Position numbers and translations under genes: made by a program. Source: Antechinus flavipes (taxonomy: Eukaryota). Taken from it: a DNA stretch of 64,000 nucleotides. Below the pieces are notes generated by a model that saw nothing but the letters and a program-made list of their open reading frames with translations, had not been told where the DNA came from and did not search any database. The DNA lies in the NCBI RefSeq assembly GCF_016432865.1, contig NC_067400.1, positions 582,552,001 through 582,616,000 of the forward strand, written 5' to 3'. How positions within the stretch are numbered: the first letter of the stretch is position 1; each line of letters starts with the position of its first letter. This document shows positions 1 to 64,000 of the stretch, piece by piece.

Positions 1-923
1 AAAAGGAAGAAGAAAAAAAGAGGAAGAAGAAAGATGGCGGAGCAGGCACACATGACTCTCTAAGCTCCTCTCATTACCCTCATAACCAATTATTTAATCC
101 AGCCTCAAAAATAACTCTTCACTACAATTTACCAGCCGAAGTCAATCCGGAAGATCGCCAGGAAAGGTTTGTCCTGAGGGGCCAGGAACAGATCAGCACA
201 GGCAGCGAGAGGCTGGCGTCCTGAGCAGACCAGGGGCAGGAGTGATCTCTGTGGCTAGAGAAGTTATAGGAACCACTCTGCTATAGGCTAACTGCTCTGC
301 CTTGATTACAAAGCAGTAAACTGGCAGAGAAATTAAAGCCTAAAACAGAGGGTCCTCTAAAAAACACCAGAACCTAATGAGATCTGGCTGTAAACCTTCA
401 AACCCGGAAGTGACTCAGGCAGACTTTACCACAGCCCTGCGGTCACATCCTGCAGTTCTGGGCTTTTGCAGGGGCAGTTACTAATCTGCACGGCAGGGGG
501 GCACAGCCTGGGCAGCCTCTAATCTGCAGAGACTCAGCCTGGGGCAATAGAACCTCCCCAGCTGACTGTGCTTTGGGGCAGACACATCTGGTCCCAGCAA
601 ATCCATTCACTGCTCTGCTGCTAACACCCACAGCCCCAGGGCAGGCTTTGGCTTAGGAAGTGAAATTCTCACTGCTCAGCATCTAGCCCCAGGGCAGTCG
701 TTATCTCACACAGCAGGGGTTCTTTGAAGGGCACTTTCCCAGCTCGGCCCTGCAGGCCTGAATTACTTTGGGGTGGGGAACTCTTTCCCAGAGCACTCCA
801 GTTCCTCGATGCTTTTTGTAGCCATCTGGCAGAACAGCTACCCGTCCATATACCTTTCACTGCTCTGCAGAGGAAGCTGGTAACCTCCTGGCTCTGAAGG
901 CAGACCTTACAGGCTTTAACAAA

Positions 924-1371
924 ATGAGTAAAAAAATCAAAAGAACGATTGATAGTTTCTATACAGAAAGAGAACAGCTTTTCAACCCTGAAGAGACTAA
1001 TAGCAGACAGTCTCCAGACAATTGTTAGTCTCCAATACAAAAGACTCCCCTAGAAGAGACTATTAAAAACCTTAAAAGAGAGCTAGAAGAGAAATGGGGA
1101 AAGGAAAGAGAAGCTATGCAAGAAAGTACAGAAAAGGCACATAACTCACTAAAAGAAAAATTTGATAAAGTGGAAAAAGAAAACAACTTCCTGAAATGTG
1201 AATTGGAAAAGGTAAAAAACTCCCAAGAAGTACAGGGAAACAGAATTTGCGAATTGGAAAAAGAAAATAACTCACTAAAAAATAAATAAATAAAAATTAA
1301 AAAAAAAAAAATTAGTGAAATGGAAAAAAATTCCATAGAGCAAAACAACTCAATTGGGCGTATACAAAAAG

Positions 1372-1408
<37 letters not shown>

Positions 1409-2108
1409 ATGAAGAAAATAACTCACTAAAAATCAGAACTGAACAAATAGAAATGACTGATTCATTGAGACATCAAGAATCAGTCAAGCAAAACCAAAAA
1501 AATGAAAGATTAGGAAAAAATATCAAATATTTACTTGGAAAAACAACAGACCTGGAAAATAGATCTAAGAGAGATAACCTGAGGATCATCGGACTACCAG
1601 AAAATTATCATGTAAAAAAGAGCCTAGATACTATTTTACAGGAATTCATCAAAGAGAACTGCCCAGAAGTAATAGAACCGGAAGGGAAAATAGGCATTGA
1701 AAGAATTCATCGAACACCTTCTGAAAAGACCCTAAAATAAAGACTCTGAGGAATATTGTGGCCAAACTTCAGAATTTTCAGACAAAAGAAAAAAATTTAC
1801 AAGCAGCCAGGAAAAAACAGTTCAAATACCAAGATGCCACAATAAGGGTCACGCAAGATCTGGCTGCCTCAACATTAAAGGATCAAAGGGCCTGGAATCA
1901 GATATTCCAAAAGGCAAAAGAACTTGGAATGCAGCCAAGAATAAACTACCCAGCTAAGCTGAGTATTTTTTTCCATGGAAGAAGATGGACATTTAATGAA
2001 ATAGAGGAATTCCATCTGTTTCTAAGGAAAAAAACAGACTTAAATAAAAAATTTGATCTCCAACAACAGGAATCAAGAGAAGTAGAAAAAGGTAAAAGGA
2101 ACTCTTGA
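924..2108 (+). pseudogene. L1 ORF1p remnant (coiled coil plus RRM/CTD), disrupted
   Basis: ATG at 924. Fragments include ENRSKRDNLRIIGLPE and INYPAKLSIFF, typical of ORF1p. Broken by stops and A-rich insertions at ~1280-1310 and ~1375-1405. Confidence 0.9.
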
Positions 2109-2600
2109 GAACTGTATTTCTGTTGTGGATATACATAAAAACCATATGTATGTATAATTTGATTTTACTGATATAACATAAAAAAGGGAAGTAGAAATGG
2201 AAAGAGGATAGTGTCAGAAAAAGGGAAGAGGGGAGATAAAAAGAGGGAAAGTACATGCGACAATGAGGCAAAGGAAACCTATCATATATGAGGGAACTTA
2301 GAGAGGGGGAAGAACAGTGTGTGAATCCTACTCTCATCACAGTTGGCTCAAAGAGGAAAACATTGACACAATTGTTTTACAGAGATTCTTCTCTCACTTC
2401 ATTAAAAAGTGGGAGAGGAAAAGGGAGAAGGAAAAAGAGTAATAAGGGAAGGGTACAAGAAAGGGGAAGAGATTCAAAGGGAGGAGGGAGAGATACTAAA
2501 GAGGGAGAGCTACATGACATTAGTGGGACCAATAAATTTAATACTAGGGAAGAAGGGAAGGAGGGCAAGAAAAAGAAAAGTATAATCTGGGGATATTAGG

Positions 2601-5600
2601 ATGGCAGGAAATACAGAATTGGTTATTTTAACCATAAATGTGAATGGGATGAACTCTCCCATAAAGAGGAGGCAGCAGACTGGATCAAAAGTCAGAACCC
2701 TACAATCTGTTGTTTACAGGAAACACATTTAAAACAGGGAGATACATACAGAGTAAAGGTAAAAGGCTGGAGCAGAATCTATTATGCTTCAGGTGAAGTC
2801 AAAAAAGCAGGGGAAGCCATCCTTATCTCAGATCAAGCAAAAACAAAGATTGATCTAATTAAAAAAGAGAAGGAAGGAAACTATATCTTGCGTAAGGATA
2901 CTATAGACAATGAAGCAATATCAGTATTAAACATCTATGCACCAAGTGGTTTCCTTAAAGAGAAATTAAGAGAGTTGTGAGAAGAAATAGACAGCAAAAT
3001 TATAACAGTGGGAGATCTCAATCTTGCACTCTCAGATTTAGATAAATCAAATCACAAAACAAATAAGAAAGAAATTAAAGAGGTAAATAGAATATTAGAA
3101 AAATTAGGTATGATAGATCTCTGGAGAAAACTGAATGGTGACAGAAAAGAGTATACTTTCTTCTCAGCAGTTCATGGAACCTACACAAAAATTGACCATA
3201 TATTAGGACATAAAGACCTCAAAATTAAATGCAGGAAGGCAGAAATAGTAAATGCTTTCTTTTCAGATCACAATGCAATAAAAACTACATTCAACAAAAA
3301 GTTAGGTGTAAATAGACCAAAAAGTAATTGGAAACTAAATAATCTCATCTTAAAGAATGATTGGGTGAAATAGCAAATTATAGACACAGTTAATAATTTC
3401 ACTCAAGATAATGACAATGATGAGACATCATATCAAAATTTATGGGATGCAGCCAAACCAGTAATAAGGGGAAATTTTATATCCTTAGAGGCTTACTTGA
3501 ATAAAATAGAAAAAGAGAAGATCAATGAATTGGGCCTGCAACTTAAAAAGTTAGAAAAAGACCAAATTAAAAACCCCCAATCAATTACTAAACTTGAAAT
3601 TCTAAAATTAAAAGGAGAAATTAATAATATAGAAAGTAAAAAAAAAAACTATTGAACTAATAAATAAAACTAAGAGTTGGTATTATAAAAAAACAATAGA
3701 ATTGATAAACCTTTGGCAAATCTGATTAGAAAAAGGAGAGAGGGAAATCAAATTAGCAGTCTTAAAAATGAAAAGGGAGAACTTTCCACCAAGGAAGAGG
3801 AAATTAGAGAAATAATAAGGGGTTACTTTGCCCATCTTTATGCCAATAAATTTGATAACCTAAGCGAAATGGATGACTACCTCCAAAAATATAGGCTTCC
3901 TAGATTATCAGAGGAGGAAGTAAATTGCTTAAATAGTCCCATTTCAGAAAAAGAAATAGAACAAGCTATTAATCAACTCCCTAAAAAAATCCCCAGGACC
4001 AGATGGATTTACATGTGAATTCTACCAAACATTCAAAGAACAATTAGCCCCAATGCTTTATAAACTATTTGAAAAAATAGGGAATGAAGGAGTCCTACCA
4101 AATTCCTTTTATGACACAGACATGGTACTGATACCTAAACCAGGTAGGTTGAAAACAGAGAAAGAAAATTATAGACTAATCTCCCTAATGAATATTGATG
4201 CTAAAATCTTAAATAAGATATTAGCAAAAAGACTACAGAAAATCATCCCCAGGATAATACACCATGATCAAGTAGGATTTATTCCAGGAATGCAGGGATG
4301 GTTCAATATTAGGAAAACTATCAGTATAATTGACCATATTAATAATCAAATTAACAAAAACCATATGATCATCTCAATAGATGCAGAAAAAGCATTTGAT
4401 AAAATCCAACATCCATTCCTATTAAAAACTCCTGAGAGTATAGGAATAAATGGACTTTTCCTTAAAATAATCAATAACATCTATTTAAAACCAACAGTAA
4501 GCATCATATGTAATGGGGACAAACTGCAACCATTCCCAATAAGATCAGAAGTGAAACAAGGTTGCCCACTATCACCGTTACTATTTAATATTGTATTAGA
4601 AATGCTAGCTTTGGCAATAAGAGTTGAGAAAGAGATTAAAGGAATAAGAATAGGCAATGAGAAAACCAAATTATCACTCTTTGCTGATGATATGATGGTA
4701 TACTTAGAGAACCCCAGAGACTCTACTAAAAAGTAATTAGAAACAATCCACACCTTCAGCAAAGTTGCAGGATACAAAATAAACCCACATAAGTCATCAG
4801 CATTCTTATATATCACTAACAAAACCCAACAGTTAGACTTACAAAAAGAAATTCCATTTAAAGTAACTACTGATTGTATAAAATATTTAGGAATCTATCT
4901 GCCAAGGGAAAATCAGAAACTTTATGAGCAAAACTACAAAACACTTTCCACACAAATTAAGTCTGATCTAACCAACTGGAAAAATATTAAATGCTCTTGG
5001 ATTGGGCGAGCAAATATAATGAAGATGACCATACTACCTAAATTAATCTATTAATTTAGCGCTATACCAATCAGACTCCCAAAAAACTACTTTGATGAAC
5101 TAGAAAAAATAACAACAAAGTTCATATGGAAAAACAAAAGATCAAGAATTTCAAGGGAATTAATGAAAAAAAATCAAATGAAGGTGGCCTAGCTGTACCA
5201 GATCTAAAATTATATTATAAAGCAGCAGTTACTAAAACCATCTGGTATTGGCTAAGAAATAGACTAGTTGATCAATGGAATAGGTTAGGTTCAAAGGACA
5301 AAACAGCCAATAATTTTAATAATATAGTGTTTGACAAACCCAAATAACCCAGTTTCTGGGATAAGAATGCATTATTTGACAAAAATTGCTGGGAAAATTG
5401 GAAATTAGTATGGCAGAAACTAGGCATTGACCCACACTTAACACCGTACACCAAGATAAGGTCAAAATGAGTTCATGATCTAGACATAAAGAATGAGATT
5501 ATAAATAAATTGGAAGAGCATAGGATAGTTTACCTCTCAGACCTGTGGAGGAGAGAGGAATTTATGACCAAATAAGAATTAGAGATCACTATTGACCACA

Positions 5601-6418
5601 AAATAGAAAATTTTGATTATATCAAAATGAAAAGTTTTTGTACAAACAAAACAAATGCAGACAAGATTAGAAGGGAAACAATAAACTGGGAAAACATTTT
5701 TACAATCAAAGGTTCTGATAAAGGCCTCATTTCCAAAATATATAGAGAATTGACTCTAATTTATAAGAAATCAAACCATTCTCCAATTGATAAATGGTCA
5801 AAGGATATGAACAGACAATTCTCAGATGAAGAAATTGAAACTATCCATAGACATATGAAAATATGCTCCAAATCATTATTAATCAGAGAAATGCAAATTA
5901 AGACAACTCTGAGATACCACTACACACCTGTCAGATTGGCTAGAATGACAGGGAAAGATAATGTGGAATGTTGGAGGGGATGTGGGAAAACAGGGACACT
6001 GATACATTGTTGGTGGAATTGTGAACACATCCAGCCATTCTGGAGAACAATTTGGAACTATGCTCAAAGAGTTATCAAACTGTGCATACCCTTTGATCCA
6101 GCAGTGCTACTACTGGGCTTATACCCCAAAGAGATACTAAAGAAGGGAAAGGGACCTGTATGTGCCAAAATATTTGTGGCAGCTCTGTTTGTAGTGGCTA
6201 GAAGCTGGAAAATGAATGGATGCCCATCAATTGGAGAATGGTTGGGTAAATTGTGGTATATGAATGTTATGGAATATTATTGTTCTGCAAGAAATGACCA
6301 GCAGGATGAATACAGAGAGGCTTGGAGAGACTTACATCAACTGATGCTAAGTGAAATGAGCAGAACCAGGAGATCATTATATACCTCAACAATGATACTG
6401 TTTGAGGATGTATTCTGA
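2601..6418 (+). pseudogene. L1 ORF2p remnant (APE endonuclease, reverse transcriptase, C-terminal CCHC), multiple stops and frameshifts
   Basis: ATGGCAGGA at 2601, endonuclease motifs (GDLN, SDHNAI), RT motifs ([20 protein letters not shown]) and CWRGCGKTGTLIHCWWNC. Confidence 0.95.
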
Positions 6419-6879
6419 TGGAAGTGGATCTCTTCGATAAAGAGAGCTAATTCAGTTTCAATTGATCAAAGATGGACAGAAGCAGCTACAACCAAAGAAA
6501 GAACACCGGGAAATGAATATAAACTGCTTGCATTTTTATTTTTCTTCCCGGGTTATTTATACCTTCTGAATTCAATTCTCCCTGTGCAACAAGAAAACTG
6601 TTCGGTTCTGCACACATATATTGTATCTAGGATACACTGTAACCTATTCAACATGTAAAGGACTGCTTGCCATCTGGGGGAGAGGGTGGAGGGAGGGAGG
6701 GGAAAAATAGGAACAGAAGTGAATGCAAGGGATAATGCTGTAAAAAATTACCCTGGCATGGGTTCTATCAATAAAAAGTTACCAAAAAAAAAAAAAAAAA
6801 GAAGAAGAAGAAAAGAGGAGGAAGAGGAAACATACTCATTGATTCTCATTGCTTTTTCTAGACTGAATGTTTATATATT

Positions 6880-7373
6880 TTTTTCAAATACATACAAAGA
6901 TAGTTTTCATCATTCACCTTTGCAAAACTTTGTGTTCCAAATTTTTCTCCCTACCTTCCCCAAACCCCTTCCCCAGATAGAAAGCAATCCTATATAGATT
7001 AAATATATACAATTCTTCTAAACATATTTCTATATTAGTCAGGCATGCAAGAAAAATCAAATCAAAAGGGAAAAAAATGAGCAAATAACAACAACTACAA
7101 CAACAAAAGGTGAAAATACTATGTTGTGATCCCCATTCAATCCCCAGAATGTTCTTTCTCTAGATACAGAGGGCTCTCTCCATCACAAGTCTATTGGAAT
7201 TTCTTTGAATCACCTCATTGTTGAAAAGAGCCAGGTCCATCAGAGCTGATCATCACATAACCTTGTTCCTTGTTACTGCTATATACAATGATCTGGTTCT
7301 GTTTGCTTCACTTAGCATCCGTTCATGTAAGTCTTTCCAGGCTTTTCTGAAATCATCCTCCTTGTCATTTCTT
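6880..7373 (-). mobile_element. Older L1 3' end, left part (continues at 10012-10376)
   Basis: Antisense L1 3' UTR/ORF2-end sequence that stops at CTTGTCATTTCTT and resumes in register at 10012. Confidence 0.75.
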
Positions 7374-8367
7374 TTTTTCTTTTTTTCTTTTTTTTTTTTG
7401 GCTTTATACAACTTTATCTTTTAAAAAAATTTATTAAAGCTTTTCATTGACAAAACATATGCATGGGTAAGTTTTCAACATTGACCCTTGCAAAACCTTC
7501 TGTTCCAAATTTTTCCTTCCTTTCTTCCACACCTCCCCTAGATGGCAAGTAGTCCAATACATGTTAAATGTGCTAAAGTATATGTTAAATCCAATATATG
7601 TATACTTATTTATATAATTATCTTGCTGCACAAGAAAAATCCAATCAAGAAGGAAAAGAAAAACTGAGAAAGAAAACAAAATGCAAGCAAATAACAACAG
7701 AGAGAGTGAGAATGCTATGTTGTGATCCACACTCAGCTCCCACGGTGCTCTCTCTGGGTGTAGATGGCTCGCCTCGTCACAGGATCATTGGAAATAGTCT
7801 GAATCGTCTCTTTGTTGAAGAAAGCCATGTCCATCAGAATTGATCATGTATAATCTTGTTGCTGTGTACAATGATCTCCTGGTTCTGCTCACTTCACTAA
7901 GCATCAGTTCCTGTAAGTCTCTTTAGGCCTCCCTGAACTCATCCTCCTGATCTTTTCTTATAGAACAATAATATTCCATAACATTCATATACCACAATTT
8001 ATTCAGCCATTCTCCAACTGATGGGCGTCCATTCAGTTTCCAGTTTCTGGCCACTACAAACAGGGCTGCCACAAACATTTTTTCATATGTGGTTCTCTTT
8101 CCTTTCTTCAGTATCTCTTTGGGATATAAGCCCAGTAGAAACACTGCTGGATCAAAGGGTATGCACAGTTTGATAACTTTTTGAGCATAGTTCCAAATCT
8201 CTCTCCAGAATGGCTGGATTCATTCACAGTTCCACCAACAATGTATCAGTGTCCCAGTTTTCCCACATCCCCTCCAACATTGATCATTATCTTTTTCTGT
8301 CATCTTCGTCAAGCTTACAGGTGCGTAACGGTACCTCAGAGTTATCTTAATTTGTATTTCTCTGATC

Positions 8368-9891
8368 CAGGGGTCCTCAAACTATGGCCCGAGGGCCAGA
8401 TGCAGCCCGCTGAGGATGTTTATGTGGCCTGCCAGGTTATGGCAAAATCAGACTGGAAGTGACGTTCGACCTAAATTCGCGTTAGCAACGCACACTTCTG
8501 GCACTGGGCTGAGGCGCAGAGACAGAGTGTGAGGCGATACCGAGGTGAGGTGAGTTCCCAGGTCGGGATGTGTGGTGTGGAGGAAGAGAGAGATGCAGAA
8601 GATGGAGAATTGACGGCCCATGACCTTGTACAGTAACGGTAGCCACCACAACAGACAGGCGCGGGGGATGTACGGTGCATGCTGCGCATGTCATGGCCGC
8701 TGCAGGGGGGAATTCACTGCAGCAGTGAAGGTCGGAAGCGGGAGCTCAAAGAGTGGAGAGAAGTGTGGGAAACAGAGGCATTACAGTGCAGAGGCAGCTT
8801 GGAGGAAGTTGAGCATTGCAGTCTGTATGTCTCTGTGTGGGCAAAGTTATTGCCGGTATATTGTTTTTGTAGCGCTGTGTATATATATTTGTATTTTACT
8901 AATAGCAATTTGGAATCTCTAGGAAATAATGATGTCAAGAAAAAAAAAAACTGACTCGGAGTGTAGGATATTCAAAGAACAGTGGACTTATGATTACTTT
9001 TATACAGTACAAGGAAAGAGCTATATGTCTGATATGCCAGAATATAGTGTCTGTGTTCAAAGAATATGATTTGCGTCGACACTATGAAACTCAACATAAA
9101 GATAAATATGATTGTCTGGTTGGAGAAGTAAAATTAGGCCTCCTCATCAAACAAGTGAAGGAGGAAAACTTCTGCCATCTCCCCACAACTCACAATCTGT
9201 TAGCGGAAAAACCGCTGATTGCATTCCCAAACAAAACATGTGTGGGTTCACTGGAAAAATTGCAAGAGGAGTTCCAATTTAGATTTAAAGAGCTTCATCT
9301 CCATGAACAGGACATACAGCTTTTCTGTAACCCATTGTCTATTGACATTGAAAATATGGATACAATTTACCAAATGGAACTGGCTGAACTGCAGAATTGT
9401 GACTCTCTGAAAGACGCATTCAAGTCAAGCAGCTTTCATAATTTCTATGCATCTCTTTCCTCTGAGACATATCCTCATCTCAGGAACCATGCACTCAAAA
9501 CAGCAACCATCTTGGGCAGCATTTATGTCTGTGAACAGACTTTTTTTCTAGAGTGAAACATCTGAAATCTCCAACCAGATCAAGACTAATGGATGCCCAC
9601 TTGCATCACTTGTTACGACTAGCAGTGACAAATATGGAACCAGACAATGAGTATCTCATTAGCCAAAAGCAGGCCCATAGTTCCCATTGAAATACTGGTA
9701 AGTTTGTCCATTTAACTTTACTTCATTTTAAATATTGTATTTGTTCCCGTTTTGTTTCTTCCCTTCAAAATAAGATATATGCAGCGGGCATAGGAATTTC
9801 TTCATAGTTTTTGTTTTTACTACAGTCCGGCCCTCCAACAGTCTGAGGGACAGTGAACTGGTCCCCTATTTAAAAAGTTTGAGGACCCCTG
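8368..9891 (+). mobile_element. hAT/Charlie DNA transposon, internally deleted non-autonomous copy, OposCharlie1 (OC1)-like
   Basis: Perfect 16-bp TIRs CAGGGGTCCTCAAACT (8368-8383) and AGTTTGAGGACCCCTG (9876-9891). Perfect 8-bp TSD CTCTGATC (8360-8367, 9892-9899). The OC1 name is from recall of the terminal sequence. Confidence 0.9.
8926..9689 (+). pseudogene. hAT transposase remnant: N-terminal C2H2/BED-like region fused by deletion to the C-terminal hATC dimerisation region
   Basis: ORF 8990..9556 has CLIC...LRRHYETQH followed directly by FQFRFKEL...YPHLRNHALK...GSIYVCEQTF. It is far shorter than a full transposase and frameshifted at both ends. Confidence 0.85.
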
Positions 9892-10011
9892 CTCTGATCA
9901 ATAGCGATGTAGAACATCTTTTCATATGATTAGAAATAGTTTAATTTCATCATCTGAGAATTGTCTGTTCCTATCCTTTGACCATTTATCAATTGGAGAA
10001 TAGATTAACTG

Positions 10012-10376
10012 CTTGTCATTTCTTACAGGATGATAATATTCCATTTTCATGTACCATTATTTATTTATTCATTCCCCAATAATGGGCATCCACTCAGTTT
10101 CCAGTTTCTTGCCACTACAAAGAGGGCTGCCACAGACATTTTTGCACATGTGGATCCTTTTCTCTCCTTTATGATTTCCTTCTGATAGACTCAGTAGTAG
10201 CCCTTTGATAGCCCTTTGAGAAGTTCCAAATTGCTCTCCAGAATGGTTGGATCAGTTCACAATTCTACCAACAACACTTTAGTGTCCCAGTTTTCTCACA
10301 TCCCCTCCAACATTTATCTTTATCTTTTTCTGCCATCTTAGACAATCTGAGAAGTGTGGTACCTCAGGGTTGTCAG
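10012..10376 (-). mobile_element. Older L1, right part
   Basis: Continues the antisense L1 ORF2-end sequence interrupted at 7373. Confidence 0.75.
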
Positions 10377-10979
10377 ACAACTTTAGCCACTATTGCCCAG
10401 TAACTCTCTTACTGCACTCTGAGGTTTATTCTATTTATCCCACTTGTGAGAGTATGAGAAGTTAGATTTCCACATATATTGTCAAAACAGGATGAAGGAA
10501 GCAGTGAGGTATCTTGTTAAGAGATCTCTAACCAATCACCATATGGGTCAAGGAACTGGCTAAACAACGAAGTTCCTGACAAAGGGACCCAGGCTTACCC
10601 TGGCCTGGCCCAAACTGGCTAGGGTTAATGACAGGGCTCAAGCCTTTTGACATGTGAAATGGGTGAATCAAGAGGATTGTAAATCTGACCAATTGTAATT
10701 AACTCATTTTGCAAATCCTACCAACCTAAAACCCTGAAGGGAGGAGTAAAGAATGAACCAACAGTATAAAGCTTGCTTTTGCTTCTGCATTTGGTGTGTC
10801 TCCCCACTGAGGAACCAGGTTCTCATGAGAACCCACTAAATAAAGGATTCTTCTCTCACTCTAAAAGAGCTTTGGTCATAACCCTACTCCTGGACCAGCT
10901 TGCAACAGGGGAAACAGTAGCCACTGGTCCTAGGTTTACTCCCCAACCCTGCTGAGTTCCACCGAATCTTTTGATAACA
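10371..10979 (+). mobile_element. Probable solo ERV LTR
   Basis: TG...CA ends possible, TATA-like GTATAAA at ~10765 and AATAAA at ~10839 in LTR order. No TSD found and the left boundary is uncertain (10371 or 10480). Confidence 0.45.
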
Positions 10980-11194
10980 CATCCAAGATAAAGCCTTATT
11001 GCAACCATCTACTTCTAGGTTATTCTTCTTCCTCTTTTAAACAGTAATTCCTGGCCCAGCTCTCCCTCAGAGGTAGCAATTAATCATTGAGATCCCCTCA
11101 AGCTCCCTATAGGTTCATCAGCCTTGGCTCTCATGACTTACATGCTACATCTATAATTTATAAAAGAAACTCAGGTCTCACTGGTCATTCTATG

Positions 11195-12110
11195 CTATGG
11201 TATTCTATCCTATTCTATCCCATCCTCTCCATTCCTCTCTTCAATTCTCTCCCTCTCCTGTTTCCTTTTTTCCCCTTTCCTCTCCTCCCTCTCTCTTCCC
11301 TTCTCTTCTCTCTTTCTCTCTACTCTTTCCCTCTCTCTTCTTTTCTCCCCTCCTCTCTTCCCTCTCTTCCACTCTTCTCCTATCCTCTGTTCATCTCTCT
11401 TCTCCTCTACTCCCTCTCTCTTTCCTCTCCTCTTTCTTTTTCTTTTCCTCTCCTCTACTTCCTTTTTCTCTCCTCTCCTCTTCTCCACTCTTTCTTCTCT
11501 TTCTCTTTTTCTTCTCCTGTCCTATGCTATGCTATCCTAATCTCTTTTCCTCTCTTCCCTCTTCCTCTTTTCTGCTTCCTTCCTTTTGTCTCCACCCTCT
11601 CTCCTCTCTTCTCCTTTCCTCATCTTCTTTCCTCTTTCTTCTCTTCTTCTTTTTTCCCCTCCTCTCCTCCCTTTTCCTCTCTTCCCCTGTCCTATTCATC
11701 TCTCTTCTCCTCTACCCTTTCCTTCTTTCCTCTCCTCTCCTTTTTTCTCCTCTCTTCTCTCTTTTTCTCTATTCTTTCCTCTCCTCTTTTCTCTCTTCCT
11801 CTCCTTCCCCCTTTTCCTCTCTCCCCCTGCCCTCTGTTCATGTCTCTTTGCTTCCATTCTCTCTTCTTTTCCTCTTTCCTTTTCTTTGCTCTTTTCTCAC
11901 TTCTCCCCTCCCTTCTCTTCTCCTCTCTTTTCCTCCCCTCCCCTCTCCTTTTCTTTATCTTCCTCTCCTCCCCTCTTTCCTCTGTCATACCTTCTTTCTC
12001 CCTCTACCTAAACCTATTCTTTGCTCTCCCGTCTGTGACCCTAAGGCCCCCCAGCTCTTCCCATTCTCTTAGTCAGACACTTCTTCATTGCCCACTTTCT
12101 TCTCTTCATT
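11195..12110. repeat. ~900-bp polypyrimidine/polypurine low-complexity tract (CT-rich)
   Basis: Almost exclusively C/T on the + strand with CTCTT/CCTCT motifs. Confidence 0.95.
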
Positions 12111-13619
12111 CTGGGCCTTAAGGTTTCACTCACTGAATTCTGCACCGGTCCCCACCCTTTTGGATCTGGGCAGACACTGACAGACCTGGGCTCACGTTGC
12201 CTGACCTGGGCCCCCTACTAATGAAGTGGGCCTTTGCTGACTGAATGAGGCCTTCCATGGCTGAATCCAGCCTGAGCTGGCCAGAGCGTGGGCTTCCCGC
12301 TGCCTGAATCCAAGGCTGTTTGGGAGCCATGAATAGAGTCCCAATGAAGCCTCATTGCATTAAGTCTGCCTGGCGTTTCCTTTCCTGGGCAGTTCCTGAT
12401 TGATTTAAATGTGCCCCTTTGTATGTACTGCCTTCAGGAGGTTTCAAAATAGTCTGAAATATAAACATATTAGAAATCTACTCCTTCTCTTCCTCCCCTC
12501 TGCCTTTTCCTCCTCCTCCTCCCTTTCCCAGAGTCACTGGGGATTAGAGAAACTGCTTCTGTTTGGGGGTTTATAAAACATTTCAAATTATAACTCAAGC
12601 ATGTGGGGCTTGGCAAAAGCTTCTGCCTATTCTGCCCCCAGGACATTTTCCCTGAACTCTTTGCCCAGGTGTGTGGGGAAAGGAAAAGGCATCTCAATGT
12701 ACTCCTGGCCCATCATCCTCTCCCTGAGGTTGGCTTCCTCCACCCCACTCCCCACCGTCTGCAGGCCTGCATTAGCCTCTTGGCCGGACATTGGAACATC
12801 TGAACAAATATGGGCCCACCGGCAGAGAGGGTAGCTAGGCTGGGGGGAGAGCAATGAATGCAGCTCCACAAGAAGTGAAAGAACGGGACTTAGCCGGAGC
12901 CAATTTGTGCCTGGTCTTAAACTTTCTTAGTTCCCTCATTTGGGAAAAAGTGGGATTTGAATTCTAAAATACATTCAGCTCTAAATCTTGGGACCCTAAG
13001 AAAAGGAACCATCTGAATTCTACTAGGAGACTATGAAAAGATGGGAAAGGACAGATACTAAAGGTCTGAGAGAAGGACAGGGACAAGTCCGGCTGAGTTC
13101 AAATATTCTGTATGATGATGATTAAGTTGCTGATGTTGAATAAGTCATTTAGATTCTTGGGGTCCTCTTCTGTTTACTGGTCTCTATATAAAGGGAATAT
13201 AATTATATTCCATCTTCTTCAAAGGGTAGTTGATGGATATGACCTGAGGGACTATGGGAATGACATCAAAATTCTGGAATGGGAGTGACATCAAAATGAC
13301 ACTTGATAAAGATCATCCTGGTAGATTTGAGGATCAAGGGGATAGAGACCGAAAGAAACTAATTAAGCCCAAATAGTGAGTAATAGAATGAAGAAAAGTT
13401 AGTTGAAGAATGAAGAAAGGACACATTGAACAAAATATATCTAGAGTACTAAAGAATAGAGTAAGGAGATAGATTGAAGGAGAAGTTCTAAGTGTAAGCG
13501 AAAAAATGAGTCAATCAATTAATCATTCCACTCTTTATCCCTAATACCTTAAGCAAATGAAAATATCTTCTTTTAGTCAATCAAGAAATTAGAGATATGA
13601 ACTTGTGTGAACAAGGCTA

Positions 13620-13870
13620 AGTTGTTGACTTATTTTTCAGTCATGCTTGATGCTTTAGTGTTTTCTTGGAAGAAATACCAGAGTGGTTTGCCATTTCCAT
13701 CTCTAGTTCATGTTACATGTGAGGAAACTGAGGCAAGCAAGATTAAGTGACTTAGTCACTTAACTCAAGGTCACAGAGTTAGCAAGTGTCAGCGATAAGA
13801 TTTAAATTTACAAAAAGGAACTTTTCTAATCCAGACATGGTATTTTATCCACTGAATCATCTAGATGCCC
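13620..13870 (-). mobile_element. Marsupial-type CORE-SINE (MIR core plus RTE-like tail)
   Basis: GAGTGGTTTGCCATTTCC...GAGGAAACTGAGGCAAG...AAGTGACTT motifs. Confidence 0.6.
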
Positions 13871-14889
13871 CAAACAAAGTTAAACATTTTTCTAAATCCT
13901 TTAATCAAAGATCTGAGACTAAGAGCAAAAAGTTCTTGGTCAATATGTAAGTCTGTGAAAGCCAATGAAGGAACTAGAATGACATTCTATATCCACACTG
14001 ATTGGGGATACTGGATCCTGTTCTGTGAATTTTGTATAAAGCAACAAACCAATTTGGGATCAAGAATTTGAGTGGACCAGAAGCAAGCAATTCAGCCAAG
14101 ATCTTGAGAAGGAACTACTTGGGGTGGGGATGGGATAGGAGAGAATCTTGTCCTCAGCCTTGATCTCCTTATCCAGAGGAAGAGCTGACTGATCAGAGGA
14201 CCTAAGAATTTGGATTTGCATAGGCATCCCAACAATGTCCCCAGTTCAACAAGCAGTGTCTGCATTACAGCCTTGGATTAAATGGGCTTGATAAGTAAAG
14301 GCAAAATCAAGTCTCTCCAAGGAGTCTGGCAGAGAAGTTCTAATCCAGGACCGACAAAAGGACTTTCAGGAGCTGAGTCATCTTTCTAGATGTATGTGAA
14401 TTTAGATCCCATTTTCCTGTGGACTCTTTATGTACAGTGGGACATGCTGTCACAAACTCTGATGAAATGAATGTTTTACACCAGCCATTTTTACTATATT
14501 CTCTCCCTAAATAACCATTTCTAGAAGCTGATCAATTTTACCTAATTGATATGAACTGATAATCTCAAAAGGCAAACCCACTATAACACACACCAAAAAA
14601 ATACCTTTTAGGACTATTTTCTAAAATCCTCAGGGGAGATAGTAGCCAAGCTCTGGAGATCCAATCTTTCTGTGCAAATGGTGAACAATAAAATAATTCC
14701 AAAGGATATATAATAAAATCATTTTAAATAGAGATAATAATGCCTCAACATCCCAAGCTGTTAATGAAGTCAGCTTCAGGAATATGACTCGATGGAACAA
14801 GACTTGACCCCCAAAGAGAGAATTGTCAGGTATAGATTACAAAATCACAGACTCATCAGCACTTAGGAGAGTAAAAAAAATGTCATACC

Positions 14890-15520
14890 TGGTCCTGACC
14901 TTAGAACACAGAATGTCAGAACTTAGAAGGATCCATTAACAGAATGTATGAGATTGAAGGGAGCTTAGACAAAGGAATGTCAGCGCTAGAACTCTTAGAA
15001 CACAGAATGTCAGAGAATGGGAGAGACCTTGGAACTCAGAATATCAGAGCTGGGAAGTCTCTTAAAACACAGGATGTCAGAGCTGAGTAGTCAGAGTTGA
15101 AAGGAAACAGTACCCGGAATGTCAGAGCCGTAAAGAACCTTAGAATACTGATCATTAGGGCTCAGAAAGACATTAGCATGTAAAATGTCGGAATTAGAAA
15201 AGAGCTTAGGACAAAGGATGTTGGAATATGGAATTTTCAATGTGGAAGAAATCTTGGGATATAGAATGTCAGCTCTGGAAAAAACTAGAATATAATGATC
15301 AGAAAGGACCTTAGACTATATGTCTAATGTCACAGCTGAAAGAGAACTTAAAATGTAGAATGTTAGAACTCATAAGGGTTTTAGAACATAGTATGTTGGA
15401 ACTAGGAGGGATCTTAGGATGTAAAATGTGAGTTGAAAGAACATTGAAAACATAGAATATTAGCATATAGAATTTTGAACTGGAAAAGGTGTTAGAACAG
15501 AGAGTATCAGAACTGGGAAA
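14890..15520 (+). repeat. Degenerate block of the 33-bp minisatellite (AGAAC-N-AGAATGTCAGAGCTGGGAGGGCCCTT family)
   Basis: Recurring TTAGAAC...AATGTCAGA at ~33-bp spacing, highly diverged. Confidence 0.8.
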
Positions 15521-16703
15521 AACCAAGAATGAAGAATGTCAAAAGTCAAAGAAAGTTTACAATAGATCAGTGTAGCAGGATCATCCATGTTCATGCTCAT
15601 GCTTGTTATCCTTAGATCTGAGCAAACAGAATCATCATTGGAAAGACTCACTTCTGGCCTCAGATGACTCATTGCTTGTGCTTTGAGATAATGGGGAGTG
15701 TTCTTATTAGTTGGGGAGTCAGAAGAATTGATGATTCCATGGATGTGCAATACAGAATAGTCAGATCCTCCATTTATGTGTCTTCCTTTACATCTCACAG
15801 GACTCAAGTCACTGGCTTTTGTCCATCCAGGCTGCCATGTGCATGCATTTGTGAGAAATGGCTAGTTTTCATTTCTACAAAAATCATGGTGAAGGCTAAA
15901 AAATGAAACCTAAAAGTTAGGCTGCCATGGAACAAAGGAAACAAAACTTATAGAGGGAAGCCATAAATTAAAATAAGAAGAATGCTCTTGGTAGACACAC
16001 CCAAATAAGGGTAAAAGAAAATAAGGGCCAGAGTGAGGGAAATGTGGGGAATGGGAATTGTAATTAGGGGAGGAGACTCACATGGATTAGGCTCTTCGGA
16101 TAAACTGTAACCCTATAGCATCCAGCTAATGGGGAAACAGGGCAAGGACTTACATTTCAGGGACAGGGAATAAAAGACTATGCTTTTACACTTCAAAGGT
16201 ATGCCTACTTGTTGGACACCACTCTTGCAAGAACGTAAAATTCTTGGATTCATCAGCGAGTCAGTGGGATTGTTAGTAAGGCTCTTGTTTCTTACATTCA
16301 AAAACATTTTTTTTAACCTTCTCTCTCTTCACTTTTGCACAGACTCCCACCCATCCCATACCCCCCATACAGTCATGCTTGGAATGACCTTTCTCCTCAT
16401 TTCTATAACTTAGAACCTAATTTTCTTTAAATCTCAGCTCAGGTTCAATGGATCACTTCCGATACTCTCAGTTTTATATTCCTTTCCCTTCCTCCTGTTG
16501 CTTTGTATTTATTTTATGTGTATAACAGATGATATGGAATTATTCTCCCAACCTTAGTGATGCTGGATCTCCAGCCCATGACTCATTCATCTCTTCCCAG
16601 TATTCTAAAGGTTAATCTTGAGGACCAGGAATGTGTCTTTCTAAAGTTGTAGCTCATGAGCCCCAAGCAGTGTACTTTTCTCCCCCGATTATCAATTGAT
16701 ATA

Positions 16704-16922
16704 AGGCAACTAGATGGCACAGAGGATAGAGTACTGGATCTAAAGTCAGAAAGACTCATCTTCCTCCCTTCAAAACTGGTCACACTAACTATGCGAGCCT
16801 GAGCAAATCACTTAACCATGTTTGCCTAATCCAGTGGAGCAGGAAATGGCACACCACTCTAGAATGTTTGCCAAGAAAACCCCATGTGGAATCATGAAGA
16901 GTCAGGCACAATTGAACAACAA
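16704..16922 (+). mobile_element. Marsupial CORE-SINE with RTE-derived 3' tail
   Basis: tRNA-like head AGGCAACTAGATGGCACAGAGGATAGAG, core CAAATCACTTAACC, and tail GGAAATGGCACACCACTC...TGAACAACAA. Confidence 0.7.
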
Positions 16923-17119
16923 TCAATTAGTCAACCAGATATAATTAACTTTTTAGAAAGAGGTGATGTGATAAGAATAGCTGTCATAAAACAAAAGTTG
17001 GTGGAAGACTTTCCCACTCTCCATACAGAGAACAGAGAAATATAAGTTTGAGCTTCAAAAGCACATGTGCTAGAGGGATAACTCACAGCTTCTTCTCATA
17101 ACCTCTTCCCCTATTTATA

Positions 17120-17530
17120 GATCTGAAAGTCAATTTATTCCTTGCATCTCTAATTTATTATGTGATCTTTTATATCTAGCTCATGTATCCATTTAGCACT
17201 TATCTTCATATATGGTGTGAAGTGTGGTCTAAATGTAATTTCTGCCAGAACTTTTTTCCAAAAAGTTATTGTCAAATAATGAGTCCTTAGTGGCTAGGAT
17301 TTTGGAGTTTATTGAACACCAGGCAACTAGGTTTGTTTACTTCTCCATATTATATACTTAATTTTTTTTTTTTACAGATTAACATCTCTTTCTTAATCAT
17401 TTCAAAATCAATCTTAAGATTGATATTGCATAGTATAGTTTGAGATCTCATACTGCCAAGTTCCCTTTATTTGCACTTCTTTTCATTATGTTCCTTGAGA
17501 TTTTTAACCTTTTGTTCCTCCTGATGAATC
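17120..17530 (-). mobile_element. Old L1 ORF2 relic
   Basis: Antisense L1-like text (TATGGTGTGAAGTGTGGTCT..., TAGTATAGTTTGAGATC...). Confidence 0.55.
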
Positions 17531-17549
17531 CCAGATTTGTATAACTAGT

Positions 17550-18420
17550 ACTAATCTCTCTTTTGAACTCCATTCCCACATCAACTTCCTACAGGATATC
17601 TCTACCTGGATATCCAAAAGGCATCTCAAACTCAACTTGTCCAAAATGGAACTTGCTATTTAGCCATCTCAATCTTCTCCAACTTTGTTCATTTTTGTTG
17701 AAGGAACTATCATCTTTCTAATTACTTGACTCTTCCCTCTGTCTTATACCTAATGACTTGTCAACACTTTAGTATTTGCTTCCATAATCTCACATTTGTT
17801 CCTCCCTCCACTCATGGAGTCATCATCCTAGTTCACGCCCTCATCATCTCTCAACTGAACTATTGTAAAAGTCTCTTGATTGGATTCCCATTTTCTCTTT
17901 TTAAAATCTACTCTCTCAATAATCTTCCTAAAGAAAAGTCATTTCTCCTAAGATCTTTCAGTGGCTCCTATTGTATCCAGGATTAATATCCTTTATAATC
18001 TGGCTCCAGTCTATCTTTCCAGATTTATAGCTATCACATCATATATTCTACATTCCAACCAAATCTGCCTTATTCTCTATTCACCAAACTAATCAGTCTA
18101 ATCTCCCACTTCCTTGCATTTGCACATTGTTCCTCACTCTTGGAATACTCTCCTTCCTCATACCCACCTTTTAGAAGCCTCCACAACTCAGTTCTGGTCC
18201 CAGATCCCAAGAGAATATGTTCCTGGTTCCCTTTACTCATTAATGTTCTGTCCCTTTTCAATCTATCATGTAAAAGGAATATCATTCATATTTTTAAAGT
18301 ATTTATATGCCGTATCCCCATGGAAAACTGTAAACTTAAAAATAGGAACTAATTTTCATTTTTGCCTTTGAATTCTCAATGACTCCCACAGTGTCTTGTA
18401 CTTATTTACCATATAATAAA
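17550..18420 (+). mobile_element. L2 relic
   Basis: GGCATCTCAAACTCAACTTGTCCAAAATGGAACT and related L2 3' motifs. Confidence 0.65.
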
Positions 18421-18422
18421 TG

Positions 18423-18670
18423 ATTGTTGCTGTTCATATGTGTTCAATTCTTCATGATCCATGGACCATACCGTTCATGGAATTTTCTTGCCAGAGATAC
18501 CAGAAAAGTTTGCTATTTCCTTCTCCAGCTCATTTTTACAGATGAGGAAACTGAGGCAAACAGGATTCAGTGACTTGCCCAGGGTCACAGTCTGAGGTCA
18601 GATTTAAACTCAAGTCTCCCTGATTCCATACCTAGCTCTCTGTTCACCAAGCCATCTAGCTGCCCTAATA
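18423..18670 (-). mobile_element. Marsupial CORE-SINE
   Basis: TTTTACAGATGAGGAAACTGAGGCAAACAGG...GTGACTTGCCCAGGGTCACA, ending CCATCTAGCTGCCCT. Confidence 0.7.
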
Positions 18671-19821
18671 AATGCTTAGGGGACTAGATTAGATTGGAAT
18701 GGATGCTTCCAGGGAATCCTCAGGGGTGATCCTATATCTTAGGCTTCCCATTTCCCTACCTCCCACCACCAACAACTAAAAGCTTCTTCCCCTTCTCTTA
18801 TCTCAGGCGCAAAACTTCCTAGTAACCCCTCTAGCATTGGAAAACTTAGAATACTGATGGAAACTGAAGCAGCAGGAACTGATAATACAAATGAGCATGA
18901 CCTTCCTTGCAAGAACATCCACTCCCAGGATTGACTATAAGGTTCAGTCTGTCATAGTGGGAATTCTCTCCACCCAAAAAGATTGTGATCCTTTTATGAT
19001 CTTTTAGATGATGAAAGAGTCATCTCCTTGGACATCTCTTTCCTCATAAGGAGAGTGAGGAGGTTCAGCCAAATGACCTTTAAGGCCCTCCTAACTCTTC
19101 TAAGTCAGAGTTCTTAAGCTGGGGTCTGTGAACCTTTTTTTTTTTTTTTTAATATTCTAATAAGTGTCTCCAAAGTTGTTTCCTTTGTCATCCTCTATAT
19201 CTTGTTATATTTACCAATGTGATTCTGAGAAGGCATTCATAGATTTTACTAGATGCTACCCAAGGAATTAAGGACACTATATTCCTTCTCTAAATCAAAA
19301 TTGTATGATTTATATAGGATCAGATAGTAAGATCAGAGGCATTCTTTAAACCTAAGAGTCCAAATCTCTGCCCAGGAAGAAGGTAAAATCTTCAGGACCC
19401 CAGGTCATTTCAGCTCCCAGACACATCAAGGAGGGTTCTGGCAGAAGAAAGCATAGAAAGAACCCCTTAAAATCCAATAAACATAAGACCCAGCTATAGC
19501 GATGAACTGTGTCTGTTGTCTGAACCTAATCAAGTAAAGGGGTTGCTTACCAAAGGCTAGAAATGTTCTCACCCAGTGCTTATCAAGGCCTTTTGTGCTA
19601 AGACAGAAGCATCAATGAGGGGAGTTCCCACAGTGATCAAAACTGTGACAGTAGGGTCTGGCACATGGGCAGACTCCTCCCTAAAGGGGTTTGTAAAAAG
19701 CCTCACCCTGGGAAAGTAGGGTCAGAGCCCAAATGATCCCCTCTTACAATCTGAATCTCTCCCTTTCTAGTCAATTTTCCACTCAGCTGCCAAAATAATC
19801 TTCCTAAAGCATAAGACTCTC

Positions 19822-20060
19822 TGTGTGTCAGTGTGTCTATCTGTTTCTCTACCTGGCTGTTTGTCTGTCTGTCTCTGTCTTACTTTCCCTCTGTGTCCTT
19901 CTCTCTGTCCTCTGTCTCATTGCCTCTTTCTCTGTCTGTCTCTCTCTTCCCCCCTCTCTGTCTCTCTTTCCTCTGATTCTGTCTCTCTGACTCTGTCTCT
20001 GTCTGTCTCTGTCTGTCTAGCTCTATTTCTGTCTCTTTGTCTCGGTCTTTATCTGTCTTT
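19822..20060. repeat. (CT/CTGT)n microsatellite inside an L2 relic
   Basis: Directly visible simple repeat. Confidence 0.85.
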
Positions 20061-21379
20061 CACATACAAGAGCGACAGAGAGAGGACAGTGCATTGGTCT
20101 CCTTCTTCCACAAACACGATTCTCCATCTCAGGACTCTGTGATCTCATTGGCTGGCTCCTATCCTATAATGTTCTCCTTCCTGATGTCCATCTTGTGACT
20201 TCCCTAGTTTCTTTAAGGTCCAGTTACATCTTGCTTTTCCTCATTCTAATATCCTTCCTCTCTTGAGCCTTTCTAATTTGTCCCATCTACAATTTACATG
20301 TTGTTGTTTAATGTTATCTCCCCCATAAGACCAAGAGCTCCTGGTAAGCAGGGACAGTCAATTTCCTCTCTTTATATCCCTGGCATTTAATACAAAGTAG
20401 GCTGTGCTAAGGATAGTTGGCACATAGTAGGCACTTAAATAAAATCTGTGCCTTAACCCAAAGCAGGGATGGATGTAGAACTGTGGTGGATGTAGAAATT
20501 CTGACGCTGGGAAAGAATGACAGGGAAGATAGTTTTAAGCAAGAAAAGATTGTCTGAATGTTCCGCAAATCAACAGTACAAGTCATCTCCTCTACACAGT
20601 CATCTCTGATGAATCTTTCAGTAGAAATTTTCTTTTTATTTCTTAAGTTCAGAATAAAATCCAATTTTGAATATTAGAAACAGTACTTAAGTCAGAATCA
20701 AGGGACCTGGACTCAAACCTTAGCTTTTTCACTTCTTAACTGGACTTATTTCTGTTTCCTGAAACTGGTCTTGTTCTTTGCACACTCTGTTCAATCTCCC
20801 ATCTCTACACTTTTGCACAGGATGCACTGCATTCCTTTGATGTTCTCTCTCCTCTCCTCTACCTCTTAGAACCCCTCCTTTTCAGGCTCAGCTGAAGTGC
20901 CAAGTGCAGCTATACAAAGCCTATCTTGAGCCTAATCCCTCCCCCATGCTCCCTTGTGGCCATCTACGATAGGTGCCTCCACTTCCCTCCTAGCTCCTTA
21001 CAATCAGTCTTTTAATGTCATCATTTCACCTGCACTGCTCTCTCCAAAGTTTCTAATGACCTAGTTGCCAAATGCAAGTAACCTTTTCTGGATTCTTATT
21101 CTTCTTGACTTCTCTGCAGCCTCTGACACTGTTAATCACTTTCTCTTTCTTGTCATTCTCTTGATTTTGAGGACATAATTCTCTCCTAGTCTCTCTCCCA
21201 CCTCTCTGACTCCTCCTCTGTCTCCTTTTCCGGATTCCCATCTGACCTCACCCTCTAAACACAGGGGTCTTTCAGCAATCTGTCCTGGGCCCTCTTTTTC
21301 TTCTCCCTCCATACTACTTCATTGGATGATCTCATCAGCCCCCATGGATTTAATGGCCATCATTATACTGACAATTTTC

Positions 21380-22220
21380 TTTTTTTGCTTGTTAATCTAA
21401 TTTTATTCTTATAAATATTGTGAGGTAAATATTATAAATTTCATTGTTTCCATATTTTTATTATAACTTTTTATTGATAGTATATATGCCAGGGTAATTT
21501 TTTCCAACATTATCCCTTGCACTCACTTCTGTTCCGACTTTTCCCTTCCCTCCCTCCACCCCCTCCCCCCAGATGGCAAGCCGTCTTATACATGTTAATA
21601 TGTTATAGTATATCCTAGGTACAGAAGGTGCAGAATCGCTTCCATCAGAATACATCCTCATGCAGTATCGTTGTTGAGGTATATAATGATCTCCTGGTTC
21701 TGCTCATTTCACTTAGCATCAGTTCATGTAAGTCTCGCCAGTCCTCTCTGTATTCATCCTGCTGATCATTCCTTACAGAACAATAATATTCCATAACATT
21801 CATATACCACAATTTACTTAACCATTCTCCAATTGATGGGCATCCATTCATTTTCCAGCTTCTAGCCACTACAAACAAGGCTGCCACAAACATTTTGGCA
21901 CATACAGGTCCCTTTCCCTTCTTTAGTATCTCTTTGGGGTATAAGCCCAATAGAAACACTGCTGGATCAAAGGGTATGCACAGTTTGGTAACTTTTTGGG
22001 CATCATTCCAGATTGTTCTCCTGAATGGTTGGATTCGTTCACAACTCCACCAACAATGTATCAGTGTCCCAGTTTTCCCGCATCCCCTCCAACATTCATT
22101 ATCTTTTCCTGTCATTCTAGCCAGTCTGACAGGTGTATAGTGGTATCTCAGAGTTGTCTTAATTTGCATTTCTCTGATCAACAGTGATTTGAAGCACTCT
22201 TTCACATAAGTGGAAATATG
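21380..22220 (-). mobile_element. 5'-truncated L1 with an internal 3' UTR deletion
   Basis: ORF 21645..22205 is the ORF2 C-terminus. 12-bp TSD CTGACAATTTTC at 21368-21379 and 22221-22232. Confidence 0.9.
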
Positions 22221-22339
22221 CTGACAATTTTCAAATTGTCAATTTGGAGGTCTCTGAGGATCTCAGAACAGAACTCATTCTCCTTTCCTCTTAATCCTTC
22301 CCCCAGTTTCTCTATCACTGTCAAGAGTAACCCCATTCC

Positions 22340-22730
22340 TTGAAGTGGATTTCTTTGACAAAGAGAAGATCTCAGTTCCAATTGATCAATGATGGACAGA
22401 AGTAGCTACACCCAGAGAAGGAACACTGGGAAATGAATATAAACTGCTTGCATTTTTGTTTTTCTTCCCGAGTTATTTTTACCTTTTGAATCCAATTCTC
22501 TCTGTGCAGCAAGAGAACTATTCCGTTCTGCACACATATATTATATCTAGGATATACTGTGATATGTTTAACATGTATAGGACTGCTTGCCATCTAGGGG
22601 AGGGGGTGGAGGGAGACAGGGGAAAAGTCAGAACAGAAGTGAGTGCAAGGGATAATGGTGTAAAAAATTACCCAGGCATGGGTTCTGGCAATAAAAAGTT
22701 ATAATAAAAAAAATAAAATAAAATAAAAAA
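22340..22730 (+). mobile_element. Short L1 3' UTR-only insertion
   Basis: L1 3' UTR, AATAAA and A-rich tail. Imperfect TSD AAGA(G/A)TAACCCCAT at ~22323 and ~22729. Confidence 0.85.
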
Positions 22731-22917
22731 GAATAACCCCATCCTGCAGGCCCTTAAGCTCCCACATAGAAATCACCCTGAACTCCTATCCCTTGCTCCC
22801 CCCTTTCCAAGCTGTTTTCAAGACCTATTAATTTTACCTTTTGCACTAAATGTTGACTAGGCCCTTGTCCCCACCCTGGTGTAAGCTCCCCCATATAGAT
22901 TTTAGGGGAAGAATCAT

Positions 22918-23145
22918 TTCTGTGTCTCTGTTTCTCTCTGCATCTTTCTCTGTCTCTGTCTCACTGTATCTCTTTGTCTCTGTTTCTGTCTGTCTCTGTC
23001 TGTCTAACTCAGTTTCTGTCTGTCTCTCTGTCTGGCCCTGTTTCTGTCTCTCTGTCTCTGTCTCATTGTCTCTTTTTGTTTCTCTGTGTCTCTGTCTCTG
23101 TCTCTCTGTGTGTATCTGTCTCTGCATCTTTCTCTGTCTCTGTGT
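22918..23145. repeat. (CTGT/CT)n microsatellite
   Basis: Directly visible simple repeat. Confidence 0.9.
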
Positions 23146-23194
23146 CACAGCAGCCACTTGATAAGTTTCCTGAATGAATGAAAGGAGCTTTAAA

Positions 23195-23470
23195 TTGGGC
23201 AAATAAGGGGCAGGGGCGATATAGTGAATAAAGTATCAGACTTGGAGTCAAGAGGACCTGAGTTCAAATCTAATCTCCAATGCTTGCTAGCTATAAGAGT
23301 CTGGATCACTTAACTCCCAATTGCTACCCCCACTAAATGAATAAATAAATAAGGTGAATAACCATCGTACTGTCTCCTTCATGAGCATGTTGTGAGAATA
23401 AATTAAAACAATGAAGTTTTGTAAAAGTGCTTTGGAACCATAAAGCTCTATATAAATTTGAGTTTATTAG
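23195..23470 (+). mobile_element. MIR-like SINE
   Basis: GACTTGGAGTCAAGAGGACCTGAGTTCAAATC...GTTGTGAGAATAAA...AAAGTGCTTTG. Confidence 0.65.
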
Positions 23471-24177
23471 TATTATTACGCTTATTGTTGTTTTAGAAAA
23501 ATGAAAGATGCTATGATGCTACAAAACAGAGAAAAGTTCCAGTGTTCCCTCTGATACACCCATTTTGTATGACAAAGGAAAATCTCCAAACTCCTCGGGC
23601 CCCAGCTGCTGGCCTTTAAGAGTAAGTCAAGGATTGGTTGCTGATCTACATGAAAGAGAGAAATTCCCATACCCAGAATGCCCTTCACTGAAGAAGTCAC
23701 AGACCGAGAGCCAAAAAAGAGGGGAGAAAGTGCCCTAGATGCTGCTAATATAACTAAAATTAAATTAAATCATTGTAGTTCTATCACTCTTAGCCTTGAC
23801 CTGTCCAGGATCAAACTATAGGAGTTATACTTAAAGGACCATTACCTTCCCTAGGGCTTTCCCTGGGAGGAGCTGGAGATGAGAATGAGATGAGTCCTCT
23901 GTCTCCCTCAACCCCTACACTCCTGGCTCTCAGTCCTGCTCTCTGCAGCCCTGGTCCTGAGTCATCCTCCTGGGGCAGCACCCCCAGTGACCTCTGGGTG
24001 CCTACTGCGCTACATAATGGAAAATCATAATATTGACCCAACACTCAGGAAATGGGGAGGACAAAGAATCTGGGCTTCTCAGGTGCAAGGGAGAGACACC
24101 GCTGAATAATGAGTTCAGGGCAATCAGAGCCTCCCAGCCTGCTGCTTCCCTCTGAATCTAGTTTTGTCTTAATCCAG

Positions 24178-24286
24178 CTTCTTCCTCTCGGCATCCTCCT
24201 CATCCTCCTTCTCTTTCTCTTTTTCTTTTTCCTAAACATCGTCATCATGGAGCTCTTCTCCCACACATTCCTGGCCCCAAACCTGG
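24178..24286 (+). other. Candidate upstream exon for the GLIPR1-like cassettes (hypothetical)
   Basis: Acceptor-like GTTTTGTCTTAATCCAG ending 24177, Kozak-context ATCATGG (ATG 24247) and strong donor CTGG|GTGAGT after 24286. No transcript evidence. Confidence 0.3.
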
Positions 24287-25204
24287 GTGAGTCTGCCTGT
24301 CAGCCATGAGAATCCCCAGGATACTGTGCCCTGTGTCCCTAAGGGAAGCAACACTGGCTGTAGAGTCAAAGGACCTGAAATCCAAACCCACCCTAGCCAT
24401 TCACTACCTGTGTGACTCTAGCCAATTGATTCAAGCTATCTCATGCTTCAGCTTCCTCATTTGGAAAATGAGTGTATCATTTTAGATGACTATAGAAGTC
24501 TCTTTGAGTATTGAAATGTATGATCCTGTGAGAAATTAAATGGAAGGGGGAGGTGAGAGGAAGGGGCCCCAGAAAGGATTTCCTCATAACCTGTCAGCAA
24601 ATTCTAGATTTTGAGAGAGTATGGTTGCTTTAGACTTCAGCCATTCCATCTTGTGCTGCTCCCAAGGACGCCTTTCTCCCACCTAGGTACCAGCAATTTC
24701 ACATTGACCTTCCTTTCTGGAAGAAAAGAGATATGTTAAACTAATCCATCTGAGCCTTGGGGGTTTTGGTCATGAAATGTAGATGGGAAGGGGAGCTTAG
24801 AACCTAGGATGTCAGAGGTGGGAGGGCCCTTAAGAACACAGGATGTTAGAGCTGAGAAGGGACACAGAATGTCAGTCTTTGACATTCAAGAATTTCACTG
24901 ACCTCTCATTAAAATGCTAACATTAATAATAAAATGACTAATCATCCAGAAAATGATTCTCAAACTTTTTAAAATTTCATAGTGTTAAAAGTAAAACAAA
25001 GTAACTATGTCCTGTTGCACCAAAGCAACTTCAGTCACCACTAACCAACTTCCACATACAACAGAGTAGTTTCCTCTTGCTAATGCTAGTGGGCTTTCTG
25101 TTGCCTCATAATTGTAGACAGGACACACCCTTCAAATATCCACAAAGATCTGCTGCCTCCTTCTCATTCTGGCAAAGTTTACTGGACATGGGGGTTGGAA
25201 GATC

Positions 25205-26011
25205 ATGGACTCCTGCCTTAAAATTATGATATTTTCACTTTTTTCCATCTGCAACTGGGCATATAAAATAGATACTCTGCCCACCATTGAAAATGAAGCT
25301 TTCATCAAAGAGTGTGTTGACAGTCATAACAAGTTTCGATCACAAGTGACTCCCAAAGCCAGTAACATGTTGCGTGTGAGCTGGGATGCAGATTTGGCCA
25401 AAGTTGCTAAAGAATGGGCGCAGAAGTGTAAGTTTGGACATAACCCTGATCTGAATAAACCCAAAAAGTTGCACCCTACCTTCTCTACAGTGGGAGAGAA
25501 TCTCTGGATTGGCTCAGTTGGATCATTTTCTGAAAATTTTGCCATCAAAACGTGGAATGATAAGGCAAAAGACTATGACTTCCAGAATAAGAAATGTACT
25601 GGGATATGTGGTCATTATACTCAGGTGGTCTGGGCAGAGTCTTACAAGATTGGCTGTGCAGTTCAATATTGCCCCCAAATTGCTCAGTCTTTCATTATCA
25701 ATGGAGTAATTTTTGTGTGTGACTATGGACCAGCAGGAAATTATAATATGCAGCCCTACACGGAAGGAGAACCCTGCAGTGCCTGTAAAGAAGATACCTG
25801 TGTGGATCAGCTGTGTACAAATCCAAAGCGGGATGGAGAGGCTGCAAGTCCCAAGCCAGATGGAGATGCTGCAACTCACAAGCCAGGAACTCAGGAGACA
25901 ACCAAGGGCCGCCACAAAGTTTCTCTTGTTTTAATCTTGGTGCCAATATTTGTTATACTGGCTATCATATTGATCATTGTGATAGTGATAAAGCGTTATT
26001 TCGCAAGGTAA
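25205..26011 (+). CDS. GLIPR1: GLIPR1-like CAP-domain type I membrane protein, copy 1 (class A ectodomain, class-B-like TM/tail), 268 aa, intronless
   Basis: Signal-like N-terminus, LPTIENEAFIKECVDSHNKFRS (resembles GLIPR1 LPDIENEDFIKDCVRIHNKFRS), GENLW, CGHYTQVVW, VCDYGPAGNY, Cys-rich hinge and C-terminal hydrophobic segment. AATAAA at 26022. The symbol means GLIPR1-like paralog. Confidence 0.92.
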   Translation: MDSCLKIMIFSLFSICNWAYKIDTLPTIENEAFIKECVDSHNKFRSQVTPKASNMLRVSWDADLAKVAKEWAQKCKFGHNPDLNKPKKLHPTFSTVGENLWIGSVGSFSENFAIKTWNDKAKDYDFQNKKCTGICGHYTQVVWAESYKIGCAVQYCPQIAQSFIINGVIFVCDYGPAGNYNMQPYTEGEPCSACKEDTCVDQLCTNPKRDGEAASPKPDGDAATHKPGTQETTKGRHKVSLVLILVPIFVILAIILIIVIVIKRYFAR

Positions 26012-27002
26012 ATCATTTCTCAATAAATTTAATCCAAAGGGATGTGGGGATAATATCTTTTAAATGTCCAAACAACAAAAGATTTGTAATTCTGAAAGGG
26101 AAATCCACTCATCAGATTGCCAAAGCTGACAAATAAGAATAATGACAACTGCTGTAGGGACTTCTGGAAAACAAATATATTGAAGCATTGATGGTACAGT
26201 GACTTGGTTTAGACATCTAAAGAGGAACCTTAGAATTCAGGATGTCAGAGCTGGGAAGGCCCTTAAAACATAGGCGGTCAGAACTGGGAGGGCCCTTAGA
26301 ACCCAAGATGTCAGAGCTGGGAGGGCCCTTAGAACCCAGGAGGTCAGAGCTGGGAGAACCCTTAGAGCACAGGATGTCAGAGCTGGGAGGGGCCCTTAAA
26401 ACATAGGTCAGAGCTGGGAGGGACCTTAGAACCTGGAATGTCAGAGCTGGGAAGGCCCTTAGGATACAGGATGTCAGAGCTGGGAGGGCCCTTAGAACCC
26501 GGGAGGTCAGAGCTCAGAGGGCCTTTAAGGACATAGGATTCAGAGCTGGGATAGAGCTTAGAATTTAGAGCTTAGAATAGAGAATGTCAGAGTGGGGAGG
26601 GGCCCTTAAGACATGCTGAAGGGATCCTTAGAACTCAGGATGTCATTCTTTGACACTGACCTCTAATTAAACTATTAACATTAATAATAAAATGACTAAT
26701 CATCCAGAAAATGTCTCTCAAACTTTTTAAATGTCGCAGTGTTAAAAGTAAAACAAGGTAACCATGTCCTGTAGCACCACATAAAAAAGTAACCAGTCAC
26801 CCTTTACCAGGTTCCACATACAATATAAAAAGTAACTTCAGTCACCACTACATCTTCCTCATACAGATAGTAGTTTCCTCTTGCTAATGCTAGTGGGCTT
26901 TCTGTTGCCTCATAATTGTAGACAAGACACACCTTTCAAACATCCACAAAGATCTGCTGCCTCATTCTGGCAAAGTTTGCTGGACACGGGGGTTGGAAGA
27001 TC

Positions 27003-27908
27003 ATGGACTCCTGCCTTAAAATTATGGTATTTTCACTTTTTTCCATCTGCAATGAGGCATATCAGATACTCTGCCCACCACTGAAAATGAAGCTTTCATC
27101 AAAAAGTGTGTTGACAGTCATAACAAGTTTCGGTCACAAGTGACTCCCAAAGCTAGTAACATGATGCGTGTGAGCTGGGATACAGATTTGGCCTTCAGGG
27201 CTAAAAAATGTGCAGAAGAGTGTGAGTTTGAACATAACCCCGAACTGGAGCACCACAAAATGGTGCACCCTGCTTTTTCTTTAGTGGGAGAGAATCTCTG
27301 GATTGGCTCAATTGGAGCATTTTCTGAAAATTCTGCCGTCGAGATGTGGAATGATCAGGCAAAAAACTATGACTTCCAGAATAAGAAATGTACTGGGTTT
27401 TGTAGTCATTACACTCAGGTGGTCTAGGCAAATACTTATAAGATTGGCTGTGCAGTTCAATATTGCCCCAGAGAAGAACACGCTATGTTTTCCCAATGCA
27501 ATAGTGTTTGTATGTAACTATGGACCAGGAGGCAACAATGATGTGCAGCCCTATATGGAGGGAGAACCCTGCAGTGAGTGTCAAGAAGAGTGTGTGGATC
27601 AGCTGTGTACAAATCCAAAGCGGGAGAGAGAGTCTCCAAGTCCCCATCAAGTGAAAGATGATGAAGATCCCAAGCCAGATGATGTTGCAAATCTCATTCC
27701 AGATGAGGTTGCAAGTCACAAGCCAGATGAAGATGCTTCAAGTCACAAGCCAGAAGGAGTTGCTGCAAATCATAAGCCAGATACTGAAGAGACAACCAAA
27801 GGCACCCAGAAATTTTTTCTTGTTTTAATCTTGGTGCCAATTTTTGCTGCACTGGCTATCATATTGATCATTGTGATAGTGATGATAAAGCGTTATTTCA
27901 CAAGGTAA
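27003..27908 (+). pseudogene. GLIPR1: GLIPR1-like copy 2 (class B), disrupted
   Basis: 4-bp deletion after GCATATCA (frameshift) and TGG>TAG at 27425-27427. Confidence 0.9.
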
Positions 27909-28428
27909 ATCATTTTTCAATAAATTTAATCAAAAGGTATTGGGGGATAATGTCATTTTTTAAATGTCTAAACAACAAAAGATTTGTAGTTCAGAAAGGG
28001 AAATCCACTCATCAGATTGCCAAAATTGACAAATAAGAATAATGACAAGTGCTATAGGAACTTCTGGAAAACAAATATAGTGAAGTGTTGATGGTACAGT
28101 GACTTGGTTCAGACATCTAAAGAGGAACCTTATAACATGAAATGTCAGAACTGGGAGAGGATTTGGAATCCAGGATGTCAGAGGTGGGAGGGCCCTTAGA
28201 ACACAAGATATCAGAGGTGGGAGGACCCTTAGAACACAGGATGTTAGAGCTGGGAAGTCCCTTGAAACACAGAATGTCAGTCACTGACATTCAAGAATTT
28301 CACTGACCTCTCATTAAAAAGCTAACATTAATAATAAAATGACTAATCATCCAGAAAATGATTCTCAAACTGTTTAAAATTTCATAGTGTTAAAAGTAAA
28401 ACAAGGTAACTATGTCCTGTTGTACCAT

Positions 28429-29194
28429 ATGAAAAAGCAACTTCAGTCATTATTTTCACTTTTTTCCATTTGCAACTGGGCATATAAAATGGATTCTCTG
28501 CCCACCAGTGAAAATGAAGCTTTCATCAAAGAGTGTGTTGACAGTCATAACAAATTTCGGTCACAAGTGACCCCCAAAGCCAGTAACATGATGCGTGTGA
28601 GCTGGGATGCAGATTTGGCCAAAGTTGCTAAAGAATGGATGCAGAAGTGTAATTTTGAACATAACCCTGATCTGAATATCCTCCAAAAGTTGCACCCTAC
28701 CTTCTCTGCAGTGGGAGAGAATCTCTGGATTGCCTCAATGGGAGCATTTTCTGAAAATTCTGCCATCAAAACGTGGAATGATGAGGTAAAAAAACTATGA
28801 CTTCCAGAGTAAATGTACTCGGGTGTGTGGTCATTATACTCAGGTGGTCTGGGCAGCTACTTACAAGATTGGCTGTGCAGTTTAATTTTACCCCAAAATT
28901 GCGCAGTCTTTCATTACCAATGGAGCAGTTTTTGTGTGTGACTATGGACCAGCAGGAAATTATTATCATATGCAGCCCTACAAGGAAGGACAACCCTGCA
29001 GTGCCTGTAAAGAAGATACCTGTGTGGATCAGCTGTGTACAAATCCAAAGCGGGATGGAGAGGCTGCAAGTCCCAAGCCACATACTGAATCAGCCACTTG
29101 CAGCTACAAATTTCTTCTTGTGATCTTGGTGCCAATTTTTGCTATACTGGCTATTATATTGGCCATTGTGACAAAGCGTTATTGTGCAAAGTAA
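28429..29194 (+). pseudogene. GLIPR1: GLIPR1-like copy 3 (class A), disrupted
   Basis: ~185-bp deletion removes the normal ATG, an A-run frameshift occurs at ~28790, and CAA>TAA lies at 28883-28885. Confidence 0.9.
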
Positions 29195-29954
29195 ATCATT
29201 TCTGAATAAATTAAATCAAAGGGGATGATGGGATAATATCTTTTTAAATGTCTAAACAACAAAAGATTTGTAATTCTGAAAGGGAAATGCACTCATCAGA
29301 TTGCCAAAGTTGACAAATTATAATGACAACTTCTGTAGGGACTTCTGGAAAACAAATATATTGAAGCATTGATGGTACAGTGACTTGGTTTAGACATCTA
29401 AAGAGGAACCTTAGAATTCAGGATGTCAGAGCTGGGAGGGCCCTTAGAACCTAGGAGGTCAGAGCTGAGAGGGCCTTTAAGGACATAAGATTCAGAGCTG
29501 GGATAGAGCTTAGAATTTAGAGCTTAAAATAGAGAATGTCAGAGTGGGGAGGGGCCCTTAAGACATGCTGAAGGGATCCTTAGAACTCAGGATGTCATTC
29601 TTTGACACTGACCTCTAATTAAACTATTAACATTAATAATAAAATGACTAATCATCCAGAAATTGTCTCTCAAACTTTTTAAATGTCGCAGTGTTAAAAG
29701 TAAAACAAGGTAACCATGTCCTGTAGCACCACATAAAAAAGTAACCAGTCACCATTTACCAGGTTCCACATACAATAAAAAAAGTAACTTCAGTCACCAC
29801 TACATCTTCCTCATACAGGTAGTAGTTTCCTCTTGCTAATGCTAGTGGGCTTTCTGTTGCCTCATAATTGTAGACAGGACACACCCTTGAAACATCCACA
29901 AAGATCTGCTGCCTCATTCTGGCAAAGTTTAGTGGACAGAGGGGTTGGATGATC

Positions 29955-30857
29955 ATGGACTTCTGCCTTAAAATTATGGTATTTTCACTTTTTTCCATCT
30001 GCAATGAGGCATATCAAATAGATACTCTGCCCACCATTGAAAATGAAGATTTCATCAAAAAGTGTGTTGACAGTCATAACAAGTTTCGGTCACAAGTGAC
30101 TCCCAAAGCCAGTAATATGATGCGTGTGAGCTGGGATACAGATTTGGCCTTCATGGCTAAAAACTGTGCAGAAGAGTGTGAGTTTGAACATAACGCCGAA
30201 CAGGATCACGAAGATATGGCGCACCCTGCTTTTTTTTTAGTGGGAGAGAATCTCTGGGTTGGCTCAATTGGAGCATTTTCTGAAAATTCTGCCGTCGAGA
30301 TGTGGAATGATCAGGCAAAAAACTATGACTTCCAGAATAAGAAATGTACTGGGGTATGTAGTCATTATACTCAGCTGGTCTGGGCAGATACTTATAAGAT
30401 TGGCTGTGCAGTTCAGTATTGCCCCAAAGCAGACCACTCTATGCTTCCCGATGCAATAGTGTTTGTATGTAACTATGGACCAGGAGGCAATAATGATGTG
30501 CAGCCCTACAAGGTGGGAGAACCCTGCAGTGAGTGTCAAGAAGATACCTGTGTGGATCAGCTGTGTACAAATCCAAAGCGGGAGAGAGAGCCTCCAACTC
30601 CCCATAAAGAGGAAGATGGACATCACAAGGAAGATGTTGCACATCTCATTCCAGATGAGGTTGCAAGTCACAAGCCAGATGAAGATGCTGCAAGTCACAA
30701 GCCAGGAGGAGTTGGTGCAAATCACAAGCCAGATACTGAAGAGACAACCAAAGGCACCCAGAAAGTTTCTCTTGTTTTAATCTTGGTGCCAATTTTTGCT
30801 GCACTGGCTATCATATTGATCATTGTGATAGTGATAAAGCGTTATTTCGCAAGGTAA
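29955..30857 (+). CDS. GLIPR1: GLIPR1-like copy 4 (class B), 300 aa (302 from ATG 29949), intact
   Basis: Complete ORF with CAP motifs (GENLW, SHYTQLVW, VCNYGPGGN), acidic His-rich stalk and TM segment. Confidence 0.92.
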   Translation: MDFCLKIMVFSLFSICNEAYQIDTLPTIENEDFIKKCVDSHNKFRSQVTPKASNMMRVSWDTDLAFMAKNCAEECEFEHNAEQDHEDMAHPAFFLVGENLWVGSIGAFSENSAVEMWNDQAKNYDFQNKKCTGVCSHYTQLVWADTYKIGCAVQYCPKADHSMLPDAIVFVCNYGPGGNNDVQPYKVGEPCSECQEDTCVDQLCTNPKREREPPTPHKEEDGHHKEDVAHLIPDEVASHKPDEDAASHKPGGVGANHKPDTEETTKGTQKVSLVLILVPIFAALAIILIIVIVIKRYFAR

Positions 30858-31585
30858 ATCATTTCTCAATAAATTTAATCAAAAGGGATTGGGGGATAAT
30901 GTCATTTTTAAATGTCTAAACAAAAGATTTGTAGTTCAGAAAGGGAAATCCACTCATCAGATTGCCAAAATTGATAAATAAGAATAATAGCAAGTGCTAT
31001 AGGAACTTCTGGAAAACAAATATAGTGAAGTGTTGATGATACAGTGACTTGGTTCAGACATCTAAAGAGGAACCTTATAACATGAAATATCAGAACTGGG
31101 AGAGGATTTGGAATCCAGGATGTCAGAGGTGGGAGGGCCCTTAGAACACAAGATATCAGAGGTGGGAGGACCCTTAGAATCCAGGATGTCAGAGCTGAGA
31201 GGGCCCTTAGAACCCAGGATGTTAGAGCTGGGAAGTCCCTTTGAAACATAGAATGTCAGTCGTTGACATTCAAGAATTTTACTGACCTCTCATTAAAATG
31301 CTAACATTAATAATAAAATGACTAATCATCCAAAAAATGGTTCTCAAACTTTTTAAAATATCAGTGTTAAAAGTAAAACAAGGTAATTATGTCCTGTTGC
31401 ACCATATGAAAAAGCTACTTCAGTCACCACTACAGCTTCCTCATACAACAGAGTAGTTTCCTCTTGCTAATGCTAGTGGGCTTTCTGTTGCCTCATAATT
31501 GTAGACAGGACACACCCTTCAAACATCCACAAAGATCTGCTGCCTCATTCTGGCAAAGTTTACTGGATACGGGGGTTGGAAGATC

Positions 31586-32359
31586 ATGGACTCCTGCCTT
31601 AAAATTATGATATTTTCACTTTTTTCCATCTGCAACTGGGCATATAAAATGGATTCTCTGCCCACCATTGAAAATGAAGCTTTCATCAAAGAATGTGTTG
31701 ACATTCATAACAAGTTTCGATCACAAGTGACTCCCAAAGCCAGTAACATGATGCGTGTGAGCTGGGATGCAGATTTGGCCAAAGTTGCTAAAGAATGGGC
31801 GCAGAAGTGTAAGTTTGGACATAACCCTGATCTGAATAAACCCAAAAAGTTGCACCCTACCTTCTCTGCAGTGGGAGAGAATCTCTGGATTGGCTCAATT
31901 GGAGCATTTTCTGAAAATTCTGCCATCAGAACGTGGAATAATGAGGTAAAAAACTATGACTTCCACAGTAAGAAATGTACTCGGGTGTGTGGTCATTATA
32001 CTCAGGTGGTCTGGGCAGCTACTTACAAGATTGGCTGTGCAGTTCAATTTTGCCCCAAAATTGAGCAGTCTTTCATTACCAATGGAGCAGTTTTTGTGTG
32101 TGATTATGGACCAGCAGGAAATTATTATCATATGCGGCCCTACAAGGAAGGAGAACCCTGCAGTGCCTGTAAAGAAGATACCTGTGTGGATCAGCTGTGT
32201 GCAAATCCAAAGCGGGATGGAGAGGCTGCAAGTCCCAAGCCACATACTGAGTCAGCCACACGCAGTCACAAATTTTTTCTTCTTCTGATCTTGGTGCCAA
32301 TTTTTGCTATACTGGCTATTATATTGGCCATTGTGACAAAGCGTTATTGCGCAAAGTAA
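31586..32359 (+). CDS. GLIPR1: GLIPR1-like copy 5 (class A), 257 aa, intact
   Basis: Complete ORF with CAP motifs, short stalk, TM segment and KRYCAK tail. Confidence 0.92.
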   Translation: MDSCLKIMIFSLFSICNWAYKMDSLPTIENEAFIKECVDIHNKFRSQVTPKASNMMRVSWDADLAKVAKEWAQKCKFGHNPDLNKPKKLHPTFSAVGENLWIGSIGAFSENSAIRTWNNEVKNYDFHSKKCTRVCGHYTQVVWAATYKIGCAVQFCPKIEQSFITNGAVFVCDYGPAGNYYHMRPYKEGEPCSACKEDTCVDQLCANPKRDGEAASPKPHTESATRSHKFFLLLILVPIFAILAIILAIVTKRYCAK

Positions 32360-33189
32360 ATCATTTCTGAATAAATTAAATCAAAGGGGATGATGGGATA
32401 ATATCTTTTTAAATGTCTAAACAACAAAAGATTTGTAATTCTGAAAGGGAAATCCACTCATCAGATTGCCAAAGTTGACAAATAAGAATAATGACAACTT
32501 CTGTAGGGACTTCTGGAAAACAAATATATTGAAGCATTGATGGTACAGTGACTTGGTTTAGACATCTAAAGAGGAACCTTAGAATTCAGGATGTCAGAGC
32601 TGGGAGGGCCCTTAAAGCATAGGCGGTCAGAACTGGGAGGGCCCTTAGAACCCAAGATGTCAGAGCTGGGAGGGCCCTTAGAACCCAGGATGTCAGAGCT
32701 GGGAGGGCCCTTAGGATACAGGATGTCAGAGCTGGGATAGAGCTTAGAATTTAGAGCTTAAAATAGAGAATGTCAGAGTGGGGAGGGGCCCTTAAGACAT
32801 GCTGAAGGGATCCTTAGAACTCAGGATGTCATTCTTTGACACTGACCTCTAATTAAACTATTAACATTAATAATAAAATGACTAATCATCCAGAAATTGT
32901 CTCTCAAACTTTTTAAATGTCGCAGTGTTAAAAGTAAAACAAGGTTAACTACGTCCTGTAGCACCACATAAAAAAGTAGCCAGTCACCCTTTACCAGGTT
33001 CCATATACAATATAAAAAGTAACTTCAGTCACCACTACAGCTTCCTCATACAGATAGTAGTTTCCTCTTGCTAATGCTAGTGGGCTTTCTGTTGCCTCAT
33101 AATTGTAGACAGGACACACCCTTCAAACATTGACAAAGATCTGCTGCCTCATTCTGGCAAAGTTTAGTGGACAGAGGGATTGGAAGAGC

Positions 33190-34095
33190 ATGGACTCCTG
33201 CCTTAAAATCATGGTATTTTCACTTTTTTCCATCTGCAATGAGGCATATCAAATAGATACTCTGCCCACCATTGAAAATGAAGATTTCATCAAAAAGTGT
33301 GTTGACAGTCATAACAAGTTTCGGTCACAAGTGACTCCCAAAGCCAGTAACATGATGCGTGTGAGCTGGGATGTAGATTTGGCCTTCAGGGCTAAAAACT
33401 GGGCAGAAGAGTGTGAGTTTGAACATAACCCCGAACAGGAACACCACAAAATGGTGCACCCTGCTTTTTCTTTAGTGGGAGAGAATCTCTGGATTGGCTC
33501 AATTGGAGCATTTTCTGAAACTTCTGCCATTGGGATGTGGAATGATCAGGCAAAAAACTATGACTTCCAGACTGAGCAATGTACTGGGGTATGTAGTCAT
33601 TATACTCAGCTGGTCTGGGCAGATACTTATAAGATTGGCTGTGCAGTTCAGTATTGCCCCAAAGCAGACCACTCTATGCTTCCCGATGCAATAGTGTTTG
33701 TATGTACCTATGGACCAGGAGGCAATAATGATGTGCAGCCCTACAAGGAGGGAGAACCCTGCAGTGAGTGTCAAGAAGATACCTGTGTGGATCAGCTGTG
33801 TACAAATCCAAAGCGGGAGAAAGAGCCTCCAACTCGCTATCAAGAGGAAGATGAACATCACAAGGAAGATGTTGCACATCTCATTCCAGATGAGGTTGCA
33901 AGTCACAAGCCAGGTGAAGATGCTGCAAGTCACAAGCCAGAAGGAGTTGCTGCAAATCACAAGCCAGATACTGAAGAGACAACCAAAGGCACCCAGAAAT
34001 TTTTTCTTGTTTTAATCTTGGTGCCAATTTTTGCTGTACTGGCTATCATATTGATCATTGTGATAGTGATGATAAAGCGTTATTTCACAAGTTAA
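33190..34095 (+). CDS. GLIPR1: GLIPR1-like copy 6 (class B), 301 aa, intact
   Basis: Complete ORF from ATG 33190 (the track starts at an upstream TTG) with CAP motifs, long stalk and TM. Confidence 0.92.
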   Translation: MDSCLKIMVFSLFSICNEAYQIDTLPTIENEDFIKKCVDSHNKFRSQVTPKASNMMRVSWDVDLAFRAKNWAEECEFEHNPEQEHHKMVHPAFSLVGENLWIGSIGAFSETSAIGMWNDQAKNYDFQTEQCTGVCSHYTQLVWADTYKIGCAVQYCPKADHSMLPDAIVFVCTYGPGGNNDVQPYKEGEPCSECQEDTCVDQLCTNPKREKEPPTRYQEEDEHHKEDVAHLIPDEVASHKPGEDAASHKPEGVAANHKPDTEETTKGTQKFFLVLILVPIFAVLAIILIIVIVMIKRYFTS

Positions 34096-34794
34096 ATCAT
34101 TTTTCAATAAATTTAATCAAAAGGGATTGGGGGATAATGTCATTTTTTAAATGTCTAAATAACAAAAGATTTGTAGTTCAGAAAGGGAAATCCACTCATC
34201 AGATTGCCAAAATTGACAAATAAGAATAATGACAAGTGCTATAGGAACTTCTGGTAAACAAATATAGTGAAGTGTTGATGGTACAGTGACTTGGTTCAGA
34301 CATCTAAAGAGGAACCTTATAACATGAAATGTCAGAGCGTGGAAAGGATTTAGAATCCAGGATATCAGAGTTGGGAGGGCCCTTAGAACCCATGAAGTCA
34401 GAACTTAGAGGACCCTTAGAACCCAAGATGTTAGAGCTGAGAAATCCCTTGAAACACAGAATGTCAGTCGTTGATATTCAAGAATTTCACTGACCTCTCA
34501 TTAAAATGCTAACATTAATAATAAAATGACTAATCATCCAGAAAATGATTCTCAAACTTTTTAAAATTTCATAGTGTTAAAAGTAAAACAAGGTAACTAT
34601 GTCCTGTTGTACCATATGAAAAAGCAACTTCAGTCACCACTATAGCTTCCTCATACAACATAGTAGTTTTTTCTTGCTAATGCTATTGGGCTTTCTGTTG
34701 CCTCATAATTGTAGACAGGATACACCCTTCAAACATCCACAAAATCTGCTGCCTCATTCTGGTAAAGTTTATTGGACATGGGGGTTGGAAGATC

Positions 34795-36903
34795 ATGGAC
34801 TCCTGCCTTAAAATTATGGTATTTTCATTTTTTTCCATCTGCAACTGGGCATATAAAATGGATTCTCTGCCCACCATTGAAAAGGAAGCTTTCATCAAAG
34901 AGTGTGGTGACATTCATAACAAGTTTCGGTCACAAGCGACTCCCAAAGCCAGTAACATGATGCGTGTGATGTACACCAAGATAAGGTCAAAATGGGTTCA
35001 TGACCTAGGCATAAAGAATGAGATTATAAATAAATTGGAAGAGCATAGGACAGTTTACCTGTGGAAGAGGGAGGAATTTAGGACCAAAGAAGAACTAGAA
35101 TTCACTATTGACCACAACATAGAAAATTTTGATTACATCAAATTGAAAAGTTTTTGTACAAACAAAACAAAGGCAGACAAGATTAGAAGGGAAACAATAA
35201 ACTGGGAAAACATTTTTACAATCAAAGGTTCTGATAAAGGCCTCATTTCCAAAATATATAGAGAATTGACTCTAATCTATAAGAAATCAAACCATTCTCC
35301 AATTGATAAATGGTCAAAGGATATCAACAGACAATTCTCAGACGAAGAAATTGAAACTATTTATAGACATATGAAAATATGCTCCAAATCATTATTAATC
35401 AGAGAAATGCAAATTAAGACAACTCAGATACCACTACACACCTGTCAGATTGGCTAGAATGACAGGGAAAGATAATGTGGAATGTTGGAGGGGATGTGGG
35501 AAAACAGGGACACTGATAGATTATTGGTGGAATTGTGAACACATCCAGCCATTCTGGAGAGCAATCTGAAACTATGCTCAAAAAGTTACCAAACTGTGCA
35601 TACCCTTTGATCCAGCAGTGTTTCTACTGGGCTTATACCCCAAAGAGATACTAAAGAAAGGAAAGGGACCTGTATGTGCCAAAATGTTTGTGGCAGCCCT
35701 GTTTGTAGTGGCTAGAAGCTGGAAAATAAAAGGATGTCCATCAATTGGAGAATGGTTGAGTAAATTGTGGTATATGAATGTTATGGAATATTGTTCTGTA
35801 AGGAATGACCAGCAAGATGAATACAGAGAGGCCTGGCGAGACTTACATGAACTGATGCTGAGTGAAATGAGCAGAACCAGGAGATCATTATATACCTCAA
35901 CAACGATACTGTTTGAGGATGTATTCTGATGGAAGTGGATCTCTTCAATAAAGAGAGCCTTAATTGATCAAAGATGGACAGAAGCAGCTACACCCAGAGA
36001 AAGAACACTGGGAAATGAATATAAACTGCTTGCATTTTTGTTTTTCCCGGGTTATTTCTACCTTCTGAATTCAATTCTCCCTGTGCAACAAGAAAACTGT
36101 TCGGTTCTGCACACATATATTGTATCTAGGATATACTGTAACCCATTCAACATGTAAAGGACTGCTTGCCATCTGGGGGAAGGGGTGGAGGGAGGGAGGG
36201 GAAAAAATCGGAACAGAAATGAATGCAAGGGATAATGCTGTTAAAAATTACCCTGGCATGCGTTCTATCAATAAAAAGTTATTTTAAAAAAATGATGCGT
36301 GTGAGCTGGGATGCAGATTTGGCCAAAGTTGCTAAAGAATGGGCGCAGAAGTGTAAGTTTGAACATAACCCTGATCTGAATGTCCCCCAAAAGTTGCACC
36401 CTACCTTCTCTGCAGTGGGAGAGAATCTCTGGATTGGCTCAATTGGAGCATTTTCTGAAAATTCTGCCATCAAAACATGGAATGATGAGGTAAAAAACTA
36501 TGACTTCCAGAGTAAGAAATGTACTCGGGTGTGTGGTCATTATCCTCAGGTGGTCTGGGCAGATTCTTACAAGATTGGCTGTGCAGTTTAATATTGCCCC
36601 AAAATTGCTCAGTCTTTCATTACCAATGGAGCAGTTTTTGTGTGTGACTATGGACCAGCAGGAAATTATCATCATATGCAGCCCTACAAGGAAGGACAAC
36701 CCTGCAGTGCCTGTAAAGAAGATACCTGTGTGGATCAGCTGTGTGCAAATCCAAAGCGGGATGGAGAGGCTGCAAGTCCCAAGCCACATACTGAATCAGC
36801 CACACGCAGCCACAAATTTTTTTTTCTTCTGATCTTGGTGCCAATTTTTGCTATACTGGCTATTATATTGGCCATTGTGACAAAGCGTTATTGCGCAAAG
36901 TAA
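34795..36903 (+). pseudogene. GLIPR1: GLIPR1-like copy 7 (class A), split by an L1 insertion and carrying a premature stop
   Basis: 5' part 34795-34969 and 3' part 36292-36903, with TAA at 36589-36591. Confidence 0.92.
34970..36291 (+). mobile_element. 5'-truncated L1 inserted in GLIPR1-like copy 7
   Basis: ORF2 C-terminus, 3' UTR and AATAAA. 13-bp TSD ATGATGCGTGTGA at 34957-34969 and 36292-36304. Confidence 0.95.
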
Positions 36904-37893
36904 ATCATTTCTGAATAAATTAAATCAAAGGGGATGATGGGATAATATCTTTTTAAATGTCTAAACAACAAAAGATTTGTAATTCTGAAAGGGAAATCCA
37001 CTCATCAGATTGCCAAAGTTGACAAATAAGAATAATGACAACTTCTGTAGGGACTTCTGGAAAACAAATATATTGAAGCATTGATGGTACAGTGACTTGG
37101 TTTAGACATCTAAAGAGGAACCTTAGAATTCAGGATGTCAGAGTGGGAAGGCCCTTAAAACATAGGCGGTCAGAACTGGGAGGGCCCTTAGAACCCAGGA
37201 TGTCAGAGCTGGGAGGGCCCTTAGGATACAGGATGTCAGAGCTAGGAGGGCCCTTAAAACATAGGTCAGACCTGGGAGGGACATTAGAACCTGGAATGTC
37301 AGAGCTGGGAAGACCCTTAGGATACAAGATGTCAGAGCTGGGAGGGCCCTTAGAGCCCAGGATGTCAGAGCTGGGAGGGCCCTTAGAACCTAGGAGGTCA
37401 GAGCTGAGAAGGCCTTTAAGGACATAAGATTCAGAGCTGGGATAGAGCTTAGAATTTAGAGCTTAGAATAGAGAATGTCAGAGTGGGGAGGGGCCCTTAA
37501 GACATGCTGAAGGGATCCTTAGAACTCAGGATGTCATTCTTTGACACTGACCTCTAATTAAACTATTAACATTAATAATAAAATGACTAATCATCCAGAA
37601 AATGTCTCTCAAACTTTTTAAATGTCGCAGTGTTAAAAGTAAAACAAGGTAACCATGTCCTGTAGCACCACATAAAAAAGTAACCAGTCACCCTTTACCA
37701 GGTTCCACATACAATATAAAAAGTAACTTCAGTCACCACTACAGCTTCCTCATACAGATAGTAGTTTCCTCTTGCTAATGCTAGTGGGCTTTCTGTTGCC
37801 TCATAATTGTAGACAGGACACACCTTTCAAACATCCACAAAGATCTGCTGCCTCATTCTGGCAAAGTTTACTGGACATGGGGATTGGAAGATC

Positions 37894-38796
37894 ATGGACT
37901 CCTGCCTTAAAATTATGGTATTTTCACTTTTTTCCATCTGCAATGAGGCATATCAAATAGATACTCTGCCCACCATTGAAAATGAAGATTTCATCAAAAA
38001 GTGTGTTGACAGTCATAACAAGTTTCGGTCACAAGTGACTCCCAAAGCCAGTAACATGATGCGTTTGAGCTGGGATACAGATTTGGCCTTCAGGGCTAAA
38101 AAATGTGCAGAAGAGTGTGAGTTTGAACATAACCCCGAACTGGAGCACCACAAAATGGTGCACCCTGCTTTTTCTTTAGTGGGAGAGAATCTCTGGATTG
38201 GCTCAATTGGAGCATTTTCTGAAAATTCTGCCGTCGAGATGTGGAATGATCAGGCAAAAAACTATGACTTCCAGAATAATAAATGTACTAGGGTATGTAG
38301 TCATTATACTCAGCTGGTCTGGGCAGATACTTATAAGATTGGCTGTGCAGTTCAGTATTGCCCCAAAGCAGACCACTCTATGCTTCCCGATGCAATAGTG
38401 TTTGTATGTACCTATGGACCAGGAGGCAATAATGATGTGCAGCCCTACAAGGAGGGAGAACCCTGCAGTGAGTGTCAAGAAGATACCTGTGTGGATCAGC
38501 TGTGTACAAATCCAAAGCGGGAGAAAGAGCCTCCAACTCGCTATCAAGAGGAAGATGGACATCACAAGGAAGATGTTGCACATCTCATTCCAGATGAGGT
38601 TGCAAGTCACAAGCCAGATGAAGATGCTGCAAGTCACAAGCCAGAAGGAATTGCTGCAAATCATAAGCCAGATACTGAAGAGACAACCAAAGGCACCCAG
38701 AAAGTTTCTCTTGTTTTAATCTTGGTGCCAATTTTTGCTGCACTGGCTATCATATTGATCATTGTGATAGTGATAAAGCGTTATTTCGCAAGGTAA
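37894..38796 (+). CDS. GLIPR1: GLIPR1-like copy 8 (class B), 300 aa, intact
   Basis: Complete ORF with CAP motifs, long stalk and TM. Confidence 0.92.
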   Translation: MDSCLKIMVFSLFSICNEAYQIDTLPTIENEDFIKKCVDSHNKFRSQVTPKASNMMRLSWDTDLAFRAKKCAEECEFEHNPELEHHKMVHPAFSLVGENLWIGSIGAFSENSAVEMWNDQAKNYDFQNNKCTRVCSHYTQLVWADTYKIGCAVQYCPKADHSMLPDAIVFVCTYGPGGNNDVQPYKEGEPCSECQEDTCVDQLCTNPKREKEPPTRYQEEDGHHKEDVAHLIPDEVASHKPDEDAASHKPEGIAANHKPDTEETTKGTQKVSLVLILVPIFAALAIILIIVIVIKRYFAR

Positions 38797-39591
38797 ATCA
38801 TTTCTCAATAAATTTAATCAAAAGGGATTGGGGGATAATGTCATTTTTTAAATGTCTAAACAACAAAAGATTTGTAGTTCAGAAAGGGAAATCCACTCAT
38901 CAGATTGCCAAAATTGACAAATAAGAATAATGACAAGTGCTATAGGAACTTCTGGAAAACAAATATAGTGAAGTGTTGATGGTACAGTGACTTGGTTCAG
39001 ACATCTAAAGAGGAACCTTATAACATGAAATGTCAGAACTGGGAGAGGATTTGGAATCCAGAATGTCAGAGGTGGGAGGGCCTTTAGAGCCCAGGATGTC
39101 AGAGCTGAGAGGGCCTTTAGAACAGAGGATGTCAGAGCTGAGAGGGCCCTTAGAACCCAGGAGGTCAGAGCTGGGAGGGCCCTTAGAATCCAGAATGTCA
39201 GAGCTGGGAGGGAGCTTAGAATACTGGATGTCAGAAGTAGGAAGGAACACAGAATGTCAGTCTTTGACATTCAAGAATTTCACTGACCTCTCATTAAAAT
39301 GCTAACATTAATAATAAAATGACTAATTATCCAGAAAATGATTCTCAAAGTTTTTTAAATTTCACAGTATTAAAAGTAAAACAAGGTAACTGTCCTGTTG
39401 TGTACCATATGAAAAAGCAACTTCAGTCACCGCTAACCAACTTCCACATACAACAGAGTAGTTTCCTCTTGCTAATGCTAGTGGACTTTCTGTTGCCTCA
39501 TAATTGTAGACAGGACACACCCTTCAAACATCCACAAAGATCTGCTGCCTCATTCTGGCAAGGTTTAATGGACACTGGAGTTTGGAAGATC

Positions 39592-40311
39592 ATGGATTTC
39601 TGCCTTAAAATAATGATATTTTCACTTTTTTCCATCTTCAACTGGGCATATAAAATGGATTCTCTGCCCACCATTGAAAATGAAGCTTTCATCAAAGAGT
39701 GTGTTGATCTTCATAACAAATTTCGGTCACAAGTGACCCCCAAAGCCAGTAACATGATGCATGTGAGCTGGGATGCAGATTTGGCCAAAGTTGCTAAAGA
39801 ATGGGCGCAGAAGTGTAAGTTTGAACATAACCCTGATCTGAATATCCCCCAAAAGTTGCACCCTACCTTCTCTGCAGTGGGAGAGAATCTCTGGATTGGC
39901 TCAATGGGAGCATTTTCTGAAAATTCTGCCATCAAAACATGGAATAATGAAGTAAAAAACTATAATTTCCAGAGTAAGAAATGTACTGGGGTATGTGGTC
40001 ATTATACTCAGGTGGTCTGGGCAGCTACTTACAAGATTGGCTGTGCAGTTCAATTTTGCCCCAAAATTGCACAGTCTTTCATTACCAATGGAGCAGTTTT
40101 TGTGTGTGACTGTGGACCAGCAGGAAATTATTATAATGTGCAGCCCTACAAGGAAGGAGAACCCTGCAGTGCCTGTAAAGAAGATACCTGTGTGGATCAG
40201 CTGTGTACAAATCCAAAGCGGGATGGAGAGGCTGCAAGTCCCAAGCCAAATGCTGAACAGCAAGCTAAAGACAAAAACTTTCTCTTCTTTTCATCTTGGT
40301 GCCAATTTTAG
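39592..40311 (+). CDS. GLIPR1: GLIPR1-like copy 9 (class A), 239 aa from the homologous ATG; frameshifted before the TM (soluble form, pseudogene or consensus error)
   Basis: CAP domain intact. The TM-coding sequence is out of frame (the tail IILIIVAKRHYAR ends at 40366 in another frame). The frame is also open upstream to ATG 39319. Confidence 0.55.
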   Translation: MDFCLKIMIFSLFSIFNWAYKMDSLPTIENEAFIKECVDLHNKFRSQVTPKASNMMHVSWDADLAKVAKEWAQKCKFEHNPDLNIPQKLHPTFSAVGENLWIGSMGAFSENSAIKTWNNEVKNYNFQSKKCTGVCGHYTQVVWAATYKIGCAVQFCPKIAQSFITNGAVFVCDCGPAGNYYNVQPYKEGEPCSACKEDTCVDQLCTNPKRDGEAASPKPNAEQQAKDKNFLFFSSWCQF

Positions 40312-43300
40312 TTTTATATTCACTATTATTCTGATCATTGTGGCAAAGCGTCATTATGCGAGGTAAATTATTTCTGAATAAATTTAATCAAAAGGAATTA
40401 TGGGATAATGTCATCTTTTAAAATGTCAAAACAAAAGATTTGTAATTCAGAAAAGGAAATCCAATTATCAGATTGCCAAAGCTGACAAATAGGGATAATG
40501 ACAACTGCTGTAGAGACATCTGGAAAACAAGTATATTGATGAAGTGTTGATGGTACAATGACTTGGTTCAGATTTCTGAAGAGGAACCTTAGAACTCAGG
40601 ATGTCAGGGCCGGGAGGGCCCTTAGAACCCAGGATGTCAGAAGTGGGAAGGCCCTTAGAACCCAGGATGTCAGAACTGGGAGGACCCTTAGAACACGGGA
40701 TGTCAGAGTTAGGAAGGTCCTTCAAACACAGAATGTCCAAGTCTTAGTCTTCCTTTAAGGTGAAAATGCTTTTCTTCAATAGCAATTTTATTCCAGTTGT
40801 GTTCCCAGAATCACAGAATTTTAGAACTCACAGGACTTTTTCATGGTCATATAGTGCAATCCCTACATGAAAGGAATCTGTATGACAACATACCTGAAAA
40901 GTGGACATTCAGCCTTGGCTGTCATGCAAGATGGCAATCTCTGAGAGGTAAGCCTCGGGAATCAGTTGGGGGACAGGAGAGAGTTTTGTAGTAGGTACAA
41001 GCAAGGATTACAGCCCATTACAAATGTGGAATCACCCTGGAGATTTTGTCTAAAGGATGTAGTCAGAAAAGTATATGGTATGGGGCGGGGAGGGAGAATT
41101 GGGAGGAGGTGCACAAGAGAGATAATAAATGGATAGTTGATGTGGTCTATTGGTATTCATGAAAGGTCAAGAGAATAAGGAGAAGGCCCTCATTTTGACT
41201 GGTAAACATTCAACAACCACCTCCCCAAAAAACTGGGAATGCTTATAAATTTCATCTGCATTAATATTTTCTCCGTCACTTTTTTTAAGTCTAGAAATTA
41301 GTGAAACAATAAATGAAGCTCTGACTTACAGTGTTTGCCAATTTTTTTTTGGGGGGGGGTGTCTAAATGCTCAAATTGAAAATTTAACAAGTGATTTTCA
41401 TGAACCTTTAAAACTGATTTTAGCAAACCCCAAGAAAAGTCTCCAAAATAATGGCTTTAAAAATATGATTTCAAAGTCATTATTTGCCTATTAAACTACT
41501 CCTCCCTTTTCTAACTACCTGAGTTACACCAGAATTTTCTCCATATATTTCAACATATTAAAACAGCTTAAGTACAGAAACAGATATGATACTCTAATTG
41601 TCATATATGAGGTCAAATATTAAAGACATTTGCAAAAATTAAAAAAGCAATGCCATTCTTTGCATTAATTTTTTGGGGAAAATTTTTTTTTAAAATATCT
41701 GTTACTATGCATTGAGATTATTGTCATTTTAATGAATTAATAAGTAATAACTTTAAATATATTAATCTAGTTAAAATTTAATGAATCAAATAGATATTTT
41801 TTAAATTCATATTTTTAATTTCATGTAGTAAATATTGATAGATATAACTCACACAAACAAAAAACTTTTGGAGGACTACAATCATTTTTAAAATAGAAAG
41901 GAGAACTGAGAAAAAGTTCATGATCTACTGTCCTAAATCACTGAAAAGTGGACATTCAGCCTTGGCTGTCATGCAAGATGGCAATTTCTTGGGTAACTCA
42001 GGAGCTTATCCCATTTATTATTATAAGAGCCAATTGTTAAATTTTCAGTATAAGGATTTACAACTCAGAAATCATCAAAATGCTACAAATCAAGGCCTGC
42101 TTTATTGTTTTATGGAGTGTCTAGATTTAACATAGTGATGGAAAAAATATAAGGCTGTTATTGTTATTAGTTCTCAGAGGACAGATGACATCACAAAGAT
42201 GATGTCTTGATTCTCTTCTGAATTGAGGCAGAGCAGTGCAAAGCTGTCAGCCTCACTCTTCCAGTGTTACCAAAGTGGTAAGACAAAAGTCACACTAAAG
42301 TTAAAACTGTGTTTTCCGAGACAGGAGGTAATGGTGCAGGATGGGCAGTCATGTAGAGGTTGTAATCTGCATTCCTGGAGGCAATCCACAATAATGAGAC
42401 CCCAGATCCATCAGAGCATTTGAGGATATGTTGGGAAAAAATAATCCCTGCCCTCAAGGAGTTTACTTTCTGTGGGGAAGATACAACAGTTAAACTGATA
42501 AATAGAAATAAGATAATTTTGGGAAGGGGAGCACTGCATTAGTCTTTTCCCCACAGAAAAGAAGGAATTGAGCAAACAAGACATGATCAGGCATTCAAAG
42601 TCAGTAAACATATGGTGATTAGATCCCAGGGATCCAACTAAATTCACAAGCTTTATCTCAAGATGCAGGGGAATGGCAAACTCCAATGGTACCCCCATCA
42701 CCTCCAAGATCAACAAAAGCCCTTCCTAATCTAGCCCTTTGCCACTTTTCCTTCTGTTATTTCCTTTTTATTCTGTATATAGAGTGGTTGTACATAGTAG
42801 TTTGCATGTTGTCTCCCACACACACATTGTGAGCTTTTTGAAGGCAAGAACTGTCTGCCTCTTTTTGTTTCCCCAGCACATAGTGGGTACTTAAATGTGT
42901 TTTTGTTTGGTTACTGGACAATAATGGAGTTCAAGGTGCTGGTCGTTATGGATTAAGTCTTTGGCAAAAAGGGTAGGGTTAAAAGGCTCAGTCAGTTGAG
43001 GAGACAGAAGGTCAAAAGTGGAACGTACTTACCTAAGCACTCCATAGGACTAAGTCAGGGTTGTAAGGTTTCTTAATTTGTTTTCTTTGTGTAAAAACAT
43101 AAGCCCATAAAGCACCTTTCTCTCAGTGATTAAGGGAAGGCATCTCTCTGCATCCCTACATCCGTATAAAGAGCAGCATCTTCCCAGAGCTGCCTAAGAG
43201 AAAATATTTCTAAATCTGTGAAACATACTTATAAAGCATCTCTTGTGTCCTACCAACCTAAGAACAGTCGCCCTTCTGTCCATGCATAAAAGAAAAGACC

Positions 43301-43479
43301 ATTTCCCACTTAGATAAGAGATAATTTCGCTCTACATCTTTGTGTATTAATACAAGAAAGCATCTTTCTATATTTGCATGAGATATAGTATCTTGCAGTC
43401 GTAGTAAAGAATGGAATCTTTCTCTGGATAAGAGAAGAGACGTATACATCTGCCTAAGAGAACATTTCATTCTATTTCT

Positions 43480-43745
43480 GACTCTGTACAGGCGAATGGT
43501 GCTTCCCACATGTTCATAGAAAGCATCTTTTAGCATCATATCATGACTGCCATTTGAACTTTTCTTGGCAAAGATACTGAAGTGGTTCCCCATTTCCTTC
43601 TCCCGCTTATTTTACAGATGAGGAAACTGAATGACATGACTCCATCAGGATCACACAACTAGTAAAAGTCTGAGAGAAGATTTGCATCCAGGAATTTAAA
43701 TCTTCCCCTCAGGCCTGGCACTCCATCCATAATACCATCCCTTGT
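43480..43745 (-). mobile_element. Marsupial CORE-SINE abutting the satellite
   Basis: TTTTCTTGGCAAAGATACTGAAGTGGTT...TTTTACAGATGAGGAAACTGA. Confidence 0.65.
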
Positions 43746-43749
43746 CGGT

Positions 43750-46700
43750 GACGCTCTCGCACTGCCTCGCTCTGGCACTCCCTTGCTCTCTCGCACTCGC
43801 ACTCGCTCATGCACTCGCTCTTGTACTCTCGCTCGCTCTCGCACTCGCACTCGCTCTCGTACTCTCGCTCTCTCTCTCGCACTCGCTCTCGTACTCTCGC
43901 TCTCTCTCTCGCACTCGCTCTCATACTCTCTCTCGCACTCTCTCGCACTCGCTCACGCACTCGCTCTCGTACTCTCTCTCGCTCTCTCTCTCGCACTCGC
44001 TCTCGTACTCTCGCTCTCTCTCTCGCACTCGCTCTCGTACTCTCGCTCTCTCTCTCGCACTCGCTCTCGTACTCTCGCTCTCTCTCGCACTCGCACTCGC
44101 ACTAGCTCACGCACTCACTCTCGTACTCTCGCTTTCTCTCGCACTCGCACTCGCTCTCGTACTCTCGCGCTCTCTCTCTCTTTCACGCACATGCTCTCGT
44201 ACTCTATCGCGCGCTCTCTCTCGCACTCGCTCTCGTACTCTCGCTCTCTCTCTCGCACTCGCTCTTGTACTCTCTCTCTCTCTCTCTCTCATTCGCTCAC
44301 GCACTCGCTCACGCACTCGCTCTCGTACTCTCTCTCTCACTCTCGTACTCTCTCTCACTCGCTCTCGCACTCGCTCACGCACTCGCTCTCATACTCTCTC
44401 GCACTCACTCGCACTCGCTCACGCACTCGCTCTCGTACTCTCTCTCGCACTCGCTCACGCACTCGCTCTCATACTCTCTCTCGCACTCTCTCGCACTCGC
44501 TCACGCACTCGCTCTCGCACTCTCGCACTCGCTCTCATACTCTCTCTCTCGCACTCGCTCTCGTACTCTCTCTCGCACTCGCTCACGCACTCGCTCTCGC
44601 ACTCTCGCACTCGCTCTCATACTCTCTCTCGCACTCTCTCGCACTCGCTCACGCACTCGCTCTCGCACTCTCGCACTCGCTCTCATACTCTCTCTCGCAC
44701 TCTCTCGCACTCGCTCACGCACTCGCTCTCGTACTCTCTCTCGCACTCGCTCACGCACTCGCTCTCGCACTCTCGCACTCGCTCACGCACTCGCTCTCGT
44801 ACTCTCTCTCGCTCTCTCTCTCGCACTCGCTCTCGTACTCTCGCTCTCTCTCTCGTACTCTCGCTCTCTCTCTCGCACTCGCTCTCGTACTCTCGCTCTC
44901 TCTCTCGCACTCGCTCTCGTACTCTCGCTCTCTCTCTCGCACTCGCTCTCGTACTCTCTCTCGCTCTCTCTCTCGCACTCGCTCTCGTACTCTCTCTCGC
45001 TCTCTCTCTCGCACTCGCTCTCGTACTCTCTCTCGCTCTCTCTCTCGCACTCGCTCTCGTACTCTCGCTCTCTCTCTCGCACTCGCTCTCGTACTCTCGC
45101 TCTCTCTCACGCACTCGCTCTCGTACTCTCGCTCTCTCTCTCGCACTCGCTCTCGTACTCTCGCTCTCTCTCTCGCACTCGCTCTCGTACTCTCTCTCGC
45201 TCTCTCTCTCGCACTCGCTCTCGTACTCTCGCTCTCTCTCTCGCACTCGTTCTCGTACTCTCGCTCTCGCACTCGCACTAGCTCACGCACTCACTCTCGT
45301 ACTCTCGCGCTCTCTCTCGCACTCGCTCATGCACTCGCTCTCGTACTCTCGCTTTCTCTCGCACTCGCACTCGCTCTCGTACTCTCGCGCTCTCTCTCTC
45401 TTTCACGCACATGCTCTCGTACTCTCTCGCGCGCTCTCTCTCGCACTCGCTCTCGTTCTCTCTCGCACTCGCTCTCGTACTCTCTCTCTCTCTCTCTCAT
45501 TCGCTCACGCACTCGCTCACGCACTCGCTCTCGTACTCTCTCGCACTCGCTCTCATACTCTCTCTCTCGCACTCACTCGCACTCGCTCTCATACTCTCTC
45601 TCTCGCACTCACTCGCACTCGCACTCGCTCACTCACTCGCTCTCGTACTCTCTCTCGCACTCGCTCACCCACTCGCTCTCGCACTCGCTCTCATACTCTC
45701 TCTCTCGCACTCGCACTCGCTCACCCACTCGCTCTCGCACTCGCTCTCTCGCACTCGCTCACCCACTCGCTCTCGCACTCGCTCTCATACTCTCTCTCTC
45801 GCACTCGCTCACCCACTCGCTCTCGCACTCGCTCTCATACTCTCTCTCTCGCACTCGCTCACCCACTCGCTCTCGCACTCGCTCTCTCGCACTCGCTCAC
45901 CCACTCGCTCTCGCACTCGCTCTCATACTCTCTCTCTCGCACTCGCACTCGCTCACCCACTCGCTCTCGCACTCGCTCTCATACTCTCTCTCGCACTCGC
46001 TCACCCACTCGCTCTCGCACTCGCTCTCATACTCTCTCTCTCGCACTCGCTCACGCACTCGCTCTCGCACTCTCGCACTCGCTCTCATACTCTCTCTCTC
46101 GCACTCACTCGCACTCGCTCACTCACTCGCTCTCGTACTCTCTCTCGCACTCGCTCACGCACTCGCTCTCGCACTCTCGCACTCGCTCTCATACTCTCTC
46201 TCGCACTCGCTCACGCACTCGCTCTCGCACTCTCGCACTCGCTCTCATACTCTCACGCACTCGCTCATGCACTCGCTCATGCACTCGCTCTCGTACTCTC
46301 GCGCTCTCGCTCTCGCACTCGCTCTCATACTCTCTCGCACTCGCTCATGCACTCGCTCATGCACTCGCTCTCGTACTCTCTCTCGCACTCGCTCTCTCTC
46401 GCACTCACTCTCGTACTCTCTCTCGCACTCGTTCTCGTACTCTCGCGCTCTCTCTCTCACTCGCTCTCGTACTCTCTCTCTCACTCGCTCTCGCACTCGC
46501 TCTCATACTCTCTCTCTCACTCGCTTACGCACTCGCTCATGCACTCGCTCTCGTACTCTCTCTCGCACTCTCTCTCTCGCACTCGCTCATACACTCGCTC
46601 TCGTACTCTCTCTCGCTCTCTCTCTCGCACTCGCTCTCGTACTCTCTCTCTCTCGCTCTCTCTCTCGCACTCGCTCTCGTACTCTCTCTCGCTCTCTCTC

Positions 46701-48460
46701 TCGCACTCGCTCTCGTACTCTCGCTCTCTCTCTCGCACTCGCTCTCGTACTCTCGCTCTCTCTCTCGCACTCGCTCTCGTACTCTCGCTCTCTCTCTCTC
46801 TCACGCACATGCTCTCGTACTCTCGCTCTCTCTCTCGCACTCGCTCTCGTACTCTCTCTCGCTCTCTCTCTCGCACTCGCTCTCGTACTCTCGCTCTCTC
46901 TCTCGCACTCGTTCTCGTACTCTCGCTCTCGCACTCGCACTAGCTCACGCACTCACTCTCGTACTCTCGCGCTCTCTCTCGCACTCGCTCATGCACTCGC
47001 TCTCTCGCACTCGTTCTCGTACTCTCGCTTTCTCTCGCACTCGCACTCGCTCTCGTACTCTCGCGCTCTCTCTCTCTTTCACGCACATGCTCTCGTACTC
47101 TCTCGCGCGCTCTCTCTCGCACTCGCTCTCGTACTCTTGCTCTCTCTCTCGCACTCGCTCTCGTACTCTCTCTCTCTCTCTCTCTCTCTCTCATTCGCTC
47201 ACGCACTCGCTCACGCACTCGCTCTCGTACTCTCTCGCACTCGCTCTCATACTCTCTCTCTCGCACTCACTCGCACTCGCTCTCATACTCTCTCTCTCGC
47301 ACTCACTCGCACTCGCTCTCATACTCTCTCTCTCGCACTCACTCGCACTCGCTCACTCACTCGCTCTCGTACTCTCTCTCGCACTCGCTCACCCACTCGC
47401 TCTCGCACTCGCTCTCATACTCTCTCTCTCGCACTCGCTCACCCACTCGCTCTCGCACTCGCTCTCTCGCACTCGCACTCGCTCACCACTCGCTCTCGCA
47501 CTCGCTCTCATACTCTCTCTCTCGCACTCGCTCACCCACTCGCTCTCGCACTCGCTCTCATACTCTCTCTCTCGCACTCGCTCACCCACTCGCTCTCGCA
47601 CTCGCTCTCATACTCTCTCTCTCGCACTCGCTCACGCACTCGCTCACGCACTCGCTCTCATACTCTCTCTCTCGCACTCACTCGCACTCGCTCACGCACT
47701 CGCTCTCGTACTCTCTCTCTCGCACTCGCTCACGCACTCGCTCTCGCACTCTCGCACTCGCTCTCATACTCTCTCTCGCACTCGCTCACGCACTCGCTCT
47801 CGCACTCTCGCACTCGCTCTCATACTCTCACGCACTCGCTCATGCACTCGCTCATGCACTCGCTCTCGTACTCTCGCGCTCTCGCTCTCGCACTCGCTCT
47901 CATACTCTCTCGCACTCGCTCATGCACTCGCTCATGCACTCGCTCTCGTACTCTCTCTCGCACTCGCTCTCTCTCTCACACACACTCACTCTCGTACTCT
48001 TTCGCGCTCTCTCGCACTCGCTCTCGTACTCTCTCTCTCTCACTCGCTCTCGCACTCGCTCTCATACTCTCTCTCTCACTCGCTTACGCACTCGCTCATG
48101 CACTCGCTCTCGTACTCTCTCTCGCACTCTCTCTCTCGCACTCGCTCATACACTCGCTCTCGTACTCTCTCTCGCACTCGCACTCGCTCATGCACTCGCT
48201 CTCATACTCTCGCGCTCTCTTTCGTACTCACTCTCGTACTTTCTCTCTCTCTCGTTCTCTGTCTCTCGCACTCGCTCTCGCACTCGCTCACGCACTCACT
48301 CTCGTACTCTCACGCTCTCTCTTTCGCACTCACTCTCGTACTCTCTCTCTGTCTCTCTCACTCGCTCTCACACTCGCTCACGCATTGGCTTTCGTACTCT
48401 CGCTCTCTCTCGCACTTGCTCACGCACTCGCTCTCTCTCGCAGTTGCTCTCACCCGAGTT
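43750..48460. repeat. ~4.7-kb CpG-rich simple-sequence satellite (CTCGCA/CTCGCT/CTCGTA/CTCATA words) with higher-order duplication
   Basis: Directly visible. The commonest local unit is ~32 bp (TCGCACTCGCTCTCGTACTCTCGCTCTCTCTC), and rare marker words recur at 1.2-1.7 kb intervals. Confidence 0.95.
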
Positions 48461-48930
48461 TGTGTCTGTCTCTCGTTCTCTCATTCTCTATCTCTTTCTC
48501 TCTCTCTGTTTCTGTCTCTGTGTGTCTGTCTGTCTCTCTTGCTCTCACTCTTTCTCTGATTCTCTATCTCTCTCCCTCTCTCTGTCTCATTGTTCTCTCC
48601 CCCCCTTTTCTCTTTCTGTGTGTGTCTCTCTCTAATTCTCTCTGTCTCTCTCTCTCTAATTCTCTCTGTCTCTCTCTTTGTCTGTCTCTCCCTCTCTCTG
48701 TACACTGTCTCTTCCTTCCTCTCTCCCTCCTTCCCTGTCTGTCGCTCTGTCTCTCTCTGTCTCTCTATCTCTGTATGTGTGTGTATCTAATTCTCTCTGT
48801 GTGTCTCTTCCTCCCTGTGTCTCTGTCTCTTTCTCTCTCTCTCCCTCTGTCTGTCTCTCCCTCTCCCTCTCTTGCCTCTGTTTGTCTGTGTGTGTCTGTC
48901 TCTCTTCTCTCTCTCTTTGTTTCTACCCTC
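48460..48930. repeat. (CT/CTGT)n microsatellite continuous with the satellite
   Basis: Directly visible simple repeat. Confidence 0.9.
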
Positions 48931-49753
48931 ATAAGACAGAACACCTCTTTAAATCTCCATATCAGAATGAAAGGAAAACATCTATCCACATCTTTACATC
49001 TTTGCAAGAAGGTATGTTTCTGTGTCTGTGTAAAATAAGATACCTTTCTTCATCTTATATCTATATAAAGGACAGCAGTGTTCTGCTTTTTTTAAGTTCT
49101 TCATGAAAGAAGGCATTTCTTGATATTAATTACGGCATCTTGACTAATTAGGGCTGCCTCTCTATGTCCTTAGGTGCACTCCTATGTCCTTAGGGGCTTT
49201 GAGAGTCTCACTCTCTGATACAGTCTCAGAACTACTTATCCAAGAATGCTGAGGATAGGCCCTGTAATTCACAGAGTTTGAAAAGAAAGGTTTTGGCAAA
49301 TTTTGGTGGAAACTGGCAGGACATAGTGCCCCCATACAAAAATAAGATAGTCAACATGGTGCAGTGCGAAAAAAGAAAAAGAGGAGAAAAAACAATTTCA
49401 TCATGATCTTGCAGCAGCTAGTGACTGGATAATGAAGGCAAGGACTAGATTATGAAGAATCACGAATAGGGACAAGCCATGGAGGTGGGAAGAAAGGGAA
49501 AGAAATCGTGTTCCTGACCCCTGGGATCTTCTCTTTTCCAGATCCTGATGGCTGGGGCCAGAGATGCCGACTTGAAGAAATCTGCCTTCCTCAGTCTTGC
49601 CAAGATGTACACAAAAGCAATCTGGCAGCACCAGTTCCAGTTCACTACCTCTGTCCTTTCGCCCATTGTTGTTTCCCTAGGAGGAGCAGAAGTTAGCCAT
49701 TCAGATATGGATCCAAGGAACACACTGCTCAATTAAATTTATTATTATATCTT

Positions 49754-50566
49754 TGTTGGAATCTTTACAAACTTCTAACTCATTAGAGTTGATAGATTAT
49801 TGATCTGATCTTACAAGAAGATGTTTTGGTCCAGAACCTGAAACAAGGTACTAAGTAGAACTAATTAATACAATGCTTGTGTTCACACCTTTACTCATTG
49901 GAGTTCACAAAGTTAACTATGTAACTTTGTGAATTCACACCTCCCTTGAAGCTCTTAGGGCCAGAGAGCACTATGGGAGAAAACCCATAATCCCATTCTC
50001 TCAGAAGAGTCATATATAAGCCAGTGAAGAGTGATTCATTCCAATATATTTTCCACTTGGCTGGCTGGTAACAGAAGAAGAATTTTGAGAGGAAGAAGCT
50101 ACCAGTCGAGAGTTGAGCGGGAGATTGAGAAGGCTCTCTGTGGTGGCTGGGCTCCTGCACTTCCCCCATTGAGACCAAGCTGGTCTGAAAGACTCGCCAG
50201 AAGGCTAGCTGAGCCCCAAGTGAAGGAAACAAGAAATTCATTCCATCTCTGTGCTGGTTGGAGGCAGAAGAAAGCAGAGGCAGAGGCTGAAGGACAAAAC
50301 CTTTGGATTTGGAGACATTCGGAGGGAGCTCTTGGAACCACACCGAGAGAGAGGCCTCTAAGAATCTAGCTATCCGGGCCCAAGGAAAGAGACAAGACTT
50401 GGAAGGAGAAATAAACGTTTGTATTTTTACCAGCTGGCTGCATTTGGGGTAATTATTGATCCGAACTGATACTAAAGCTGCCTCCAAGAAAACCTCCCCG
50501 AGAAACCTACCTTCTCCTCCAGAAAGAACTATTCTTACTTATATTTAAAAGAAAAAAATCACCACA
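49754..50566 (+). mobile_element. Solo ERV LTR (813 bp)
   Basis: TG...CA termini, perfect 6-bp TSD TATCTT at 49748-49753 and 50567-50572, TATATAA at ~50015 and AATAAA at ~50410. Confidence 0.85.
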
Positions 50567-53500
50567 TATCTTAATATTCTGTTTCATTAAAAAATGGTTG
50601 GCCTGATATAAAGGCAAACATCAGATGGGCATTCATGAGTTATAGATTTGAATATATGCTGATCCAAAGAGTACCTGGAACCTAAATAAAGTTGTTTCTA
50701 AAAGAAAAAGCAACTTTTTCTTTCTTTTTCTTTAATCTCAATATCTTTATTCTCATATATTTGCATATGAGAAGACACTTCCTTTAGGTCAATTATTCCT
50801 TGGTTATTCTGAATTGAGAGGTGAAGGGATAGTGCTCTCTTGTTCAGTCTTTTCAATCTTATCCAACTCTATGGCCCCATTTGGAGTTTTCTTGGCAAAG
50901 ATACAGGAGATATTTACCATTTTTTTCAACTGCTCTCTTGGGACTTCTCATTGAGACTTGCTTGCTACTCATTCATAAACACACCTGCCCATAATAAATT
51001 GAAAGGTTGTAAACTGGACATTGATTTGGTCTATATGGTTTCCCCCTCTCTCTCAGATTTGTTCTCTCTCATCTTGTATTTTCTGTCCCATTGTTGTTAT
51101 GGCTTAGAAATGTTTATACACTTTAATTTTCTTTAATTCTTTAACTGTATCCATCTTCACATCTTCCATGAAGCTTAATGCATGATTTTGCACCATGTAG
51201 ATGTTCAAGTATCAATTGATGATGATGATGGTGATGAAAATGAAGATGAAAAGGAAAAGGAGCATATAATTACAGGAAGCTAACCTCTCTTAGAAAAAGT
51301 GAACAGATCTAGGCTTATTTCAATCACCAAAGAAAGTGCTTGAGAGGCAGTTTCAGAGGATAGTAGATTTTAGAGCTGGAAGGGTTCTTAGGTCTACTTC
51401 ATCATCCTGCAAACACACACACATACATATACACATACTGTTATACATACATTTTAATCAACAAAGAAACAATGATAGTAGAAATATGGGAGACTAGTAG
51501 GGCAGGATATTAAATACATTGTCAGATAAGGCTTCTGAATCATATTCTTTTACTTGTTTTTTTGTCACGAGGATAACTTCAATTGATGATGGGGAAATGG
51601 ATTGTAACAGCGATGTACAAAAGCTATTAATAAAATATATGTTGTAAACAATAAATAGTAAATTCATTACTAGAAAGAGGAAGGAAGGGAGGGAGGGAGA
51701 GAAGAAGGAAGGAAAGAAGGAAGAAAGGAAGGAAAAAGAATTATCTCTTAATTACTATGGTTAGAGGATGGGGTGAGGGAAAAGAAAGATGGAAGAAAAT
51801 ATGATGAATAGAGATAGGAGAATAAATGAAATGATTACCTCGAGATATCATCCAACTTTGGGTCTGCTTTCCCATCTCTTACTCCAAATGTCACCAATTT
51901 CTAGACTATCTCCATTCTGACATATTCTTGAATTTAGCACAAAGAGAATGAAGATCAGGGCTCCAGCTGAAATTTAAAAAACAGCAGTCCTACAGATAAG
52001 TTCCCCTAAGGCAAGTTTTCCAACAACAATAACAAAAAACTGTTGAATGAGCTGAATTTATCTTCCACTGTTCCAAGATTTCAAAGTAGCAAACTTCAGT
52101 GGTCAAGAAACTCCCACCCAAAAAAGATAAGGACCAAAGAATGGAGTTCTCTTACAAGGTTACAGAATTGAAAGCTTCAGGGGACCAGAGAAAACATTTA
52201 GTTCTATGAATTCATTTTATAGATGAGGAGATAGGAACTGAGATTGTCACAATGTCACAAAGCTCATGTAATGTCTCCTGAAAGCTACTGCCCAACTCAC
52301 ACTTGTAAATTGGATCCTCAGAATAGCTACTATCTCTAGGTTCAAGGTACTCTGTAAGGTCATACACCTAAAAGTATAGCTCACAAGTTTTTTCTCCCAT
52401 TTGTTGGACTTCAATAGTCCACAAGCGGACATTTTAATTTAAAGAAAAAGCAATTACTAAGACTGCATCCTAAGAATAGTAGTGATAAACACTGGCCTCC
52501 CATGTGCTTGAGGTACAAACTCCCACAACTGCATATAGCACCATTAGGAAGAGAGGGCACATCAAGTACACGAATAGTGAGACACACAAATACAGAAATC
52601 CCCTGATCAAGGTAACTCATACCCCTGACATCATGGGTATCCAGATTCCTTTCTTTTCTTGTGGCATCTTCATTCTCCCATCCCTAGGTATGTCACCTCT
52701 GTCGATCAGATGCTTATCTGTATCTATTCACCTCCTGACAATTAGCCAGGCTAACTAACTCTGTTTACTCAAAACTCTTTTTGTCTCATGTCTTGACTTG
52801 ACTGCCGGGATCCCAGAGACTGTTTTTTTCTTAATAGGAATAATTTATAACAATACTTTTAAGTTTGCAAAATACTTTACAAATATCATCTTGTTTAATC
52901 TGCATAGCAACCCTTATTATCCCCATTTTACAGGTGAGGAAACTGAGGGCAAGAATTTAAGTGACTAGCCAAAAAACTAGTAAGTTCTCTGAATCTGACA
53001 TATACAAATTATTTTTTAAATAGTCATGAATATAAGAAAATATTCACCTAAGAATATCTCTTGTGTTAGCCACAATCAGGAAAACAAGTGCCCATTGATT
53101 GGAGAATAGACAAATGAATCATGATATATGAAAGTAATAAAATATTTCTTAGGTCCATTCCATCTCCAAAACTATGGTCCCATGATCCTACTACATTGTA
53201 AGAAATAGAGCCTCATGGAATTCAGTGAAAGAAGGAAAGATTTATATGAAATAACATATAGTAAAGAGAATAGGCCCAAGTACACATAATGACTATATAA
53301 TGTATAGTTAATTATTATTTTGACATAAATAATTCTGTATGAAATCAGAAAGCGTATTATCCTAGCAGAAAATCTGAAACAACAAAAAAAAATTAACAAT
53401 TCTTCTTCTCTCTTCCTTTGTCCACTGTCCCATCCCAAGCAGAAGTCTTTTATCTTCTCTGATTCTCTTCCTTCTCTTCATATGACTGAAATCATGATGC

Positions 53501-53689
53501 TTTTTGTAGTGTTTATTCTTTCTAGCCAGTGTCAACTCATTCTAAGCTTTTGGTTCCCTCACCCAATTTGTTCATAGGTCTTGTACTTTTCCTCCATTAC
53601 CAGCCCTTGTTTCCATCTTGTACACATAGGTTTTTAACACTTAAGGTTTTGCACCTCAATTAGTTTCTGTGGATTACTTTCAGTTAGTC

Positions 53690-54545
53690 AGCAAACATTT
53701 ATTAAAGGCCTACTTTGTATCAGGCATCCTACTAAGTACTGAATGAGAGAAAGAGAATAAGGAGTTAAAGATGACATCTAGCTTATAAGTTTAGGTGATT
53801 AAAAAGAGGGCAGTATACTTGACAGCAACAGGGAAATTAGGAAGAGATTTTGGGGATTCAATTTTGGACATGCTGAGCTTAAGATGTTTAAACAACATCC
53901 TATTAGAGATTTTTAAGACGATGTTGGGGATTCAAAACTGGAGGTCAGTTGAGAAGTTAGAACTGGACAAACAGATCTGATAATCATCAGCACAGAGATA
54001 ATAATTAAATCCATGGGAGCTGATGAGTTCGCCAAATGAAATTAGATAGTGGGAAGGAGGAAAAGGGCCTACACCAGAGCTCTGTGGGATTCCCATGATT
54101 AGCTGAGATCAGCTAGATGAATATCTAACAGAGAGATTAAGAAGGAGCAGTCAGGTAGATCAGAAGAGAATCAGAATAAAGAAGTAACCCCCCAAAAAAA
54201 CCTAGAGAGAAGATAGTATTAAGGAGAAGAGGGTGATCAATGGTATAAAAGGCTAGGGAGAAGTTAAGAAGGATGAAAACTGAGAAAAGCCATTAGATTT
54301 GGCAATTAAAAGAATCATTGGCAACTTTCTAGAGAGCAAATTTGGTAGACCAACAAGCTAAGAGGTTAGACTGTAGAAAGCTAAGAAGAAAGTAAGATGA
54401 AAAGAAATAGAGGTATAGATGGCCTTCCCAAGGAATAAAGCCAAAAAAGAGAGGCAAGCTATGGAATGATAGTAATGGGTAACAGATGCATCAAGTGAGG
54501 GATTTAGAGGACAGGGAAAATAAGATCATTTTTGTAGGTAGTAGG
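53690..54545 (-). mobile_element. L2 relic
   Basis: Antisense L2 text (TTTTGGACATGCTGAGCTTAAGATG..., GGAAGTCAGTTGAG-like, CAGCAAACATTTATTAA end). Confidence 0.65.
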
Positions 54546-54552
54546 GAAGCAG

Positions 54553-55370
54553 TTTATTTTTTTTTATTAAAGCTTTTTATTTTCAAAACATATGCATGGA
54601 TAATTCTTCAACATTAATCCTTGCAAAATCTTGTGTTCCAATTTTCCCCTTCTTTCCCTACCCTCTCCCCTAAATGGCAAGTAGTCTAATATATGTTAAA
54701 CATGGTAGAAATATATGTTAAATCCAATATATGCATACATGTTTATACAGTTATCTTGCTGCATAAGAAAAATCAAATCAAACCTGAAAAAATGAGGAAG
54801 AAAATAAAATTCAAGCAAACAACAACAAAAGAAGTGAAAATGCTGTGTTGTAAACCCCACTCAGTTCCTCTTTCTGGATACAGAATGACTCTCTTCATCA
54901 CTGAACAGTTGTTGAAGAGAGAGAGCCATGTCCATCAGAATCGATCATTGTATAGTTTTGTTGCTGTGCACAGTGATCTCCTGGTTCTGCTCACTTCATT
55001 CAGCATCAGTTCATGTAAGTCTCTCCAGGCCTCTCTGAAATCATCCTGCTAGTCATTTCTTATAGAACAATAATATTCCATAGTATTCATGTACCGTAAC
55101 TAATTCAGCCATTCCCCAACTGATGGGCATCCACTCGGTTTCCAGTTTCTGGCCATTACAAAGGGGGCCGCCATAAACATTTTTGCACAAGTGAGTCCCT
55201 TTCTCTCCTTTAAGATTTCTTTGGGATATAAGCCCAGTAGAAACACCGCTGGGTCAAAGGGTATGCACAGTTTGGTAACTTTTTGAGCATAGTTCTAAAT
55301 CACTCTCCAGAATGGCTGGATGTGTTCACAACTCCACCAACAATGTATCTGTGTCCCAGTTTTCCAACTA
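54553..55370 (-). mobile_element. 5'-truncated L1
   Basis: T tail followed by antisense L1 3' UTR and ORF2 end. Confidence 0.85.
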
Positions 55371-55744
55371 TTGTGAGTGATATAGACATAATTAAGGAGA
55401 TATAAAAAAATTGCCTTGATCTAGTGAGGGTCGTGTTGAATTATGTAACTAAACTAAATGACATAAATTTATAATGAAATTAGTCGGCATGGTTTTGTGA
55501 CTTCCTTAATATTCATTCCTTAACAGATAAATAGGAGTAAAGGCAGTGAATGATAGGAATAATCAAAGACTGAGGCTTGAAGAGACAATATCAGCTATAA
55601 AATAAGAGGGGAAAATACATGAAAGGTGAAAATAATGTAGAGTTGAATAACTTTAATTATTTTAAATGGAGTTTCTCTTTTTTGTCTTTTCTTGCTGGAC
55701 TTTGTTGGTAATAAACACAAATGTAGGTAAGCCCACAAATATGG

Positions 55745-56575
55745 GCTTATTTTATATACTATAAGTTTGCAGAAGTTGTCCATTGTCTTAATTATTTATT
55801 TTAACTGACTCTCTAGAGTTTTCTTAGTAAACTGTTTGCATGTCATCTGCAAAAAGTGATTATTTTGTTTTCTCTTTGATTATATTTATTCCTTCAATTT
55901 CTTTCTGTTGTCTTATTTTTACAGCTAGCATTTCCACTAGAAAATTGAATATTAATAATGATAATGAGCTTCCTTGTTTTATCCCTGATCTGATTGGAAA
56001 GGCTTCTAACTTATCCCCATTACAGATAAAGCTGGCCCTCACTTTAAGAAAGATACTTATTATTTTAAGGAAAGCTCCATTTATTCCTAAGTTTTTAATA
56101 AGAATGTATTATAATATGTCAAAACTTTCTCCTGCATCTATTGACATAATCATGTGATTTTTGTTGCTTTTGTTATAATGTGATCAATTATATTTATAGT
56201 TTTCCTAATTTTGAATTTGTCATGCATTCCTAGTTTAGTGAATGATCTTTTTCATATGTTGTTGTATTCTCCTTGCTAATGTTTTATTTTAAATTTTGCA
56301 TTACTATTCAGTAGGAATATTGGTCTATAGTTTTATTTCTGTTTTGATTCTCCCTGGTTTAGGTATCAAGACCATATTTGTATCATAGAAAAAATAGGAT
56401 AGGACCTTATTTTTTTTCCTATTTTTATTCAAACAGTTTACATAGTATTAGATTAATTATTCTTTAAATCCTTAGTAATATTCACTTGTAAATCCATCTG
56501 GTCTAGTCTCCCCCCTCCACTTAGGAGCTCAATTATGACTTGTTCAATTTCTTCTTCTAAGATAGAGTAATTTAA
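55745..56575 (-). mobile_element. Old L1 ORF2 (RT region) relic
   Basis: ORF 55860..56042 reads ICNGDKLEAFPIRSGIKQGSSLSLLIFN, an L1 RT motif. Confidence 0.8.
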
Positions 56576-57080
56576 GAATGTATTGTAGAGTCAAGCAAGC
56601 TCATTAAAGAATCAAGATGGAGAAGGAAGGAGAGAATAGTCAATGCAAAGATGATAGCCTGGGAAAGAACTGAGAAGCCTAGGAATTGGAGGTCATGATG
56701 GGAACAAAAAAATTAATGTTTAGAGTAGCAAGGTAGAAAGAGAGGTATAATGACAACAGACTGTGAACAGAAAAAGTAATTTCAGAGAAGCTGGGAGATG
56801 GAGTATTTATGGTGTAAGAATACTGAGAAAGACTAAAAGGCTGGGGTTGTTGAGCAGATCAGTTTGATAGCTGAATAGAGTGACCACTTTATTGGAGTGG
56901 AGAAAGACTTCTAAACAATTAAATTACTCAAGAAATAATTAGTACCTGCTCTGCTTTGAGCAAAAAGCCCCAGTAAATGTCTTTATGATTGAAATCACCC
57001 ATCAATGATACATAATACTTCTATACCAAGAAATAGGACCATAAATGTTGAGCAGAAAAAACCTTTTAAGGTATCAAGTC

Positions 57081-57228
57081 TGGGGCAGCTAGATGGTGCA
57101 GTAGATAAGAGCACCAGCCCTGAAGTCAGGAGGACCTGAGTTCAAATTTGACACTTAACGCTTCCTAGCTGTATGACCCTGGGCAAGTCACTTAACCTCA
57201 ATTGCCTTAGCAAAAAAAAAAAAAAAAA
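57081..57228 (+). mobile_element. Young short marsupial SINE (WSINE1-like) with a 17-nt poly(A), inserted into a MIR
   Basis: GGGGCAGCTAGATGGTGCAGTAGATAAGAGCACC head with B-box-like GAGTTCAAAT. 13-bp TSD AAGGTATCAAGTC at 57068-57080 and 57328-57340. Confidence 0.85.
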
Positions 57229-58298
57229 TTGCTTCTTTTGGATTTCTAAAAATCTCTATGCCTCATTTCTTGCTACATTGCAGCTTCTCTCTATAGCATC
57301 TGACTTGATGACTACAAATACACAGAAAAGGTATCAAGTCCAACCCCTCCATTTTACAAATGGGGAAACTGAGGTCAAAGAAAGGTTAAGTGCCCACAGT
57401 CATATAGCTAACAAATATATGACATAAGATTCAAATCCAGGTCCTCTTAACTCAATTCCCTGCACTCTTTCCACCATATGACTCTGTCTTTCATGCCTCA
57501 AGTCTTTTGATGTATATTTTTACATATACATATACATGCATACATGGAATTATCTATCCCACAAGATCTTTAGTATCCTCTGATGGAAATCTCCCTGTTT
57601 TTACTTTTATTGTTCATTACGTATTTGTCTCTGCCATGCTTTCCCCACTGGTGTTTTTATTTCCTCACACAATTATATCTTCTTTCTACTCTATCCTTGT
57701 TATCCCATCCTTTACAAATCTTGTTCCTTTCCAATAATCTATTCACTTTCCAGAGCCATATTTCATAGATCCCATTTCACCAAGGCTTAGAAATGCTGAT
57801 GATATTACTTTATTGTAGAATCCCTAGTTCTTCTGCTCTTACCACAGTTTAAAAACCATAATAGATATGGAACTGGAAAAGGGCCTTAAAGTTCATTGGA
57901 TACAATGCTCTCATTTTATGGATGAAAAAACTGAGGTTGATAGAAAATAACTGACTTGTTCAGTCGCATAGCCAAAAATGTATGAAACAAGATTTGACCT
58001 TGGGTTTAGTTCCAGCACTCTATCCACTGAACCACATAACTCTAGGATAAAAATATCATAGAACCTGAGTTTTGTTGCTAATTTCTTTCTTATAATTTGC
58101 TTCTTTTGGATTTCTAAAAATCTCTATGCCTCATTTCTTGCTACATTGCAGCTTCTCTCTATAGCATCTGACTTGATGACTACAAATAGACAGCTTTCTT
58201 CCTTGCCCCCTCCTATTTTGTTTCAAAATCTTTGATTAACTTTATAAAACTTCGGATAATTACATTTTTTTACCAACCTTTGTTATAAATAGTCCATC

Positions 58299-59946
58299 AT
58301 TAATGGAAAAAAAAATCAAATGAAGGTGGCCTAGCTGTACCAGATCTAAAATTATATTATAAAGCAGCAGTTACTAAAACCATCTGGTATTGGCTAAGAA
58401 ATACACTAGTTGATCAATAGAATGGGTTAGGTTCAAAGGACAAAACAGCCAATAACTTTAATAATATAGTGTTTGACAAACCCAAAGATCCTAGTTTTGG
58501 GGATAAAAATGCATTATTTGACAAAAATTGCTGGGAAAATTAGTATGGCAGAAACTCGGCATTGACCCACACAACACCATACACCAAGATAAGGTCAAAA
58601 ATGGGTTCACGACCTAGGCATAAAGAATGAGATTATAAATAAATTGGAAGAGCATAGGATAGTTTACCTCTCAGACCTGGGGAGGAGGAAGGAATTTATG
58701 ACCAAAGAAGAACTAGAGATAACTATTGACTACAAAATAGAAAATTTTGAATATATCAAATTGAAAAGTTTTTGTACAAACCAAACAAAGGCAGACAAGA
58801 TTAGAAGGGAAACAATAAACTGGGAAAACATTTTTACAGTCAAAGGTTCTGATAAAGGCCTCATTTCCAAAATATATAGAGAATTGACTCTAATTTATAA
58901 GAAATCAAGCCATTCTCCAATTGATAAATGGTCAAAGGATATGAACAGACAATTCTCAGATGAAGAAATTGAAACTATTTCTAGCCATATGAAAAGATGC
59001 TCCAAGTCATTATTAATCAGAGAAATGCAAATTAAGACAACTCTGAGATACCACTACATACCTGTCAGATTGGCTAAGATGACAAGAAAAGATAATGATG
59101 AATGTTGGAGGGGATGTGGGAAAACAGGACACTGATACATTGTTGGTGGAATTGTGAACACATCCAGCCATTCTGGAGAGCAATTTGGAACTATGCTCAA
59201 AAAGTTATCAAACTGTGCATACCCTTTGATCCAGCAGTGTTTCTACTGGGCTTATACCCCAAAGAGATACTAAAGAAGGGAAAGGGACCTGTATGTGCCA
59301 AAATGTTTGTGGCAGCCCTGTTTGTAGTGTACAGAAGCTGGAAAATGAATCAATTTGATTCATCATCAATTGGAGAATGGTTGAGTAAATTGTGGTATAT
59401 GAATGTTATGGAATATTATTGTTCTGTAAGGAATGACCAGCAGGAGGAATACAGAGAGGACTGGCGAGACTTACATGAACTGATGCTAAGTAAAATGAGC
59501 AGAACCAGGAGATCATTATATACCTCAACAACGATACTGTTTGAGGATGTATTCTGATGGAAGTGGATCTCTTCGACAAAGAGAGCTAATTCAGTTTCAA
59601 TTGATCAAGGATGGACAGAAGCAGCTATATCCAAAGAAAGGACACTAGGAAATGAATATAAACTGTTTGCATTTTTGTTTTTCTTCCCGGGTTATTTATA
59701 TCTTCTGAATTCAATTCTCCCTGTGCAACAAGAGAACTGTTTGGTTCTGCACACATATATTGTATCCAGGATATACTGTAACCTATTTAACATGTAAAGG
59801 ACTGCTTGCCATATGAGGGAGGGGGTGAAGGGAGGGAGGGGAAAAATCAGAACAGAAGTGAGTGCAAGGGATAATGTTGTAAAAAATTACCCTGGCATGG
59901 GTTCTGTCAATAAAAAGTTATTTTTAAAAATAAATAAATAAATAAA
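58299..59946 (+). mobile_element. 5'-truncated L1 (ORF2 3' third, 3' UTR, (AAAT)n tail)
   Basis: ORFs 58644..59135 and 59102..59557 are the ORF2 C-terminus. AATAAA at ~59909. Confidence 0.93.
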
Positions 59947-60654
59947 TGCTCCGTCTTTGGCATCTTTATTTTTTCAATGGTAGCTCAAAAATCTAAGTCC
60001 AATTCTCAGACACCATCTTCTTAGCCAGCTGTCCAGCCCTCCAAATCTGCCATATTCTTGAAAGCCATATTCTTGGTCAGTCAGAGAGATGAAGAATGAA
60101 TACCACCTTTGTTCCTCAGGTCTTCAGTTTATTGCCTAAAACTGCACAATCCCAAACAATATTTTTTGGATTTCTTTTGGCAGTATTATTCATTCCCACA
60201 CAAATCGCCAAGAACGATTAACAGTCATAAATTTCTTTCTCTTTCACCCTGTGGAAGAGCAGCTGTAATGATGTTTTGGAGAGACCCACCACTCTTCCAG
60301 TCCCCCAGGTTTATGACCTGGAAGCCATCCGTGATTATCCCCCTCCCCTTCTCACTGTAGTCAATCAGTTGCCAAATCTTATTGGTTCTGCTTCTATAAC
60401 ATCCCAGGGAAGTGCTGGTAAATGTTTAACAACTGTTTTTTCTCACTCTCCCAAAAATGTATCCATGACACACTTTTAAATTTAGTCTGCATTAATATTT
60501 TCTCCATCACTCTTTACATTTGCCACAGACAAGAATCAGGTTTTGGAAGCTCCCAGAGGAGTCATATCGTTCTAGGAGTAAGCTTTCATAAGATAAGAAA
60601 GAAAGAAACATGCTTAATCTGCCATCTTCATGTTGGACTGAATTCTGGGTGCAG

Positions 60655-60990
60655 AGGGGCTTTAGAACCCAGAATGTCAGAGCTGGGAAGGCCCTTAGAA
60701 CATAGGATGTCAGAGCTGAGAGGGCCCTTAGAACCCAGGACGTCAGAGCTGGGCGGGCCCTTAGAACCCAGGAGATCAGAGCTGGGAGGAATCATAGAAC
60801 ATAGAATGTCAGAGGGCTCTTAAAACAGAGGATGTCAATGCTAGGAAGGGTCTTAGAACTCAGAATATCAGAACTGGGAAGGAGGGCCTTAGAACACAGG
60901 ATGTCAGAGCTACAAAGGATTTTAGAAAACAGATGGTATCATACCTTGGGGAGGGGGAAAAAATCTCAGAACATAAGATATGAGAACAGT
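60655..60990 (+). repeat. 33-bp minisatellite block
   Basis: AGAACCCAGAATGTCAGAGCTGGGAAGGCCCTT units. Confidence 0.9.
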
Positions 60991-62036
60991 AAGTATATGT
61001 TCTAAGAACATATAAGGAAGGAACCTCAGATGGTATTATATTACAGCCCGAAAAACCTCTCTTCCAAATCTAAATTCCAAAATTCCATGATCTTGTTGAT
61101 AAAATGGAACTCTAAATTTGTGAGACTATGAATGACTGCATCTAGTGTAATCTCCTTAATTTACATTTAGAGAAACTGAGACCCCCCAAAGTAGTGTTTT
61201 GCCCAAGAGCACAGGAACAGCCAGTAACCCGCTGGCATTTAACCTGGGTCTCCTAACTCCCAGGCCATATCTCTTCCCATTTCAACAATGGAACCCCATA
61301 GAGATAACTTTTAAGTTGTTTGGGAGAGGGGAGATTAAATCAAAGATTGGCTGTTTATTACAGACCAGGGTGCAGACCATGACTCTTTTGGACATTCTAA
61401 CTTTCCCCGCGCTGACTCCTGGGGCTGCCCAGTTATGCGGTGCCACTTTAACCCTTTGTGTCTCCTCCAGCCTGGGTAGGAGGGTGAGAGAGAAGGCTGG
61501 AGCCATGGAGTGGGCAGCCGCATTTCCTTCCTAAAGGGCTAGGTGGCATCCTGCACGAAAGCGTTTCTGCAGCCCCCAGCTTTTAGACCCAGAGTGAACC
61601 AGAATTTTCCAGGAAACTTCATATTTTCCTTCCCACCAAGTTCCTCAGCTGGTGGCCCCAGGAGCCATCTCGCCTTCACAAGAGGTCTTAAACCTGATGC
61701 TGAGCGCCAAGCCTGCCATCCCTGGAGCGCAGGGCCTGGAAGCCCAGCCAAGGGCCCGCATCCCACACATCATAATGTTCTCTGCCTGCCAGCCAGGGCC
61801 AGCCTCACACACATCATCAGCCGTGTCAAACACCTCCTAGTAGCCCTCGAGGGGTACAGCAGCTGCTCAAGGCTGCCCCCAGTTTGCCTGAGCTGTCTTT
61901 AATTCAGTCTGACACTCTGTGCTTAAAGGAATATGGGTGGGAGGGGGAGGAAGGAAGAAGAAGGGGTCATAAGCTAGTGATCCCACTATCTCAGGAATCC
62001 TTGGGCTCCCCCAAAGTCCTCAAGAGTAGGATTTAG

Positions 62037-62270
62037 TACCCAGGAGGTCAGAGCTGGGAGGGCCCTTAGAACCCAGGAGGTCAGAGCTGGGAGGGCCCTT
62101 AGAACCCAGGAGGTCAGAGCTGGGAAGGCCCTTAGAACCCAGGAGGTCAGAGCTGGGAGGGCCCTTAGAACCCAGGAGGTCAGAGCTGGGAAGGCCCTTA
62201 GAACCCAGGAGGTCAGAGCTGGGAGGGCCCTTAGAACCCAGGATGTCAGAGCTGGGAAGGCCCTTAGAAC
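62037..62270 (+). repeat. Near-perfect 33-bp minisatellite block (~7 units) grading into a MIR relic
   Basis: Unit CAGGAGGTCAGAGCTGGGA(G/A)GGCCCTTAGAACC. Confidence 0.95.
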
Positions 62271-63149
62271 ATATTGTAAAAGGCTCCCTAGAACATAAAA
62301 TTTGAGGGCTGCAAATGGTCTAGAACATAAATGTTAGAGTTAGAAGGGAATTCAAAGACCATATAGAGCGAATTTTACAAATTCAGAGAGATTCAGGGAC
62401 TTGTCCAAGGTCCCACAGACGGTAGCTTCAGAGATAAGATCTAAACCCAGGTCTTCTGGGTCCAGAGCCAATACTCTTTCCACCATAAACACACTGTCTC
62501 TTTAGTGGGGGAACCTCAAAGATGTCAGACTCTAAAGTTAAGGCTTTGGTGATCTCAGAAAATTCCCAGGCCCAGGAGGGGAAGTAGTTTGCTCAGCAGC
62601 TTAATCATGGAGGAGGAGAAGGGGCAGAGGTTGAATGAACACTTGCTCTGGGCTCCTGACCACCAGGCCTGTGAGCTCAACCAAACCAAGATAGATAGAC
62701 AGACAGACAGACAGATAGATAGATAGATGAGAGAGAGACGGAGAGAGTGCATGCTATGCTATGTGCCAAGTTCTGTACTTTGTAAGCACTTTATAAACAT
62801 TATCTCATTAGATCCTTGCAAACAGCATTGCTATTATTATGTCCAATTTGCAGTTGAGGAAACTGAGGCAGGCAGAAGGCAAGTGGCTTAACCAGGATCA
62901 CATAGGGTTACCTCTGTAGTCAGTGTCTGAAGTTAGAGGTGAGCAGCACCCTATTTGCCACTGAACCTCTCTGCCTTTAAAAGGTAGGGAGGAAAGCAGG
63001 AAAAAGAAAAAAGAGGGAATAAAGAACATGATTGAGGGGAGGAGGAAGAGCCTGAGACAGCAGTGAATGGAGAGAAGATTGGCCTCGAGGCTGAGAAGGC
63101 TTTGGTTCACACACTGCTTCCTGTAGTCCTGGACAATTCACCTAAAATC

Positions 63150-63495
63150 CTTTTTTTTTTTTTTAAATTTAATAATTACTTTATATTGACACTCGTTTCT
63201 GTTCCAATTTTCTTTTCCCCTCCCTCCCTCCACCCCCTCCCCTAGATGGCAAGCAGTCCTTTATATGTTGGATATGTTTCAGTATATCCTAGATACAATA
63301 TATGTTTGCAGAACCGAACAGTTCTCTTGTTGCATAGGGAGAATTGGATTCAGAAGGTATAAATAACCTGGGAAGAAAAACAAAAATGCAGATAGTTTAC
63401 ATTCGTTTCCCAGTGTTCTTTCTTTGGGTGTAGCTGCTTTTGTCCGTCATTTATCAATTGAAACTCAGGTCTCTTTGTCAAAGAAATTCCTCTTC
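63150..63495 (-). mobile_element. Short L1 3' UTR insertion
   Basis: T tail at ~63150 followed by antisense L1 3' UTR. Confidence 0.85.
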
Positions 63496-63799
63496 CGGGA
63501 ATACCAATTGAATCTAAAGTCCAGACCCTATTCCTATCTCTCCCAGAGACATCAATGGCCAGGATTTGGTCAGAAGACAAGCAGCATGGGAGGTGAACAC
63601 TCTCGGAAGCAAAGGGAAGTGGGGACCCTTGGAGGTGGGCGCTCAGGCAATCCCCTACTCAGATCATGGTTTTGGAATCAAGAATTAATCTCGGAGCAGA
63701 GACCTTGGAGCTCCCGTCTGCAACTCCCCTGACAAGCTGGGCAACCTCTCCTTCAAGACTTGCAGTGAAGGAGAAGCGATCTCATCCAACCAACTGCCC

Positions 63800-64000
63800 A
63801 TTGGCTAGCTTGGATTGTTATTGTTCAGGCATCTTTGACTCCCTATGACCCCATTTGGAGTGTTCTTGGCAGAGATACTGGAGTGGTTTGGAATTTCCTT
63901 CTCAGCCCATTCTGCAGATGACAAAGTAAGGCAAAGTAAAGTGACTTTGGCCAGAATCACACAGCTGGTAAGTGTCTGAGGCTAGATTTGAACTCAGGTC
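63800..64000 (-). mobile_element. Marsupial CORE-SINE (runs off the window)
   Basis: TTCTTGGCAGAGATACTGGAGTGGTTTG...AAGTGACTT...AGATTTGAACTCAGGTC. Confidence 0.7.

What the first reader, a model, noticed from the sequence alone, without database searches (positions are those of the whole stretch)
24178..39592. Possible shared first exon spliced to alternative whole-gene terminal cassettes
Seen: each cassette (except deleted copy 3) has a branch-like GCTAAT, a pyrimidine tract CTTTCTGTTGCCTC and TGTAGACAG|G upstream of its ATG. In all five intact copies the segment from the CAG (25121, 29877, 31508, 33112, 37816) to the ATG is 77 nt, or 83 nt in copy 1 through a frame-preserving +6. It is stop-free in the main frame and bounded upstream by an in-frame TAG, so it could only be read after splicing or from a non-AUG start. 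In the defective copies this feature is broken: CAG>CAA in copy 2, -1 nt in copy 7, +1 nt in copy 9, deleted in copy 3. A unique candidate exon at 24178-24286 (Kozak ATG 24247, donor GG|GTGAGT) supplies 40 nt, exactly the phase needed, giving MELFSHTFLAPNLGHTLQ...KICCLILAKF...WKIMDSC. Each cassette has AATAAA about 10 nt after its stop. Established: retrogenes often recruit distant promoters through new 5' introns. Inference: one promoter could feed several mutually exclusive terminal exons, a mirror image of the protocadherin/UGT1 layout. The event counts are small and the phase match could be chance.
Basis: partly seen in the sequence, partly recalled or inferred. Interest (0 to 1): 0.75.

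Follow-up and report, generated by a model that had tools for sequence, protein, structure and literature searches.

The report
Tandem GLIPR1 retrogene array, one captured exon
This is a marsupial-specific tandem array of nine intronless copies of the secreted/membrane CAP-family gene GLIPR1; the splice-like signal in front of each copy is a conserved piece of the parent gene's 5' untranslated region, and the upstream exon is joined, at most, to the first copy only.

Summary
The window comes from Antechinus flavipes chromosome CM028219.1.

The exon-to-copy-1 splice is already annotated. It matches RefSeq model XP_051846789.1 (309 aa).

The shared-exon idea is not supported:
- **Inherited motif.** Each unit is a full-length processed copy of multi-exon GLIPR1. 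It starts about 25-31 nt downstream of the parental TATA box. The pyrimidine tract and CAG|G lie in the parental 5'UTR of koala, brushtail possum, bilby and opossum.
- **Variable leader length.** Intact copies have 78 nt in Sarcophilus and 76, 77 or 78 nt in Sminthopsis.
- **Exon 1 not conserved.** Sarcophilus has GTG for ATG and a weaker donor. Sminthopsis has a 10-nt deletion and GT changed to AT.
- **Leader not coding-like.** All three frames are stop-free in four copies, and substitutions in the proposed frame are almost all nonsynonymous.
- **No other annotated link.** No other annotated protein carries this N-terminus. Cassettes 4, 5 and 9 are annotated from ATGs inside their own units.

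Verdict: this is an ordinary though undescribed retrogene array, with perhaps one young 5' exon on cassette 1. I could not examine RNA-seq junction reads; they remain the decisive test.

The parts
24247..24286 (+). First coding exon of RefSeq model XP_051846789.1 (ATG, then 40 nt, then donor GG|GTGAGT). It is specific to Antechinus.
   Evidence: The orthologous sequence has GTG and GTGAAT in Sarcophilus, and a 10-nt deletion with GT changed to AT in Sminthopsis.
24287..25121 (+). The 835-nt intron of that model. It contains unique head-flank sequence, a short 33-bp minisatellite (about 24780-24875) and the first about 247 nt of the retrocopied 5'UTR.
24875..26107 (+). Cassette 1 (class A). It is a processed GLIPR1 copy made of parental 5'UTR (24875-25204), a CDS at 25205-26011 (268 aa from its own ATG) and a 3' part. 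AATAAA lies at 26022-26027.
25094..25131 (+). A 38-nt block conserved across marsupials (pyrimidine tract, TGTAGACAG|G, CACACCC). It is repeated in cassettes 2 and 4-9.
26106..26205 (+). L1 ORF2 fragment that is part of every repeat unit. It is followed by the 33-bp minisatellite spacer (26228-26551).
26688..28007 (+). Cassette 2 (class B), a pseudogene. It has CAA at 26923-26925, an ATG at 27003 and a frameshifted CDS.
28285..29291 (+). Cassette 3 (class A), a pseudogene. A deletion removed the block, the leader and the ATG.
29640..30952 (+). Cassette 4 (class B), intact. It is annotated as 302 aa from its own ATG at 29949, with CAG at 29877 and a 77-nt leader.
31259..32456 (+). Cassette 5 (class A), intact. 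It is annotated as a single-exon CDS of 257 aa at 31586-32359, with CAG at 31508.
32874..34194 (+). Cassette 6 (class B). Its ORF at 33190-34095 (301 aa) is intact, with CAG at 33112. No gene model of its own is on record.
34467..37000 (+). Cassette 7 (class A), a pseudogene. It has a 76-nt leader and an L1 insertion at about 34970-36288 flanked by a duplication of about 16 bp.
37579..38895 (+). Cassette 8 (class B). Its ORF at 37894-38796 (300 aa) is intact, with CAG at 37816. It serves as the 3' part of the chimeric model XP_051844258.1.
39260..40466 (+). Cassette 9 (class A). It has a 78-nt leader and a frameshift near the C-terminus that removes the transmembrane segment. It is annotated as 300 aa from ATG 39409, and that model reads straight through the 'acceptor'.
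40587..40737 (+). Terminal 33-bp minisatellite that closes the array.

Best explanation
The region is a dasyurid-specific tandem array of nine copies of a processed GLIPR1 retrogene (CAP/SCP family). Five copies have intact ORFs from their own ATG: cassettes 1, 4, 5, 6 and 8.

Origin of the unit. The founder was a full-length cDNA copy. It starts at the TATA-directed transcription start of the multi-exon parent, so it carries about 330 nt of parental 5'UTR but not the parental TATA promoter. The unit then picked up an L1 fragment and a 33-bp minisatellite. It was amplified by unequal crossing-over as alternating class A and class B units.

The 'acceptor'. The supposed branch point, pyrimidine tract and CAG|G belong to a 38-nt element of the parental 5'UTR. 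This element is conserved across marsupials and remains conserved in the retrocopies. It was not built for this array.

How the cassettes most likely work (inferred). Each intact cassette is a self-contained coding unit. It has its own ATG followed directly by the signal peptide, and its own AATAAA, which the array gained after retroposition. Where each cassette's transcription starts is unknown.

The upstream exon. In Antechinus alone, a flank segment at 24247-24286 has an ATG and a good donor. RefSeq splices it to the inherited CAG|G of cassette 1. I put the odds that this splice is real at about 60-65%. If it is real, it is a young exon capture specific to cassette 1, and the in-frame 41-residue extension is a by-product. 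It is not a shared first exon serving all cassettes.
For: - **Family.** The CAP domain is present. The best hits are GLIPR1 and GLIPR1-like proteins.
- **Processed copy.** Koala GLIPR1 spans 16.7 kb next to KRR1. Its exons align contiguously to each unit.
- **Start at the parental TSS.** Homology begins at koala L004 9657-9662, which is 25-31 nt after TATATAAA at 9632-9639. The same TATA is present in Trichosurus.
- **Inherited block.** It is present in the 5' regions of koala, Trichosurus, bilby and Monodelphis. Among 13 retrocopies it is 97.8% identical, against about 89% for every other segment.
- **Own starts.** Cassettes 4, 5 and 9 are annotated from ATGs inside their own units. The first Sminthopsis cassette is likewise annotated from its own ATG.
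- **Own poly(A) signal.** AATAAA is present in all 18 dasyurid copies examined. The three parents that matched carry AGTAAC or AATAAC at that position.
- **Exon 1 to cassette 1.** This is RefSeq XP_051846789.1.
- **Exon 1 not conserved**. The surrounding head flank is orthologous in the other two dasyurids at 90% and 85% identity.
- **Leader length varies** among intact copies: 76, 77, 78 and 83 nt.
- **No coding constraint.** Leader pN/pS is 3.7 in the proposed frame and 0.7 in the other two frames.
- **No other carrier.** No other protein in the collection has this N-terminus.
- **Functional genes.** Class A orthologues have dN/dS of 0.34-0.50.
Against: - Because the retrocopy lacks the parental TATA promoter, every cassette needs some other promoter, and I could not identify one. 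This leaves room for a shared upstream promoter.
- All intact cassettes keep an identical acceptor-like block, so if cassette 1's block works as an acceptor, the others are competent too.
- The block's extra conservation in the retrocopies is compatible with use as an acceptor.
- The annotation evidence is indirect. The records show CDS ranges only, so non-coding 5' exons would be invisible.
- At least one model in the array is a computational chimera, so XP_051846789.1 could also be an artefact.
- No poly(A) remnant or target-site duplication of the founder was found.
Confidence: 0.7

Rival explanations
1. One promoter and one first exon (24178-24286) are spliced, mutually exclusively, to the acceptor of several whole-gene terminal cassettes. 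This gives each product a common N-terminal extension.
For: - The exon-to-cassette-1 junction is annotated.
- Intact cassettes 4, 5, 6 and 8 have identical acceptor-like blocks and 77-nt leaders that would stay in frame.
- The cassettes lack the parental TATA promoter.
- Each cassette has its own AATAAA.
Against: - The block is parental 5'UTR, not a derived acceptor. One parent has CAA at that position.
- The stretch from -14 to -5 before the AG has only 4 of 10 pyrimidines, and there is a competing AG at -6/-5 (read).
- Exon 1 lacks its ATG or donor in the two other dasyurid arrays.
- Leader length is 76, 77 or 78 nt in their intact copies.
- The leader shows no coding constraint.
- The extension would bury the signal peptide.
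- Between one and seven AATAAA sites must be skipped to reach the distal cassettes.
- No annotated isoform joins the exon to another cassette.
- A phase match is expected by chance.
Confidence: 0.07
2. No splicing occurs at all. XP_051846789.1 is a gene-prediction artefact, and cassette 1 is transcribed as a single exon like the others.
For: - A neighbouring RefSeq model, XP_051844258.1, joins pseudogene copy 2 to copy 8 across about 10.9 kb. It uses a weak GT and an AG with no pyrimidine tract, at paralogous positions.
- The models for cassette 9 and an older Sarcophilus model simply take the longest ORF through the 'acceptor'.
- The acceptor is mediocre.
- Exon 1 is not conserved.
Against: A predictor with a complete homology-supported ORF from ATG 25205 has little reason to add a novel upstream coding exon without intron evidence. 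The model starts at 24247 rather than at the in-frame ATG at 24109, which suggests a transcript-defined 5' end. 106 RNA-seq samples of this species have been published, and the RefSeq pipeline may have drawn on them.
Confidence: 0.2
3. Each cassette has its own short 5'UTR intron. A donor-like CAAG|GTAAC sits about 120-170 nt upstream in the same unit and would be spliced to the inherited CAG|G. Transcription would start at the head of each unit.
For: The donor-like site is present in eight of the nine units. It is weaker in copy 1 (AAA|GTAACT) and was not found in copy 6. It is absent from the parental genes, which have an A-rich run there. Its rough consensus score is similar to that of the exon-1 donor (about 78 by hand, using the same matrix that gave 79.2).
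Against: There is no transcript evidence. The models for cassette 9 and for Sarcophilus read through this region as exon. G is replaced by C at donor position +5.
Confidence: 0.08

Closest known systems
Retrogenes that recruit a new 5' exon or promoter through a new 5'UTR intron (described for primate and rodent retrogenes; cited from my own knowledge, not checked here)
   Same: A processed copy lacks the parental core promoter. An upstream flank segment with a donor is spliced into the retrocopy's 5'UTR. This is annotated for cassette 1.
   Different: The acceptor is a pre-existing conserved parental 5'UTR element. The new exon adds an in-frame ATG. The exon is not conserved even within the family Dasyuridae.
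Protocadherin and UGT1A clusters (variable first exons, shared constant exons)
   Same: Tandem near-identical cassettes, and the idea of choosing one cassette per transcript.
   Different: Those clusters have a promoter in front of each variable exon and shared 3' exons. Here the proposed sharing is at the 5' end. Each cassette is a whole gene with its own ATG and poly(A) signal. No isoform evidence exists for sharing.
Drosophila lola and mod(mdg4) (common 5' exons joined to alternative 3' terminal exons; cited from my own knowledge)
   Different: In those genes the common part encodes a conserved domain and the cassettes cannot stand alone. Here the common part would be 14 unconserved residues, and the cassettes are complete genes.
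Canonical GLIPR1 (multi-exon, next to KRR1) and its GLIPR1L paralogues
   Same: CAP domain, N-terminal signal peptide and C-terminal transmembrane segment. Identity to koala GLIPR1 is 71%.
   Different: The copies here are intronless and tandemly amplified into two diverging classes. Class B has an acidic and histidine-rich repeat insertion before the transmembrane segment. No synteny with KRR1 was detected in the window.

Membership tests
CAP/SCP superfamily, GLIPR1 subfamily | CAP domain (PF00188) | tested here: met
   E-values of 1.9e-22 to 2.4e-20 for cassettes 1, 4 and 5.
CAP/SCP superfamily, GLIPR1 subfamily | Closest relatives are GLIPR1 proteins with the same N-terminal signal sequence and C-terminal hydrophobic anchor | tested here: met
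   54-71% identity to marsupial GLIPR1, colinear from the start methionine to the C-terminal hydrophobic stretch. The signal peptide and transmembrane segment were judged by eye, not with a predictor.
Processed retrogene | All parental introns are absent and the exons are contiguous | tested here: met
   koala exons spread over 16.7 kb align end to end within each unit of about 1.2 kb.
Processed retrogene | The copy begins at the parental transcription start and excludes the promoter | tested here: met
   homology starts 25-31 nt downstream of the TATA box shared by koala and Trichosurus. No homology lies upstream of that point.
Processed retrogene | Poly(A) remnant and target-site duplication | tested here: not met
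   homology ends at about 26107 with no A-run. An L1 fragment and the minisatellite follow. The founder's ends have probably been erased by later rearrangement.
Shared-exon locus with alternative terminal cassettes | Products or isoforms that join the common exon to two or more cassettes | tested here: not met
   only one protein (cassette 1) carries this N-terminus among the annotated proteins. RNA-level evidence cannot be tested with these tools.
Shared-exon locus with alternative terminal cassettes | The common exon and its donor are conserved in related arrays | tested here: not met
   ATG changed to GTG and GTGAGT to GTGAAT in Sarcophilus. Sminthopsis has a 10-nt deletion and GT changed to AT.
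Shared-exon locus with alternative terminal cassettes | Reading phase across the junction is conserved in intact cassettes | tested here: not met
   leaders are 78 nt in Sarcophilus and 76, 77 or 78 nt in Sminthopsis; there is no purifying selection in the proposed frame.
Retrogene with a recruited 5' exon | An upstream exon spliced into the retrocopy's 5'UTR | tested here: inconclusive
   present in RefSeq XP_051846789.1 for cassette 1. The transcript support behind that model is not visible with these tools.

The most novel reading that the evidence does not exclude
The deeply conserved 38-nt element of the GLIPR1 5'UTR acts as a ready-made splice acceptor that every retrocopy inherited. Transcripts starting at the Antechinus-specific exon at 24247-24286 would then skip proximal cassettes and their poly(A) sites at a meaningful rate. 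One promoter would express several alternative whole-gene terminal cassettes of classes A and B, each with a common N-terminal extension.
Probability: 0.07. Interest if true: 0.7.

Novelty: new member of a known kind. Interest (0 to 1): 0.3.

Why it matters
If the best explanation is right, the locus is a clean textbook case and not a new mechanism. It shows a full-length retrocopy that starts exactly at the parental TATA-directed start site. The copy was amplified into an alternating two-class array, part of which evolves fast (dN/dS about 1 or more) while one class A lineage is constrained.

The locus also shows how a conserved 5'UTR element can look like a purpose-built splice acceptor, and may occasionally serve as one. 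In addition, it flags two RefSeq models in the array that need transcript-level checking. The shared-exon layout would be unusual for mammals, but the comparative evidence speaks against it.

Tried and rejected
- **Array at the parental locus (intron loss in situ).** No KRR1 exons and no colinear flank homology to the koala, possum, bilby or opossum loci were found. Only dispersed repeats matched. This is not proven either way.
- **Head flank 24000-24770 as a repeat or LTR that could supply a promoter.** It has no second copy in the window or in the fetched loci.
- **The block as an ancient vertebrate promoter or TSS element.** It is not clearly recognisable upstream of marmot GLIPR1 (L009) or in rodent cDNA contigs with a 5'UTR of about 179 nt (L010-L013). 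These sequences say nothing about its role in marsupials.
- **The block as a conserved acceptor in the parental gene.** This is unlikely. The retrocopy carries uninterrupted parental sequence on both sides of it, and the Trichosurus parent has CAA.
- **Literature.** No paper on GLIPR1 retrogenes or arrays in marsupials was found. There is only a bandicoot EST mention.
- **Transcript contigs.** No Logan transcript contig encodes the full array proteins (the contig counts show the genome only).
- **Splice scoring.** MaxEntScan and SpliceAI are not available.
- **Joined models left out.** Phase was computed arithmetically. The only joined sequence used was the stored database protein P0004, by reference.


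Full report
**Source and gene family.** The exact protein of cassette 5 is on record on chromosome CM028219.1 of assembly GCA_016432865.2, and the proteins of that record are named for Antechinus flavipes. Window coordinate equals L001 coordinate plus 21585. The ORFs in 25205-40311 carry a CAP/SCP domain. Their best relatives are GLIPR1 and 'GLIPR1-like' proteins of marsupials. None of the sequence handled here is human.

**Check of the observation.** The acceptor-like motif occurs eight times on the + strand, against none expected.
- The CAG positions, the in-frame TAG inside TGTAGACAG and the 83/77-nt leaders of the five intact copies are as stated. So are CAA in copy 2, 76 nt in copy 7, 78 nt in copy 9 and the deletion in copy 3.
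- ATG 24247 has a good Kozak context. It is followed by 40 nt and GG|GTGAGT.
- AATAAA begins 11 nt after the stop in all nine copies.

The facts are therefore right, but their weight is smaller than it looks:
- In copies 1, 2, 5 and 8 all three frames of the leader lack stops, so an open main frame says nothing.
- Within 6 kb upstream there are four ATG-to-donor mini-exons with the required phase and a donor at least as good by a rough consensus score.

**What the units are.** Koala GLIPR1 (L004) is a multi-exon gene of 16.7 kb lying next to KRR1. Its exons align end to end with each unit of the window, so the units are processed copies.
- *5' limit.* Class A units align from koala position 9657-9662. 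That is 25-31 nt downstream of a TATATAAA box at 9632-9639, and Trichosurus has the same box at the same place. The founder was therefore a full-length cDNA that began at the parental TATA-directed start. It carries about 330 nt of 5'UTR but not that promoter.
- *3' limit.* Homology ends about 96 nt after the stop, at about 26107. Next comes a 100-nt L1 ORF2 fragment, and then a 33-bp minisatellite that separates all units and flanks the array on both sides.
- *Related arrays.* Sarcophilus (L002) and Sminthopsis (L003) have orthologous arrays of about five intronless copies behind an orthologous head flank.

**The 'acceptor' is inherited.** The pyrimidine tract, the TG(T/A)AGACAG|G and the following CACACCC form a 38-nt block. 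It is nearly invariant in the 5' regions of the parental genes of koala, Trichosurus, bilby and Monodelphis, while the surrounding sequence is poorly conserved.
- In the source mRNA the block lay inside an unspliced first exon, because the retrocopy carries the parental sequence on both sides of it.
- One parent (Trichosurus) has CAA instead of CAG.
- Among 13 retrocopies of three species the block is 97.8% identical. The other segments are about 89% identical: upstream 5'UTR, rest of the leader, CDS, 3' part and L1 fragment. It is thus a functional element of some kind, but its function was not resolved here.
- As an acceptor it is mediocre. Only 4 of 10 bases are pyrimidines at -14 to -5, and there is a competing AG at -6/-5 (read).

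**The leader is not a conserved coding segment.**
- Intact copies have leaders of 78 nt in Sarcophilus (three copies) and 78, 76, 77 and 78 nt in Sminthopsis. The parents have 77 or 78 nt, with in-frame stops.
- Among the five intact Antechinus copies, substitutions in the proposed frame are almost all nonsynonymous (pN/pS 3.7). The other two frames give 0.7. The counts are small and the pairs are not independent.
- The rest of the leader is no better conserved than neutral-looking segments.
- An N-terminal extension would also put 39-41 residues in front of the signal peptide that begins at each cassette's own ATG.

**Exon 1.** The flank around it is unique sequence, 90% identical to Sarcophilus and 85% to Sminthopsis.
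- In Sarcophilus the ATG is GTG and the donor is GTGAAT.
- In Sminthopsis 10 nt of the 40 are deleted and the donor GT is AT.

The exon is therefore, at best, a novelty of the Antechinus lineage.

**Annotation evidence.**
- This is the only protein in the collection with that N-terminus, and its 90% cluster has one member.
- Cassette 5 is annotated as a single-exon CDS of 257 aa and cassette 4 as 302 aa from ATG 29949.
- Cassette 9 is annotated as 300 aa from ATG 39409, and that model reads through the 'acceptor'.
- The look-up keeps only the longest product per gene, so no longer exon-1 isoform is annotated for those cassettes.
- The first Sminthopsis cassette is also annotated from its own ATG.

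Two cautions apply. The look-up shows CDS ranges only, so non-coding 5' exons cannot be seen. Also, XP_051844258.1 (P0012) is a chimera that joins pseudogene copy 2 at 27397 to copy 8 at 38293. It uses a weak GT and an AG without a pyrimidine tract. Models in this array are therefore not all transcript-driven.

**Are the cassettes genes?** Class A orthologues show dN/dS of 0.34-0.50. Class B orthologues, and the paralogues within Antechinus, show about 0.9-3 on few synonymous changes. At least the class A lineage is under constraint, and the rest evolves fast. The AATAAA after the stop is present in all 18 dasyurid copies examined. It reads AGTAAC or AATAAC in the koala, Trichosurus and bilby parents that matched the pattern, so the retrogene lineage gained it.

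**Conclusion and odds.**
- *Best reading (0.7).* This is a tandemly amplified full-length GLIPR1 retrogene. Its splice-like block is parental 5'UTR. The cassettes are self-contained coding units. If the exon-1 splice is real (about 60-65%), it is a young capture specific to cassette 1.
- *Shared-exon model (about 0.07).* It cannot be excluded, because the cassettes lack the parental promoter and all keep the same block.
- *No splicing at all (about 0.2).* XP_051846789.1 would be an artefact.
- *Cassette-internal 5'UTR intron (about 0.08).* It would use CAAG|GTAAC donors that arose in the retrocopies.

Published RNA-seq of this species would decide among these readings.

Only the stored RefSeq protein was used, by reference.

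Noticed in passing
window 27161-38796 (junction 27397 / 38293): RefSeq XP_051844258.1 (246 aa) joins the front of pseudogene cassette 2 to the back of cassette 8 across about 10.9 kb. The join is at paralogous positions and uses a weak GT and an AG with no pyrimidine tract. It is probably an annotation artefact. Cassette 6, which lies inside this 'intron', has no model of its own.
   Followed up: partly
window 25205-38796; L002; L003: dN/dS is 0.34-0.50 between class A orthologues (Antechinus copy 5, Sarcophilus copy 2, Sminthopsis copy 1). It is about 0.9-3 for class B orthologues and for paralogues within Antechinus. This suggests fast or positively selected divergence in part of the array.
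   Followed up: partly
window 26009-26015 and the equivalent sites; L004 26711-26720; L007; L005: The stop codon of the koala, Trichosurus and bilby parents, and of the retrocopies, overlaps a donor-like AAG|GTAAA. The bilby and Monodelphis GLIPR1 proteins continue past this point. The founder cDNA therefore seems to derive from an isoform that did not splice the last intron.
   Followed up: no
one search hit list: No canonical multi-exon GLIPR1 of any dasyurid (Antechinus, Sarcophilus, Sminthopsis) appears among the best 120 hits, while koala, possum, glider, bilby and opossum GLIPR1 do. The retro-array may have replaced the parent in dasyurids. Absence was not rigorously tested.
   Followed up: no
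window 24780-24875, 26228-26551, 31090-31245, 37121-37442, 40587-40737 and others: A 33-bp minisatellite flanks every unit and both ends of the array. It is the likely substrate for the unequal crossing-over that amplified the array.
   Followed up: partly
window 34970-36288: An L1 insertion lies in the CDS of cassette 7. It is flanked by a duplicated target of about 16 bp.
   Followed up: partly
window 39319-40311; Sarcophilus protein P0127: In units with a 78-nt leader, the whole 5'UTR-derived region is open in frame with the CDS from an upstream ATG, for about 90 extra codons. Older and current gene models use this frame. The extension is most likely spurious.
   Followed up: no
window 43700-49000: A GC-rich region of about 5 kb (0.59 GC, GC skew -0.59) consists of low-complexity repeats of CTCGC/ACTCGC type. 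It produces spurious ORFs of 1600-1750 codons.
   Followed up: no
window 24996, 26753, 28401, 29705, 31378, 34588, 37644, 39381: A donor-like CAAG|GTAAY (AAA|GTAACT in copy 1) lies about 120-170 nt upstream of the acceptor-like CAG in eight of the nine units. The pattern search found none in copy 6. The parental genes have an A-rich run at this position.
   Followed up: partly

What the first reader, a model, noticed from the sequence alone, without database searches (positions are those of the whole stretch)
24780..40740. Strictly alternating A/B tandem array of nine intronless GLIPR1-like genes
Seen in the sequence: nine same-strand single-ORF CAP-domain cassettes with ATGs at 25205, 27003, (28429), 29955, 31586, 33190, 34795, 37894 and 39592. 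They are spaced only ~1.5-1.8 kb apart (longer where the L1 sits) and alternate A-B-A-B-A-B-A-B-A. Each class has its own upstream spacer signature: TGACCTCTCATTAAAATGCTAAC before A and TGACCTCTAATTAAACTATTAAC before B. Established: eutherian GLIPR1 is a multi-exon gene in a small cluster with GLIPR1L1/L2, and CAP proteins act in sperm function and immunity. Inference: a retrocopy-derived gene duplicated, diverged into A and B, and the A+B pair was amplified as a unit. Five ORFs stay intact despite many amino-acid changes, which suggests a functional, fast-evolving lineage-specific surface-protein family. I know of no description of such an array but cannot search. No poly(A) tail or TSD of a founding retrocopy is visible, so the retro-origin rests on the lack of introns alone.
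Basis: partly seen in the sequence, partly recalled or inferred. Interest (0 to 1): 0.92.

Follow-up and report, generated by a model that had tools for sequence, protein, structure and literature searches.

The report
Dasyurid GLIPR1 orphan-retrogene tandem array
In the yellow-footed antechinus the immune/sperm-related surface-protein gene GLIPR1 survives only as an intronless mRNA-derived copy on another chromosome; that copy has multiplied into nine alternating copies of two types, one of which is evolving unusually fast.

Summary
Nine same-strand, single-ORF CAP-domain genes lie at 25205-40366 in strict A-B-A-B order, five are intact, and each class has its own upstream signature. The genome is Antechinus flavipes, and NCBI already calls some copies "GLIPR1-like".

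- All five koala introns are precisely absent.
- Homology to koala starts about 30 bp after a TATA box, the predicted transcription start.
- The array is on a different chromosome from the ancestral GLIPR1-KRR1 site.
- At that site in Antechinus the stretch holding the parent's last two exons is gone.

The family is not Antechinus-specific. Orthologous arrays with the same flanks exist in the Tasmanian devil (6 copies) and the dunnart (4), and the A/B split predates these species. Only the four-fold amplification of a 3.2-kb B+A unit is specific to Antechinus.

Type A is under purifying selection. Type B is acidic with a long stalk, shows omega of about 1 or more with site-model evidence of positive selection, and still keeps its ORF and all 12 cysteines.

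Expression and function are untested. No paper found describes the array. The scan noted this same stretch twice before (s1-204751, s1-204813), not on other DNA.

The parts
24247..24288 (+). Small 5' exon of NCBI model P0001 in the unique left flank (14 codons, GT donor), spliced to an AG acceptor at about 25123. It is not conserved: the ATG is GTG in the devil and the donor is lost in the dunnart.
24786..24874 (.). 33-bp minisatellite remnant directly abutting the 5' edge of the first unit
24875..25204 (+). 5'UTR-derived leader of copy 1. Homology to koala GLIPR1 exon 1 upstream sequence begins here, about 30 bp downstream of the koala TATATAAA box.
25205..26011 (+). Copy 1, A clade (tail ...KRYFAR), intact, 268 aa
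   Evidence: 100% identical to P0001
26012..26205 (+). 3' region of the unit. About 95 bp are homologous to the koala GLIPR1 3'UTR; the next ~100 bp match an L1-like stretch in koala. No poly(A) tail.
26228..26640 (.). 33-bp minisatellite spacer. Similar arrays follow every copy: 28174-28280, 29409-29503, 31090-31245, 32577-32737, 34350-34450, 37121-37469, 39030-39235, 40587-40737.
26688..29640 (+). B+A amplification unit 1 (copies 2 and 3)
27003..27908 (+). Copy 2, B type, pseudogene (4-bp deletion near 27064, 1-bp insertion near 27488)
28429..29194 (+). Copy 3, A type, pseudogene (~185-bp deletion of the native start, 1-bp insertion near 28788)
29640..32874 (+). B+A amplification unit 2 (copies 4 and 5), used as the reference unit
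29955..30857 (+). Copy 4, B type, intact, 300 aa (NCBI model is 302 aa, starting at 29949)
31586..32359 (+). Copy 5, A type (tail ...KRYCAK), intact, 257 aa
32874..37579 (+). B+A amplification unit 3 (copies 6 and 7, including the LINE insertion)
33190..34095 (+). Copy 6, B type, intact, 301 aa
34795..36903 (+). Copy 7, A type. Its only defect is the LINE insertion.
34969..36291 (+). 5'-truncated LINE-1-like insertion with AATAAA plus an A-run. TSD ATGATGCGTGTG at 34957-34968 and 36292-36303.
37579..40737 (+). B+A amplification unit 4 (copies 8 and 9)
37894..38796 (+). Copy 8, B type, intact, 300 aa
39592..40366 (+). Copy 9, A clade, positional counterpart of the last copy in devil and dunnart. 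A frameshift near 40258 removes the TM segment only.

Best explanation
The array is a dasyurid family of processed GLIPR1 retrogenes that replaced their parent gene.

Origin. In a dasyurid ancestor one full-length GLIPR1 mRNA, running from the transcription start to about 95 nt past the stop codon, was reverse-transcribed. It inserted into a minisatellite-rich site on what is now the largest chromosome-scale scaffold (CM028219.1). The ancestral GLIPR1-KRR1 locus lies on a different one (CM028221.1).

Parent loss. The multi-exon parent then decayed. In Antechinus, at least the stretch that carries its last two exons is deleted.

Expansion. The retrocopy was duplicated in tandem, most likely by unequal crossing-over between the 33-bp minisatellite blocks that flank every unit. 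This produced at least an A lineage and a B lineage before Sminthopsis split from Antechinus and Sarcophilus. Several A tail subtypes probably also arose by then. In the Antechinus lineage a 3.2-kb B+A unit was amplified to four copies, which gives the strict alternation. Gene conversion, frameshifts and a recent LINE hit show ongoing birth-and-death turnover.

Proteins. The products are type-I membrane proteins: signal peptide, CAP ectodomain with all 12 cysteines, hinge, stalk, one TM helix and a very short tail.
- Type A stays close to ancestral GLIPR1 and is under purifying selection.
- Type B has an acidic ectodomain and a 56-61 aa acidic, His-rich repeat stalk, and evolves under diversifying selection.

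Function (inferred, not shown). Type A carries on the cell-surface CAP function of the lost GLIPR1. Type B is a derived paralogue engaged in a fast-changing interaction, with a pathogen or in reproduction.
For: Identity:
- Pfam CAP.
- The best solved structure is human GLIPR1 (3q2r, E 4e-75), against about 1e-31 for CRISPs.
- Copy 1 is 100% identical to an A. flavipes GLIPR1-like protein.

Processed copy:
- The six koala coding exons map contiguously onto every copy.
- Homology begins about 30 bp after koala TATATAAA, and minisatellite replaces the promoter.

Relocation:
- KRR1 lies 2.8-5.6 kb from GLIPR1 in koala, bilby, opossum and sugar glider.
- In all three dasyurids KRR1 is on a different chromosome-scale contig from the array.
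- There is no KRR1 in the window.

Parent loss:
- No multi-exon GLIPR1 protein from any dasyurid appears among the hits.
- No GLIPR1 exon lies within 10 kb of KRR1 in the three species.
- In Antechinus, single-copy collinear homology brackets a gap where koala has exons 5-6.

Age: orthologous arrays share unique flanks, and the B clade has 100% support.

Pair amplification. Mosaicism.

Minisatellite: it flanks every unit and also occurs alone nearby.

Selection:
- A orthologues have omega 0.3-0.65. Alpha-type CAP omega is 0.45, significantly below 1.
- B omega is 1.45 against 0.89 for A (p 0.036).
- B-only M2a beats M1a at p 1.6e-5 over the whole gene and p 0.003 on the CAP domain alone.
- Neutral survival of a B ORF is about 0.5% or less per lineage.
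- All 12 Cys are conserved, and the charge and stalk contrast is consistent across species. TM hydropathy.
Against: - No poly(A) tail or target-site duplication of the founder is recognisable.
- The TSS is inferred from one outgroup's TATA box, not measured.
- Parent exons 1-4 lie beyond the DNA I could fetch, so complete loss of the parent is not shown. The exon 5-6 deletion is clear only in Antechinus; the devil is confounded by TEs.
- There is no expression evidence. No transcript-derived proteins are in the public collection.
- Omega near 1 for B is also what relaxed constraint gives. The branch tests are only p about 0.04, and the codon tests were home-made.
- Gene conversion is evident, and it inflates site-model tests. 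The A-clade M2a signal is such an artefact.
- Four of nine Antechinus copies are damaged.
Confidence: 0.8

Rival explanations
1. In-situ intron loss: the native GLIPR1 gene lost all its introns at its own locus (for example by recombination with a cDNA) and then duplicated, with no retroposition to a new site.
For: No poly(A) tail or TSD of a founding insertion is visible. Homology extends 330 bp upstream of the ATG.
Against: The array and KRR1 are on different chromosome-scale contigs in three species. Non-dasyurid marsupials keep GLIPR1 2.8-5.6 kb from KRR1. The upstream homology stops at the predicted TSS, and the promoter is not shared. Remnants of intron 4 remain at the old locus.
Confidence: 0.02
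2. The array is a decaying cluster of retropseudogenes with no function. Intact ORFs are chance survivors refreshed by gene conversion.
For: Four of nine copies are broken. B omega is near 1 between species. There is no expression evidence. The unit has no conserved upstream exon or obvious promoter.
Against: Intact A and B genes occur in all three species: 5 of 9, 5 of 6 and 4 of 4. All 12 cysteines are conserved in all 14 intact genes. A orthologues have omega 0.3-0.65, and alpha-type is significantly below 1. Neutral ORF survival is about 0.5% or less per lineage. The parent appears lost, so these copies are the only GLIPR1 found in dasyurids.
Confidence: 0.08
3. Assembly artefact: the alternation or the copy number results from mis-assembly of fewer real copies.
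For: Tandem 3.2-kb repeats with minisatellites are hard to assemble. Only one Antechinus assembly was examined.
Against: Units differ by 4-9%, and each has private indels and one private LINE insertion. There are no N runs in the window. Independent assemblies of two other genera show arrays at the same flanks.
Confidence: 0.04

Closest known systems
GLIPR1 (RTVP-1), eutherian and non-dasyurid marsupial
   Same: Same domain plan: signal peptide, CAP domain with the same cysteines, hinge, single C-terminal TM. Human GLIPR1 is the best structural relative (3q2r, E 4e-75). Identity to koala GLIPR1 is 71%.
   Different: The dasyurid genes are intronless, sit on another chromosome and are multiplied 4-9 fold. 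They have split into two types, one of them with an acidic ectodomain and a long repeat stalk. Canonical GLIPR1 is one six-exon gene next to KRR1.
Orphan retrogenes (Ciomborowska et al. 2013, PMC3548309; Carelli et al. 2016, PMC4772013)
   Same: A retrocopy survives while the parental gene is lost in the same lineage, and is presumed to take over the parent's role.
   Different: The ten mammalian families reported by Carelli et al. mostly gained CpG-island promoters, and the word 'tandem' does not occur in that paper. Here the orphan expanded into a tandem array and one branch is diversifying. Parent loss is shown only for the last two exons in one species.
GLIPR1L1/L2/L3 cluster of eutherians
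   Same: Local paralogues of GLIPR1 with CAP domains. GLIPR1L1 acts on the sperm acrosome, and mouse Glipr1l3 is lineage-specific (PMC12917576).
   Different: As I recall (not checked here), those are multi-exon DNA-level duplicates at the ancestral locus. The dasyurid array is RNA-derived, and by sequence it is nearer to GLIPR1 itself than to GLIPR1L1: the GLIPR1L1 hits rank far lower.
Birth-and-death tandem gene families with minisatellite- or repeat-mediated unequal crossing-over
   Same: Variable copy number between related species, pseudogenes among intact members, mosaic gene conversion, and positive selection in one subfamily.
   Different: The founder here is a processed mRNA copy, and the amplified unit in Antechinus is a heterotypic pair.

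Membership tests
CAP superfamily (PF00188) | Significant match to the CAP/SCP domain profile | tested here: met
   E 1.9e-22 to 3.7e-19, all above the gathering score, residues 39-174
CAP superfamily (PF00188) | Conserved His/Glu residues of the CAP cavity | tested here: met
   Identified by eye in the alignment; the motif positions are from my memory of the family. GENLW Glu, SEN Glu and HYTQ His are present in all 14 intact genes. The first His (..F.HN..) is present in all A genes and in Antechinus B, but is Asn in devil and dunnart B.
GLIPR1 subfamily | Closest to GLIPR1 rather than CRISP, PR-1 or GAPR-1 | tested here: met
   Human GLIPR1 3q2r at E 4e-75 against 2e-31 for the next hit. Top database hits are all named GLIPR1 or GLIPR1-like.
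GLIPR1 subfamily | Signal peptide plus a single C-terminal TM helix (type-I membrane topology) | tested here: met
   One C-terminal stretch with KD19 of 3.3-3.9 in every intact gene, plus a hydrophobic N-terminus. No dedicated predictor was run.
GLIPR1 subfamily | Orthologous position next to KRR1 | tested here: not met
   Array and KRR1 are on different chromosome-scale contigs in three dasyurids
Processed retrogene | All parental introns precisely absent | tested here: met
   The six koala exons map contiguously onto each copy
Processed retrogene | Copy begins at the parental transcription start and lacks the parental promoter | tested here: met
   Homology starts about 30 bp after koala TATATAAA at L004 9632. 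The TSS itself is inferred, from one outgroup only.
Processed retrogene | Poly(A) tail at the 3' end | tested here: not met
   No A-run where homology ends, about 95 bp past the stop. This is expected to erode in an old copy.
Processed retrogene | Target-site duplication | tested here: not met
   None was seen at the array edges, which lie inside minisatellite. By contrast, the young LINE in copy 7 has a clean 12-bp TSD.
Processed retrogene | Genomic location different from the parent | tested here: met
Orphan retrogene | Parental gene lost or non-functional in the same lineage | tested here: inconclusive
   No GLIPR1 exon within 10 kb of KRR1 in three species, and the exon 5-6 interval is deleted in Antechinus. 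No multi-exon dasyurid GLIPR1 protein appears in the database hits. Exons 1-4 lie outside the fetched DNA.
Orphan retrogene | Retrogene is expressed and under selection | tested here: inconclusive
   Selection: yes for type A (omega 0.3-0.65). Expression cannot be tested with these tools (one search found no transcript-derived entries).

The most novel reading that the evidence does not exclude
After replacing the lost parent, the retrogene family evolved a two-component surface system. The near-neutral, short-stalk A proteins and the acidic, long-stalk, positively selected B proteins would act as charge-complementary partners, or as receptor and decoy. That would explain why Antechinus, a genus with extreme sperm competition and male die-off, amplified them strictly as B+A pairs.
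Probability: 0.1. Interest if true: 0.75.

Novelty: new member of a known kind. Interest (0 to 1): 0.55.

Why it matters
It would add a marsupial case to the very short list of mammalian orphan retrogenes. It is an unusual one, because the retrocopy then grew into a tandem family with a fast-evolving new subtype. The case shows in one locus how an mRNA-derived gene with no promoter of its own can take over from its parent, multiply through flanking minisatellites and diversify.

For marsupial biology, it means dasyurids (including the Tasmanian devil) have no canonical GLIPR1, a p53-linked, myeloid and tumour-related gene. They carry 4-9 variant copies instead, which matters for annotation, for orthologue-based comparative studies and for expression analyses. 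It also flags errors in current gene models: one chimeric model, and two intact copies (6 and 8) for which I found no exact-matching protein model.

Tried and rejected
1. tblastx and tblastn for KRR1 in the window and in the devil and dunnart array loci found nothing. That prompted the search for KRR1 elsewhere.
2. Koala flanks against window flanks gave only TE matches, so DNA-level synteny with koala could not be used.
3. The ~100 bp after the 3'UTR match (26106-26205) first looked like a continuation of the koala 3'UTR. It lies inside an L1-like stretch in koala, so I do not count it as parental.
4. Site-model tests on all 14 genes and on the A clade gave very strong M2a signals. The sites sit in the C-terminal tail, where old subtypes conflict with a tree dominated by the CAP domain. 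I rejected these results as a recombination artefact.
5. Positional orthology of individual copies could not be resolved. The 5', CDS and 3' trees disagree, so I did not reconstruct an exact duplication order.
6. The devil KRR1 flank is too TE-rich to say whether the exon 5-6 deletion is shared. The dunnart flank gave no unique matches.
7. Pfam did not recognise the LINE ORF2 tail in copy 7. I call it a LINE from its multi-copy matches, A-run and TSD.
8. A look-up for transcript-derived copies of the proteins found none.
9. A second outgroup for the TSS test (sugar glider) returned no DNA.

Full report
**Observation**

The window holds nine + strand cassettes that each encode a CAP-domain protein in a single ORF. 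There are none elsewhere in the 64 kb. Pfam PF00188 matches the five intact products at E 1e-19 to 1e-22.

- Intact: copies 1 (25205-26011, 268 aa), 4 (29955-30857, 300 aa), 5 (31586-32359, 257 aa), 6 (33190-34095, 301 aa) and 8 (37894-38796, 300 aa).
- Copy 2 has two frameshifts.
- Copy 3 lost its native start in a ~185-bp deletion and has a frameshift.
- Copy 7 is interrupted only by a 1.3-kb 5'-truncated LINE-type insertion (34969-36291). The insertion has AATAAA, an A-run and a perfect 12-bp target-site duplication.
- Copy 9 has a late frameshift that removes just the TM segment.

**Whose genome, and what is annotated**

Copy 1 is 100% identical to an NCBI "glioma pathogenesis-related protein 1-like" protein of Antechinus flavipes, on the 636.7-Mb scaffold CM028219.1. 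NCBI has models for copies 1, 4 and 5, and one 246-aa model that splices copy 2 (27161-27397) to copy 8 (38293-38793). That model is a chimera. The best solved structure is human GLIPR1 (3q2r, E 4e-75); CRISPs follow at about 1e-31. Every intact product has an N-terminal hydrophobic leader and one strong C-terminal TM helix.

**Processed origin**

In koala, bilby, opossum, brushtail possum and sugar glider, GLIPR1 spans 13-19 kb. The koala gene has six coding exons. All of them align contiguously to every window copy, so five introns are precisely missing.

Homology also covers about 330 bp upstream of the ATG in A copies (about 270 bp in B). It begins about 30 bp downstream of a TATATAAA box in koala (L004 9632), which is where the koala transcription start is expected. 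Upstream of that point the dasyurid units carry a 33-bp minisatellite instead of the koala promoter. This is the signature of a full-length mRNA copy, and it is much stronger evidence than the lack of introns alone.

At the 3' end, homology fades about 95 bp after the stop. The next ~100 bp match an L1-like stretch of koala and are probably an old LINE fragment. No poly(A) tail or founder TSD is recognisable.

**A new chromosome and a lost parent**

In koala, bilby, opossum and sugar glider, KRR1 lies convergent, 2.8-5.6 kb from the GLIPR1 stop. There is no KRR1 in the window.

I recovered KRR1 through its last koala exon. In Antechinus, devil and dunnart it sits on scaffolds of about 300-317 Mb (CM028221.1, CM109178.1, CM109185.1). 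The arrays sit on the scaffolds of about 637-657 Mb.

No GLIPR1 exon is found in the 10 kb beyond KRR1 in any of the three species. In Antechinus, single-copy sequence collinear with koala continues from KRR1 into what is GLIPR1 intron 4 in koala. The koala interval 26150-28581, which holds exons 5 and 6, the stop codon and the start of the 3'UTR, falls between adjacent Antechinus positions (L005 34460/34461). No multi-exon dasyurid GLIPR1 protein appears among the database hits.

I conclude that the parent is at least truncated and probably gone. Exons 1-4 lie beyond the DNA I could fetch, so complete loss is not shown.

**Age and growth of the array**

The devil and dunnart loci share the window's unique flanks at 85-90% identity. 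They hold six copies (order A, A, B, B, A, A; the first is broken) and four copies (all intact) respectively. In the CDS tree the B clade (Antechinus 2, 4, 6, 8; devil 3, 4; dunnart 2) has 100% support. A and B therefore diverged before these genera split. The family is dasyurid-wide, not Antechinus-specific.

Class A is heterogeneous. By tail and 3' flank, copies 3, 5 and 7 go with devil 2 and dunnart 1. Copy 1 goes with devil 5 and dunnart 3 (by C-terminal tail; its 3' flank does not agree). Copy 9 goes with the last copy of the other two arrays. Trees of the 5' region, CDS and 3' region disagree, and all devil copies share an identical N-terminus. Both point to gene conversion.

Within Antechinus the 3.2-kb B+A unit 29640-32874 aligns end to end, spacers included, with 26688-29515, with 32874-37289 (minus the LINE) and with 37579-40737, at 91-96% identity.

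Every unit is bounded by the 33-bp minisatellite. The minisatellite also precedes the first copy in all three species and stands alone at 14.9, 60.7 and 62.0 kb in the window. From this I infer unequal crossing-over between minisatellite blocks as the duplication mechanism. This is inference, not shown.

**Selection**

Pairwise NG86 estimates:
- A orthologues between species: omega 0.3-0.65.
- B orthologues between species: 0.8-1.3.
- Young Antechinus B paralogues: 1.4-3.2 (whole CDS).
- All copies against koala: 0.3-0.55.

PAML and HyPhy were not available, so I wrote GY94+F3x4 likelihood code and checked it against Biopython's ML estimator.
- The three-ratio model gives omega 0.43 on the koala/stem branch, 0.89 within A and 1.45 within B. 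Both B=1 and A=B are rejected at p 0.036.
- For the B clade alone, whose tree matches the species tree, M2a beats M1a at p 1.6e-5 on the whole gene and p 0.003 on the CAP domain only. Candidate sites are concentrated in alignment columns 68-96 and 131-165.
- The alpha-type A orthologues have omega 0.45, significantly below 1.
- The very strong M2a signals in the A-only and all-gene sets sit in the mosaic C-terminal tail. I reject them as recombination artefacts.

Omega near 1 could also mean decay, so I estimated neutral survival from the flanks. The probability that a 900-bp ORF stays open is about 0.5% or less per lineage, or 20-30% counting stop codons alone. Yet B is intact in all three species, and all 12 cysteines are conserved in all 14 intact genes.

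**Proteins**

- Type A: the CAP domain has net charge -5 to +2, and the stalk is 16-26 residues (44 in one dunnart gene).
- Type B: the CAP domain has net charge -11 to -15 (pI 4.7-5.1). The stalk is 56-61 residues of acidic, His-rich 9-residue repeats encoded by a 27-bp repeat.

The segment after the first conserved Trp-Asp is +4 in Antechinus A and in koala, and -3 to -8 in Antechinus B. The shift is weaker in devil and dunnart.

**The shared-first-exon idea (s1-204751)**

NCBI's 309-aa model adds a 14-codon exon from the unique flank (24247-24288), spliced to an AG at about 25123 inside the leader. The exon's ATG is GTG in the devil, and its donor is lost in the dunnart. Five of six devil copies lack the AG. 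Conservation gives the idea no support. Only cDNA data can settle it for Antechinus.

**Literature**

Full-text searches found no description of a marsupial GLIPR1 array or retrogene. GLIPR1 is absent from the A. flavipes genome paper (PMC9290055), from a marsupial immune-gene annotation paper (PMC9618407) and from a dasyurid comparative-genomics preprint. The only marsupial mention is a bandicoot thymus EST (PMC1802078). Orphan retrogenes are a known but small class, with ten mammalian families in PMC4772013.

**Verdict**

This is a real, well-defined locus. The claim that the family is lineage-specific is corrected to a dasyurid-wide family with an Antechinus-specific pair amplification. The closest fit is an orphan retrogene family with birth-and-death tandem evolution, and both processes are already known. 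Function and expression remain untested. I rate interest as moderate.

Noticed in passing
window 43752-48439 (to about 48924): A 4.7-kb GC-rich (59%), strongly strand-skewed satellite of CGCTCT / CTCGCTCTCGCA units, followed by (TCTCTT)n. It lies just beyond the part of the right flank that aligns to the fetched devil locus, which ends there.
   Followed up: no
window 14899-15090, 60662-60911, 62033-62270: The 33-bp minisatellite of the array spacers also occurs on its own. At 62270-62420 it runs into a MIR/MAR-like SINE body, so it may be an expanded SINE head. That resemblance is from memory only.
   Followed up: partly
window 34957-36303: A young LINE-type insertion in copy 7 with a perfect 12-bp TSD (ATGATGCGTGTG), AATAAA and an A-run. 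Copy 7 has no other defect, so it was probably inactivated recently.
   Followed up: yes
window 28380-28470: In copy 3 a ~185-bp deletion fuses an ATG from the 5'UTR-derived leader in frame to the signal-peptide core. This creates a new, plausible signal peptide, but the copy is frameshifted further on.
   Followed up: partly
window 39592-40366: Copy 9 keeps an open CAP domain and stalk, but a frameshift near 40258 removes the TM helix. It is either a pseudogene or a potential secreted form. Its devil and dunnart counterparts keep the TM.
   Followed up: partly
window 27161-27397 + 38293-38793: NCBI protein XP_051844258.1 (P0010) is a chimeric model joining copy 2 to copy 8 across 11 kb. No exact-matching protein model for intact copies 6 and 8 is in the collection.
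   Followed up: yes
L002 12464-14990: The two devil B genes are 99.6% identical, so the duplication is very recent. All six devil copies share an identical N-terminal 40 residues, a sign of strong local gene conversion.
   Followed up: partly
L005 34460-34762: At the ancestral locus in Antechinus, the sequence next to the exon 5-6 deletion junction is tandemly duplicated (~150 bp, 82% identity).
   Followed up: no
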